A DNA stretch of 63,628 bases, filler included, from Jimgerdemannia flammicorona (lineage: Eukaryota), in NCBI GenBank assembly GCA_003990765.1. It is 2 parts of 2 records of this genome, joined end to end, with 100 filler letters (N's around TTAATTAATTAA, not from the genome) between each part and the next. Parts side by side here need not be neighbours in the genome. Positions count along the whole stretch, not along the records: positions 1 to 31,764 come from RBNJ01000380.1; 1 more part is not named here. One strand, 5' to 3'. This document shows positions 1 through 63,628 of the stretch, piece after piece (the stretch's first letter is position 1; every line of letters begins with the position of its first letter). The position numbers and the translations under genes are program-made. A model generated the notes under the pieces. It saw nothing but the letters and a program-made list of their open reading frames with translations, ran no database searches and was not told the origin of the DNA.

Positions 1-199
1 ATAAATTTTTTTTTTTAGATTTTTTTTTAAAGATAAAATAAAAATTTAAAAACAATAAATTTAATATTTTTAAATATCTCTAATATAAAACTATAATATA
101 TTATAATATAAAATATATTTATTTAGAGTATTTTTATTTAAATAATTAAAATATAAAATTTAATAAAACATTGGTTCAGTTTTGGAACATACTGTATAT

Positions 200-387
200 G
201 GTGTATATATGTACTTCTGATATATATAATAGATATCTTTAAAAGAAAAGATGTATTATTTATATTAGTTATCTTAAATTTCTTATATAGAGTTTCTTTG
301 ACTCTATTAAGCTTATTTTTAATTATAATAATAATTATATCATCTACTTATATATAAAAGCAATTCTATCAGTATAGTATTAAATAT
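200..387 (-). pseudogene. Ty1/copia reverse transcriptase relic (YVDD region), left part, split off by LTR element A
   Basis: Minus-strand translation gives approximately ..V-D-D-I-I-I...KLNRVKETLYKKFKITNI..FLL.ISI, the copia RT pattern after YVDD. It continues the relic at 9955-11130. Confidence 0.6.
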
Positions 388-899
388 TATGACATATAGT
401 ATAAAATAGAAATAAGAATCAAAGAAATAAACATTTGATCATGATATCTAAATCTGATTTCCTGATTTATTATAGTATAGAAATTATCTTTACTGTAGAC
501 ACTACATCTAAAACATTATCAGTGAAACATGAGATTTTATCTAAGATATAAATGGAATTCTACTGAAAATTTTACATAAAAAGACTTGATACTTAGCTGT
601 ATATTTAGTAGCAGAATTAGTATACAAATCTGTATAAATAACCTAGTATTTTAGAGTGAATAAATCTCAGTTAGTCAATAAAGTCAGTTTAGCTTAATTA
701 TATACCCTTCTACTCTTTTTATATAAAATCCAGAATTTTACTAAGATCTACATCTACTACATTATAACTTAGTGCTCATTAGCTAGTAATTCAAGATGAA
801 TCCTCACTTTTAAGCTAAAAAATGAATAACTATCACTATCTAATTTTGAAGATATATAGACCACTATACAGACCATCACATTATATATAGTATTTATCT

Positions 900-1345
900 A
901 TGCCATCTGCTGTTAATTGGTTGTTCTAGTTATCAGCCTCATTTCTATAAACTATCAGTATTGAACAATAGATACTCTATAAAAGACTGTATTATTAAGC
1001 TAATAGTCAGGTTGCTCCTTAGTTCAAAGAACAATATTATAAGAATTAATTGCCAAAAATTGCTGAATAAATCATAATGAATACCACTACTACTATCTAA
1101 TTTTGGAAAAGATAAATAAACTATTATATGAATCACTATCTGATTTTTGAAGATATTTTTTGTCTGTGCCATTGCTATTAATTGATTGTTCTAGTTATCA
1201 GTCTTATTTATATAAACTATTAGTATTAAACAATAGATACTCAGTAAAGAACTATATTATTGAGTTAATAACCAGGTTGCTCCTTAGTTCAAAGAATAAT
1301 ATTATAAGAATTAATTACTGAAAAATACTGAATAAACCACAGGTT
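900..1345 (+). repeat. Tandem duplication (~180-bp unit, ~270-bp period) in the element A internal region
   Basis: 901-1080 and 1167-1345 align (ttgttctagttatcag...gttgctccttagttcaaaga...aagaattaatt). Confidence 0.85.
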
Positions 1346-1399
1346 ACATAACCTTTGGAAGGTACTTACAACATCATTTTTGGAGAAAAGAGACTAACA

Positions 1400-3402
1400 A
1401 CATAGCGACTGACAGACAATCTGAGGTATGTACTGGGCAGGGCAGCCCAAGCACTTTCGAATGGCAGTAGGTAGAGAGAGGCCTGGACCTGGGGGGGGGT
1501 ATGAGGGGGCTGCTGGCAGGAGGATGTGGAAGAGGTGGAGGTATTGGTAGCAGACAAGGGTCTGGGAGAGCAAGCTTTGTGGAGACAGTGAAGGGGAGGC
1601 AGCAGGCATCAGGACTGGAGGGCTGGCTGAGGAGGGGTAAGGAGACTGAGAAGGTGGTGGTGTATGAGGGAGTAGCTCTTGGAAGAGGGAGCAGTGGAGC
1701 TGAGGGAGTAGTGGCTGGGGGGAGTGTGACTGCTGATGGCAACAGGACTGCTAATCTGAAAAAAAATCTAGATGTGATGGCTGTTGGCGAGGCTGAGTAG
1801 CTGAGGCTTGGAAGACAAGGGGATTTGGCAGATGGTGTGATAGGCCTGGCAGTGGCCCCATTACTCAAAAAATTTATCTTGGCATTTATGGTCACACTGT
1901 ACTTCTGGGGCTTAGTGGTGATGACAAAAATGGTGCTGGGGCTTATTGCTAAGCAGGTGGCAGAAGCTGCGTCAGTGAAGTTTTTGAAGGGACTGAAGGG
2001 TGTAGAGGTGGGTTTCGAGAAGGCTGAGCTGCTGGAGGAGGTACTGAAGGTTGGGTTAGTGGTTGGGGAGGTGTGTATTCTGATGGCAAGGTGCCTGAAA
2101 TGGGATCTGAGGGTAGTCCAACTGCTGGTGAAAGGAGTGTCCACAGTGATGGTGATAGAGACAAGAAAGAGAGTTGAGAATGTCATGGCAGAGTATGGCA
2201 AGGTGGTGGATATAGAATTTAGGGTCTGGGAAGGAATCTCACTCAGGACTGGGGATGTGGATGTAAGGATTCGGCTGGCTGGAAAAGAAGCTACTAGGAA
2301 GGCAAAGAACTGGCCTTCAGTGATGGTCTGGGGAGTAATCTTATGTAAGGTGATGAGGGTAAAAGGGAGTGAAGAGGAGGAAGAGGATTTATTGGAAGTG
2401 CTGGAAGAATTGGATGGTGCTGTAGAGCAGCGAGCAAAGGCTTGAAAGGCTTTCATGGAGTCGACACACCTGGAGGTAGTGAATGGAAAGAGGATTCAAG
2501 TGGACAAGGTGTAGTGGGAAAGAGCTCAGGGATATAAGAGACAGAAGAATCTGTTGGCTAAACTGGAGAGCAGACCACAAGAGGATGTGAGTAAGATAAC
2601 AGGTGTGGCAGGGGCCAAAGTAAGTGTCTGGGCTGGCAAGAGGAGTGGGAATGCTGGAGAGGAGAAAGGGAAGGCAAAGGAGGTGAAGATTATTGACCCA
2701 TATGCTGATGGCACCTTAGAGGTTTGGGATGAGGTCTGGGAGGATTCCCCCACTCCTTCTCCTCTTATCAGGTAAGGCCCAGCTTCCAGAAACAAGATGG
2801 TAGAGGACATGACAATGCTGGGGACCCATTGGGTGAAATTTGGCATTCCAGAGGTAATGAATGGGGGACATGTGGTGGTGGCCGGGGAGGAGAAACTGGT
2901 GGATGTCCTGGAGGTGTGGGATGAGGCTGCAAGTACTAGAGCTGACACCACAATGTTGGATAGAGGGAGGCTGGTAATCCCTGGAGGGAAGGAGGTGGGG
3001 AACCTACTTTGGATGTATAGGATGATGAATAATCTGGTGGCAGAAGAGTTGGGGGAGGTGGACTTGCAAGTGATGAGTGATGAACACTGGATGCAGATAT
3101 TACAGGGGGATGGAGTAATGATGGCACTGAAGGCAGAAATTCTCGTGGTGTATCTGGAGGAGGAAGGGTATGAGGTGGACAAGGAGTGGGAGGCAGAGAT
3201 GGCAGTTGTCACTAGGGAGAGGGCTGAGTACTGTTGGAACAAGTGTCATAGATTGCAGCTTTGGCAGGAGGCCTGCATTGAGTACCAGGAGGAGTTTGAG
3301 GAGAAGGCAGATAGGGAGATGAATGAGCTGTTGGCTGGATTGGAGGCTCAGAGGGCTGAAGAGGAGGAGGTGATGGCAGAACATAATCTGAACACAGTAT
3401 AG
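1400..3402 (+). pseudogene. LINE ORF1 (RRM-like region VMAEYGKVVDIEFRVWEGISLRTGDV), disrupted by stop codons
   Basis: ORF-track pieces 1501-1800, 1825-2445, 2554-2775 and 2797-3402 share one frame and lie directly upstream of ORF2. Start position uncertain. Confidence 0.7.
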
Positions 3403-6402
3403 GAGGAGATGAGCATGGAGTAGTAGAGTTCAACTGATAACAAATCATATTTCATTATGAACAGTATAACCAACATTCTTTCTTTGAATGTGAATAGGCT
3501 ACAGGGCACTGTTAGATGTAGGAACATTTTTATTTAGCTGAAGGGATTGGAGGCTGATCTCTTCCTCTTGCAGGATGTCAGGTGTGAAAATGACTCTGAT
3601 AGGATGGAATGGACAAAGGAATGGAGTGGCATGGTGATTTGGAATGGCAAGGTCAGGATTCTGGTTTGGAAAGACAGAGGGGAGATAAGAGATGTGAGGA
3701 GCTGGGGGGAGAGACTGGTCTGGGGTGAATGGATTTATGCAGGCTGGGAGCCAGTTATAGTTGGCTCCTATTACTGCCCTGCCATAAGGGGGGAGTATGT
3801 AGATTGGGTGAAGGGTCTCCAGGAGAGTGAGACCCTTGCAGAAGCTGGGGTAGATGTGCTTGGGGGAGATTTCAATATGGTTTGGGATATACAGTTGGAT
3901 AGAACTGATGGCAGATGGGGTGCTGAGAGCAGGAGTAGGGGGCTGGTGATGTGGGAGGAAGTCGAAGACTAGGAGCACTGGTAGATGCTAGTAGGGAGTA
4001 CTGGGGGGATAGAAGGATATATACACATTGGGCTGGAGGCCTGGGGACAAGGATTGACTGGACTCTGACAGCCAACTATTGGGGCTGAGATGTTTGGAAG
4101 TCACTGGAGATAGAATGGTGTCCATGGTCAGATCACTGGGGCCTTTTGGGACAGGGGTGCTTTGGGGGAAGTAGGGATGGGCCTGGACATTGGCGCCTAA
4201 ATTCCTTCTTATTAGATGATGAGTCCTAGTGAGAGGAGTAGACTAAAGACATTCAGCTGAGGGTGGAGAATTAGCAGCAGGAAGGTGCCTCAATTGGGGT
4301 TTGGTGGATGAGGATGAAAGAGATGGCCAGGATGTACTGGAGTGAGGCTGGCAAGGAGACAGGGAAGTAGCAAAGACAGAGAGTGCACTGGGCTTCTACT
4401 AGATTGGCTAGGCTTCTGGAGGAGTGGGTGAGACTGACGAAGGTGGAGAGAGAGGAAGATTGGAGAGTAATGAGGGTAAAGACAGAGGTTGGAGAACTAC
4501 AACAGGTGCTGCAGGAAGAGGAAGAGGTAAGGGTGCAAAGCTTGATAGCACAGCTTCGTTGGCAGAGACTAGAGGAAGGGGAGAGGCACTCCAAGTTTCT
4601 CATGAGGACCCTTAGGGTGAGAAGGATACAGCAATGGTGGGAAGGGGTACTTGACTCAGATGGTATACTAGTGTATGGTATACAGGATATTCTTGGATCA
4701 CTGAAGGAGCAATGGAGTGGATTGTAGAGTGAGGAGGAGAGTGGGGCAGATGCTACTGCCATTGACTGAACTTTGGAAAATTGGCACCCATTATAAGTTG
4801 AGGGACTAGGTGACCTAGTGATGCCTGTAAAGGAGGATGAGATCCACCAGGTTCTTGCCATAACAGCCTCAGGTATAGTACCTGGGGAGAATGGCCTACC
4901 CTGGGACTTCTGGAAGTAAATGGTTGGAGTCCCAGATATGATAGAAGAGGTGATGGTATTGTGTGACTCTATATTGCAGACAGGGAGATAGGTGGGGGAG
5001 CAGGATCTTAGGCTGGTGATGCTGCTTTACAAGAACAAAGGAAGGTAAGAGGATTGGAAGAACTGGCAGCCAATAATGTTGTTAGATATGAACAGAAAGT
5101 TGGTGACTAAGGTGGTGGTTGTGAGGCTACAGAAGATAGTCCAGCAAGTTATAGGTATTGAGCAGAGGGGATTTGTGGGTGGTCAGCTCATTAGAGATGG
5201 CATAGCCTGGGTATATGGAGTTATTGAAGGGGCTAGAGCCTGTGGACTGGATGGGTGACTAGTCTTCTTGGACTAGGAGAAGGCTTATAACTGGGTGTGA
5301 TGAGTCTGGCTGGTGAAAGTCTTGGATAGAATGGTGGTTCTGATCCAATTTCAGTCAGCAATGGTCAGCCTACTGGAAAGAAGTAGGGCTGTACTCATGT
5401 ATAATAGGTATAGAGGGGTAGTATTCCCTCTGGGTAGAGGGGTGCCCCAGGGGGGCCCACTATCCCCCATCTTATATACTCTTTCCCTAGAACCCCTAAT
5501 GGACAGAATTAGACAGAGGATTGTGGGGCTCTCTATCTATGCTATTGGGTGGAAAGTTGGGGCCTTTGCAGATGATATGGTGGTTGGTCTGAGATCGATT
5601 GCTGATGTCGAGGAGCTCAAAAAGACAGTGGAGTGGTATGAGGAGAACTCTGGAGTGAAGCTGAATTGGCATAAGTGTGAAACAATGATGCTAGGCAATG
5701 GCCTGGTAGGAGGAGACATCATAGGAACAATTGTCCCCACCAGTGAGGCAGTGCAGTACTTGGACATCTATTTGTCAGTCTATGGGTCAGTTCTGCCTAG
5801 GCTTTGGTGGGAGCAGTGAATTGGAATTTGGGAGGAGGACCTGCAGAGTTGGGGGGGAAGATATTTCTCTCTGGCAGGACGGATTTTGATTTTAAATATA
5901 TATTGGCTGCTGAAACTGTGGTATTTGGCTTATCATCTGGACTTCCCAGCCTAGGTGGTGAAGAGATTGGTGAAGGTAGCCAAGGGATGGATCTGGGCTG
6001 GCAGATAGAGTCAGATTGGTTGGGAGATCTTGTCCCTACTAGTGGCAAGAGGTAGTCTTGGGATGGTGGACTTTCCCAAATAACTACACTGCTTGAGGGT
6101 ATGGTGGCTTAAGAGGGCAGTGGAGTTGCAAGAAGGGGGGTTGGGTTCTCCTGATACAAAAGGTCTGAGAGTGGTGGTCATCACTGAGAGGCTCAACTGG
6201 TGATCTTCTCTCATTGGTTGAACTTCAGAACACTGCACAATTGTGATATAAAGGTTTCTGGTGGGGGATAGTAAAGGGGGCACACCACATTGGTATTCGC
6301 TGGCAGGGGAATGAGGGAGAGGAGGCTTGGGACCTGGTGATGTAGAGATGGGAAGGCATTCTACTGAGTGGTGTGCCTTTACTTGAGTTCAATATTGGTG
6401 AT

Positions 6403-8470
6403 TGTAAGAGGGTTGCTTTTTTATAGTAACCATTACATAGTTCTGGAAGAGTTCTCTGAAAGTTCTGGATGTTCTGGAAGACTGTTTTCTTATGGTCAAG
6501 ATCAATTTCATATGGAGTACGTCCTCTATGCTTATTGATTTCAAGATTGGGTTGACATCTCAACCAAAGTCCTTTTTTTGGACTAGTTCTGGATGTTCAG
6601 GATTTTCCATATTTCAGGAAGTTCAAGAAACTAAGACCAGCTTAGTTGAATTGGCATATCACTACAGACAACACCTAATTAGGAAATTTCATGATGGGGT
6701 TAGGAGTGGGACCTAATGGGAGCGGATTTACTTAAGAGTGGTTTGTGGATTATTAAATAGATTTATTTGTTATTCATGATATTGCTATACTAGAAGTTGT
6801 TGTATGAGGGGATATTTGTGGGGAAGTGTTCAGGAATGTTCTTGTGTGTTTGAGTCTGAGATTCTGAGGACTGGGGGAGGGAGTATTTATACTAATGAGG
6901 GGCTATCTGGACTATACTAGATATGGATATAGCACTAAGTACTTTGCTGAGTTAGAATACAGTCACGTAGTATAAGTGTGATCTGACATATCAAGAGATC
7001 GTCTGACTGCTGAGTCAGTTCACAGTTACATCATATAATACTAATCTAACTATACTATGACTGCTAGGCTATTTATGGGTTTAGACACTGTCTGGGTAGT
7101 TCTCGATAATATCACTATCAATTGCATCATCTCTGATGAAGTAGTCATCTAGGAAGAGTGGTTTGTGGATTACTTCTCCTTGTTCACTGAGATAATAATA
7201 TATTGGAACTTCATCACCATCCCACAGAATAGTATTGTCTGTCTCATATGCTGGATAAGGTGTTGGTGGGCAAAGGAGGGATACATCATCTTTGCTTTCA
7301 TCAGATTTACTGTCTGCATACCTTCTGTAGGTTATAGCACTATGAGTCATGGGGTTGTAGTAAGCTGGTGGCTGTGGTTTATATTGTTCATACTTGGGTG
7401 GTGGAGTGGTTGGTTCAATCTCAAGGGTTGTCTGGAGGTACAGGTTGTGTTCTCCAGTCTCTTCATTATAGTTGAAGTAATTAGGGGTGAACACAGGTTA
7501 GTATTCATACTAGTGGTCATTGTCCCAATAAGTCTCGTATACTGTTATGAATTGTTGTAAGTTTATTGACAAGGTTGATGGTATGATCAGGGTTGGCAGA
7601 GATCCTTGACTAGAGATCATGTCAGCATCAGAGGGATCATTGTCTTCTGCTTCATCTTCATCAAAGTAGATTATATCATAGATATTCTTCATGGTACATA
7701 TATCCAACTTGGGGCATTTGCAGGATATGATCATTGGGGTGTGGGAAGGTTCTGTCTGTGGTTTTGATATACTTGAGGTACTTGTGGTTGAGTTCTTGTA
7801 TCATGTTGTCGATTTGGCCATAGGATAGAGTAGCAACCATTTCAGCTATGGTAACTCAGAGGCAGAGAATAATGATGCTATACTCATAGAAGAGTTCTCA
7901 ATGTTTGCGGGCAATGAGCTTCTGGTGTTGAGACATCTGGGTGATGTTTATATTATAGTGGTGTTCAATCATGTCTTCTAGAAGGTAACCGATCTGGTAG
8001 TAGCTTGAGATTTGTCCGATTCAGTGGGCCTCGCTAAGCATATTCAGAGCATTCCATCAGGCTTCTACAAAGTAGAGGGGTGCTAGATTATGGATATTCA
8101 TGAGGGGCAGAGGGGGTGTGGCTCAGTTGACAATGGCATTCCAAATGTCAGTGCAGATACGGGTATAGATCTCAGTGGTCATGTTTGTATGTTTGGAAGT
8201 TGTAGTTATTGTTTGTTTTGGTTCTCTGATTCAATGCATCTTGGTGCTCAGTATATATGCATTTGATCATGATTGGTAAGATTCCATTTATGTAAATCTT
8301 ATATTCTGTGACTTTGTATTAACTCAGCTTTATGTGCTGTGACTTTGGTTTGACTCAGCTTCATGATCAAGCAGGTGATTTCCAGATTTGTTCAGAGGTC
8401 GCATGTGATTTCAGTGGCTTGTTCAGAGGGTGATGTGTAATTTCGGTGGCTTGGAGGTTGTGCGCTTACA
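6403..8470 (-). mobile_element. Solo LTR, family S copy 1 (2068 bp), carrying an internal ORF
   Basis: Termini TGTAAG...CTTACA with 5-bp TSD GTGAT (6398-6402/8471-8475). Reverse complement of 27383-29416. Confidence 0.88.
7081..8182 (-). pseudogene. LTR-encoded protein of family S (~365 codons ancestrally; MTTEIYTRICTDIWNAIV...DSDIIENYPDSV)
   Basis: ATG at 8182. Internal stops are consistent with C>T changes, and a 4-bp insertion near 7700 is absent from copy 2, where the frame continues across that site. Confidence 0.65.
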
Positions 8471-9954
8471 GTGATAGAATAGAATGCCAAAGGGGACCAG
8501 GACAGGATCTGTGGCCTTGCAGTTGGCAAGGTGTTGGAATTGGAAAAGAGTGGGACTGGTATGGTGTTTGGATCTGGAGTGCTATAGTGCAAAAGTAGAT
8601 GCCGCTGAAGTACTGGGTGGTCTGGTGGTACATGCTGAGGAGGAATATAATGCTCAACTTCCACTCAGAGTACCTTATCATAGGGGGTTGCTTCGACTAT
8701 AAGGAGTGCCATAATATAGGGTAGGAAGGGGGCTTTGTACAGATGTCAGAACATTGGCTAGGAGAGTGTGAGGTATTGGGAGACTTTTGGCAGGTCATCA
8801 GAGACCACTTGGGGGTGAGGTATAGGAGAGATGAAGTACAGAAAAGATGGGAGGACTTGAGGGATCGATTGGTAGGAGGGGTAGGAAAGGAGTGGATTAC
8901 CTTAGGTTGGGTGTTACATATAAATAGACTACCATGGAGAATTAAAAGACATTATATATAAATTGCTCAAGTAAAGAATACTATTATCTAACCTTTAATA
9001 ATATTTATATAAATACTATCTATTATAAACAAACTACCTGCCTATCATATAAATGCTAATGATATATTAATACTGTCTATTGTAAATAAATCTCCCATCT
9101 GTCATATAAATGCTACTTGACTTTTAATGATATATAAATACTACTCATCATAAACAAACCACCTGCCTGATATATGAACAGACTGCTGTTATCCACTACT
9201 TTTGAATATACAACCTATCCTGTAATATATAATTTGTTACCATCTGACTTTTAAAAGATATAACCTACTCCAAAGTCTGTACTCAATGAGTCTGGAAGAT
9301 ATCTTGCAATATACAATTTATCATCACTTGACTTTTAGAAGAAGCTATCACTAGAACTATTATCATCTGACTTTTGATAACATATATACTACTATTTAAA
9401 TTAATTATTTAAAGACTTTATTGGGATCTTGAAAAATATTCTGATAACTACTTGGATATAATATTATAAACAAGTATATAGGGAGAACAAATATATAAAC
9501 ATTATAATATAGAAATTTGAATAGATATTTTAATATCAAAATAATCTATTTAAAAAGAAGATATAATATATAGTATAAAATAAAAATAAGAATCAAGAGA
9601 ATAGACATTTAATTATAGTATAGAAATTATCTTTACTATAGATACTATATCTAAAACATTATTAGTAAAACTATTACTTTTATAAATTTCAGATAGGATT
9701 TTACATAAGATTCTATCTGAGATATAAATGGAATTCTACTGAGAATTTTACATAAAAAGACTTAATACTTAGCTATATATTTAGTAGCAGAATTAGTATA
9801 TAAATCTATATAAATAACCTAGTATTTTAGAGTAAATAAACCTCAGTTAGTCAGTAGAGTCAGTTTAGCTTAGTTATATATCCTTCTCTCTCCTTTATAT
9901 GAAATCCAAAATCTTACCAACTTACTAAGATCCATATCTATTATATTATAATAT

Positions 9955-11130
9955 ATATATAATTATCTGCTTTATAGTATATAAAGCTATTGTTAAGAAG
10001 ATATTTATCAATTTTTCTATTTTATAAATAAGCAACTTACTTATTACTATATAATCCTCTATATAGTTTACATATATACTAGATCATCATTCTAGCTATT
10101 ATATTCTTGTAACTGATAAATATATAGCTCTAAATCTATATTACTATTGAGAAAAGCCATTTTTATATCTATCTGATAGATTTCCTGATTGTATATAATA
10201 TCAATTATAAAAAGTATTCTTAGTAAAGTAAGCTTGAATACTGATAAAAATGGCTCATTATAGTCTATATTATAATCTTATAAATAATTCTTAATAATGA
10301 AATAAGCTTCAAATCACTCTATATTACTATCACTCTTGTGCTTGATTTTATAGACCTAATATAATTCTATAGTTTATTAATTGATCAGAAGAAATACTAG
10401 ATCTCATATACTATTCTTAATAAGTGAATTATATTCTTCATTTATGACTTATTTCTATTTCTTATTATCAGAAGATATTATCACTTTATCATATGCTTAA
10501 CTTGTTAGAAGTCACAATAAATATATATTTATATATCTTAGTATAGCTCATATAGTCTTTATAATATTATCTGAAGTTTACTGATATATTTTAATAATTT
10601 TTTAATTTAGAATAAGTTTTGTTTCTAGGTATATGCTTTGGCTTTTCCTTACTTTTAATAGACCTTTTATCATCATCAGAAGTCTTACTATTCTTAATCT
10701 CTATTATTCTTAGCTTAGACAACTCTGGCTCAAGTATATATATATAGTAATTAAATTTATTAAAGAGGTTGACACCAGTTGCTACTTTTGTATTAGCTGA
10801 GATATAGAGATCAAAGTAGAGATCAGAATAGATTTATCTATATAAATCTCCTTATTATTTTCTTTTTCATTAAACCATATATTTTATAAGATTATTATAT
10901 AATATTTATATAGATCTTAGAGTTGATATATCTTATCAGAATACTTAAGAAATATATGCTTGTTGACTTTTAACTTGAACTTATACTAATTGATATTACT
11001 CTTATTAAGAATATATATATATATCATATCTGTATATATATAGATATAATATATCAGACTTAGCTCCAGTCTATAATTTCTCAGGAGTTAGATCATCATC
11101 TCTAAAATACTTATTATTACTAGATTTTTT
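9955..11130 (-). pseudogene. Ty1/copia pol relic (post-integrase region plus RT)
   Basis: Minus translation with transition damage: LTPEKL*TGAKSDI, EEYNSLIKNSI*DLV, *VYKIKHKSDSNIE*FEAY, IDYNEPF, IYQIDIKMAFLNS (from the HQMDVKTAFLNG motif). Confidence 0.8.
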
Positions 11131-11221
11131 GCTTAATACTATAATAGTTGATCTAAATTAGTAATATGAATTAGAGAAATAGATATTTAATTATGGTATC
11201 TGAATCTGATTCCCAAATATA

Positions 11222-14200
11222 GGGTATGTCTAAACACTCAACTAATTTTTATAAATCATAATATTTAAGCCATCTGATTTTTATAGTTCTAAATGTTTTG
11301 ATTAGCATAACTTTGTTCTGAGTTATAGTAATTAGTAATTGATTATCAGTAATTTTATATCTATAAGCAGTTTTACATATTCTTTCTATCTATCTCTCAT
11401 CTATACTCTATCTTTATATTCTCTATATCCTCCTCTATTTATCCTCCCAATGACACTCTAATCTCAAATATTGACTGCTAGAAGTTCTTTGAAATAGAGA
11501 AGCCATTTAGTCTTCCTAAAGATAAATTTGAAAAAAATAAAGTAAAGTCAACAATATGTATCTGAGCTCAGCTGGATAATACCAAAATATTGAAGAAAGT
11601 TCCTCAAAGATAGACCAAGATCTACTACTACAGATTTAAAAAGCAATGAGATATAATTATCTTCTGAAGAGCTCTAGCTACTATTAGAGAAAAAAAAGAA
11701 AATCAAGCAAATATAATGTAGATCTCTGCCAAGCTCAGATAACTATTACACTCAAGTATAATATTATCATAGTTTACAAAATAACTTCTAGTGATCTCAA
11801 TTATACTTATGATCTTAGTACAAGTGATATTTGTAAAACATCAAGTATAATTATCAAGTTTGTTGAAGCCAAGACCTCCAAAGACTACTATATACCTGTT
11901 ATTCATAGAGTAACAATATAATAGTTTGAAGAGAAAGAGATAAATATTGGATTCTTAATAACAAAACAAATTCTCAATATATAATATAAGATTCATAGAG
12001 GATTGAATGTATCTTTTATTAGAAATAAGGATATATCTGAAGATTTGAAGATAATACTGAATTAGCTTATATCAAATAATTATTAAACAGAAGGTTTTGG
12101 CAACTCTGAATATCAAGAATTTACTTTTGTAAAAAAAATCAATATTCAAATTCTTCACAAAATAGTATACTTATTATCATAAACTCAATATATAAAACTA
12201 ACAAATATAGATAGAAACTCTATACCTTATTAATGTATAATATATTTAGTTCTTAACTATCTGGTGGACATTTTTTTTGTCAGTAGTAAAGAATATAGAA
12301 TTATTGCCCAAGGTTTTCAAATTCTCAAATGCTGAGCAAATATTTAAAAATTATGATATTTTCTTATTAATTAGTCTACTATTGAAGAAAATGCTATCAA
12401 AAATACTTTTCTTGAAATAATAGCTGGCAATCAAAATATAAATATATATTACTATTCCTAATATTGTCAGCAGATCTTAGAATAGCAACTTTCAAGTTAT
12501 GATAAGATATATGATCTAATACTTCAGGAAATATACAAGACTATATATATAGGATGTGAAAACTTAATTGACAAGACTATTGAGAAAGCACCACTTGATA
12601 ATAAAAAGACTTATATTCATTAATACTGGTATAACAATACAGAGAAATAGAGTATATAGAGCTGATAGTATTCTTTCTTCTTATTATAAATAACTTTGAT
12701 AAGCTCAGTTGAATCCTATCATACTAATATAAAACAAAAAGAAAATATAAGCTTTAGATTAATTGGTATATGTAGAATAGTTTATAAGATAAATAATAGA
12801 TATTTTTATTATATACAAATTATAGAACAAAATTTTATATAAAGAAGTTAATATCAGAGGCATCAATATACTCATTCATCATTAAATTTCTACACTCAAT
12901 TTAACTTCTTCTTATCAGAGAGATTAATGCATTCCATGAACATATTATGAAGAGAAAACTGATTTCTGAATACCAAGTAGCAGAATATAATTACCAGTTT
13001 TTCTACAAGTATATGCTATTATATCAACATCTCTTTCACTATAATCTCTCTAGCAATTTCTTGATAGACAATCATTGGCAATCCTTTCAGAATATGTTTG
13101 ATGAGTCTGGAATAGATATTAATGTAAGTTATATATATGAGCAGATAAAAATACAAGAGAATCTACAGCAGGTAGAAGCAGAGAAGTGATGGATGAAATT
13201 TTATATAATAATAGAATAAGTCTGAGAGTATTGATTTGAGGTTGAGAGTAGATGGCAAAATGGAACCATTGAGGTTGAAGTTCTTAAAGATATTATTTAG
13301 CAAATTCATAATATTATAATGAATTGTATTCTATAGTAAAGTGTTTTTTTGTTATATATTTTTAAGTTATATATATAAAAACAATATAATAAATTTAGTA
13401 TATAAGTATAATTATAAAGTTACTTATGGCCAAATTCAGGGCAGATTAGTCACTAATAAATCTGCCACTACTTCCTCATACTAACTACTGATCTCTATTT
13501 TTAAGATTCAGTACTATCAGCCACTTCATCAGCTCTAACTCCTCCACTACTACTATCATTATGGTCATCTCTATGACTGCAACTAATATATCTACATCTA
13601 GGTCTATTATAGTCAGTAATTTCTATATCACTGGTATAGTTGTCTTAGTTATCTTAATCAATATGACTATCATAGTGGAGAACTCAATCATCATAGCAGC
13701 TAGACTGCTCTTGCTCTATGTGGGTGGTTGTGAGAGTAGGGGCTATATGACAGTACTCTGTCAGGAATACTGAGATCTCTAGCAGTCTTGAGCCAAGTGA
13801 TCTTGTTCTTGCTAGAGTTAGTGTAGAGAATCAGTAATATTTTTTTAAGAATAAGAACTTTAACCAAATGTTCTCTGACTACTGAGAATGATGAGAAAAA
13901 AAGTAGCAGAATGTTGATATTATGTAGTGAGTCAATGTAGAATTATTTATTATAGACATTATGATTACTTTGCTCTCACTTTTTCTACTTCACTAAGCTC
14001 TAATTCACTTCTATTTAACATCTTCTCTCTATAAAAACTCTATATCTAATGACATAATTAGAAGTACATATACTCACATTCTCTCTTTGGCTTAAATATC
14101 CTCATAGCAATATACTTAAATATCAGAGGTGGGTACAGTAATTAAAATTTCTTCTCCTTATTTATATGTTATTTATTTTTAGTTATACAATAAATAAATC

Positions 14201-15086
14201 ACTAAGTAGTAGTATATATATATGTATGTACTATGGAGGCATTGGTGTCCTCAGATAGAAAGAATATAAGATTATTATGAGTTACAATATAGTAACTAGG
14301 TGAAGAAGCTAGAGCTTGCATTTCTAGTGGAAGAATTGGTTAATTGATATACTTTATCATTACTAGTTCTCCATTCTCCACTAACCCCTCCTCCTCTCTC
14401 CTCTCCCTATCATCCAAATATATAAGAAAAATAACAGAATTTAAGAAACTCTAATTATTAGTTTCATCCACAATATATACTCTAGACTGATGTATAATCA
14501 AGTTAACCATCTTTATTATTTCCACTGACCTCTCAAACTCAACTACTTTATCTATCTTTGATACTACTTTTATCTATATCTGTTCTGCTTCTATACTTAC
14601 TGATATATATCTTAGAGATAGTATAGAGGATGAGTTCTGGGATACCAGGTCTGATGATATCATACTTATAAAAGACAATATAGACAATTTCATTACTAGA
14701 ACCCTGGACTGCACCTCAATAGATGTCTCTCAGCAGAGGTCTCTGCATGAGCCTCAGCAAAGACTTCAGCAGAGTCCTCAGTAAGAGTCTGTTCTGACTC
14801 AGAGTTCGGATTTAGCCATAGCTCTGAGTACTAATAGAAGTGAGAGCTTTGGGGGTCTGTATTTAGTATGAATAATGATGTAGAGGTAGATGTGTAGAGA
14901 CTAAGGAGATTTCAGAAGTCAGAGTAATGAGTGACTAGATGGAAGATGGGTTGGGAGACCTCTTCTGTGCCTGAGTTACTAGGATAGAAGTATATAAGGA
15001 TAATTATATTAATACCTACATATGGTGAGTTATGCTAACAAAAACATTTAGAACTATAAAAATTGATTGAGTATTTAGATATACTC
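11222..15086 (+). mobile_element. Mutator/MULE DNA transposon (~3.9 kb)
   Basis: Long TIRs 11222-11312 and 15028-15086 (GGGTATGTCTAAACACTCAACTAATTTTT / AAAAATTGATTGAGTATTTAGATATACTC). 8-10-bp TSD, CCAAATATAG versus CTAAATATAG. The empty-site sequence is visible in the related LTR at ~44245-44265. Confidence 0.85.
11450..13300 (+). pseudogene. MULE transposase with SWIM zinc finger (degenerate)
   Basis: With transitions mentally reverted: DSTHKTNKYGWKLYTL, YFLIDQSAIEENAI, YCxWH, SSVESYH, and SWIM CNCQFFxKYMLPCQHLFH (ORF track 12947-13189). Boundaries approximate. Confidence 0.75.
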
Positions 15087-18000
15087 TAAATATAGTATAG
15101 TCTTACAAATAGTAGTTATTTTACAAATGTTAAAGTTTTGACAAATGTTAACATTTTCACAAATATTGAGATTTTATAGATATTAAAGATCTAACAGATG
15201 TCAAGAATTAATACTTATACAAAGTAACTTACAAGAAATATAGTCATAACTTAGCTACCTTATAGCTAGCAAACTTATATAAATATCTCCAGTATCTAGA
15301 GTAAATAAACCTCAGGTCAAAAGTATTTGAGCCTCACTCTGGTAGTCTGAAAATGAGATCAGACAGATACTACTGGTAACTCTGAGAAGTCAAGAAAAGT
15401 TATAGAAATCTACTGCATTTCTCTAATTATATACCCACTATATTATAATTTAGTACCTATTGACTAGTAATTTAAGATGAATCCCTCACTTTCAAGCTAA
15501 ACAATAAACAACTGCTATCACCCAAACAACTATACAAATTAAACTAAGATATCTAGACAAGATAGATATAAGACTACCAGTATTTTATAAATATACTTCA
15601 GATGAATTAATTATTATCTTTATTGATGATTTTGAGCAATATGTTGCTATAAGAACCCTGATAGCAAGGTAGCAAGTAGCTCTCATGCTCTTTAGTCTCT
15701 GAGGCCCAGCAAGAGCAGCATTCACAGCTATAATCTATATGGGAAATAATAATAATGCTGTACTGACAGCATAGAAGACCTGGCTTAGAGCTATCTACTA
15801 TATAGATAAGATCAAAAAAGCTCTGAAGAATCAGCTCAATATAATATACTAAGAAATAAGTAAGAATTCAAATACATTTTATACCAGAATTTGATATTAG
15901 GTAATTCTTGCAGATTATAATACTAATATCTAAGATCAAGTAGCCAAGACAACCTTTATAAAGAGAGTCTACTCAGAAATAGTTATGGTCATCCACTCAT
16001 CATTAGTACTTGGACCTAGTATAGAAGGTCACCTATGTCCAGCAATACTGAATAGCCAGATATCTACAAGACTATACAATAGAAAGAGTCAAATCAAAAC
16101 ACTCAAAGCAACTAGTATAATCTCTATCATAGTGATCAATCAAAACACACCTCAACAAAGAGCTACTGAGCAGTAAAGAAATAGTGACTCTATGGAGGAA
16201 CTAGCTAAGAAGTTAGCTGAAATAACTACTCACTTAGAAGATATGGTAAAGGAAATCAGAGGAAGAGATTGTTATCTAGTTCAGAAGTTTGTCACTATCT
16301 CAGATAAGAAGAGAGGTACCTACTGTACTTGTGGAGAAGAAGGCTATTACTCATATGAATATATGAGTGATATCAAGTATAAGATATAGCCAAGTAATAT
16401 TATTTAGAATAGAGAATAGTATCTTTGAAGAAATTAGAGAATTTGATAAAGAAGAATGAGAGACCTACTCTGTATAGACCATCAAAAAGGATGTTTATAA
16501 GGAACTCTACAAGAGACTACTAGAGAGACCCAAGAAGAACCCAGTAGAGAAATAGATAGAAACTGCTATAGAGAGCCAAGCTGAAGAAATAGATCAAGAT
16601 ATAGAGCTTGAGTAAGTAGTTTAAGATATTATCTGAGAAACTACTCTAGTCTTAGCCAGTGAAGGAGAAAAGAAAAAGAAGCTTTATAAAACTAAGATCT
16701 TCAAGTATGATATCTTCAAGGACCTTAGCCAACAAAAGGTCAATGCAACCTTTGGCTAGCTAGCAGAAATCTCCACATTTAGACAGCAAATGAGATATGG
16801 ACTTGCTGAGACAACTAAGGAGTAAGATTGGAAGATAACTGAGGCTAACAATATTCAAAAAGACTCAGGAGAAGAAAGTGAAGATAACTACAAGATCTCT
16901 ACCTATGTAATCTGTCAAATTGAGAATAGAATCTTTAAGGCCATCATTGATACTGAAGCAGGAGGATGCCTCTTCAGCAAGAAAGCAACAGACTGCCTAG
17001 GTTGGGAGATTGAAGAAGCAACCAAGTTAGTATTTGTTACAGCAGATAGAATAAGAGCCACATCTCTGAAAAAGATCCAAGATGTTCCTATTAAGTTTGT
17101 AGAAATAACTATCTTAGTAGATATCATTATAATTAATACAACTAACTATAATATCCTTATCAGCAACCAATGGCTTCATAAAGCCAGAGTAATAATTGAC
17201 CTGAATGCTCAGAAGATGCAGATTATCTAAGAACAGAAGATACAAATTTCTGTCAATATCAATAAAGGAGTACTCACTGAAATAAAGAAAGAAGAAAGTA
17301 AGCAAGATGAGACTTATATAGTAACTATTCAGAAAAAGAAGAAGAAAGTTGGATAGATCAGTGAAGAAGACTGATATATATAAGAGAATTATTAAAGAAT
17401 ATACACTATAAGAAGTCTGCTCCTATAGAATTAAGATATACTATATAGAGCATGTCAATGATTGCTACTAGTATACTAGTGGAATCAAGAAGATTTATCA
17501 TAAAAGAAGACAGAAGGCCCTTGGGAAACAGACAAGAGAAGAGAAGGAGGAGAAAGAGGATAATGAACCACCAGCTCTTCTAGAAGACAGTAATGATAAA
17601 GAGAAGATCAAGGTTAATATTTGGAAAGTTCACCCTAATGTAGTCCTACATACCAGAATACAAGTCAGAGAATATAGCTAGAATAGATATTACTATAGTA
17701 GAAGAAGCTGTACTCAAGTTCCAGACAACTATCCTACTTACAACTAGTCTAGAGATAACTATTCCAAAAGACTATATCAGAATTCTCAAGACAAAAAGTA
17801 GTCTAGCCAAGAGTGAGATTACTATCAAAGAAGGAGTCATCAATTTGAATTATATCAGAGAAATACTGCTCATTGTCAGGAATCACAATTCTACAATTCC
17901 ATTTCTAATCAAGAAGAAGAACTAACTAGTGCAGATATTAATCTTCTCAGTTCTTTAGCCAAAGATTATAGAAGTTAAGAAGTTGGAGGAAATAGAGAGA

Positions 18001-18778
18001 GAAAGGAAGAAATTCAGATCTATAGAAAGAAGAGTATTTGCCAGTACCAAAATCACTGAACTGGACTACAAGAAGGAGGAAACTACAAATAAGTATAGCT
18101 ATACTATTGGAAATAAATTTCAACTCAAGAAAGAACTCAAGAAGATACTCTATGAATTCAAAAATGTTCTGATCACAGATTTCAAGAACATCAAAGGAAA
18201 GATCTCACACTACTATTGTGATATAGATATAGAGAATACTGAACCAATCTACTAAAAAGCAAGACCAATTCTACTAGTCTACTGTAAATAGCTCAGAGAA
18301 AAAATTAAGCAGATAGAAGAAGCTGGTATTATCAAAGAAACCAGCAGTCCTTAGGCTTTACTAGTTATACTAGCTCTGAAGAAAGGAAGCAAACTAGGAG
18401 AATTTGCCCTAAGGCTCTATATCAATTATAGAAAACTTAATATAGCTACTAAGAAGAATTATCAACTACTGCCTCTCATTAGTAACATTATTATGATCTT
18501 GGGAGATGAAGTACAGTATTATAGTACTTTGGATTTATACACAGAATTCTATCAAATCAGTCTCACAGAAACAACAAGTGAGAAGTCAGTCTTTATCACT
18601 CTGGATGGAATCTATGTCTACTTATGAATATTATTCAGAATATATAATATACCAGTAAGCTTCCAGCAAATGATAAATAAAATCTTCCACTATGATATAG
18701 AAAGATAGATAATGGTTTATATAGATGATATTATCATCTACAGTAAAATAGCTAAAGAATATCTATAGCATATCACTG

Positions 18779-19677
18779 ATGGGGCACATCACATCAGTAT
18801 TCATTGGCAGGGAGATGAGAGAGGAAGACCTTGGGGTCCAGCAATGTAGAGATAGGACCAGGTGTTGCTGGGGAGTACTCTTCTTGGTGACTTTGATATT
18901 AGTAATGGGGTTGAATGCCAGAGGGGGTTGGAGCAGGATCTGTGGCCCAGCAGATAGCAGTTAGTGGGTGTTGGTGAAGAGTGAGACTGACAGAATCTGG
19001 AACTGGAGTACTGAAATTTGGCAATGGTTGCTATCAAAGTATTGGATAGTCTGGTGGTACATATTATGAAGGAATATCATACTCAATTTTCACTCTGGCC
19101 ACCTGGTGGAAGGGGGAACTCTTGACTGTGAGGAGTACTATAATGTTAGACAGGAAGGGGGTTTTGTATAGATATCTGAACATTGGCTAGGGGAGTATAA
19201 GGTGCTCAGTAACTTCTAGATAGCAATTGAAAAGAGATTGGGTATCATGTGGAGGGGAGATAATATGAGGGGTCATTGGGAGGATTTGCAGGATAGACTG
19301 GTGGGAGGAGTTGGGAAGGAATGGCTCACTTTAGAGTGGGTGCTGACTGTATGAGTAGGGCTGGCAGAACACTGGCTATATGTGTTTGAGGATGAGAAAT
19401 ATCTGGACTAGAGGAATGATTGTTATGATAGGAAGGACTGATAGAGGATACTCTGATGGGTTGGTGGCATGGGTGGAGACTGTAGAGTGGTCAGCAGTGT
19501 TATTTGATAGAGAAGATATACAGACAGAGTGGGGGAAGAGTGGGAGTTGTGGGAGATAGAGTGATTTTTAAGTATAAAGGGGTGGAGGGAGGGGGGGATT
19601 CCTCTATGAGAATTAGATAGTAGGAGGAGATAATGTAAATGTATGTATAGACTGTAATAAATGGCTAAGTCTGAGTG

Positions 19678-19726
<49 letters not shown>
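18779..19726 (+). mobile_element. 5'-truncated L1/Tx1-like LINE 3' end with poly(A) tail
   Basis: Homologous to 8475-8912 (EHWLGEY; DRLVGGVGKEWLTL). A44 run at 19683-19726. Confidence 0.9.
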
Positions 19727-19731
<5 letters not shown>

Positions 19732-22700
19732 TAAAGCAAAATGTTCAGAATTTTGAGAACTTTATCTTCATTACTATTATCAAGACTAGAGGTTGGGATA
19801 TCTTTGAAGGAGATAAGATCAGTAAATGTTTCTGTAAGCATCACATCTATTTTGCATTTTGCATATATATATTAATTAGCAGGATGATGTTATCACTAAT
19901 GATGTCATTATATTTAGTAATGGTAAGAGGAGTAAGGAGATTAGAGGCTCTCCAATCTATGACATTTTTCTTCACAAAGTAGGGGATAAAGATGGAATCT
20001 TGAGAGAGTCTAATCTGGATACTGGGGTCTTAGAATATTGATCTAGATTATTCTAGAGAATGAGATTCTAGAACTCTTCTATTTATCACTTTTGAGAGTA
20101 ATGATAAATTGGACTTCTGTGGCCACCATGGCCTCTAGTATATATATCTATATAGTGAGCTAATAATTTCTTGAAGTTTGAGACTCTAGTATACTTTAAG
20201 TTGGAGATTGATCAAAGTACATATCTAAAGACCTGATGGATCTTTTTGACTACTTTCAATTTATATATATCTATAGAGGTATTATTTTGTATCTCTTAGA
20301 GGCTGATCTGAGAGAATTCCCAGTAGAGGTTTCTTATTTCATATATATTTCTGCCACATCCAGAGGCATTCAGTAGTAGTAGTAATCCTTGTCTCTATTT
20401 CATAATGGTAGAGAGTAAAGTGGTAAGGGTCATCAGTACCCAGATTGAGACTAGGAATCCTTCTAGTATAGGTTCTTATGACTCTTCTGATGTCTTGGAA
20501 CATCCTTTCTTGGACTGAGAAGTCTTGGTAGTTTCTTGACCTTACAGTTTGGCAAGTAGTAGGCATTTTATTTATAGTTAGTTTTTCAAACTATTTCAGG
20601 ATTTTGTAAGTCTTGTTTGAGTTACTACTATTGCAGTTTCCTGGTCTTTCTTTTATATTCCTTAAGATATATATCTTGTAGTTATCATGATTCATAATTG
20701 GTCATTATTACTCATCTTATAGCCTAGATAAGTCATACTATATAATCTCTAATCTAGTAACTTATAAGAAAAGACTGTCTCCTGTGATAATATCACTATT
20801 CTGAGATCACTATTACATATTCCTCCTGAATAAGGATCTTCTCTTGAATATCCTTATTCATTGATCTAGTTTGAAAAATTTTCTAATCTTATAACCTCTG
20901 ATAGGGGGTCAAAAAGTAGTATTTATAGACTGGTATCTTCCTTATGTATTTTGGCATAATGGTAAAGAGTAGCTCTCTTTATATAGAGCAAGGGCCTGAT
21001 TCTAATCTTGATTAATCAATTGATGATTTAAACTTCTCTGACTTCAAAAGTCTTATAGATGAGTAGTTACTAGTACCATATCTCTTATAAAATAGTCCAG
21101 ACAGATTGCCTACTAGTTACAAGATATGCTGTTATAATTTACAAACTAGAACCTTATGAGTGGTTATTATATTTTACTTCTCTTATATAGGTTCATGGTA
21201 CTTCTTGAGTTTGTTTCTATATACCATAGTAGGCAGTATAGTCCCTGAGAGTTTTTTAAGCCAGAAGATAGTTCTCTTGATATCTTGTACATAAAAGGGT
21301 CCTTTTCATTTGGGCTCCAGTTTTCATGACCATAAGGTTTCTACTATATTTGATATAGTAGAATATTTTCTCCAATTTGAATAGGTTTTAGGGTCTTGTG
21401 ATTCTTTTCTGCATTCTTTCTTATTAGTACTTGTGACTTGATGATGTAATCTTCTGCCTTCTTTCTGATTTAGTATAGTCTCCAGATTTCTGAGTCAATC
21501 TGTTACTAAGTTAGGTAGCTGAGATTCCATCAGAATCTTCTTCTCTAAAGAGCAGTTCTCTTAGAGTAAAGTATGTACTTTATAATCATATGTCTTATAA
21601 GATAGAGAGGACAGTTGGAAGGTAGTTATCTCAATTCTCATATGTGTCTGAGATCTTAGCCAAGATGTTCTTAAGGGTCTTGTTTATTCTTTCTCTCTGT
21701 CTATTTTCTTGAGAGTAATATATAATAGTCTTAATATGCTGAATCTTGTATTTCTAATATATTATCTCATAAAATCTGTTGACAAATTCTGTACCATAGT
21801 CTGTGGTGATTTGTCTTGGTATCTTGTAGTGACAGATGATTTCTCAGTACAGGAAGTTAGCAATAGAGAGAGTATTGGCTTCTTGTAATGCTCCTACTTC
21901 TATCTATTTGGTAAAGAGATCTATAATAACTATAATATAGTAGTTTCCTGATAAAGTTACTGATAGTAATTTAATGATATTTATTGTGATGTGGTGGAAG
22001 GAGATAGATTCAATTCTTGATAATCTAGATACCTGGTCTTACTGATCTTATTTCTGTTTTTAGCACTTATTACATCCTTTGACAAATTAGTACAAGTCTT
22101 CTTCCATCTTAGGCCACCATATAGTTCTTTTTGTCTTGTTATATATATTGATTTCTTCTAGGTATCCTTGTTTATGTACTTTCTTCATTACTTGATACTT
22201 CTTATATTTGAGTATGATGAGCTTTCCTTCTTTTCTGAGTATGGTGTTATTTAGTTCAAATTGTTTCTAAGTCTAGTTGATGATAGTGATAGTCCAGAGT
22301 TTGAGATAGTTGGACATCTTCTACTGCCCAAGGTAGCTGATTAATTTATAGTATAGCTTCTTATTCATATTGAATAGTCTTGATGAGGGTATTTTGGGAT
22401 ATTCTTGAAAGTATATCAGCATTAGCATTAGTTCTTTCTGAGTGGTATTTGATAGTACAGTTATACTCTTATAGTCTGTAGATCTATGTATCTGATATAT
22501 ATTCCTTTGGGGTTCAGAGTGTGAAATAGCTAGGTGAGAGCAGAATGGTCTGTTTGAATAGTAAAGTATTTCCTAGCTAGATAGTAGTGGAACTTATCTA
22601 CTGTCCAGACTACTGCTAACCATTCAAGCTTGTATGACTTATAGTTTTGTTCTGCTCTATAGATACCTCAGCTTATATAAGAGATGATATATTTATATCT

Positions 22701-25700
22701 ATCTTTCTTATGAGCTAGTACTGCTCCAAGTCATATAGTACTTGCATCTATCTATATGATAAACTCTAGGTTCCAATCTGGTCTTTTAAGGATGAGTGCT
22801 TGGGTCAATCTGGTCTTGAGTTTATTGAAGGTTTCTTGATATTTCTTGTTCTATTTGAATTTGATCTTCTTCTTCAGTAGCTCATAGATAGATGTTGTAA
22901 TATTGGAGTATCTTTTGATAAATCTTCTATAGTAAGAGACTAGTCTAAGAAAGGTATGAACTTCTATAGTTGTTTTGGATCTTGGGTAGACTGTGATAGC
23001 CTCAATATTTATAGGATATGTATGAATTCTAGTCTAATTGATAATGTGTCCTAGGTAGGTATTTTCTTGAGCTACAAACTTATACTTTTTGAACTTAATG
23101 TAGAGGTCATACTCCTTGAGCCTCTTGAGGACTAGTTGTATATAGTTGACATATTTCTATATAGTATTGCTAAAGATGATTATATTATCAACATAGATAA
23201 AGAGTCATTTTCTAATTTCATTACTGAAGACTCTATTCATTATTTGCTAAAAATCTTACTAGGGTATTACATATTCTAAATAGTATTTGTAGGTAGATAT
23301 AAGTGGTATTAGATATGATGAAGGCTAATTTCTCACTGATATCTTTAGTGAGACTAATCTGATGGAAGCCTGAGAACAGATCCAAGGTGGTGTAGTATTT
23401 GGCTTTGCTTCTAAGGGTGGTAAGAATTTCTTGAATATTTGGCAAAGGCTGTCTATCCTTTTTGGTAATTGTATTGAGCTTTCTGTAATCAATACAGAGT
23501 CTTGGGGCAAACTCTCCAGGCTTACTTCTTTTCTTTAGAGTAAGGACAATGGGTGAAGTCCAAGAGTTGATAGCTTATTTGATGATACTAGCTTCTTCTA
23601 TTTCCTTGAGTTCTGCTCACAGTCATTCTCTGTAGGCAGATGGTATGGGTCTGGCTTTCTGATAGATGGACTTAGTATCACTAGTATCAACTTTGTGGTA
23701 GTACTTGGGTTCTTGATTGTGGATGTCACTGAAGTCTATAGTGAGTACTTCTTTATTCTAATATAGGATCTTGAGAAGTTGTTCTTCTAGGGAAAACTTT
23801 TCTCCAATGATATATATATACTTTTTCTAGTTTTTGTCTTTCTTGTACTCTAGTTTAGTAATCTTGATAACAGTATAAGCTCCTCTTTTAGTAGATTTAA
23901 AGTTTTGTTCTTCTTTCTTAGTCTTGATAAGTTCAATGGCTTCAGTAATCTTAGGCTTCTTAACTTTATGGATCAGTATCTGACCAATTCTGTCATACTT
24001 CTTAACTTCAAATGGGGTAGTAGAGTTGTAATTTCTAACTATAAAAAAGATCTCACCAGTGTAATTAGAATCAATGACTTCTTTTTCAACTGAGATTTTG
24101 CTCTTAGCCAGACTGCTCCTGGTCTTGATAATTCTAGTATGGTTCTCTAGTAACTTAACTCTAATTCCAGTACTAAGTAGAGTAGTGGTCTGTGGTTCAA
24201 GGATAGTATCTTGGATGCTGACAAGGTCCATTCCTATAGCTCCTTCAGTCTTATATTCTAGGATCTTGGCTTCTTCTTAACCTTAAGAGTAATGTCTGGT
24301 TCTTATTCCTCTTTATCATTACTATTAGCTGAAGCTCTAGGGGCTGATCATCTTCTTTGGCTTTCTTTTTTGCTTCAGCTACTTCTTGCTTATGCCTTTA
24401 TTGACAGATCTTTCTAACTTCACTAATATAGGACCAGTAGTCATTTAGATGTTCAGAGTAGTATATTCTAGCACTATAGAGGCATCTTCCTTAAGGAGTA
24501 TAGCTATTGATGATCTTGTTATACCACTGCTCATCTGTGAGCTTAGTTGTCTTGCTCTTATTTTTATATATCAAGTATATGAAGACTTCTGTATTTTCTT
24601 CATCTCCTTCCTCTATATCTGGTAGTACTTCTTTGTGGACATTAATAGAGACTCATATCTTTCTTCCTCTATAGTTGATTTATATCTTCTGAGCATTGAG
24701 ATCAATGATAGTCTTAGCCTTATAAAGCCATTGATTATTAATGAGGATATTATAGTTGGTGGTACTCATAATGATTATACATATCTACTGGGATGGTAGC
24801 TCCTCTAATCTTGATAGAGACTTCTCAGATCTTGCCTAGGGGAGTAGCTCATATACTATCTACTGTGACATAGACTATTTTGGTAGATTCTTTAATATCT
24901 CAGCTTAGGTAGTTAATTGTCTTCTTTCTTATGAGATATCCTCCAGCACTAGTATCAATAATAGCATCAAAGATACAATCTTCAATCTGATATTGGATAT
25001 AGGCTGAGGTCTTGTACTGATCTTCAGATTCTTTACCTAAGTCTTCTTGTTCATCTTCTTATGCATTGTGAGCTTCTATGATCTTGTACTCTTAGTTCTT
25101 AATAGTGGTTATAAGTCTTGCTCTCAACTGCTGTCTGAAGGCAAAGACTTCTGCTAGTTGTCCAAAAGTAGTATTGATATTCTATTTCTTAAGGTCCTTA
25201 TAGATATCATACTGGTAGACCTTGGTCCTATACAGCTTCTATTCTTTCTTACTTTCACTTTTACCTGAGACTGGAGTAATGTCTTCAATAATTTGGCAGA
25301 CAGCTTTATCTAACTCTATGTCTTGATCAATTACCTCAGATTGGGTCTTACTTTGAATAGTAATGATTGGAGTCTTTTTTGATCTTCTAACTAGCTTACT
25401 GTTGCTCTTTTTATTATAGGGCTTGGACTGAGTTGTGGTATATATCTTCAGTAACAGAGTAGAATTCAGACTCCTTATAGTATTTTTTATTATCAGTATT
25501 ACCAATCTCCTCAATAACTACTATATTGGTTTGTTCTCTAGTTCTAGTAACATCACTTAGTTAGGCTCTATACCTTGTTTTAGTTATATAATTCTTTATA
25601 TAGTGGCCTTCTTCTCTATATTTGAAGTATATATATGATAGTATATTCCTCTATAGTAGCTACAAACTTCTACACTAGTCTCTTGTTGGCACTTCATACT

Positions 25701-28700
25701 TCTCTAACAATGTCACTAAAGTATACAGTCATCTTGGTAAACTACTGGGTGAGTTCCTCCACTGGATCAGCTTTGGTCATCTTGGGGGTAAGGGGGAATA
25801 GTTGTCTATTAAGGGCTATGGTAGGTATGATACTGGTTGGTTTTGGTAGCTCCATCTTAATGCCAGTTATCCTTTCTATTGAGTATTCAACAGAGTGTCT
25901 GGCAGTCTAATATCTCTATATAAAGACCACTTTTTAATCAAGGGTCAGAGTAGCTAAAGTAGACTAGATTGCTAGAGCAATTTCATAGTGAACTCCTTTT
26001 AAGAAGGTTGAATTAACTATCTATTCCTTAAGAATATTATCATAGTCAGCCAAGATAATCTGATAGCAGATTCAGATATAGAATGAGTTGGGGTCTTTAT
26101 TAAGTTCTTAGTAGATAGTGTTGAGTTGATCTTTGAGAGCTTGCTTGATCTCTTTAATATAGTATATAGTTCTAAGAAAGTTCTTTATATTAGTGAGTTT
26201 AGCTGTACTCAGTATTCAATGGTAGCTATATTGAACTTATCTCTGATAGGTCCTCTGAGGCTGATAGATAGAAGGGCCAATTATACTTCAACATTAAGAG
26301 CTTATATAGCAACAAATTGTTCAAAGTCTTCAATAAAGGTCAGAATTGCCTCTTCAGTAATAAATCTATAGAATGTGGGAGAATGTATTTTCATCTTGTC
26401 TTGAATTCTTACAGAGAGTGACTCTTATAATCAGGGTAGTTATTGTAGTAATTGTTCATTATTCAGCTTAAAAGTGAGGGATCCTAATAGTATCACCAGT
26501 CAATGAGCACCAAGTTATTATATAGTGAGTACTAGATTCTCCAAGTATATCAGATTCTCTTCAAGATATATCTCTTAGACCAACTATAAGTTTCTTATAA
26601 GCAAGTTCTATTAGAGTGCCTTTATGTAGTTCTCAAACTTCTTATCTTTAAACTATTTTATTATCTTCTGGATTTACTTATATAGAATTGAGTAGAGGAC
26701 TAGAACTCTTATACTCTTGAGTGTTTTAATACTGACTTTATTTTAAAGAAAATGAGAGAAGTATTTATACAAAATATAATTCAATAGTTACTAAGTTATA
26801 AAACTAAATATAAATTCTAATAACTAAATAAATAAGATACAAACTTCAGGTTGTAAGTACAAATTTGAGTGCCTATATAAATGGTTATATAAGATCAGAA
26901 TGTCAGAATAATTTTAATAGTTATATAAAGAACTTAGAGCAGAAGGTTCAGAATCCTGAGGACTTTATCTTTGTTACTATTATTAAGATCAGAGATCAGA
27001 ATATCTTCAAAGGAGATAAGGTCAGCAAATGTTTCTATAAGTATCACATCCATTTCACATATTTTATATATTTTGTATATGTCAATTAGTGGGATGACAT
27101 TATCACTGATGACATCATCACATTTGGTAGCAATAGAGAGAGTAAGGAGATCAGAAGCTCTCTAATCTATGACATTTTTATCTACAAAGTAGGGAATAAA
27201 GATGAGATCTTGAGGAGGTCTAATCTGAATATTGGAGCCTTAGAATACTGAGATTATTCCTTATAGGAATTAATTTGAATTATCCTAGAGGATGGGATTC
27301 CAGAACTCTTCTACCTTATTACTTTTGAGAGTGATAGTGGATTAGACTTCTGTGGCCACTATCGTCTTCAGTACATCTATATTATAAGCATAAAATCTCC
27401 AAGCCACCAAAATCACACATCACCCTCTGAACAAATCTGAAAATCACTTGCAAGATCACAAAGCTGAGTCAAACTAAAGTCATAGAGTACAAAGTTGAGT
27501 CAACTCAAAGTCATGAAACATAAGATTTATATAAATGGAATCTTACCAATCAGGACCAAATGCATATACTCAACTCTTAGATATGTCAAAATAGAGAATC
27601 ATAATAAATAAAACAAACAACCACAACTCTTGAATATATACAAACATGACCACTGAGATCTATAACTACATCTGTACTAACATTTGGAATGTTATTGTCA
27701 ACTGAGCCACACCCCCTCTACCCCTCATGAATATCCATAGTCTAGCACCTCTCTACTTCATAGAAGCCCAATGGAATGCCCTGAACATACTTAGTGAGAT
27801 CCACCAAATTAGACAAATCTTAAGCTATTACCAGATTGACTACCTCCTAGAAGGTATAATTGAATACTATTATAATACAGATATTATCCAGATATCTCAA
27901 TATCAGAAACTCATCTCTCACAAATACCAAGAACTCTTCTATAAGTATAGTACCTTTATTTCCCACTTTTGAGTTACTACTACTGAAATGGTTGCCACTC
28001 TGTCCTATAGCCAAATTGATGATATGATACAAGAACTCAACTACAAGTATATTGAGTACATTTAAACTACAGACCGAACCTTTCCACACCCTAATGATCA
28101 TATCCTGCAAATGCCCCAAGTTAGATACACCATAAAGGATATATATGATATAATCTGATTTAATGATGATGAAGCAGAAGATAATGATCCCTTTGATACC
28201 AATATGACCTCTAGCCAAGGATCTCTACTAACTCTGATACTCTGCCAACCTTGTCAATAAACTTATAATAGTTCATAAACACCTACAAGATCTATTGGGA
28301 TAATGACCACTAGTATGAGTACTAACCTGCCTTTACTCCTAATTACTTCAACTATAATGAAGAGACCAGAGAACACAACCTGTACCTCTAGACAACCCTC
28401 AAGATTGAACCAACAACTTCACCACCCAAGTATGAGTAACATGAAGTATAACTATCAGTATACTAAAACTCTGCAACTTATAGTACTGTAACTTATAGAA
28501 GATATGCAGACAGCAAATCCAATGAAAGCAAAGATGATGTACCTCTCCTTTACCTACTAACTCTATACTTAGTATATGAGATAGATGATACTATTCTGTG
28601 GGATAGTGACAAGGTCTCAATATATTATTATCTGAGCAAATAGAGAGAAGTAATCTGAGAACCACTCTTCCTAGATGACTACTTCATTAGAGATAATATC

Positions 28701-29557
28701 ATTGATAGTGATATTATCAAAAACTATCTAGATAGTATTTAAATCTATAGATAGCTTAGCAGTCATTAGTATAGTTAGATTAGTCTTATATAACATGACT
28801 GCCAACTAACTCAGCAGTCAGATGATCTCTTGATATATCAGTTCACACTTATACTATAAACTGTATTCTGACTCAGTAAGACACTAAGTACTACATTCAT
28901 ATTTAGCCTAGTCTAGATAGCCTCTCATTAGTATAAATACCCCCTCCCCCAGACCTCAGAATCTTAGACTCAAATAGATAAGAACCATTTTGAACACTTT
29001 CCCACAATATCCCTTTACACAACTACTCCTAGTATAACAATATCATAAATAGCAAATAAATCTATTTAATAACCCACAAATTACTTTTAAGTAAATCTAC
29101 TCCCTATTAGGTCCTACTCCTAACTCTGTTATGAAATTTTCTAATTGAATATTGTCTGCAGCAATATGCCAATTCAATTAAGCTGGTCTTAGTTTCTTGA
29201 ACTTTCTGAAATACAGAAAATCCTGAATATCTAGAATAAGTCTGAAAAAGAACTTTAGTTGAGATGTCAATCCAATTGAAATCAATAAGTATAGAGAATA
29301 TACTCTATACAAAATTGATCTTGACCTTAAGAAAACAGTCTTTCAGAATATTCAGAACTTCCAGAAAACTCTTCCAGAACTACATAATGGTTACCTTAAT
29401 AAGTAACCCTCTTATATATATGGTGGGCTGATAATTCCTTGAAGTCTGAGACTTTGGTATACTCTAAGTTGAGAATTGACCAAAGTATATATCTGAAGAT
29501 CTGATAGCTCTTTTTGGCTACTCTCAATTTACATATATCTATAGAGATATTATCTTG
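19727..29557 (-). mobile_element. Ty3/gypsy element G3 (same family as G1), both LTRs truncated, 5' LTR interrupted by solo LTR S2
   Basis: 3' LTR 19727-20817, PPT 20818-20827, internal region 20818-26515 colinear with G1 (gag, PR, dUTPase 23827-24231, RT, RH, IN), PBS 26495-26515, 5' LTR 26516-29557. Confidence 0.9.
27383..29416 (+). mobile_element. Solo LTR, family S copy 2, with degenerate ORF 27646-28742
   Basis: Termini TATAAG...CTTATA (mutated TGTAAG/CTTACA), 5-bp TSD TATAT (27378-27382/29417-29421), colinear with the reverse complement of 6403-8470. Confidence 0.88.

Positions 29558-29582
<25 letters not shown>
29558..29582. repeat. (TA)n microsatellite at the G3 LTR/LINE junction
   Basis: Direct reading of the sequence. 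Confidence 0.9.
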
Positions 29583-29588
<6 letters not shown>

Positions 29589-30958
29589 CACTTAGACTTT
29601 CTCTTTATTACCAATTATCATCTAGTCTATGTTATATTAATATAAAGATACTGACATACCCTTCACCTAATCTCATATAGACCCCCTACTCCCCCTCTCT
29701 TTCCCCTCTACCTAGAAGTCACCAACTCCCCAACCCTGCTTCTCTTACAAATACATTCCTTAAGTCTTCTATAGCCTCTCTCTCCAGATCTCTATCTCTA
29801 CCACTACTCATTCAAGATATCCATCATTAACTACTCTCATCTTGTAACTCTTATCCCAACTACTAATTACTAACCCTCTTTAAATATATAGTACCAATGT
29901 CCAGTAAGCTCAATCTAAATGGCCAGAGCCCACCCCAAAGTCAGTCACTTATCTCTTACTCCAATTACTAATCTATGCCAAAGATTACTCCACCTCCCCC
30001 CCTCCTCACTCTTTAATAATTGCATCTCTAGAAAGTTCTTAATAACCAATCAGTAGTCTTCCAAAACCTTACACTCCCCAAGCCAATGTTCAGGAGTCTG
30101 TGCCACACCCCTCACCTATCCAATATCTAGACACTCCTTATACTCCACTATACTCCCTTCTACTAAGTATCCTGATTAGTAGTTTAGCATAATATTTTGC
30201 CTCAAAATCCTCTACCATACTACTCAGAACTTGGGGGAGAGCTATCTTGCCACCTGCTTGCCTCAAGATCAGACTCTATTCTAGTCCTACTCTTCACTAA
30301 TCTCCATCCTCTGCTATACTTCTAACTACAAATCCCTGTCATGCTCCCTCAGATATTCTATGCTATCTTCTAGCTAAAAATCCTCTACCAGCATACCTCC
30401 TAACAGTAGGCAGTCCTATCTCCACATCTGCAGTTCCCATTTCTCCTCCCTCTCATTACCCTACCAGTAAATATCAATACAGTGAGTACCATCCACCACT
30501 CCCTACCAGAATCTCTTATAGTGTATCTTCTTACTTCCTTTAAGAGCTACCAGAGAGAGCAGGTCACCAGTTATATTTCAGAGAGAGTATCAAGCTTCCC
30601 ACACTCTCTGCATAAGGGGCACTCACTCTTGACCCTGCAATTCACTTGTCTGTTATAGCCACTATGTTCTCAGGCAATGCAGATGCTTAGTGAAGTCTAC
30701 CAGGCCTAGCCCACCTCTGTCTACTGGTAGTATCAATATCTTTCAGCTGATCTGACTCCTCCATCTCACTCAGATCTATGACTTGGTCATTTCAATAGCC
30801 TCTTAACCACTTATACCAGAAAGCCTAAGTAATACCCTATATACCATAGCTTTGGCAGCTAGTATATATTCAGTACCATTACTCTCTCTGCCAGAGAGAT
30901 GTACTGGCCTCCCTACTTCATAAGAACATTCCCTCAAGCTAATAGTCACTGCTCCCAC
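29583..30958 (-). mobile_element. L1/Tx1-like LINE 3' fragment
   Basis: Minus strand encodes QTPEHWLGECK (~30070-30100). Its 3' terminus AAGTCTAAGTGACTATAA matches the end of the copy at 19667-19684. Confidence 0.8.
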
Positions 30959-30992
30959 TAGTGCATCGCAACCTGAGCCGACCCGTGTACAT

Positions 30993-31240
30993 ATTTAACC
31001 CGACCCGGAATTATACGTCACCCGTCTTTAACCCGACCCGGAATTATACATCACCCATCTTTAACCCGACCCGGAATAATACGTCACCCATCTTTAACCC
31101 GACCCGGAATAATACGTCACCCGTCTTTAACCCGACCCGGAATTATACGTCACCCATCTTTAACCCGACCTGGAAACGTACATCACCCGTCTTTAACCCG
31201 ACCCGGAATTATACGTAACCCGTCTTTAACCCAACCCGAG
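30993..31240 (+). repeat. 33-bp tandem array (~7 copies), CpG-intact
   Basis: Unit TTTAACCCGACCCGGAATTATACGTCACCCGTC. Confidence 0.95.
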
Positions 31241-31764
31241 AAATATACGTGACCCGACCCAAGAAATATACGTGACCCGACCCGTATTTAACCCGACACA
31301 GACCCGTCTTTAATCCGCCTTTAAGCTACAAGACACCAAAAAAAATATATTGCACATCTAAGATATATTTAGAATAAACAAACAGAAACATAATTAGGAA
31401 TCAGAAATCAAAATGAAATCGGAAATAAATAGGAAGTAAATCAGGAAAATAAAGAACTTACCGGTGTGAACAGATCTTACTCTTCATCGCTATAAACCAA
31501 CTGATCCTCCTCTTCATCGCTATAAACCAACTGATCCTCCTCCTTCTCATATTCCGAACCATCTTCCTCCATATATTCCGAACCGCTTTCCTCTATATCC
31601 TCCTCCTCCATATCCTCCTCTGGGCCGACCTCCTCCGCGCCAACCTCCATTTCGTCCTCCGCGCCGACCTCCCCGTGTTCCTCCGCGCCGACCTCCCCCG
31701 CGCCGACCTCCCCATGTTCCTCCGCGCCGACCTCCCCCGCGCCGACCTCCCCATGTTCCTCCGC

Positions 31765-31864
31765 NNNNNNNNNNNNNNNNNNNNNNNNNNNNNNNNNNNN
31801 NNNNNNNNTTAATTAATTAANNNNNNNNNNNNNNNNNNNNNNNNNNNNNNNNNNNNNNNNNNNN
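31765..31864. other. Assembly gap with artificial TTAATTAATTAA spacer (31809-31820)
   Basis: 44 N + 12-mer with stops in all six frames + 44 N. Confidence 0.95.
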
Positions 31865-33134
31865 CCAAAAGCCACTTGATTCAGGAAGGATTGCAACACT
31901 TAGGAGATACGCCTGCCAACGAGCCACTGCCAAGAAGTTGTGAGCTTGGTTCTCTTCTCTTCCACTCCGGTCCACTTTCCGATACAAAGCTTGAAGATTT
32001 GCCGCCAAGTTCAAGGAAGAACTTTGCCGCCTTTGGAACTATTGGTTCGCTTGCCAGATAAGCCTGAAGTTTCCCACCCAAGTTCAAGGAAGAACTTTGC
32101 CACCATTTCCCAGTTAGAAGCCCGCCGATTCAGGAAGAGTCCGCGCCATCCGAGTTATCCGAGTTATCCGCGTTACCCGCCGCTTTGAGTTATCCACCGT
32201 ATTCCCAGTTGAAGCCAATCTGCGCCATCCGAGTTAATTCTCAGTCAAGCCGCCGTTTTCAAGAAGCCCACCAAATCCGCGTCGTCCGCCACTTCCGAGT
32301 TATCCGCATTCCCAGAAAACCCACGTCATCTGAGTAGTATTCCCAGTTGAAGCCGAAACCGCGACATCCGAGTTATTCGCCATTCCCAGTGAGCCCGGTA
32401 TAGAAGAATCCACGCCATACTATTCCCAGTGAGCCAAACCGAGCTATCCGCCAGAAATCGTATACTTTTGGAAACCCGCCATGCTACACAAAGATCGCTC
32501 GCTACCCAAAAAGGAGAACCGCCAAATTGCCAGACCGTCACGCTACACAAGATCGTCTCCCAGAAATTGCACACTTTTGGAGATCGTCGCGCTACACAAA
32601 GATCGTTGCACCAAGACTGTCACCCAGAAATCGCTACACAAAATTGTACCATTCCCAGTTAACCCAAGAAGGAAAAGACATACAAATCGCCGCTACACCC
32701 AGAGAACCGTCCCAATAAGGAAATCACTTGCACAGTATCCAGATTTTGACTATTATACCGCTAAACACCAAGAACATTTTGTTGCTTTTAACAAAGTAAC
32801 TGGGGGCTCAAGCCAAACTACATCAACCCCCAACCTTGTAATTTGCCTCCATTGAGCTGGCACGTTACACTAGTGAGCTAGTGACTGAATGTTGAAACAG
32901 CTTGTGTGTAAATACAATTCATGCATACATGTATTTAGATTCTTAATAGTCTTCAGATATTTTTCACTTCCAATTACTCTGAATATTATCCAAATATTAT
33001 CTGAATTATTTTTTCAGGGCAGAGTTCAGAGGGTCAAGTTCAGGGTCAGGTTTAGGAGTCAGATTCAGGGTCAGGTTCAGAGATTGAGTTCAGGTTTGGG
33101 TTAAGGATAAATAATGGATTAGGTGATATATATT

Positions 33135-33340
33135 TCCAGGTCAGATTAAAGATGAGTTATGTTTAATTCTGGGTTAGGTTAAAGATGGGTAATAAATCTT
33201 TCTGGATTAGGTTAAAGATGGGTGATGTATAATTCTGGATTAGGTTAAAGATGGGTGACATATAATTCTGGGTCAGATTAAAGATGGGTGACATATAATT
33301 CTAGGTTGGGTTAAAGACAAGTGACATCTAATTCTAGGTT
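33135..33340 (-). repeat. Inverted, CpG-deaminated copy of the 33-bp array
   Basis: Units such as GGATTAGGTTAAAGATGGGTGATGTATAATTCT equal the reverse complement of the left unit with CG>TG/CA/TA changes. Confidence 0.9.
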
Positions 33341-33400
33341 GGCTGTTTTATGGATTAGGTTTCAGGTTAATTAGGTTGGATTTGCAGAGCACTACACCCA

Positions 33401-34848
33401 GGCTACAAGATGAGTAATGATGACCAACTATGAGTCATTATAACTATAAGACAGATATCTTGAGGAATATAAAAAAGGGATCAAGAAACTACAGTAGTAG
33501 CAACTCAAACAAGGCTTACAGAAATAGTTCAAAAGACTTACCACAAATAAAATATCTGCTGCTTGCCAAACCTCAAGGTCTCAGAACCACTAAGACCTCT
33601 TAGTTCAGGAAAGGATGTTTTAAGACATCAGAAGAGCTATGAGGACTCATACAAGAAGGACTTCTAGCCTCAATCTGGATACTAGTGACTCTTATTACTA
33701 TATCCTCTATTACTATGAAATGGAAACAAGAATCACTATTGCTATCAAATACCTCTAGATATAGCAGAAATATAAAATAGAAAACCTTCTCTGCTGAAAA
33801 TTCCCTCAGATCAGTCTCCAAGAGATACAAGATGCTACTCCCATAGATGTATATAAAATAAGAACAGCTAAGAAGATTCATCAGGTCTTTAGATATATAC
33901 TATGGTCAATCTCCAACTTGGAGTATACTAGAGTCTCAGACTTCAAGAAATTATCAGCCCACCATACTAATATACTAGAGGCTATAGTGACTACAGAAGC
34001 CCAGTCTACTATTACTCTCAATAGTGATAAAGTAGAAGAGTTCTGGAATCCCATCCTCCAGGACAATCCAGATCAATTCTTATAAGGATTGATCTCAGTA
34101 TTCCAAAGCCCCAGCATCCAAGTTAGATCTCTCTAAGACTCTATATTTGTTCCTTATTTTGTAGAAGAGAATGTCATAGATTGGAGAGCCCCCACCACTG
34201 CCAAATGTGATGACATCATTGGTAATGACATCATCCTGCTAATTTGCAATATATGCAAAATATGCAAAATAGACAAAATATTCACTGATCTCATTTTCTT
34301 TGAAGACATCCTATCTCTAATCTCTAGCCTTGATGATAGTGATGAAGATAAGGCTCTATGGTTCTGAACATTCTGCTCTAAGTTCTTGGTAATACAAAAA
34401 TCTTCTGATATCCTTTTTCTATATAATTGAATTCTATCAGTATCTTTTTTCTATATTACCAAATCTACTAACATTCTGAACTTGTATAACTATTTATATA
34501 GGCACTCAAATTTGTACTTATAACTAAAGTTTTCTATATTCCAGTATTTTATTTGGTTATTGAAATTTATATTTAGCTTTATATCTTAGTAACTATTGAA
34601 TTATATTTTGTATAAATACCCCTCTTATTTTCTTTGAAATAAAGTCAGTCAAGTTCACTTATACTCAATTTTACACAAGCAATCTAAGAGATAACAAGAT
34701 AGTTTAAAGATAAGAAGTTTGAGAACTATAAGATATTGAGAAGGTACTCCAATAAGAACTTACTTATAATAAACTTGTGATTAGTCTAAGAGATATACCT
34801 TAAAGAGAATCTGACATATTTGAAGGACTCAGTATCCACTATATAACA
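33401..34848 (+). mobile_element. 5'-truncated LTR of the G1/G3 family, with LTR ORF remnant
   Basis: Colinear with 35360-36792 and ends in CACTATATAACA. Confidence 0.85.
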
Positions 34849-36912
34849 ATAGGTTATAGCTATAAATACTACTCTTATAGGGTCTCAGAGACTGAAAAAC
34901 ATGAGGGCTACTTGCTGTCTTGATATCAGAGTCCTTAGAGTAATATACTGCTCAAAATTATCAATAAAGATAATGATTGATTCATCTGAAGTATATCTAT
35001 AGAATACTAGTGGTCTTATATTTATCTTGTTTAAATATCTTGATTCAATTTATATAGTTGTTCTTTAGATAATAGTTATTCATTATTCAGCCTAAAAGTG
35101 AGAGATTTATCTTGAATTACTAGTTAATAGATACTAAGTTATAATGTAGTAGATACGTATATAACTATATAAGTATATCAGATTTTTGTATTTTAAAAAA
35201 TTAATCTTCTTTGACTCTACAGAGTTCTTAAAATATAGTAGTAGATGAGTTTGAAGTATATATATCTATTGTAATGGTGACCCCAGAATGATGACATCAG
35301 CACAGGAGACAGTCTTTCCTCATAAGTTACTAGATCAGAGCACAAGAAGATCATACAGTATATGAGATAAGCAATGATAACTAACTGTAAGTCATTGTGA
35401 CCACAGTACAAGCATCTCAAGGAATATAAAAGAAGAATTAAGAAACTGCAGTAGTAGCAACCAACAAGACCCATCAATCCCAAAATAGCTCAAAGACTTA
35501 CTATAAACAAAATACCTGCTGCTTACCAAATCTCAAGGTTAAGGAACCACTAAGGTATCTCAGTTGAAGAGAGGATGTTTCAAGAGATCAGAAGAGCCAT
35601 GAGGACCTACTCAAGAAGGACTCCTAGTGTCAACCTGGGTACTAGTGACCCTTATCATTATATCCTCTACCACCATGAAATGGAAACAAGGATCACTATT
35701 GATACCAAATGTCTCTAAATATGGCAGAAGTATGAAATAGAAAATCTTCTCTGCCAGGAGTTCCCACAGGCCAGCCCTCAAGAGCTACAAGATACCACTC
35801 TCATGGATATATATGAGGCAAGAACAGCTAAGAAAATCCATCAGATCTTCAGGCATACACCATGGTCAATCCTCAACTTGGAGTATATTAGAGTCTCAGA
35901 TTTCAGAGACCTGTCATCCTGCCGTATTAATGCACTAGAAGCCAGGGTGGCTACAGAGGCCCAGTCCACTATTACTCTCAATAGTGATAAAGTAGAAGAC
36001 TTCTGGCACCCCATCCTCCAGGACAATCCAGACCAATTTCTGCAAGGATTGATCTCAGTATTCTAAGGCCCAAACATCTAGGTTAGATCTCCCCAAGATC
36101 CCACATTTGTTCCCTATTTTGTGGAAGAGAATCTCATAGATTGGAGAGCCCCCGATTTCCCTGCCACCAAATGTGATGACATCATCAGCAATAATATCAT
36201 CCCATGTGACACATGCAAAATGTGCAACCTACATAATAATGATGAATTTGTAGATCTCATCTCCTTTAAAAACATCTTGATCTCTAATGATGAAACCCCC
36301 ATAGTCCTGAACATTCTGCTCTAAGTCTCTTGGTTACACTGAATAATGCCAGCACTGGTATTTTGATATAACACTGAATTGTTCCAGCACTGGTATTTTG
36401 ATATAATACTGAATTATACCAGTATCCTGAATCTATATAACTATCAGTACTGATCCTGGAACTTAGCAGTTTTTCCTGTTCTGGCATTTTATTTTAGTTA
36501 TTGGAATTTATATTTAGCTTTATATCTTAGCAACCATTGAATTATATTTTGTATAAATATTTCTCTTATTTCCTCTGAAATAAACTCAGTTCCTCTCAGT
36601 ACAATATACACACTTCCTTGCAAGCAATCTAAGAGATAATAAGACAGTTTAAAGATAAGAAGTTTGAGAACTATAAGACCTTGGGAAGGCACTCTAATAA
36701 GAACTTACTTATAATAAACTTGAGTTAGTCTAAGAGATACACCTTGAAGAGAATCTGGCATATTTGAAGGACTCAGTGACTACTACATGACAACTTGATG
36801 CCCATTGGCTGGTAATTCAAGATGAATCCCTCACTTTCAAGCTGAAAAATGAACAACCCCCACAACAACTACTCTGACTACAAGAGTCACCCCTGCAAGA
36901 ATTCAAGACAAG

Positions 36913-39900
36913 ATGGAAATATGCCCTCCCATATTCTATGGATATACTACTAAAGAGTCAATTCTGATCTTTATCGAAGACTTTGAACAATTTGCTGCTG
37001 TATGAGCTCTTGGTGTAGATGCACAATTGGCCCTTCTACCAGTCAGCCTCAGAGGACCTGCTAGAGATAAGTTCAATATAGCTACTATTGCTGATAATGG
37101 TACAGCCAAACTTGCCAACATGAAGGCCTTTCTCAGAACAATATACTATACTGAAGAGATCAAGCAAGCTCTCAAGGATTAACTCAATACTATCTGCCAG
37201 AGACTTAGTGAAGATTCCAACTCATTCTATACTCAAATCTGCCACCAGATTATCCTGGCTGGCTATGATGATGCCCTCAAGGAACAAATAGCAGATTCAA
37301 TCTTCCTCAAAGGAGTTCACCCTGAAATTGCCCTAGCAATCTGGTCTACCCCAGCTGCACTGATTCTTGATCAGAAAGTGGTCTTTGCACAGAGATATTG
37401 GACTGCCAGACATCCTGCTAAATACTCAATAGAGAAAATAACTGATATCAAGATGGAGCCATCAAAGCCAACCAGTATTATACCTACTACAGTTATAAAC
37501 AGACAACCATCCCTACCTACTCCCAAGGCAGCCAAAGCTGACCCAGTGGAAGAACTCACCAAGCAGTTTGCCAAGATGACTGTACACCTTGGTGATATTA
37601 TTAAAGAAGTCCAAAGCACCAACAGGAGACCAGTACAGAGATTTGCAGCTGCTACAGAAGAATACAATATCATATGCTTCAGATGTGGAGAAGAAGGCCA
37701 CTATGCAAAGAATTGTATGACCAAAACAAGATGCAAAGTCCAACCAAGCAATGCTAGCAGAACCAGAGAACAAACCAATGCAGTAGTCATTAAGAAGATT
37801 GGTGACACTGATGATGAAGAATACTACAAGGAGCTTGAATTCTATCCTGCTACTGAAGATACCAGAACCTGGTCCAAGTCCTATGACAAGAAGAGCAACA
37901 GCAAGCCAGTTGGAAGACCAAAAAAGACCCCAGCTATCACTATTCAAAGCAAGACTCAACCTGAGGAGATTGATTAAAATATGGAATTAGATGAAGCTGC
38001 CTGCCAAATCATTGAAGATACTACTTCAGTCTCAGGAGAAAGTGAAAGCAAGAAGGAACAGAAGCTGTGCAAGACCAAGATCCACCAGTATGATATCTAT
38101 AAGGACCTCAAGAAATAGAAGATCAATGCTACTTTTGGATAGCTAGCTGAAGTCTCTGCCTTCAGTCAGCAGTTGAGAGTAGGACTTGCAACTACTACTA
38201 AAAATTAAGAATACAAGATTATAGAAGCTCACAATGTATAGGAAGAATCCAAAAACTCAGGTGAAGAATCTGAAAACTAGCACAAGACATCAGCCTATAT
38301 CCCATATCAGATCGAAGACTATATTTTTGATGTTATCATTGATACTGGTGCTGGAGGATGCCTTATTGAAGAGTCCATCAAGATGGTCTATATCACAGCA
38401 GATGGTATATGAGCTACCCCCCTTGGCAAAATCTGAGAATTCTCCATCAAAATAGGAGGAGCTACTATCCCAGTAGACATGATTATTATAAGCACCACTA
38501 ACTATGATATCCTCATTGACAATCAATGGCTTCACAAGGCCAAGACCATCATTGACCTCAATGCCCAGAAGATGCAGATCAACTATAGAGGAAGAAAGGT
38601 ATAAGTCTCTATCAATGTCCATAAAGGAGTTCTACCAGATATGGAGGAAGGAGATGAAGAGGACACAGAAGTCTTTATGCACTCAGTGAACAAGAACAAG
38701 AATAAGACACCTAAGCTTACAGATGAGCAGTGGTACAACAAGATCATTGATGGCTATGCTCCTTAAGGAAAATGCCCCCATGGTACTAGAATGTACTGCT
38801 CTGAATATCTGAATAACTGCTGGTCCTGTATCAGTGAAGTCAGGAAAATCTACCAACAGAAATATGAGCAAGAAGCTGCTGAAGCAAAAAGGAAAGCTGA
38901 AGAAGATGATCAGCCTCTAGAGCTTCAGGCTGATAGTGATAATGAGGAGGAACAAGAATCAGACATCACTCTCAAGGTCAAGAAGTTTTACCCCAAAGCT
39001 AAGATCCCAGAATATAAGACTGAAGGAGCCATAGGAATGGACCTTGCCAGCATTCAAGATGCTACCCTCAAATCACAGATCACCACCCTACTTGATACTG
39101 AAATTGGAGTCAAGTTACTAGAAAACCATGCCAGAATTATCAAGATCAGGAGCAATCTGGCCAAATCTGAAATCTCAGTTGAAGGAGGAGTAATTGACCC
39201 TAATTATACTGGTGAGATCTTCCTCATAGTCAGAAATCACAACCCCACCACCCCATTCAAAGTCAAGAAGCATGACAGGATTGGCCAGATGCTGATCCAT
39301 GAAATCAAAAAACTCAAGATCATTGAAGCCATCAAACTCATCAAAACCAAGAGAGGAGAACAAGACTTTGGATCTACTGGAAGAGGAGCCTATACTATTA
39401 TCAAGATTACCAAACTTGAGCATAAGAAAGATAAGGACTAGAACAAGCACATATATACTATTGGAGAAAACTTTCCCCTGGAAGAACAACTTCTCAAGAT
39501 CCTGCACCAGAATGAAGGAGTACTTGTTACAGACTTTAGGGATATCCATAATCAAGAACCCAAGTACTACTATGAAGTTGACACTGGTGATACCAAGCCC
39601 ATCTACCAGAAAGCCAGACCCATACCACCTGCCTACAGAGAATGGCTGTGAGCAGAACTCAAGGAAATAGAAGAAGCTGGAATCATCAAGCAAGCTATCA
39701 GTCCCTGGGCCTCACCCATTGTCCTTGCCCTAAAGAAAGGAAGCAAGCCTGGAGAGTTTGCACTAAGACTCTATATTGACTACAGAAAGCTCAATATCAT
39801 CACCAAGAAGGATAGGCAGCCCTTGCCAAATATTCAAGAAATCCTTACTACCCTTGGAAGCAAAGCCAAATACTACACTACCTTGGATATGTTCTCAGGC

Positions 39901-40902
39901 TTCCATCAGATCAGTCTCACTTAAGATGTCAGTGAGAAATCAGCCTTCATCATACCTGATGCCACCTATATCTACCTGCGAATGCCATTTGGAATGTGCA
40001 ATACCCCAGCAAGTTTTCAGTAAATGATGAACAGAGTCTTCAGCAATGAGATTAGAAAATGGCTCTTTATCTATATTGATGATGTGATCATCTTCAGCAA
40101 CACTGCATGGGAACATGTCAATTATATACAGCTAACCCTCAAGAAGCTCAAGGAGTATGGCCTTTACATTAAGCCCAAGAAATATAAGTTTGCAGCTCAG
40201 GAAATTGCCTATCTAGGACACCTCATCAACCAGACCAGAATCCATACAGACCCCATGAAGATTGAGACTGTTGCAGTCTACCCAAGACCCAGAACAACTA
40301 CAGAAGTCCATGCCTTCCTTAGACTGGCCAGCTACTACAGAAGATTCATTAAAGGATACTCCAATATTGCAGCACCTATCTATGAACTACTGAAGAAGGA
40401 GACCAAATTTGAATAGACCAAGGAATGCCAAGAAACCTTCAATGAACTCAAGATCAAATTGACCCAAGCACCTATCCTCAAAAGACCAGATTGGAACCTA
40501 GAATTCATCCTGCAGACAGATGCAAGTACTATAGGACTTAGAGCAGTCTTAGCTCAGAAGAAAGATGGACATAAATATGTCATCTCCTATATAAGCTAAG
40601 GTATCCACAGAGCAGAACAGAACTATGAGTCATGTAAGCTTGAATGCTTAGCAGTAGTTTAGACAGTAGACAAGTTCTACTACTATTTAGCTGAGAAATA
40701 CTTCACTATTCAAACAGACTATTCTGCTCTTGCCTGGCTATTCTACACTCTGAACCCCAAAGAAATATATGCCAGATAGATCTACAGGCTATTAGAGTAT
40801 AACTATACTGTCAAGCATCACTCAGGAAGAACCAATACCAATGCTGATGCACTCTCAAGGAAACTCCAAAATACCCCTATTAAGACTATTCAACATGAAT
40901 AA
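36913..40902 (+). pseudogene. Single-frame Gag-PR-dUTPase-RT-RNase H polyprotein (nonsense-disrupted)
   Basis: CFRCGEEGHYAKNC knuckle, IIDTGAGG (38341), dUTPase GMDL/RSN/GGVIDPNYTGEI/RIGQM/RGEQDFGSTG, YIDD (40072-40083), LQTDAS and ADALSR. All checked domains are in the same reading frame. Confidence 0.9.
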
Positions 40903-42095
40903 GGAGCTATATTATAGATTAATCAGCTATCTTGGGCAGCAGAAGATGCCCAACCACCTCAAACCCTAGACAATTACCATCATCAACTAGACTTGGAAAC
41001 AGTTTGAACTAGACAATACTATACTCAGAAAAGAAGGAAAGCTAGTAATACCTGAACATAAGAAGTATCAAGTAATGAAGAAAGTACATGAGCAAGGATA
41101 CCTAGGAGGAACCAACACATATGATAAGGCAAGAAGAACCATGTAGTGGCCCAAGATAAAAGAAGACCTACACCAATTTGTCAAAGGGTGTGACAAGTAC
41201 CAAAAATAGAAACAAGATCAGTAAGACCAGACACCCAGGTCATCAAGAATTGAGCCTATCCCCTTCCACCACATCGCAATGGATATCATTGAGCCACTAC
41301 CAGTAATGCTATCAGGAAACCACTATATTATAGTTATTGTAGACCTCTTTACCAAATAGATAGAAGCAGGAGCATTACAAGAAGTCAATGCCCTCTCTAT
41401 AGCTGACTTCCTGTACTGAGAAATCATCTGCTGCTACAAGACATCAAAGCAAATCACAACAGACTACAGCACAGAATTTGTCAATGGATTCCATAAGATA
41501 ATGTATCAGAAATACAAGATTCAGCACATAAAGACCACCATGTACCACTCTTAAGGAAATGGACAGATAGAGAGAACCAACAAGACCCTCAAGAACATCC
41601 TGGTGAAGATCTCAGAGATATATGAGAATTGGGATAACTACCTCCCAACTGCCCTCTCTGTTCTATAAGACATATGGTTACAGAGTATATACTTTACCCT
41701 AAGAGAACTGCTCTTCAGAGAAGAAGATTCTGATGGAATCTTAGTCACAAATCTAGATCTAACTTGGAGATGGGTTGATGCAGAAATCCAGAGGCTACAC
41801 CAAATCAGGAAGAAGGCTGAAGATTACATTATCAAGTCATACATAAGTACTGATAAGGAAGAATGTGAAAAAGAATCACAAGACCCTAGAACCCATCCAA
41901 ATTGGAGAAAAGGTCCTACTGTATTGAAATATGGTAGAAGCCTCATGGTTGCAAAAACTGGAGCCCAAATGGGAAGGACTCTTCTATATGCAAGATATCA
42001 AGGAAACTACCTTCTGGCTTAGAAAAATCTCAAGGACCATACTGCCTACTATGGTATATAGGAACAGACTCAAGAAGTACCATAAACCTATATAA
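40895..42095 (+). pseudogene. Integrase in a separate (+1) ORF
   Basis: MNKELYYRLISYLG start, degenerate HHCC region (VHEQGYLG...GCDKYQ), HIAMDII, ITTDYSTEF, GNGQIERTNKTLK and KLEPKWEG. One 4-bp insertion near 41840. Confidence 0.85.
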
Positions 42096-42475
42096 GAGAA
42101 GCAAAACATGATGACTGCATGAGGTTCTAGTCTACAAATTGTAACAGCATGTCCCATGACCAGTAGGCTATCTGTCTGGACCATTCTCTAAGAGATACAG
42201 CACCAGTAACTACTCATCCATGAGACTTTCAAAGCCAGAGGAGTTTGAACCATCAACTGATTGGTCAAGATCAGAATCAGGTCCTTGCTCTATATGAAGG
42301 GAGCGACTCTTCACCATTATGCCAAAATACATAGGGAAGATGCCAGTCCATAAACACCACTTTTTGACTCCTTGCCAGAGATTATGGGATCAGCAAATTT
42401 TTCAGGACTCAACCAATAAATAAGGATACTCAAGAAGATCTTTATTCAGGAGGAAGATGTAATGGTGACTTCAGA

Positions 42476-43511
42476 ATGATGACATCAGCACAGGAGACAG
42501 TCTTTTCTTACAAGCCACCAGATTAGAGCACAAAAAGATCATATGGTATATAAGATGAGCAACAATGACCAACTGTGAGTCATTGTGACCACAGTATAAG
42601 CATCCTGAGAAATATAAAAAAAGGATCAAAAAACTGCAGTAGTAGTAACCACAAGACCCACCAATCCCAAAATAGCTCAAAGACTTACTACAAATAAAAT
42701 GCCTGCTACTCACCAAACCTCAAGATCAAGGAACTACCAAGGTATCTCAGTTAAAGAGAGGATGTTCCAAGACATCAGAAGAGCCATGAGGACCTACTCA
42801 AGAAGGACTCCTAGTGTCAACCTGGGTACTAGTGACTCTTATCATTATATCCTCTACTATCATAAAATGGAAACAAGGATCACTATTGCTACTGAATACC
42901 TCCAAATGTGGCAGGAGTATGAAATAAGAAACCTCCTCTACCAGGAGTTCCCACAGGCCAGCCCTTAAGAGCTACAAGATGCTACTCTCATGAATATATA
43001 TAAGATAAGGATAGCTAAGAAGATCCATCAGATCTTCAGACATGTACTATGGTTGATCCCCAACTTAGAGTATGTTAGAGTCTCAGATTTCAGAGACCTG
43101 TCATCTTGCTGTATCAATGCACTAGAAGCCAGGGTGGCTACAGAGGCCCAGTCTACTATCACCCTCAATAGTGATGAAGTAGAAGACTTCTGGCACCCCA
43201 TCCTCCAGAACAACCTAGACCAATTCCTACAAAGATTGATCTCAGTATTCCAAGACCCAAGCATCCAGGTTAGACCTCCCCAAGACCCCACATTTGTTCC
43301 CTATTTTGTAGAAGAGAATCTCATAGATTGGAGAGCTCCCAATTTCCCCACTACCAAATATGATAATATCATTGGCAATGATGTCATCCCACACAATACA
43401 TGTGAAATATATGACCTACATGATAATGATGAATTCATAGATCTCATCTCCTTCAAAGACATTCTGATCTCTGATGATGAAGCCTCCATAGTCCTGAACA
43501 TTCTACTCTAA
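42476..43511 (+). pseudogene. LTR(U3)-encoded accessory protein of family G (~345 codons); second copy at ~35288-36324
   Basis: ORF-track pieces 42699-42968 and 42990-43511 are in frame across one TAA that reads CAA in the 5' LTR. Lies upstream of the TATA-like TATAAATA (~43738). Start position uncertain. Confidence 0.7.
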
Positions 43512-45443
43512 ATCTCTTGGTTACACTGAATAATACCAGTACTGGCATTTCAATGTAACACTGAATTGTTCCAGTACTGACATTTTGATATAACTCTGAA
43601 TTATACTAGTATTCTGAATCTGTACAACCATTAGTACCAACTCTGGAACTTAGCAGTTTTTTCTATTTTGGCATTTTATTTTAGTTATTGGAATTTATAT
43701 TTAGCTTTATATCTTAGCAACCATTGAATTATATTTTATATAAATACTCCTCTTATTTCTTCTGAAATAAACTTAGTTCCTCTCAGTGTAATACATATAC
43801 TTCCTTATAAGTAATCTAAGAGATAACAAGACAGTTTAAAGATAAGAAGTTTGAGGACTATAAGACCTTGGGAAGGCACTCCAATAAGAACTTGCTTATA
43901 ACAAACTTGAGTTAGTCTAAGAGATATATCTTGAAGAGAATCTGGCATATTTGAAGGACTCAGCAACCACTATGTGACACTATCTATAGACTTACTAGTT
44001 CTCTTGCTTTCTCTTTGCTTTTTGAACTATTTTAATCTGAGATTTATTTACTTTAGATACTGAAATATTTATACAAGTTTGCTAGCTATAAAGTAACTAA
44101 GTTACAACTATATTTCCTATAAGTCACTTTTTATAAGTCAAATCTTTTAATATCTACTAAGATTTTGACAATTATAAGAATTTTAATATTTACCAAATCT
44201 TTAACAGATGTTAAAGTTTTCAATAACTGCTATTTGTGAGACAAAGCTATATTTGGAAATCAGATTCAGATATTGTGATTAAATATCTATTTCTCTAATT
44301 TATATTACTAATTTAGATCAATAAGTATTATATTTATATCTCTCATCTATAAGTAGATATTTTAGATATTTTAAAATACTTTTTAATTTGTAAAAATTCT
44401 TTAAATATAGAATTTTAATATTTTTAGATTATATATATATATATTATAATTCTAGTTTTAGTTTTATATACATATATCTCATTAAGTAAAAGTATTAAAA
44501 TAATATCTTAATATATTAATATATATATAACTTAATGCTATAATTTTTTAAAATTAATTATATTATTCATTAGTAATGTAAATATACAATTTTTTAAACT
44601 TTAATAAAATATCTCTTTTACTTAAATTTTTATAAATTTTACTATAATATTATTATAAAATTTATAATAATATAATAATAGTTTATCAACTTACTATTTT
44701 TTTATATTATAGTTTGATAATATTATTTATTGTTTTAGTAATAAAATTTTAACTATAATAATAAAATTAATTATTATCCAACTATAATTCAAAACTTTAA
44801 AAGATTTTCTATCTTATATTATAATCTTTTCTTCTATCTTTTTATCTTTAATTATTAAATATTATTTAATATTAAAAGATAATTAAAAAGTATACAATAA
44901 CTAACAAGAAGCCACAGTTGATAAACAATGGTTGGAGATGAGTAATAATTAGAAACATTAGTTGGAGTTTAACACTGCACATATTTAGGAAAGTTTTCTC
45001 CTTAGGGGCACCAGTTTGATTATAATGATTTAAGACAGTGGTGGCTAGTAATGGCCACATATTTTGCTGTTACCAATTATTCTGAATCCAGTAGAAGACG
45101 CGTTCCAATGTTCGTTGCGGTGTCTGTCTTCACTGTCGAGGAGAGAATCGATGACCGAAGAGAACTCATTGTAACCCAGCAGTAACTTGTTTCTGGGGAC
45201 GTTGCGTATGCAATTGGTTCTCAACCTCACCCGCACCATCGCTGCCTTTCAATTCTACCAGGGTCCTTTTGCCTGACATACATCTCGCGTCCCTCCACCC
45301 CAATTTCGATATTTTGATGGTCTGATTCGCGGGGTAGTCTAAGTATTAGTGTCTTAATATACATACAAGATGCCCTACCTCCACAGGGACTAAATGGGTC
45401 AGATCAATGAAAAAACAAGATATCAAGTGAAATTGTAAGAGAC

Positions 45444-45481
<38 letters not shown>

Positions 45482-45560
45482 AAAGAAAAAAAAAAAAAAA
45501 AAAAAAAAAAAAACGGAAGGCGCATGATTATTGCAAAATCTCTTATCCTCCTTAACACAT

Positions 45561-48500
45561 CTATTTGGCACTGTTGCTGCCGTCCTTCACTTTCTTGAAG
45601 CAGAGGAACTGCACCGCCGTCGACTTGCGACTATCTACCAGTAACTTCTTGACGCTGTTTAGTTCTGTTTGCAGGTTATTCGAGTGCTGTTGCTGCGGGT
45701 CGTACGCCGCCTCGATCGTCGAGTAGATTTGCTGCAGCGTCTCGGCCGCCACGGGGGTGACGTACTGTGAAAGAGTTTGATGCATAAATTCGATCTCGAG
45801 GGTCGCCTGGATGTGGAAGGAGAAAGAGGGTTGTGTCAAGACATATTACAAACTAGCGAAATTACAGTTGGCACGAAAGGTGTACGAAATTCCATCACAA
45901 ACTCGTCGCACCTGCAACATGCCACCCATGCCGAACCGATCAACCTGCTGGAAGCTCTCCAAACAATCCTGCGCCATGTTCTCAAGCAACGCAGAGAGCG
46001 TGCGATGGACGAGCCGCTTGGCGATGCCGCTAACTTGCGCGTGAACGATGACTAGGGAGAGCAAGGCCTCATAGATGAACGAGTGGACCTCTGTTCATGA
46101 GGCGCGTGAGTCAGCGTGGTGCGTCACAGAGCGTTTTAACATCATCAGACATAACTATGCAAGGGCCAGCACCTCACCTGTGGGCTTTGAAATGCTGTAC
46201 CAGTCCACCCCGTCGAGGAGAATTCCCCGTTTGACGATCTCGGTGATATTTTGGGTTTTGCGTTTGATGTAGTCGTCGAAGAGGATACCGTCCAACTGAT
46301 CAACGACATCGATCAACGTCTGTGGAAATAGCGAAAAAATGGCATTGATGTGCAAAATTAAATCCATGGAATTGCACATGAAGAACCGAAGATAATTGGT
46401 CGTTAAGGGACACAATACCTTCAACTCGTCAGTCATCTGGGTGTGATATGCAGCCTCAAACAAGTTGACCAACTTGGGTATGATGGAAGCACGCAAATGG
46501 GACAGGTTGCTGACTGTGAGCAGAATCCGCGAATCCTACATAACCGATGACAAAGTCGTCAGATACGGTCGGTCAGAAGACATGGATTAACAATCATCCG
46601 TCGTGTGCAATAATCTCAGCGAAGTTTCTGTGTCCGTACCATTGAGTTAACATCAATCTTTGATCGTTTCAGCGCCGAATCATCCTTTTCCGGCAGCAGT
46701 GGCGAGTATTCGGAGAAGGCGAGGTGCACCAAACCATCGAGAAACGAATACAACGAGTCGAGGAATGTGCCTCGGATTCTCTCAAGATATTCAGACGAAA
46801 TTTTGGGTTTCTGCTCAACAGATGATTGTGAGGAAAAGAGTATCATAAGCGACTTCGATCGGTAAGCTACATCTATCGCTGCCGAGATGTCAAAAACACC
46901 AACAAAGTGAAATAGCGACGACCGCGCAATAACATTGGCCCGGCTGCTCTTCCAATCCACCACCCACCTCTTTGCTCCGGTCTTCCTTGTTATCCGACAC
47001 GGCCGTCAAGCTGCCGATCTTGAACGCCGACCGCGCGCAATACTTGTGATAGCTGTGGAACAAACGCAGGAAAGCCGTGACCTCGACGTTGTCGGCATCC
47101 GGGTTCCAATCCTCGAGCTGGTAGAATGTCTTGGCGTCTGATATTCACAAAGAGAAAATAAACAGTGCATACAGCCAGGTCAAAACAACAACAGCAACAA
47201 TGTAATATGTCATTCACACAGAATACAGTCTCTCAATCACCCGAGAGCCAGTATCTGAAACCACACCCACCTCTCGCCCAACACTCGCAGAGCACCTCGA
47301 TAAATCTCCACCTCGTATCCTCCATTAATTTAGTCAAGCCGACGAACGCCTCACCAGCCAGGTTGATTGCGTTAATATCGTTTACGCAGTTGGCCAACTC
47401 GGTGATGGTGCGGGTGAGAAAATAGCAAGTAGTGACCGAGTTGGCGTTGGGTGGCAGGAACGGAGGAAGCTGTGCGGGGCTCTCGTCGTCCGCTGAGCCG
47501 ATCTGCGACGCACGCCGCGCCGCCACAATGGGCGTGCTCAGCGAGAAGTGCCGCGAGATCAGCGACGCGTACAAACTCACCACCTCCCTGGCCATGATCT
47601 GACATTGTTCAACCTTAGCGAGATCCACGCCTTGCCGGCGGCGTTTATTCGTGACGAGGCTCGCAACGGCAGCCTGGTGGGTAAGGGGGTTATGATGGAT
47701 TATGAAGAGGCAGGCATAGGCAGATATGACTCCAGTGAGATGGGCGTGTCTTCATTATCATAGTACCTTGTTCTGGAATTTGCCATCAATAAAGGACTTG
47801 GAGAGCTTCCAAAAATCTGGCAAGCAGCGCAGCAACAGATCCGACAACGACTTGACCACATTTAACGTCGCACGCCAAATTTGTACGTCCGTTTCCTTGA
47901 CTATTTAAATGGACATGAGCGATTATATCAAAGAAAATAATCAGGATTCTCAATTCATCCACAAAGGTACAAGACAATAACATAAGTACGCACCTAGTGC
48001 AGTTTCGATATCGCGTATGTCCGCCAGTCCGAGCACCTTTTTCAGCGAGATAGAACGTCTCTTGTCCTTTTCACTTGTGTCGGTAGAGACCTTCAGGGCT
48101 GGATTGTGAAAATCAATGAGCAGTGTCGAATGAATAAATTTTTAGCCTCACGTCCCGTCTCGAAAAGACACATCAGACAAAGAGAAACAAGCGATCTCAA
48201 GATTCCGACGAGGATCAAACCTTCAATCTTCTGCGCATTTTCCTCATACGTTTCGTTGAGCAGGCCGACGATCCACTTGTATTGGCTATCCAAGTAAAAC
48301 CACGCCGGATCGTTCGTCGTGTCGAGATCGAACAGGAAGCTTCCAGAGACAACGACAACGGACAAATGTCAGCAAACCCGGTTCTGAAATCGCCCCTTTG
48401 GCAACCAACTCATCACCACCATATCTTCGCAACCCTTCCGGATTCTCTCGACCTACTTGATGGTCTTTTCCTGCTCCTCCATGCTCCGCCACGGCTCCGC

Positions 48501-49999
48501 CAGCTGCTTGAACAGCACGTCCCTCAGTTCGACCACGATCTTCTCGACCTCGGTCCACACCTTGTCGAACACCTTGCGATGCAGGTCGGTGATGTCAGTG
48601 TCCTGCGACGCCGACAGGCCGCCGGCGTCGTCACCGTTCGCGTCGCCCTTGAGCGTAGAGTAGAGGTACTTGCCCTTCTTGTAGTCGCGGATCGCCGTCT
48701 CGTACTTGGTCTATTGATTAAGAATGTTGGGGCGATAAGCAGTAGATCGCCAAAACGGAGGTTATGCGCGATGACCGAGAACGAACCTGCTTAGTCGACT
48801 CGAGCAAGCTGCTGGGTAGGTTAAAGAAGAACTTGTATCTCTCTAAGATGACGAGCGTACTGCGGATCTTTTCGGCCTTCTCGCGGCGCTCGATGACGGG
48901 CCCGAAGATCTGTTGTGCGCGGCGCGTGCCCTCTGAATAGTGGTGAGGTGATAGGGGTTAATTTCACGATATAAAAAAGCCCCAACATATCTTGATCCAC
49001 CTCCAAAACCAGTGGGCACGGGACTTTCCACACCCATCCGCAGCTCCTCCACCCAAGCCTACCCGACAACGCCGCGCCCAACGCCCTCGTCCCGTACTCC
49101 TCCTGCGAATTCAGCTTCTTAGCCTTCATCTCGTCGTACACGTGGTCAATTGTGTTCTTGGCGCCGACAAACCGATCAAAGTTAGCGTGCACGAGGGCCT
49201 TGAGCGCTTCGGAGCGCTGGTCTACCGTCAGCTTGAGTCGCTCCACGCCGGCGATCAGATCGGCATAGGAGGTGTCGCGATGAACCGTCAGGAGGAAGTG
49301 GCGCGGGTTGAAGGTCTTGTTTGAAATAATGAGGGAGGTGCCTGATAGTAAGAAAGAATCGGAATCAAGAGTCGAAGTATATGGTTGGTTCGGCGATAGT
49401 TTGAACGCGGGAGGCGTGCAAAACAAAGGGGGGCGGAACTTACGTTCTTTAAGCTCGGACATAGACGCTGTGTTGCGGTTGCTCACGCTTTGCTTGCTCG
49501 TGCTGTTGAACAGTTTGTGGAGTCGCAAACGAGATTGCCGTTACATGCGGTGAATTCTTGATGTTGACAAGCAAAAACCACCCGACACAATACTCAAAAA
49601 ATTCTTGCTATTATGGCCATCATCAATTATCCTCTCAGAAATGGCTGTGAATCCCTGACATACCCCTTAAAGATTGATTCCTTTAATCCAAGCGGGTCGC
49701 TCTCGTCCAGGATGTCCTCCTGTTCGTCTTCAAACTCGGGTTCCGGCAGCGCAACAATTGGCGCCCGAGTGAACTGCTGCAAGGCAGACTCGCGGGCGGT
49801 AGAGCGGTTGTGGACATCGTCGGCCCATTCATCGTCGTCGAGGGAGTCGAGATGATAGTGTCGGAGGACTGTGCAGGTTGAATGGGGGAGGGGGGAGTTG
49901 GTTAGATGAAAGTAGCGGAAATAGTCAAGCGGAGCTACGGGGGATGGCCTCACTTGTCGCGTCCTCTGCCAAGGCCGGTAGAGTGAGAACTGCAGTCAT
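45561..49999 (-). CDS. SEC5: Exocyst complex component Sec5/EXOC2 (multi-exon)
   Basis: Exons include LDESDPLG, FNPRHFLLTVHRDTSYADL..G..L, LKALVHANFDRFVGAKNTID, DPAWFYLDSQYKWI, FGMGGMLQ/ATLEIEFMHQTL and TAVQFLCFKK. GT-AG introns; start MTAVLTLPALAEDAT. Confidence 0.93.
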
Positions 50000-50133
50000 T
50001 GATGCTGTGATGGAGTCCAGCAAGTCCAACGCGGCCCTTCGCCGCCATGGGATGACGACATGCGTATCACATGATCGGAAGCCCAACCACAATAAAAGCG
50101 GCCCCTTTGCCTGTTTTACTGCGCGATCTTGTC

Positions 50134-52100
50134 ATGAACCAGTTCCTTTTGGCCAGAGAGCTTGGCCTCGACCCTCCTTCCATCCTCAAGACTGCTGAGA
50201 TAACCCGCAGGGTATACGCTATTGATCTCAGCCCTACTAAAGATGTCACAAGGACGCACCAGGCTTCTGTGAACTGCCTCGACATCGAGGCCGTGGAGAG
50301 CAGATAGTGGGTATCGTTTGCCGGTTGCAACGTTTCTAGCAGTAGATTTGCAAAGACATTAAAGTCCGTATTCAAATTGGTTCATAGCATGCTTTCAGGT
50401 GGTGCAGATGCAACAGTATATCTGTATGATCTGGAGGAGCCGCTTAATACCGAAAAATTCATGATACGGTCACTTGCTAGTGTGCCAAGGTGAGCATCGT
50501 GCTTCCATATCATCTTGTGCATTTAACCATTGAGCTTATTTTCACACATTATTGGATTTATGCGATTGTTTAACCGTTTGAATGAGCCAGTCGTCTTACA
50601 GTTTGTACCCCTTCTCCGTCGTAGAAACGTAGGCCACAAATATGGCGTTTCCGGCGTGTCGTGGTACCCATTCGATACAGGTCTCTTTATCACTTCTTCC
50701 TTTGACCACACCGTGAAAGCGTGGGACACGAACACAATGCAGGTAAGACATAGGCACTCTTTAGTTTCACACCGGCATCCGTCCAATATCGTCGCTCCTC
50801 CCGTTGATTTACATGAATCATGACCCCCAGGAAGCCTGCACCTTCGATCTCGAGACAAAGGTGTACTCGCACGCGATCTCACCCATCGCATCCCACTGCC
50901 TAGTAGCCGGTTAGCATCTAACCTCTCCTCCGTTTATCCAGTTGAATGTCCTGACTTTTATAATCACGTCACCGTCTATCCGTATCAGGTGTCTCCGCCA
51001 ACCCACGGATCCGCCTTTGTGACCTCCGCACCGGTGCGTTCACGCACTCGCTCCCTGGCCACCGCGGGGCCGTCATGGCCGTGAGGTGGTCGCCGCGCGA
51101 TGAGTTCACGCTGGCGTCCGGAGGGTATATATTAACACACAGAATTGCGTTTCGGTTGTTTTGCGGCGGTATTGTGATGGTTTTGTATGCAGAGTAGAGT
51201 CTTTGATAATAATGTCTGCCGACATCATAGGACGGACCACACAGTCCGGATATGGGATATCCGTCGATCGACCGCGTGCTTGGTCTCTTTGGATCAGCAC
51301 AACACTGGTAAATATTCTCTCCTTCATGCCTCGGCTGTCGTGCACTATTCTCCTATTCTCACTGTATCTTTTTAACTTCAAACACCATTCAGATGCCGAT
51401 CCTCTCTCCCCCACCAACGTCGCCCATGGCGATGCTGTCACAGGCCTTACCTTCACGCCGACAGGGCATCATCTCCTCTCGACCTCACACGACGAACGCC
51501 TTCGCCTCTGGGACGCCTGGACAGGGCGCAACACCTTGGTCAACTACGGTCCCTACATTCGCAATCGGTTCGACCAGGCTCTGGCGCCCGTCGTCGTCTC
51601 CGGTGGCGGGGGGTTGGGGAGTGCCGCGGGTGCCACTGGTTGTGATCCCCCGCTCGTATTCCATCCGAGCGACGATCATCAGATTCTGGTGTTTGACATG
51701 TTTAGGGGGAAGCTATTGAAGAGGCTGAGGGGCGCGTATGGAAGAGTCACTTGTATTTGTTGGAGGCCGGATAAGGAGGTGGGTTGGTGGAAGGGAGGGG
51801 TGTGGATGCAATGCAAGGTACTTTGGATATTGCATGGTTGCTTAATGGTCAAATCCGTTACTTGATCCACTTCCACTTCCAGGAGCTGTACAGCGGATCC
51901 AACGACCACGAGATCCTCGTGTGGAGCCCGGTCGTCTCCAAAGCCGACATCGACCAAACTCCTGTGGTATGTGACATTTCTTCTGCTTTTCCGAAGCTTA
52001 CAAAGACATGGCATACAAGCAACACATGTCTAAGGACTTGCAAACACTTTCCAATACTGGCTCAAAGGCCCAAATGGACACATGGAGCGACGATGACTAA
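50134..52100 (+). CDS. ERCC8: DNA excision repair WD40 protein ERCC8/CSA (Rad28), multi-exon
   Basis: [89 protein letters not shown], and the DTWSDDD terminus. Confidence 0.92.
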
Positions 52101-52599
52101 CCGGACCAATCTCTCCGGATTATGCCGCTGCCGTTCACCATTGACGCAGTTCAATCTTCGCATCTGGGTGCGGCGATCGCGTTGGGCGTCATTGATGCGT
52201 CTCGACCCGACACGACGAAGGACGGCCACGATCCTTGTTTGATAATATATTTCCGGTCCCAGCTTTGAGGGCAAGGCAATGATGGCGCTGCTAAATTGAC
52301 ACTCGGAAGCACATACTTGAGGGACGAAGATTCAATGGAGTAGGCGCACCATATTGATGCCAATGAGGTTTGGGTATTAAGTGGTCAACGCATAACGTCA
52401 GTTTGGCTATTCGTTGTGGTGACACGAGGTTTTGGTTCGTTCTTGAGTCGCCAATACTGAGGACCACCTGTGGCATGCATCACACTCGTCGGCTAGCATT
52501 TCCGAAGATTGGATGAATCAATAAGATTATGTATGCAATCCGGGATGTTTCGCAGACAAGAGGATTTAATACCAACATGTCTTATTTAATGCTCGAGTT

Positions 52600-54050
52600 G
52601 TCGGACACGCTTGAAGTGATGGCAGACAAAACCAGAATCAATCTTAGCGCTTCGCTCAGCTCGATCCAAGAGAGCCGAGCACGTTCTGGGAGGAGATAAT
52701 AAAAGAAAATGGTGGCCTTCGAGAAGCACATCAACCAAAAACTACCATAACTAGAAAAGTGCTCTCTCCCACCAAAAAGTTCGAGAACTCAACACGACAT
52801 GGTAGACGGTATGGGTCCCAAAAACAAATCGGCTCTTGCATGATACAGTATCGTACATGTATGGAGTAACTAGTCGCGATCAAAGGGAAGAAACTACACA
52901 CCCTTTTTCATGGGTGCCGTTGTCTTGGTGTTACCCATTTGAGGAATGCTTCTTGAAAACGAGTTCGCCCTGCCAAGGACCGGAATCAATCAGTTACCTA
53001 AAGGCTAACCAAAAACACAATTTACGCTTGCGCGGCCAGCTTTTTCGTTCAACGCCCGGCAGGAGGGAAACGTAACTTTTGAGCCTTCTTGTGGGACTAC
53101 GCTCACTCCTACAGTAACGTGATACTCGCCTTACCGTACACAGCGAGTCGAATAAGCTGTAAGAATCGGTGGCGGATCTATTTTCAAAGAATTCCTATCT
53201 CCCGAGCCTTCATTGTCAGGTCACGCTCGCTCCTACGGCGACGTAGGACTCAATGTGATTTGTACCGGTAAGCTTGGGTTGCAAACTTTGCCTTGTCGTG
53301 TATCTCAGAGCACGGCCTCGTGCATTAAATATACGCTTGATGAGGGTTCGAGGAATAACGTATTCGTCCTAACACTGCTTTATCTACGTCAACACCCGAT
53401 CCATTCGTCCCGCTTTCAAACAAAAATCCTAGCCTCTAAAGTGTCCAGACTCGGCAGCAAAGTCTCTTCAAACGTCCCAAATCTCTTCCTCCAGTATCCT
53501 CTCGTGGATGCACGCACCGCAAACGCCTCGACCGCAATCCCAACCCTATCTCAGCAACCACAGGGTTAGGTTTAAGGTCCGGGCGGGCATTTGCGGAGAT
53601 GTATCGGTCTATCGACGAGTATGACACTCGCTATTTTCCCCACGTGGCAAAACGGGCTTCCCGTGGTCATAGTGTTCGAAGACCTCCAGAAAAGGGTCTT
53701 CGCATGATCGAGCCAGTGTTATTGAGCGGTCGACAGACCATTTGTACAAAAGCGCGTTCGTTACAGGTGGGGAATAGCTTGTCTGCATCGACCTAAGCTC
53801 AATACCATTCTGGAGGTCCAAATGTGGGGCGCGGACCCCTACACCGGACGGAAACCTCGGCTGTTTGAACAAGTGGCATTCGATGGGTCACCTCACAAGG
53901 ATACATACGTTTTGGTGCGCCATGCTGAACACGTTCCTTGGAGCTCCACCGAAGATTACCATGGGAATCGCCAGTACGCTCGACCACGGTAGCAGCCGGT
54001 GCCTAAATCATGACACGAAAGAGTTGGTAGGGAAAAAATGGAACGAAAAA
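52600..54050 (-). ncRNA. Candidate long structured non-coding RNA (identity unknown; telomerase-RNA-like features)
   Basis: At least ten 6-11-bp stems, several nested, with G-U pairs only on the minus strand. No credible ORF. Promoter-like cluster just upstream. Boundaries approximate. Confidence 0.4.
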
Positions 54051-54071
54051 TGAGCTACTCGCGCTCTCAGT

Positions 54072-54130
54072 CTTATTTAAAGATTTGGCAAGTGTCTACT
54101 TTGGCCAATCAGAAACCTATATGACGTCAT
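54072..54130 (-). promoter_or_regulatory. Promoter-like cluster: CRE palindrome, CCAAT box and TATA-like element
   Basis: ATGACGTCAT 54121-54130, CCAAT 54105-54109 and TTTAAATA (minus) 54074-54081, all between two convergent gene ends. Confidence 0.4.
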
Positions 54131-54312
54131 CTACCCAAACAGCGATATATAGATGCTAAAAATAGCATATTAACATCTACAACAAACGTCAATCTATGAA
54201 TGAATAGTGCGAACCCGGAAGGTGAGGGATTATATATGTACATAACATGCAAGAGAGAGTCTTCCCGTGCATGCATAAATATTGTACTTTTCCAAACCAG
54301 CAAATTATGCAG

Positions 54313-56502
54313 TCACTCTTTGATATGCATCGGCAACTTCTCGTACAGTCCTTTCCCATGACCGTGACCATGACCATGGCCGTGTCCCTGACCGCGGGTA
54401 AACTTGTAGTAGTTGTAGGCGATGATGCCTGCAATGGAAACGAGGAGACTAATGCATGAAGGGAGCGAAGCAAAGCGTAGTGTGTTCAAAATTAGCATTT
54501 AAACCCGCGAAAACGAGAGAAATACACACTATACACAGCACAGCCGAAATACCTACCCAAGCAGATTGACAGGCGTCAGTACATCGCCATAGATCAGTAC
54601 CGACAGCGAGATGATGACGACTTCCTTGCTGATGCCGGCGACACTCAGCGTAATGGTACTCGTACTTTTGATAAGGTAGAACTCGGCGATCGTCATGGCG
54701 AAAGCTATGACGAGGTTCAGAACCAGAGGTGAGTTAGAAATGATGGCGATTAGGTCACGTAGGTATCAGGCCTTGTCCCGCACAATCAGAAGTCCGCTCG
54801 TCAATTCCTCTCGCCTATACCACCACGCCTATCCCCCCGTGCCAGCATTTTATACATGAAAAACAGCCAACACCAGCCAAACAAACCCAAGGATCCATCT
54901 CACTTACCCAACAACCCCCCAATCCCCATCAACCCGAATGTCTCAGCAGCAGTGTAGAATCCGTCGAAATGCTCCGAGTTCCTGAACTGCCCCACGGGAT
55001 CCTCAAATAGCAGGCTCATGACCGTCATGAATATGAACATGATGGGACTGAGGTAGTAAAGCGTGGCGACGGGGTTGTCCATGCCAAGGCTATCGGCCTG
55101 CAGCAGAATCTGGGTCAGGCTCCACCTCAGGCCCGAGACAACGGCAGCGATAAGGACAAGAACGAAGCCGGTGAGGTTGAATGCGGTCTCGCCGGCGACG
55201 GTGAGAATGACGCCGGCGACCATGACGACAATGATGAAGATGAGCTGCAGCCGTGGCCGCTCCAGGCCGAAGGCGAAAGCGAAGACGAGCACCCAGATGG
55301 GGGTCGAGGACTTGACCATAGTGTAAAAGGAGAGGGTGATATAAACTAGGGAGGCGTTTGCCGTGCAGATCTCCAGAGCCGCGGCGAGACCGCAGGGGAC
55401 CTGGAGTGAGGAGGATGAAGGAGAAGGAAGAGGAGGAAATGTGATGTGATTCTCTGATAGGAATATCCGTAATAGTGCCATGATGAGAGCTTCAGGCTTA
55501 ATCTCAACGATTCGAACCCCTGCTTCTTTTGGTGTTTTCCTCTGATCAATGCCCCAACATTATCACGCAGAGTTCAATAAAAAATGAGAGTAAAAAAAAA
55601 ACCCCCCAACTACCCCACCCCCCCACCCCCCCCCAAAAAAAAAAAAAAAAATTCCCCAGTAAACTGAACCGTGTACTCACCACTTTCGTAAAATAATCCC
55701 TTACACTCACTCTCGACGCCGGCCCGCCCTTGCCCCCCGCGCCCTTCCCCGCCCACCTAGCGCCTCCAAAACTCATCATACAGCCAGTGATGAGCCAGTG
55801 CAACCCGGTGTGGATAGAGCTAACCATGAGCGGGAAGTTGAAGTTGAACCTGTCGCGGCCCATGAGGTTCTTGTTGTACAGCGACAGCGACGTGGAAAAG
55901 AAGTACCACGCGATGATATACGACAGGTTCTTCGCTGCGGAGGCCGACGTCGGGTACAGCTGCGGTACGGGCGACGCCGGGTGATGGATGGTGATGCTGA
56001 CGGTGGGCTTCTCCGACATCGCCAACATTGACGACGATGACGGAAGGGGCACGGGGAGGGGGAGGAACGGCTTCTTGGGCAACGAGAGCGCCGGCGACGG
56101 GCCCGCGACGACGCCCGAATGAGGCCCCGGGACGTTGCTAGTCGGGTTGGACCTCGACGGAGTGGGAACCGGCGGCAGGAGGAGCGAGGCTGCACCGTCC
56201 TTGGCCTGCTTGCCGGGGAGGTCGAACGAGGGGAGTGACCCACGTCTGCGTTTCTGGTGAATATTGGTGGGTTGCTGAGGCGAGCGTGACTTGAACACGG
56301 TGATCTCGTCGCCCGCGACGTCAGCTGAGTCGGCGGGCGTGGGTGCGGTTGCGGGGCGTTTCGTGCGCGCGAAGGTCGGGCCAGAGGTTGCGGTCGAGGT
56401 CGCCTCGCGGACGTCGGCGTGGATGGCGGAGCGGTCGGGGATGTCGTCGCTCTGGCGAACTTTGTTGTCGACGCGGGGCGGGTCGAGTTGCTTTGGAGGC
56501 AT
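54313..56502 (-). CDS. Triose-phosphate/nucleotide-sugar transporter family protein (SLC35C2/YMD8-like), multi-exon
   Basis: WYFFSTSLSLYNK, FNFPL, ITLSFYTMVKSSTPIWVLVFAFAFGLERP, SGLRWSLTQILL, NPVATLYYLSP and STITLSVAGISKEV. Confidence 0.9.
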
Positions 56503-57045
56503 TTGTACGGCTGCTGGTATTGGCTCTACGGGGTAGAGAGAATTCAGGGGATCGAGGTCGCTGAGAAGGGTTTGCGACGCTGGTTATTCACAAAGGGGAA
56601 AGGGGGGTTACTAGCGAGTCAAAGTGTTTGTGCTGCCAGAATAAGACACGTAAGTCTATATACAATTACGCAGTTACAGCTGACTGAATAGGCAACCATT
56701 CTACAAATCTGGCCCGTACCGCTCGTCCGGCTCTTGTCGAACGCAACTCGAATCAATTAGTGGTAAGGGGTCACTATCGTCACGTTAATTATGACAAAAT
56801 CCATGCTACATCGCGCCTCATGGCAAGAAGGTCCCATCAAAGTGGCATTATCCATACTTATGTAAGGACAACTCAACAGGGATTTTGTTCTAATGGATTA
56901 TTTACATGCCTTGTTGCGATGCTCATTTAGATCATACTCAATTTAATGTACAAGAAGTATTCTGCAAGATTGCAAAGCGACGCCCAGAACAATCCGACCC
57001 ACTCACGCTTCATGTCCTCCATAACATATCTCATCGCACCTCACT

Positions 57046-57831
57046 CTAAAACAGCAACTCCCCGCCCTGCCCTGACCCGGTGCCACCTCCCTCCCCATCC
57101 CAGTTCACGATCCCCAACGCCGCGCCCGTCAACTTAGCAATTCTCTCCCGCTGCCACTGAGCCGCCTCTTCCGCGTCCACAGGCTCCGGCGCCCCTTCGG
57201 CCTCGTCCTGCTCGGCCTCGCCCGCGTCCAGGTCCATGCTCATCACGCCGAGCGCAGGTATCGCCGCGGGGGCCGCCATGGCGGGCGTGGATGCCGGTCC
57301 CGCCGTCGCAGCGGCCTCGGCCTGCGCAATCTGCTGTTGGCGGAGCTCGAGTTCTAGGATACGTTTAGAGTTTTCCTAAAGGGGTGTGGTGGATGTGAGT
57401 TGTGGCAGGGCAAGGTAAAATATCCCATGTCAAGCTGCCCAGATATCGGGAGCCGCTACCACATTAACTGAGGGAAGGGACATGCTCACCAGCGCGAGAT
57501 AGATCTGATCGCACACCTTGTTCACGTTCTCCCATGAAATGATTGCATTATTGATCACCGAGTACGGCGCCTTTTGCGTGATGTGATAGATACCCCTAAT
57601 TCGTATTGGGGCGAAGAGGATAACGGGAATTGTTAAACGAGCACAGAATTAGAACGGATTTCGAATAGGATCCCGTTTTGGACAATTCTCCAAAGAATCA
57701 AGACTCCATCCTCACTTTGTTTTTTCCTCGACGATGTGTTGGAGGATTTGGATGCTGGGCAGTTGAATGTCCTGGTTGAGTTTGTAGGTAGGGATTGAGT
57801 GGGAAGAAATTGAGTCAGTATTCCTAGCCAT
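57046..57831 (-). CDS. 183-aa three-exon protein, possibly Mediator subunit MED29/Med2-like
   Basis: Exons 57831-57716, 57595-57490 and 57375-57046 splice in frame via GT-AG. WENVNKVCDQIYLALENSKRIL resembles the MED29 CDQL helix (recalled, not searched). Confidence 0.65.
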
Positions 57832-58153
57832 GGAGCGAAGGAACTTTCTGCCTCAAACAAGCTCCCCGCTGGCAACCTGCACGAACTCACTGACTCAACC
57901 ATCCCCCTCAACTTGTCGATTTCCAGATGCAACGGCCTAGTGGCGCTCCTCTGGGGCTGTGAGGGGGGGATTCCCGGAGGATGGTGGGTTTGGCGCGGGT
58001 GGGCACCTTGTTGAGCGGGAAGGGGTTTCGGAGGCATGGTCAGGTCGATGCTTGTTGGGACAAAGGGGGAACCATGTGGTGACATCACCAATACCTCACC
58101 AACTTAAATTCCCCAGCCACGAGGGCTTAGCTCGCCCTCTTTTCTCGACCCGC

Positions 58154-59242
58154 ATGCTCACCTCGCTGCCGCCCGAGCTCTTCCTCGTCGTCCTATCCTA
58201 CCTCGACTTCCACGACGCAGAGACCCTCCTCTATGTCTCCACTCTTCTCCGCACCCACACCCTCCACCACCTCCACTCCGTCTTCCCTTTCGAGGCAAGC
58301 GTGACCTCCCTCCTCTCCAGCTTCGACACTCTCCCCCCGCCCGACCGCCACAACCCCGCCCTCCTCACCGCCCTCGCATCTCAGCTCCTCGACCAAATCC
58401 GCGTGGCCGTCGAGGCCCAGCCCAAGTGGAATCACCGTGCCTGCTTTATCGACCACCTCGACACCCTCCAGCACCTCGTCCTCCGTCGCCTCACACACCC
58501 GCGCTACCCACAACCGGGCCTTGAGCGTCGATACGCAGAGCTCTGCCTTCAGGTTCGCCAGCTCTACCTCCATTCCCCGGCCCTCCGCCTCCTCCATGAC
58601 CCGAAATACCGCCGCCGCTCCACCCGTTTGCCCTCGGCACCCTTCCTTCCGCGCGAATACATCGACCGCTGGCGCCGTAACTGCCAGGAGTCCGCCCTTG
58701 ACTTTCCCGTCATCTCCCTCGCCGACCTTCAGTCCGGCCGCTTCCGCTTCCCACTCCCACCAATCTTCTCCCAGCCGGCCCCGGGCTTCCCGCTCGCCAG
58801 CCTCCCAACCTACGACGCCATCCTGCAACGCCGCTCGCGCCGCCTCGCCTTCGCCCGGTTCTACGGCGCCCTCTTCCACGTCTCCAGCATCTACCTCGAG
58901 TCCCACCTAGACGGCACTATGGAGGAATGCGTCCGTGAAGCCCTCGTCTCGGGCGACGTCGAATCTCTGCTCGAGATGTACACTGCCGCGGGGCGCGATA
59001 TCGATGTCGACGTACTCTGCGCTATGGTTACTAACGCTGGAGAACAGCTCTACACGTACCTGAATGACCTGCCGTCAGGAGCGCAGCAGCAAGAAGGTGG
59101 GGCTGATGGAGAGGCAAATCAGCTATCCGTGTATGAGATGCCCGAGTGGTTGCGGCCTGAGAGGTATCAGGTGCGGGACGAGGTCGTGCTGAGGCTGAGG
59201 GTGTTAGCGTGGTTGAGGAAGATGGGGTGGGAGTGGGATTGA
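58154..59242 (+). CDS. F-box domain protein (single exon, 362 aa)
   Basis: N-terminal MLTSLPPELFLVVLSYLD...L..VS F-box motif and a long GC-rich ORF. Confidence 0.8.
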   Translation: MLTSLPPELFLVVLSYLDFHDAETLLYVSTLLRTHTLHHLHSVFPFEASVTSLLSSFDTLPPPDRHNPALLTALASQLLDQIRVAVEAQPKWNHRACFIDHLDTLQHLVLRRLTHPRYPQPGLERRYAELCLQVRQLYLHSPALRLLHDPKYRRRSTRLPSAPFLPREYIDRWRRNCQESALDFPVISLADLQSGRFRFPLPPIFSQPAPGFPLASLPTYDAILQRRSRRLAFARFYGALFHVSSIYLESHLDGTMEECVREALVSGDVESLLEMYTAAGRDIDVDVLCAMVTNAGEQLYTYLNDLPSGAQQQEGGADGEANQLSVYEMPEWLRPERYQVRDEVVLRLRVLAWLRKMGWEWD

Positions 59243-59591
59243 GCAGGGGGGTCGGAGACGAGGGATCCCAGTTTGGTGGAGTGGGTATGGGTATGAAGCA
59301 ATAATGGGAGTTTGAGAATTTGATTTTACATAACCGCATGTGTTTATGTGGTATCCCGAGTGCCAGATACTTGGTGTTCATAAGCATACTCAACATGCAT
59401 GTCTTCCCTCCTCATAATGTACTGGAGAATTCAAGCTCTATTGTTTCGCTGATGTATTGCTCTATTTTTTCAACCCATATCAGAGATACATACATCTGAT
59501 TAGAACCGTCTAAACAAATTCTCCCCACAGAAAAGCAAAAATATGACTTCAAACAAAACCTAAAACTGGAACTGAATAGCAGAGATCACTC

Positions 59592-61441
59592 TTAATCATC
59601 GTCCTCGACCCCTTCCATTTTCCCCAGTTCATAATCCTCCCCCGCAGCCTTCCTTCCGCTCCTCCTCCCCGCATGCCCATTCCCGTTCCCATTTACACTT
59701 CCCATCAAGCCGGCTCTCTCTGCCATCTCGCCCTCGGCCCCTTCCTCCTCATCTTCGGTCTCAAGCAGCTGGAACCCGTTCATGCGCTTCGCGCCGGCGT
59801 CGACGTAGCCGGTCAATGTCTGCCATAGGGTGATGAGGACGTGGGCGTACAGGAAGACGAGGAAGGCCGCGGAGACGATGACGTTGGCGTATGAGGTTAT
59901 GTCCACGTCACCGTTCACGAGGATCCGGAGCTGCTCCTCCGTCGAGGCCATGAAGAGGAAGCCCGCCATGATGAGCATCTGATATAGAGAGAAGGCGAGA
60001 GGGTTGAGGGACGAGTGAGTCCTGGTAATTGCAACGATAATAGGAACCAATACTGGCAAAAACGCCAATCCCATTCCTCCTCCTCTCCCACCGCCCAACC
60101 TCTCATACATACCACAGGCGGCAGATGCTGCCACGGATTAATTCTATCGACGCCCTCCTTCCATACAAACGCGATCTCGATAACCCTGGTGACAGCGGCG
60201 GTGCCGAGCGAGTACCCAAAGTACGAGTGAATGACGCCGGACATGCTGCTAGTGGCACCATGCTGCGCGTGGCCCACCATAGCGATGCCCGTGAACATAA
60301 TGACGAGCGACGGGATCACGTTGCGCTGCCGATTGCGTGCCAGCCAGATCCCCACGGCACCGCCAGCCCACCATAGAATCCCCAGGGACGTGTGTTGGTA
60401 ATCGCCGTGGTTCCAGGGCGTGCCCCAGCTGTAATTGGGGTGGGAAATCAGGAGCTTTCTTGTGTGCGAAGAAGAGGAAATAATGGATAAACAAGGAAGC
60501 ATTATGAATGAATGGTTAGCATACCGATGCTCTGTGAACGTGTTGACGATGCCCCACAGCATGATGGCCCAGCTATCGTACCACTCTTGCGAGCGGCCGC
60601 GGTGGCGTAGCCAAGGCCCACCGACACGCAGCATGAGGATCATAATGATACCATAGCCCGCGAAGGACGAGCCCATGATGAAGTGGGCCAGGCATTGGCC
60701 CGTCATCTCTAGAGAAGCAAAGGCGAAGTCATGAACGTTAAAAAAAGACGGCCCAGTTAGAGGGCCGTGGAGAATCGTATTGCCAAATATTGTGCGGTGA
60801 GACAACCAAACAGGCCGTAGATACCAATCAATGAAACGTAACCCACCTCCATAACAAAATCCGACGCTCGCAATCACCCCCAGCACCATCTGCGTGTACC
60901 CCAACACCGGCACCATCACGCCAACCCACCCGTGCGCAGCAACTATCACCCTCCTAATCCGCATATGCATCCCATGAGTCCAGTGCAGCTTGAGATACAC
61001 GCCTGCGGCGATCTGGCCAGCCAGGGTCCATATGACAACGTAGGCGAATCCGCGGTGGGCGTTGTGAGGCTCAAAATTTCGTCCGTGGTGGGCATGTGCC
61101 AGGAAGTAACCCATGGCCAACAAAACAGTGGCCAGGGTCTGGACGGGGACATGCCAACGCGAGCGAGCCAGGCCGAGGACCATGCCGAAGGGATATAGGA
61201 TGCCGAAGGCGAGGCACTGGACCAAGATGTGTAGCCACATGACGGAGTCGAGCGGATCGTCGGTCACGGCGCTCGAGATCCAAGTCTCGGCAGGGAGGTT
61301 GTGATGGTCGTGGCCGCCCTTTTGCTCGTGGTCGCCCATCTCGTCGTGGTCTTCCTCCTGGGCGAGGATAGGGCAGACGAAGAGCAGGAGATGCAGAAGA
61401 AGGGAGATGAGAAGGGCCCGTGAGGTCGGGATGAGCGGCAT
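59592..61441 (-). CDS. YTP1-like multi-pass membrane protein (signal peptide, His-rich N-terminus), multi-exon
   Basis: HILVQCLAFGILYPFGMVLGLARSRWHVPVQ, GQCLAHFIMGSSFAGYG, WGIVNTFTEHR, DYQHTSLGILWWAGG and GFLFMASTEEQ. Confidence 0.85.
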
Positions 61442-61609
61442 AATGTATGTGTGCACGCGTCTGAGTAGAGGAGCTCACTGGTTGTCAAAAGTATCTGTCC
61501 TCGAAGTGTCCATAAGGCATATATATAAGGCATAGAACTTGTGGCTGGTCACGTGCGGACAAATAAATTCCGGCTTGAACTTGCATGTGATAGATTACTT
61601 ATCCCCTCC

Positions 61610-61968
61610 ATGGCCACCTCGAACCAGGTTCTCTTTCATTCCTTTCAGCATTCCTCCCCTCATCCAAACTGTCTCTTACAAACCACCACCTCCAACTCAC
61701 ACAGATCACCGTCCTATTTTTCGCGTCTGCCGAAGACGCCACCGGCCTCGCTTCAGAATCCCTCGCCCTCCCCCCCCCCAGCAACCCGCTGACCCTCGCC
61801 TCGCTTACCGCCATCCTCGTCGAGAAACACGGCACAGCCCTGAAAAAGGTCATCGACCACTCCCTGTACGCCGTTAACATGAAATATGTCGACAAGGAGC
61901 GCGAGGCCGAGACGAGCCTGAAGGCAGGCGACGAGGTGGCCATCATACCCCCCGTGAGCGGTGGCTGA
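61610..61968 (+). CDS. MOCS2A: Molybdopterin synthase sulfur-carrier (small) subunit, two exons
   Basis: MATSNQ / intron / ITVLFFASAEDATG...YAVNMKYV...LKAGDEVAIIPPVSGG-stop, a MoaD-type C-terminal GG. Confidence 0.93.
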
Positions 61969-62069
61969 CTTGCCGAGGAGAAAGGGGATGTCTGCATGTT
62001 GCGGGGTTTGAGTGTGCTGGAATCGTGGGTAATAGTGCATAATCGTGCCGATCTGTCTAAAGTCATATT

Positions 62070-62650
62070 GGTTATATTGTAAGCATACTTCAGCTCAAAA
62101 ATATATTACACTAGTTAGGTTGTTTGTATAGAGTATTACCAAAGTCATTAAGTGAGTTAATAAGTATGGTGTAAAAGTAGAATATATTTGCAATTTTATT
62201 TAAGTTCTGAAGGACTTTTTCAAAATATAATTCAGATAGTTGATAAAAGTAGAAGAAAAAGTATAATATTTTAAAATTTTAAAGTTATTAATATATTTTA
62301 TATTTTAATTTAATAAAGTAATAATATAATATTAATATATAATATTGAATATTATATTAAAAAAAAAAAATTTTTTTTTATAAATATATTTATTATATTA
62401 TGTATTTATTATTTTATATCTCTTAACTTATTTTTTATATTTTTTATAATTTTTTATATAAGTTACATACTTATATATATATTTATAAATTATATATAGA
62501 GATCAAAAGTATTTTATTTATTTTTTTAAATTTAATTCTGTTTTATTATTTATTTTAACTTTGATTTATTATTTAATTTTATATTTTAATAAATTTGATA
62601 TAAAGTTCATTAAATAATTCCAGATATAATTAATACTTTTGCAAGTTCAT
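62070..62650. other. Extremely AT-rich, CpG-free island (probable fully decayed repeat)
   Basis: Composition resembles 1-170 and 44330-44880. No recognisable domain. Confidence 0.5.
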
Positions 62651-63628
62651 CATAAAACCTAAGTTATTAAACTAAGAGCTTCAAGAGACAAGACCAATGA
62701 TGGAGCCCCTGCTACCTCACTTCACTCCTACATGTCTTCAACAAAGGGAAATAAAGCCTCAAAGAAACACGTACCAATTTCTTAACAATAGGAATAGGGA
62801 TGGTGCCGTCATCCGCTCGAGGTATCGTTATACGAATGCTTTTCCAGAATCGTCCAAGTGCGTGATGAGGCAGGATTTATATTCGCGCCGTTGAGGACAA
62901 ACCGACCTCTACGCGGCAAAGTCATGGGCGCTGGAGCAGGTGGTAGTGACACCGAGTTTTCGGGCTATAATTACACTGGGTGCGTGGCGAGATATCTCGA
63001 GGAGAGGAGTGGAGAAAAAGGTCGGGAGCAGACTTGGGTGTTCAACAACAGAGTTGAAAAATGGCTGGGAGTCTGGAGTATCGGGCTTGGGTTTGGATCC
63101 TCATTGTACCCATCGGCCTTTGGTAATTATGATAGGGCCAGGCAAAATGCCGGTAGAACCAATTTGCGGGGTCATCATGGCCATTGTTTAGTCCTTTGAC
63201 ACTGTGGCGCAGACATGTATGTTCCAATTTTTTTTTGCCGCGCTGTGACTCAACTACGTTCCGGCCTTCGGTGGAGCTGCGGTACTGGGAAAATGGTGGT
63301 TTCTTGGGCCTTCCGTGACCCTTCTGTTTGTTTGTGGCGCACCAGGTGATGTGACGTAAAGGAAGCTAGACGCACAGAGGCAGATTGTGTGGGGTTCTTG
63401 TGTTTGGGAATGGTCGGATGGGTACTGTCAAAAGAGGCAACGGAAGTAGCGACGTCAGTGGGTCAGACGGAAGGAGCGCTCATGTGACCTTTTGCACGAA
63501 ATCGAAGATGAATACATTCGGAAGATTCTTGCAGGTGCGCCTTTGCCTGAAATTGAAGCCTCTTTTCGCGCACCCTTGCCCTCCCTCTACCCCCCTCTCC
63601 CCCACTCCCCCCCCCCAAACCAACACCC

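Follow-up and report, generated by a model that had tools for sequence, protein, structure and literature searches.

Two families of long terminal repeats (LTRs) in the fungus Jimgerdemannia flammicorona, S and G, probably each carry a protein gene of their own located wholly inside the LTR, which is dead in the copies analysed here and whose product may be a regulator. The S and G open reading frames (ORFs) are real genes: both lie wholly within LTRs with TG..CA ends, as originally predicted, and both have intact relatives elsewhere. The copies were studied in a stretch of 63,628 nucleotides from assembly GCA_003990765.1, two parts joined end to end, referred to below as the window.

LTR-borne reading frames in the decayed repeats

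Positions 1 to approximately 45,000 of the window are nested repeats with a CpG observed/expected ratio of 0.12, and from approximately 45,300 onward it consists of GC-rich spliced host genes with a ratio of 1.01, including one Ytp1-like and one Sec5-like gene; the Ytp1-like gene and the spliced genes of fungal type mark the host as a fungus. The damage of the C>T/G>A type assumed in the original prediction was borne out by the CpG depletion of the repeat half and by a comparison of the two S copies: the decay is real, because 315 of the 371 differences between S1 and S2 are transitions. The pattern is typical of repeat-directed CpG mutation, and hypermutation of this kind, with C>T/G>A changes directed at CpG, is what probably killed the copies in the window. 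Family S is represented by the following features:

5304-5816: RVT_1 domain of the LINE-like element hosting the S1 insertion
6403..8470, minus strand: S1, solo LTR of 2068 bp with TGTAAG..CTTACA ends, inside the LINE-like element
7084..8182, minus strand: decayed S ORF in S1, approximately 363 codons, beginning MTTEIY and ending ENYPDSV ahead of a stop at 7081-7083
27383..29416, plus strand: S2, second solo LTR
27646-28739: ORF remnant in S2, in the same frame as in S1, with a frameshift elsewhere

The target site duplications (TSDs) had the claimed length of 5 bp in both S copies: GTGAT at 6398-6402 and 8471-8475 around S1, and TATAT around S2, which interrupts the 5' LTR of a G copy lying on the reverse strand. 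S1 and S2, both solo LTRs, share 81.1% identity across 2028 bp, and the window contains no internal region of family S. The ORF occupies LTR positions 289-1387 of 2068 and is damaged in S1 by seven in-frame stops, including five TGA triplets among the first 161 codons, and by one frameshift near 7699. Since the frameshifts of S1 and S2 are at different sites, the ancestor had a single frame of approximately 363 codons. Family G includes a complete element (35270-43979) and several more decayed copies:

35270..36792, plus strand: 5' LTR, 1523 bp, TGTAATGG..CATGACA ends
35512..36324, plus strand: G ORF in the 5' LTR, 270 codons with 4 stops
36793..42457, plus strand: internal part of Ty3/gypsy type, with gag zf-CCHC, dUTPase, RVT_1, RNase H and Integrase_H2C2 plus rve
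38767-39438, plus strand: dUTPase of this element, located before RT
42458..43979, plus strand: 3' LTR
42699..43511, plus strand: G ORF carried by the 3' LTR, first residues MPATHQ, 1 stop
33404..34851, plus strand: Ga, diverged G-type LTR, 76% identical to the window G copy Gb, with an ORF remnant at 33552-34367
19724..27382, minus strand: G copy in reverse orientation, with 80.3% identity across 6965 bp and a 5' LTR interrupted by S2
19734-20566 and 26937-27389, the latter continuing at 29417-29560: ORF pieces of the reverse-strand copy

The complete element is flanked by the TSD CTAT (35266-35269 and 43980-43983), 4 bp long as claimed, its two LTRs are 87.9% identical and the purine tract GGAGGAAGA precedes the 3' LTR. 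The domain order on the plus strand (zf-CCHC, dUTPase, RVT_1, RT_RNaseH(_2), Integrase_H2C2, rve) fits Ty3/gypsy elements (Metaviridae); PR was detected solely in a related element at 16826-17227. In either LTR the G ORF of 271 residues spans positions 243-1055 of 1523, runs on the strand of gag-pol and is closed off by in-frame stops upstream. The orientation of the ORF relative to gag-pol was observed in G only, the two S copies being solo LTRs. A search for a G-type ORF in the LTR of a third Ty3-like element (12800-15460) yielded an unusable best match to the G profile (i-E 0.11, 14629-14706), and this candidate was rejected.

Intact relatives and transcription

Database searches produced five intact relatives of the G protein with E-values from 4e-111 to 1.5e-35 and 62-75% identity, and a profile search raised their number to six. 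One of them, P0005, has 271 residues and begins with MPAARQ, matching the window G ORF in start and length. For S, a word-based search with the N-terminal part returned 226 candidates, none at E<=0.01, and a HMMER scan of 1.84 billion representative proteins with the S profile gave five matches at E<=0.001. Two of them are true relatives, P0010 with 128 aa corresponding to the N-terminal part (E 1.3e-64) and P0011 with 247 aa corresponding to the C-terminal part (E 6.4e-17); the remaining three were rejected as promiscuous repeat proteins matching many unrelated Pfam families. The intact sequences also proved that the residues restored at damaged positions in the original prediction had been chosen correctly: P0010 reads ARKHRELFYEY...RLRATT, with R where the S copies have TGA stops, and P0004, P0005 and P0006 all read YEIGNLL. 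All contigs bearing these relatives are short (720-2375 bp) and derive from metagenome-type sources in JGI/IMG or ENA. No locus for them was found in scans of metagenome DNA with P0010 and the G alignment, or of viral contigs with P0011 and the G alignment.

The small number of these relatives (six for G and two for S), the short metagenome-type contigs on which they occur and the lack of any known domain would also be compatible with captured host fragments or chance frames, the database relatives representing other decaying copies. The G family also gives no codon-position signal, transversions between subfamilies being distributed over the codon positions as 14, 10, 11 and 14, 11, 14 without a third-position bias. 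However, the frames of 215-271 and 247 codons remain open at 62-79% protein identity, the start and the stop are common to the window copies, P0005 and P0010, and in the C-terminal part of the S ORF the transversions between S1 and S2 are concentrated in the third codon position (1, 1, 15; p 1e-5). Expressed copies with sense codons at the positions of the window-copy stops likewise speak against chance frames, and we consider this explanation highly improbable.

The expressed copies were recognized in contigs of two sequencing runs of the same organism from two studies (X1 and X2), which were compared with positions 31865-51864 of the window. In the host genes the contigs lack 12 intron-like segments with GT..AG or CT..AC ends, and they are therefore RNA-derived. 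Their coverage of the G LTR starts at about position 14 and continues through the ORF (for example, 42765-43168) as far as the LTR end, and they carry four differences from the window copies that agree with the intact relatives: AGA>GGA at 42927, which restores the G in YEIGNLL, TAA>CAA at 42966, TGA>TGG at 33797 and TTG>TCA at 43053-43055. G-type copies are therefore transcribed in the same organism. In X1 the depth reached 541-1328 in LTR bins, compared with 0-1 in gag-pol (37201-40535) and 34-101 in host genes, contig depth being a poor measure of level; in X2 the contrast between LTR and gag-pol was not clear.

The gene may form a transcription unit of its own within each LTR, as suggested by TATAAA in G (LTR position 156, conserved in the copies Gb and Gc) and TATATA in S1, which precede the ORFs by 87 and 75 bp, respectively, the latter distance being counted to the ATG. 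Alternatively, the ORF would be the last, 3'-most one in the element RNA and be expressed like retroviral sag or nef. The same TATA-like words, together with the contigs spanning the G LTR almost from its beginning, are also what could be expected if the ORF were the first in the element RNA, located in a long R/U5 leader with the start just upstream, similarly to ORF0 of plant Tat/Retrosat2 elements. This arrangement needs an R of approximately 1 kb, which is unusual. Decayed, AT-rich sequence often contains TATA-like words, and further TATA and AATAAA words follow the G ORF at LTR positions 1165-1310; moreover, the contigs give no RNA strand, start or end. A first ORF in the leader therefore appears rather unlikely.

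Resemblance between the S and G proteins

The original prediction had linked the two families by a protein motif of two blocks. The peptides, their positions and the spacers between the blocks (22 residues in S and 25 in G) were found as claimed:

7802..7999, minus strand: motif in the S1 ORF, with block 1 (YQIGYLL) at 7979-7999 and block 2 (ARKH(stop)ELF...DNM) at 7802-7912
35731-35751: G block 1, YEIENLL
42918-42938: G block 1, YEIRNLL
33771-33791: G block 1 in a third copy, YKIENLL
35827 and 43014: start of G block 2, AKKIHQ

The text of the aligned motif was mostly as described, except for two residues that are products of decay: the second Y of YQIGYLL, the ancestral S block 1 being YQIGRLL, and the L in the second position of I-L-x-L, which read I-P-x-L in both families. 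At the DNA level the 5' parts of the S and G LTRs showed no similarity, in line with the prediction (a score at least as high was reached in 89% of 500 shuffles). The gapless alignment proposed for block 2 did not rise above chance: S had 9/37 identities and a BLOSUM62 score of 13 with the window copy Gb and 6/37 identities and a score of 0 with the intact P0005, compared to a mean best 37-residue score of 17.6 among shuffles (n=300). The profile-profile comparison that had been proposed as a check was run with shallow profiles and was not significant, which the original prediction had named as a refuting outcome; the hhalign probability was 0.16-0.4% and P 0.13-0.38 (P 0.38 at a probability of 0.16% and P 0.15 at 0.4%). 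In the controls, 41 of 200 column-shuffled S profiles scored as well, and the reversed profile reached 15.4 versus 16.3.

A signal marginally above chance was obtained with the intact relatives. While the window copies of S and G matched each other in BLASTP only at E 2.7, P0010 matched P0004 at E 0.008 with 12/43 identities, including YQIGRLL/YEIGNLL. This value was reached by two of the 21 intact S-G pairs, the other 19 having E of at least 0.02, and the two best G partners, P0004 and P0015, are near-identical and belong to one 90% cluster; against P0005 and P0006 the E-values of P0010 were 27 and 22. In Smith-Waterman alignments of P0010 with P0004 the real score was reached by 21 of 5000 shuffles with BLOSUM62, 6 of 5000 with BLOSUM50, 0 and 3 of 5000 with BLOSUM45 and 80 of 5000 with PAM250. 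With P0005 it was reached by 6 of 1000 shuffles (BLOSUM45) or a fraction of 0.043 (BLOSUM62, 2000 shuffles), and with P0006 by 24 of 1000; overall, the shuffle p over the intact relatives ranged from <0.001 to 0.06. Block shuffles of the intact S-G alignment gave 0.010-0.015, and its score of 71 compares with 40 for reversed sequences and 52 for the best of 27 real decoy ORFs. The score of P0010 against the G profile was reached by 15 of 2000 shuffles when all rows were used and by 78 of 2000 with the intact rows only.

The alignment of the intact relatives is collinear over approximately 115 residues, begins near both N-termini and keeps the register of the proposed motif. The agreement of predicted helices and loops, taken from low-confidence models, was best at offsets 15-17 among the 144 possible, near the register of the sequence alignment (12-15), and the predicted helix peaks were 1-3 residues away from the motif register. 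Outside the aligned part, the C-terminal part of S scored at chance against G (297-561 of 1000 shuffles), and the most conserved block of G, residues 142-251, which contains all 46 invariant G columns, had no significant counterpart in S. A candidate common word, P-x-F-..-YF-[IV]-x-[DE]-..-ID, which occurs both at the C-terminus of S and within the conserved block of G, was rejected as not above chance. Family HMMs applied to the six-frame translation of the window recovered their own copies only, with no S-G cross-match at E<=10, and the scan of 1.84 billion proteins with the S profile found no G protein.

Thus, a collinear resemblance in the claimed register survived, while the short motif itself did no better than chance: judged by sequence comparison, the S-G signal appears reproducible but marginal, and the motif a weak resemblance not distinguishable from chance. 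The resemblance may reflect a remote common origin. The S and G ORFs would then be remote homologues, a fast-evolving LTR-borne accessory gene family common to two retrotransposon lineages. This is favored by the BLASTP and Smith-Waterman results with intact relatives, the all-row profile score, the long collinear alignment with I-P-x-L common to the intact forms, the predicted helix/loop agreement near the sequence register and the ORF start at 243-289 bp into the LTR in both families. The hhalign result and its column shuffles, the dependence of the best BLASTP value on a single 90% cluster, the intact-row profile, the missing cross-matches, the C-terminal comparisons and the low confidence of both structure models weigh against it. 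On balance, homology of the two ORFs is a possible reading that we hold tentatively, the chances of a common origin of S and G being somewhat below even.

Protein properties, possible function and known systems

The S and G proteins were described in the original prediction as not belonging to a named domain, and this stands: they had no Pfam, PDB-sequence or Foldseek match. No Pfam family was assigned to P0005, P0010 and P0011 at E<=0.01; PDB sequence profiles gave 0 matches for G, and the best S match had an E of 0.4, so that none reached E<=0.1. The AlphaFold2 models were poor (pLDDT 33.4 for G and 53.2 for S); a Foldseek search with the low-confidence S model only returned generic helical bundles with a best E of 1.9, and the ESM Atlas had nothing usable for P0005 (best feature score 0.83, TM at most 0.33). 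The proteins are neither env-like nor chromo-like, with no Pfam env family and no hydrophobic segment: the maximum 19-residue Kyte-Doolittle value of 0.57-0.97 leaves no membrane segment in either. Since they have no family, the S and G proteins represent unexplored sequence space.

The N-terminal parts of both proteins, approximately 125-145 residues, are predicted to be all-helical, and in G the first 60 residues have a net charge of +8. The C-terminal ends carry strongly acidic stretches and are rich in aromatic residues and proline; the pI is 4.1-4.5 for P0005 (G) and P0011 (the C-terminal part of S) and 6.3 for P0010 (the N-terminal part of S). Such a composition would suit a regulator whose helical head binds nucleic acid or protein and whose acidic tail is of the activation type, and which may act in trans on the expression or silencing of its own element. 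A trans-acting accessory regulator made from the LTR is the likeliest role on composition, though still a doubtful assignment. The still more specific combination, in which S and G are remote homologues and represent one fast-evolving LTR-borne transactivator of the Tas/Tax type or silencing antagonist, with a promoter in every LTR including the solo ones, is distinctly unlikely.

Conserved protein genes contained as a whole in the LTR are known as a feature of complex retroviruses, for example MMTV. In the literature searched, no description of an LTR-borne ORF in a fungal Ty3/gypsy element was found, the papers on LTR ORFs dealing mostly with MMTV, and the S and G ORFs are apparently LTR-borne genes so far undescribed. 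MMTV Sag is a type II membrane glycoprotein, in contrast to the S and G proteins with their lack of a hydrophobic segment and of a Pfam match. HIV nef and foamy virus tas/bel are 3' accessory genes that overlap U3 and start in the internal region, and foamy virus Tas is an acidic transactivator of its own LTR. S and G resemble these genes in their location at the 3' end, where they would overlap U3, and the action of Tas could serve as a working model for them. They differ in that the ORF is located as a whole inside the LTR, in G with in-frame stops upstream, and in having no sequence or fold match to these genes. The closest parallel in gene position is MMTV sag, an ORF in U3 of a betaretrovirus LTR, which, according to the part of the source available, is like G a gene wholly in the LTR, on the sense strand and in both LTRs (PMC2118998); G, unlike the carrier of sag, is a fungal Ty3/gypsy element without env.

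Extra ORFs in LTR elements are already known, and the novelty of S and G is their location wholly within fungal LTRs. In the available excerpts of two accounts, plant ORF0 and rotifer ORF3 are, like S and G, lineage-restricted extra ORFs of obscure role that evolve much faster than pol, and some types of extra ORFs are common to different element families (PMC3485330, PMC5408684). The former excerpt gives approximately 10% similarity for ORF0 of rice Retrosat2/RIRE3/RIRE8 where pol has approximately 60% (PMC3485330), and the latter lists recognisable domains (GDSL, DEDDy, env) for the ORF3 types of bdelloid rotifers (PMC5408684). According to the same excerpts, ORF0 and ORF3 are positioned between LTR and gag or between pol and 3' LTR, in contrast to the S and G ORFs inside the LTR (PMC3485330, PMC5408684).

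Should the S and G ORFs act in trans, each LTR might function as a gene, including the many solo LTRs usually deemed dead, which would change both the annotation of LTR remnants and the view of the conflict between elements and their host in repeat-mutating fungi. If, in addition, the regulator were shared, no "complex" Ty3/gypsy retrotransposons would have been described in fungi before these, and their solo LTRs would act as free-standing genes.

The crapaud elements, considered for the U3 variation of their LTRs, were rejected as a comparison, their LTRs being short and without an ORF (PMC10787394). For the Ty3/gypsy elements of the PosPlaTy3-5 type, the part of the account available has no LTR-borne ORF, and a figure legend in it includes an "add. 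ORF" of unknown function (PMC2864245). As far as that part goes, the internal region of G is similar to this type, with gag-CCHC, a dUTPase before RT, RNase H and integrase, the dUTPase being placed between PR and RT in basidiomycete elements such as PosPlaTy3-5 (PMC2864245).

CpG depletion and damage in the repeats

The CpG observed/expected ratio was 0.12 in the repeats (1–45000) versus 1.01 in the host genes (46000–63628), and the damage was strand-biased inside single repeat copies. The dinucleotide counts were 200 TpG versus 129 CpA in S1, a solo LTR of the S family, and 530 TpG versus 251 CpA in a LINE-like element lying in two pieces around it. Together, the CpG loss and the strand-biased damage look like repeat-directed CpG hypermutation.

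1374–6402 and 8476–8961, plus strand: LINE-like element, RVT_1 at 5304–5816
10092–10277, minus strand: putative copia-type RT remnant, heavily decayed

The LINE-like element had a GC skew of +0.4 to +0.5, and 3' fragments akin to it were present at 18913–19342 and 30055–30232. The putative copia-type remnant, recognised by eye only, was located within the most AT-rich stretch of the window (GC 24%).

Ty3-like elements and a rearranged remnant

The RT was preceded by a dUTPase domain in all three Ty3-like elements: the G element, its reverse copy and, as the third, an element that was 65% related and cut short at approximately 18750.

38767–39438, plus strand: dUTPase, G element
23830–24276, minus strand: dUTPase, reverse G copy
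17644–17922, plus strand: dUTPase, third element

Directly after Ga, a diverged G-type LTR, lay an inverted fragment (34852–35185) with 79.5% identity to 15406–15738, resembling the third element where its LTR ends and gag starts; this rules out Ga as a clean solo LTR and makes it a piece of a rearranged remnant.

30928–31271 and 33122–33342: tandem repeat array with a 33-bp unit, and its inverted copy

The array and its inverted copy flanked two 44-base N runs (31765–31808 and 31821–31864).

Proteins of the S and G families, and RNA contigs

The conserved C-terminus of the S protein (7105–7160, minus strand) and the most conserved G block (36088–36150) both contained a word of similar appearance, P-x-F-..-YF-[IV]-x-[DE]-..-ID. 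It was the best alignment in the whole-protein Smith-Waterman comparison, but the score was matched by 462 of 1000 shuffles and is not above chance.

45349–51392: host genes, namely a Sec5-like gene (minus strand) and a gene that runs from approximately 50300 (plus strand)

In X1, one of two RNA-derived sequencing runs of the same organism, the contig depth was 370–1330 over the G LTR (within 35867–37200 and 42537–44537), in contrast to 0–1 over gag-pol (37201–40535) and 34–101 over the host genes; in the other run, X2, this pattern was not clear. Beyond either end of the G LTR the contigs continued into dissimilar sequence, with loose ends at 36793, 42472 and 43987. The host gene introns (81–157 bases) were confirmed by spliced RNA contigs in both runs.

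Follow-up and report, generated by a model that had tools for sequence, protein, structure and literature searches.

Solo LTRs in Jimgerdemannia flammicorona likely carry a decayed accessory protein gene

Two repeats of about 2 kb (family S, copies A and B) within a 63,628-nt stretch of the Jimgerdemannia flammicorona genome (hereafter the window) are likely the solo long terminal repeats (LTRs) of an LTR retrotransposon whose LTR carries a complete accessory gene. Based on the arrangement of the surrounding motifs, the most likely position of this gene is U3. The reading frame is closed in both copies of the window, but an environmental homologue and the distribution of transversions between the copies indicate that it was once protein-coding and constrained. 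The S family is probably of the Ty3/gypsy type and, judged by its layout, a sister of a second family (G), present in the window as a full-length element (G1). Full-length S elements, whose internal part does not occur in the window, are expected to exist.

Two independent insertions of S

Copies A and B (Table 1) are true insertions that occurred independently of each other. The initial annotation had reported them as such, with TGTAAG/CTTACA ends and 5-bp target-site duplications, and this is borne out by the two empty sites, both of which align seamlessly. The host site of copy A is a LINE with an RVT_1 domain at 5304-5819 (+). A second copy of this LINE, truncated at its 5' end and with a terminal poly(A) stretch at ~19.7 kb, spans the empty site unbroken (~18781-19130) when S and one duplicate are removed, with 86 of 122 positions identical on the left side and 148 of 221 on the right, and this copy has a single GTAAT at the target position (~18.9 kb). 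The host site of copy B is the ORF in the 5' LTR of G2, a gypsy element in reverse orientation. Across this site, three other LTRs of family G are gap-free when S and a single TATAT are taken out.

The two copies are 81.1% identical over 2028 nt, and their alignment of 2078 columns is composed of 1662 matches, 362 mismatches (313 transitions and 49 transversions), and 54 gap columns. The ends of copy B, TATAAG...CTTATA, differ from those of copy A, TGTAAG...CTTACA, only by G>A and C>T changes. Searches of the window with tblastx and blastn found no further S-like sequence, no direct pair of S repeats encloses a gag-pol region within the window, and a motif search of the window for a purine tract followed by the LTR start returned zero matches.

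Table 1. Positions of the two S copies, their internal features, and the full-length gypsy element G1 in the window
Feature	Position	Strand	Remarks
S copy A, solo LTR-like unit	6403-8470	-	2068 nt; TGTAAG 8470-8465, CTTACA 6408-6403
Copy A target-site duplication	6398-6402 (left), 8471-8475 (right)		GTGAT
Copy A tandem repeats upstream of ORF	8299-8360	-	two 31-nt repeats, each with a TGAGTCA-like site
Copy A decayed ORF	7081-8182	-	365 codons + stop; 5 TGA, 1 TAG, 1 TAA
Copy A GTATAAATAC	6883-6892	-	conserved TATA-like motif 3' of ORF; presumed LTR promoter near U3 end
Copy A AATAAA	6762-6767	-	poly(A)-signal motif
S copy B	27383-29416	+	2034 nt; 1 CpG remaining, decay heavier than in copy A
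Copy B target-site duplication	27378-27382 (left), 29417-29421 (right)		TATAT
Copy B decayed ORF	27646-28742	+	14 in-frame stops
Copy B GTATAAATAC	28931-28940	+	same motif as in copy A
Copy B AATAAA	29045-29050	+	poly(A)-signal motif
Full-length gypsy G1	35270-43979	+	two LTRs and gypsy-order domains
G1 5' LTR	35270-36792	+	G-type LTR ORF at 35512-36321
G1 3' LTR	42458-43979	+	G-type LTR ORF at 42699-43508, one stop

Structure of S and its probable assignment to LTRs

S begins with 5'-TG and ends with CA-3', the termini forming a short inverted repeat as is typical of LTRs, and its 5-bp duplications, within the 4-6 bp looked for in solo LTRs, accompany clean empty sites. Downstream of the ORF, GTATAAATAC is followed ~115 nt on by AATAAA, an order that, as far as motifs can indicate, is that of U3, R, and U5. 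The initial annotation had reported this second TATA and the AATAAA and had placed the ORF in U3. The motif pair is kept in both copies, with the AATAAA of copy B beginning at 29045 and not at 29055, and, with these conserved TATA and poly(A) motifs following it, the ORF occupies the place expected of U3. The identical GTATAAATAC motif is found in the LTRs of family G. The tandem 31-nt repeats upstream of the ORF also have inverted copies downstream of it, at 6946-6976 and 7009-7049.

Features of other classes of mobile element were not detected within S. Direct repeats at the termini are lacking, those in the interior being tandem or scattered and at most 31-34 nt long, and there is no interior bounded by a PBS and a PPT, as a TRIM or LARD would have. 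Long TIRs, as in a DNA transposon, are likewise lacking, the inverted repeat extending over 6 bp only, and searches of Pfam and PDB with the S ORF revealed no transposase or integrase signature. The TG..CA ends, the 5-bp duplications, the lack of internal terminal repeats, and an LTR layout of the type seen in G1 together uphold the earlier identification of S as a solo LTR.

Decay and past constraint of the S ORF

Each copy had been described as containing one ORF of ~365 codons. A frame of this length is recoverable from both, but it is closed by seven stops and a 4-nt insertion (7697-7700) in copy A and by 14 stops and a 1-nt deletion (opposite window position 7585 of copy A) in copy B. The longest ORFs on the sense strand are 137 aa and 81 aa, respectively. 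Mutability is highest at CpG (0.88-0.91), followed by CpA (0.45), TpG (0.33), and CpT (0.13), a pattern that points to methylation-type loss of CpG plus a RIP-like component. Three of the TGA stops in copy A are CAA in copy B, as expected from the decay of CGA on either strand. Four stops (codons 20, 109, 223, and 227) are common to both copies, plausibly as a result of parallel mutation at hot CpG, CpA, and TpG sites, though, given these four, the element from which both copies derive might already have been defective.

Evidence that the frame was a gene is provided by P0003, an intact environmental protein of 247 aa encoded on a 998-nt contig. It matches the C-terminal two thirds of the S ORF with 116 of 204 positions identical (57%; E 1e-76), the changes are conservative, and the two share the same C-terminus, YPDS[VI]. 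P0003 has W and Q at the positions of the TAG and TAA stops present in both S copies. A candidate mini-intron at these shared stops (GTATGA...TACTAAC) was rejected because P0003 reads through it with these two residues. The searches of large collections used the S ORF from about residue 115 onward. P0003 was the sole relative among 5.8 billion proteins, P0003 as query recovered itself only, and an exhaustive search of 1.84 billion representatives returned P0003 alone and no host-gene relative. Scans of metagenome contigs and of viral contigs yielded no relative of the S ORF and no full-length S element.

Selection was assessed from changes other than the C>T type. Copies A and B differ within the ORF by 24 transversions, 16 of which are at third codon positions and 13 of which are synonymous, compared to an expected synonymous share of 14% (binomial P 4.2e-6). 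The 5' and 3' LTRs of G1, which differ by post-insertion changes only, served as the neutral control and were separated by 90 transitions and 2 transversions. As this control is nearly free of transversions, most of the transversions between the S copies are older than their insertion and stem from lineages that were still replicating. Counts of synonymous changes and codon positions based on transitions were dropped, as the control was skewed in the same manner (27 synonymous, 40 non-synonymous, and few second-position changes).

Family G as a full-length comparator

The element G1 has the domain order of Ty3/gypsy, consisting of gag zf-CCHC, RVP_2, dUTPase, RVT_1, RT_RNaseH_2, and a weak Integrase_H2C2, and the purine tract AGGAGGAAGA directly adjoins its 3' LTR. 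Along its LTRs (1.52 kb), TGAGTCA comes first and TATAAAA second, ahead of a sense ORF of ~250-270 codons; the ORF is followed by tandem repeats, then by GTATAAATAC and AATAAA, with ~230 nt remaining to the end. The order of elements in S is the same. All five G LTR copies of the window have the G-type ORF, one of which is split by S copy B. This ORF has six environmental homologues (P0004-P0009; 61-75% identity) with a common conserved core and with in-frame indels only, in the acidic tail; P0004 (247 aa) is full-length and intact. P0003 and P0004-P0009 come from contigs of 0.8-1.6 kb and may or may not lie in LTRs. Homology between the S ORF and the G ORF was not detectable with hhalign (probability 0.1%), so the shared layout of two non-homologous ORFs could be the result of either convergence or ORF replacement.

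The two proteins are both strongly acidic orphans, with net charges of -36 (P0003) and -20 (P0004) and with D+E accounting for 25-32% of the last 60 residues. No Pfam domain was found in the S ORF, a Pfam scan of P0001 and P0002 identified no significant family, including no membership in the Sag family, and profile searches of PDB gave zero hits. Structural prediction had low scores throughout, with AlphaFold2 mean pLDDT values of 33.7 for the G ORF alignment and 40.2 for the N-terminal part of S, while the Atlas model of P0003 has a pLDDT of 0.39 and no feature hits. P0004 matched unnamed Basidiomycota clusters in the Atlas with scores of at most 0.86, which is a lead only. The N-terminal part of the S protein is probably helical, and its tail, very acidic and rich in aromatic residues, is probably disordered; our guess is that the protein serves the element as an accessory factor in a regulatory or adaptor role.

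S in public sequencing runs

Parts of S are contained in 14 public runs, mostly soil metagenomes (share at most 0.22), and four of these runs were mapped on the window at a likeness of at least 80%. S is a high-copy repeat; run X1 contributed 3244 contigs, with depths of ~420-2650 inside S compared to ~80-215 in bins with flank only. Most differences between the runs and the window are positions with A or T in the window and G or C in the reads, which marks the window copy as a decayed family member. In both X10 and X1, depth or conservation within S peaks between a point just past GTATAAATAC and the vicinity of the LTR end. In X10, which may be DNA, the depth rises from ~12 to 930-5049 just after GTATAAATAC, consistent with a conserved R-U5 block.

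Contigs extending beyond the 5' end of S gave some indication of what adjoins it elsewhere. Among the loose ends listed for run X3, five short contigs share a common flank (agreement 0.81) that reads, on the S strand, ...AAGAAGGGGAGAGT immediately before TGTAAG, a polypurine tract such as lies beside a 3' LTR. Two contigs among the loose ends listed for X9 have a different flank, AGAAGGGTCTTTT, before TGTAAG, and no recurrent flank occurred at the other S end among the loose ends listed.

The runs also bear on the TATA-like motif that had been noted upstream of the ORF and had been taken to support a promoter of its own. The motif TATATAAA is present in copy B only, with copy A possessing TACATAAAT. 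At window position 8290, the A>G difference accounts for a depth of 159/202 in X1, 17.4/19.4 in X3, and 23.6/23.6 in X9, and position 8301 behaves likewise. Other copies thus mostly carry C on the S strand at both positions, and the upstream TATA-like motifs are products of C>T decay.

Proposed origin and expression of the S gene

Reading S as an LTR with a gene in U3 suggests how a complete gene could persist in each solo copy. The S gene (~365 codons) would fill about half of the LTR, between the 5' end and the GTATAAATAC/AATAAA motifs, and because reverse transcription copies U3 to both ends, each new element would carry the gene twice. Recombination between the two LTRs would then leave a solo LTR that keeps one full copy of the gene. 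Copies A and B are probably solo LTRs of this kind, inserted independently into the LINE and into the G LTR and later inactivated by heavy C>T/G>A mutation, which hit nearly all CpG and ~45% of CpA sites. The tract AAGAAGGGGAGAG would adjoin the 3' copy in a full-length S element. Expression would be likeliest from the 3' end of element transcripts or from a subgenomic RNA that is spliced and terminates at the poly(A) site of the LTR; a separate promoter for the gene, close to the TGAGTCA repeats, is the weaker possibility.

The initial annotation had gone further in suggesting that every solo LTR could be a self-contained expression cassette. On that account the LTR would be a complete gene unit, with a promoter in the first ~250 nt, at the TGAGTCA sites and, in family G, TATAAAA, and with GTATAAATAC...AATAAA acting as signals for 3'-end formation; the ORF would belong either to an R of great length or to its own transcript internal to the LTR, every LTR would make an ORF mRNA of ~1.5 kb, and read-through would yield the genomic RNA. 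Both S copies do have two TGAGTCA-type repeats upstream of the ORF, and in all three aligned plus-strand LTR copies of family G the ORF is preceded by TATAAAA and, ~35 nt ahead of that, by TGAGTCA. The combination of TATA-rich and AATAAA elements also fits fungal polyadenylation signals, and the environmental homologues occupy contigs (0.8-1.6 kb) of roughly the expected mRNA size, though these contigs may or may not be RNA. Against this stand the upstream TATA-like motifs of S, which lose their value as promoter evidence with the C present at 8290 and 8301 in other copies, and an R of ~1.4 kb, for which we know of no precedent. Further, the stretch after GTATAAATAC in X10 and X1 fits an R-U5 block that starts there (X10 may be DNA). 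A self-contained unit of this type is considered improbable for S, although it is the main rival account of how the gene would be expressed; the upstream TATA that had supported it is a C>T artefact.

A second suggestion of the initial annotation was that the units transpose as such. S would then be a non-autonomous or otherwise self-contained 2-kb mobile unit (a short-TIR DNA transposon or an LTR-less retroelement) and no remnant of a larger element. This would accord with the presence of solo units only in the window, with the perfect 6-bp inverted repeat TGTAAG/CTTACA at the ends, with the single ORF, and with the 5-bp duplications, which are also made by some DNA transposon superfamilies. 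An inverted repeat of only 6 bp, a lack of any PBS/PPT-bounded interior or long TIRs, and an ORF that has no transposase or integrase signature and encodes an acidic protein of largely unpredictable fold all argue against it, as do the layout shared with the LTRs of full-length G1 and the recurrent purine-tract flank at the S 5' end in X3. The suggestion found no support and is regarded as very improbable.

That the ORF is no gene at all, but a chance or relic frame in a non-coding LTR or a functionless fragment captured from a host gene, would explain the two closed copies, their four common stops, and the lack of homologues in annotated families, but is scarcely credible in view of P0003 (open over 247 codons, 57% identical, with conservative changes), the strong excess of synonymous transversions, the parallel G-type ORF with its six intact or partial homologues and in-frame indels, and the absence of host-gene relatives among 1.84 billion representatives.

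Returning to the reading of S as a gene-bearing LTR, a broader and rather doubtful extension is that a fungal Ty3/gypsy clade employs the LTR as a gene carrier, with at least two families bearing non-homologous acidic orphans at the same place in the LTR, each LTR, solo or not, forming its own transcription unit, and the proteins acting in trans. TGAGTCA-type control sites upstream would then be combined with the LTR's own 3'-end signals, and the proteins could be, for example, transactivators of the LTR or blockers of host methylation or of the C>T defence. If this extension were true, solo LTRs would represent a dispersed reservoir of trans function.

Relation to known LTR-borne and accessory genes

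Genes within U3 are known from retroviruses, including sag of MMTV, which lies in U3, and nef and bel/bet, which overlap it. These ORFs are located, wholly or in part, in the LTR downstream of pol and the purine tract and upstream of the LTR promoter and, consequently, are present in both LTRs. The S protein frame resembles them in its position inside the LTR, upstream of the presumed LTR promoter. Unlike the retroviral genes, S and G reside in a fungus and in LTR retrotransposons that are env-less, expression by splicing is putative, and two families have non-homologous ORFs at the same place. The likeness to MMTV Sag is one of gene position only, as the S protein resembles neither Sag nor any family in Pfam.

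Additional ORFs (aORFs) have been described from LTR retrotransposons, including plant Ogre/Retand/Tat, bdelloid elements, and brtn of Botrytis, as extra genes beside gag-pol that have no assigned function and are often lineage-specific orphans (PMC7264820, PMC6431247, 10.1101/2021.04.13.439636). The aORFs described are situated either ahead of gag, next to the LTR, or in the interval from pol to the 3' LTR, and not within an LTR; searched by wording, the review of plant aORFs has no phrase that puts an ORF in an LTR or speaks of overlap (PMC7264820). The S and G ORFs are likewise extra orphan genes of LTR retrotransposons, but they lie inside the LTR, whereas solo LTRs of elements with aORFs outside the LTR carry no gene.

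Gene-like units inside LTRs have been reported for the Cassandra, Helenus, and Ajax TRIMs, which contain small-RNA genes and of which fungal Helenus also makes 5-bp duplications (PMC10886601). Such a unit spreads with each LTR, including solo LTRs, which is the likeness to S and G, and the TRIM unit has its own promoter. The TRIMs differ in that the sequence is derived from pol III small RNAs and the elements are tiny and non-autonomous, while S and G have a protein gene of 250-365 codons in LTRs of 1.5-2 kb that belong to elements of an apparently autonomous type.

Among fungal Ty3/gypsy elements, a dUTPase is borne by the Phanerochaete elements and by Tuber Tmt1, besides family G. The Postia element PosPlaTy3-5 has its dUTPase between protease and RT, as does family G, and the portion of the account that covers it includes an 'add. 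ORF' in a figure legend and no mention of an LTR-internal ORF (PMC2864245).

In a literature search by wording, no account turned up of a retrotransposon LTR that contains an entire protein ORF. The usual view of LTRs is that of control regions without coding capacity, and here two families have a conserved whole gene inside them, a counterpart, in fungi and without env, of the U3 genes found in complex retroviruses. Each transposition would provide two gene copies and each LTR-LTR deletion would leave one, such that the accessory function could outlive the element and gene dosage would scale with the number of LTRs. Annotation pipelines would encounter many orphan 'hypothetical proteins' that are parts of LTRs, and the two acidic orphan families can be tested for roles in LTR transcription or in evasion of genome defence.

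Genomic setting

The S copies lie in a 46-kb block of nested transposons that is joined in the window to a gene-bearing stretch (~46-63.6 kb). The CpG observed/expected ratio of the transposon block is 0-0.1 nearly throughout, with 0.4-0.5 in the bins at 28-36 kb, and its GC content is as low as 24%. The gene-bearing stretch has a GC content of 50-58% and a CpG observed/expected ratio near 1, and its genes (Sec5, a WD40 protein, a TPT transporter, and Ytp1/DUF2427) all contain small fungal-type introns.

ORFs and TGAGTCA sites in the LTRs

A second conserved ORF of ~250–270 codons, unrelated to the ORF of S (the 2-kb solo-LTR-like family), lies inside all five LTR copies of the Ty3/gypsy family G, and one of its six environmental homologues (P0004–P0009) is intact and full-length. 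TGAGTCA (AP-1/Gcn4-type) sites occupy corresponding places in S, two 5' of the ORF and one, inverted, 3' of it, and also lie close to the 5' terminus in G LTRs. Across the whole window the motif was found 17 times vs 10.75 expected, a count reached in 2 of 100 shuffles.

Features of the repeat block and LTR motifs
Feature	Positions	Strand	Remark
LINE-type element, first copy	about 1400–6402 and 8476–~9300	+	
RVT_1 of LINE-type element	5304–5819		
LINE-type element, second copy	~18781–19727		5'-truncated
Third gypsy-like fragment	15437–18739		
RVP_2 of third fragment	16826–17227		
G-type LTR ORF	19734–20566	-	
G-type LTR ORF	26937–27389 + 29417–29557	-	two pieces
G-type LTR ORF	33552–34355	+	
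G-type LTR ORF	35512–36321	+	
G-type LTR ORF	42699–43508	+	
TGAGTCA, S copy A	8351–8357, 7011–7017		
TGAGTCA, S copy B	27465–27471, 27496–27502, 28869–28875		
TGAGTCA, G LTRs	33431–33437, 42576–42582		
33-nt tandem repeat arrays	30928–31271 and 33122–33352		mutually inverted
C-rich 24/15-nt periodic repeat	31566–31769		CpG-retaining, between 33-nt arrays
Extra G LTR	33404–34851		more diverged

Gypsy and LINE elements

The extra G LTR lies directly upstream of the full-length element G1 (35270–43979), about 420 nt from its 5' LTR, and the intervening piece matches the G leader in inverted orientation. No clean 5-bp duplication is present at the G1 flanks (TCTAT/CTATC), which suggests recombination between elements. 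The third gypsy-like fragment, about 65% identical to G, shares an LTR-end/leader motif with positions 756–831 and 36782–36857, and is truncated by the second LINE copy, which ends in a poly(A) run of ~50 nt (19676–19727). The sense strand of the LINE-type element has a strong G-over-C skew (GC skew up to 0.5).

CpG-retaining stretch and block border

The two 33-nt arrays, spaced about 1.9 kb apart (N run at the record joint included), form with the 24/15-nt repeat an island of CpG observed/expected ~0.5 within the CpG-free block. Long A-runs (45396–45538) mark the point at which this block gives way to the gene-bearing region and the ratio rises sharply, from ~0 to ~1.
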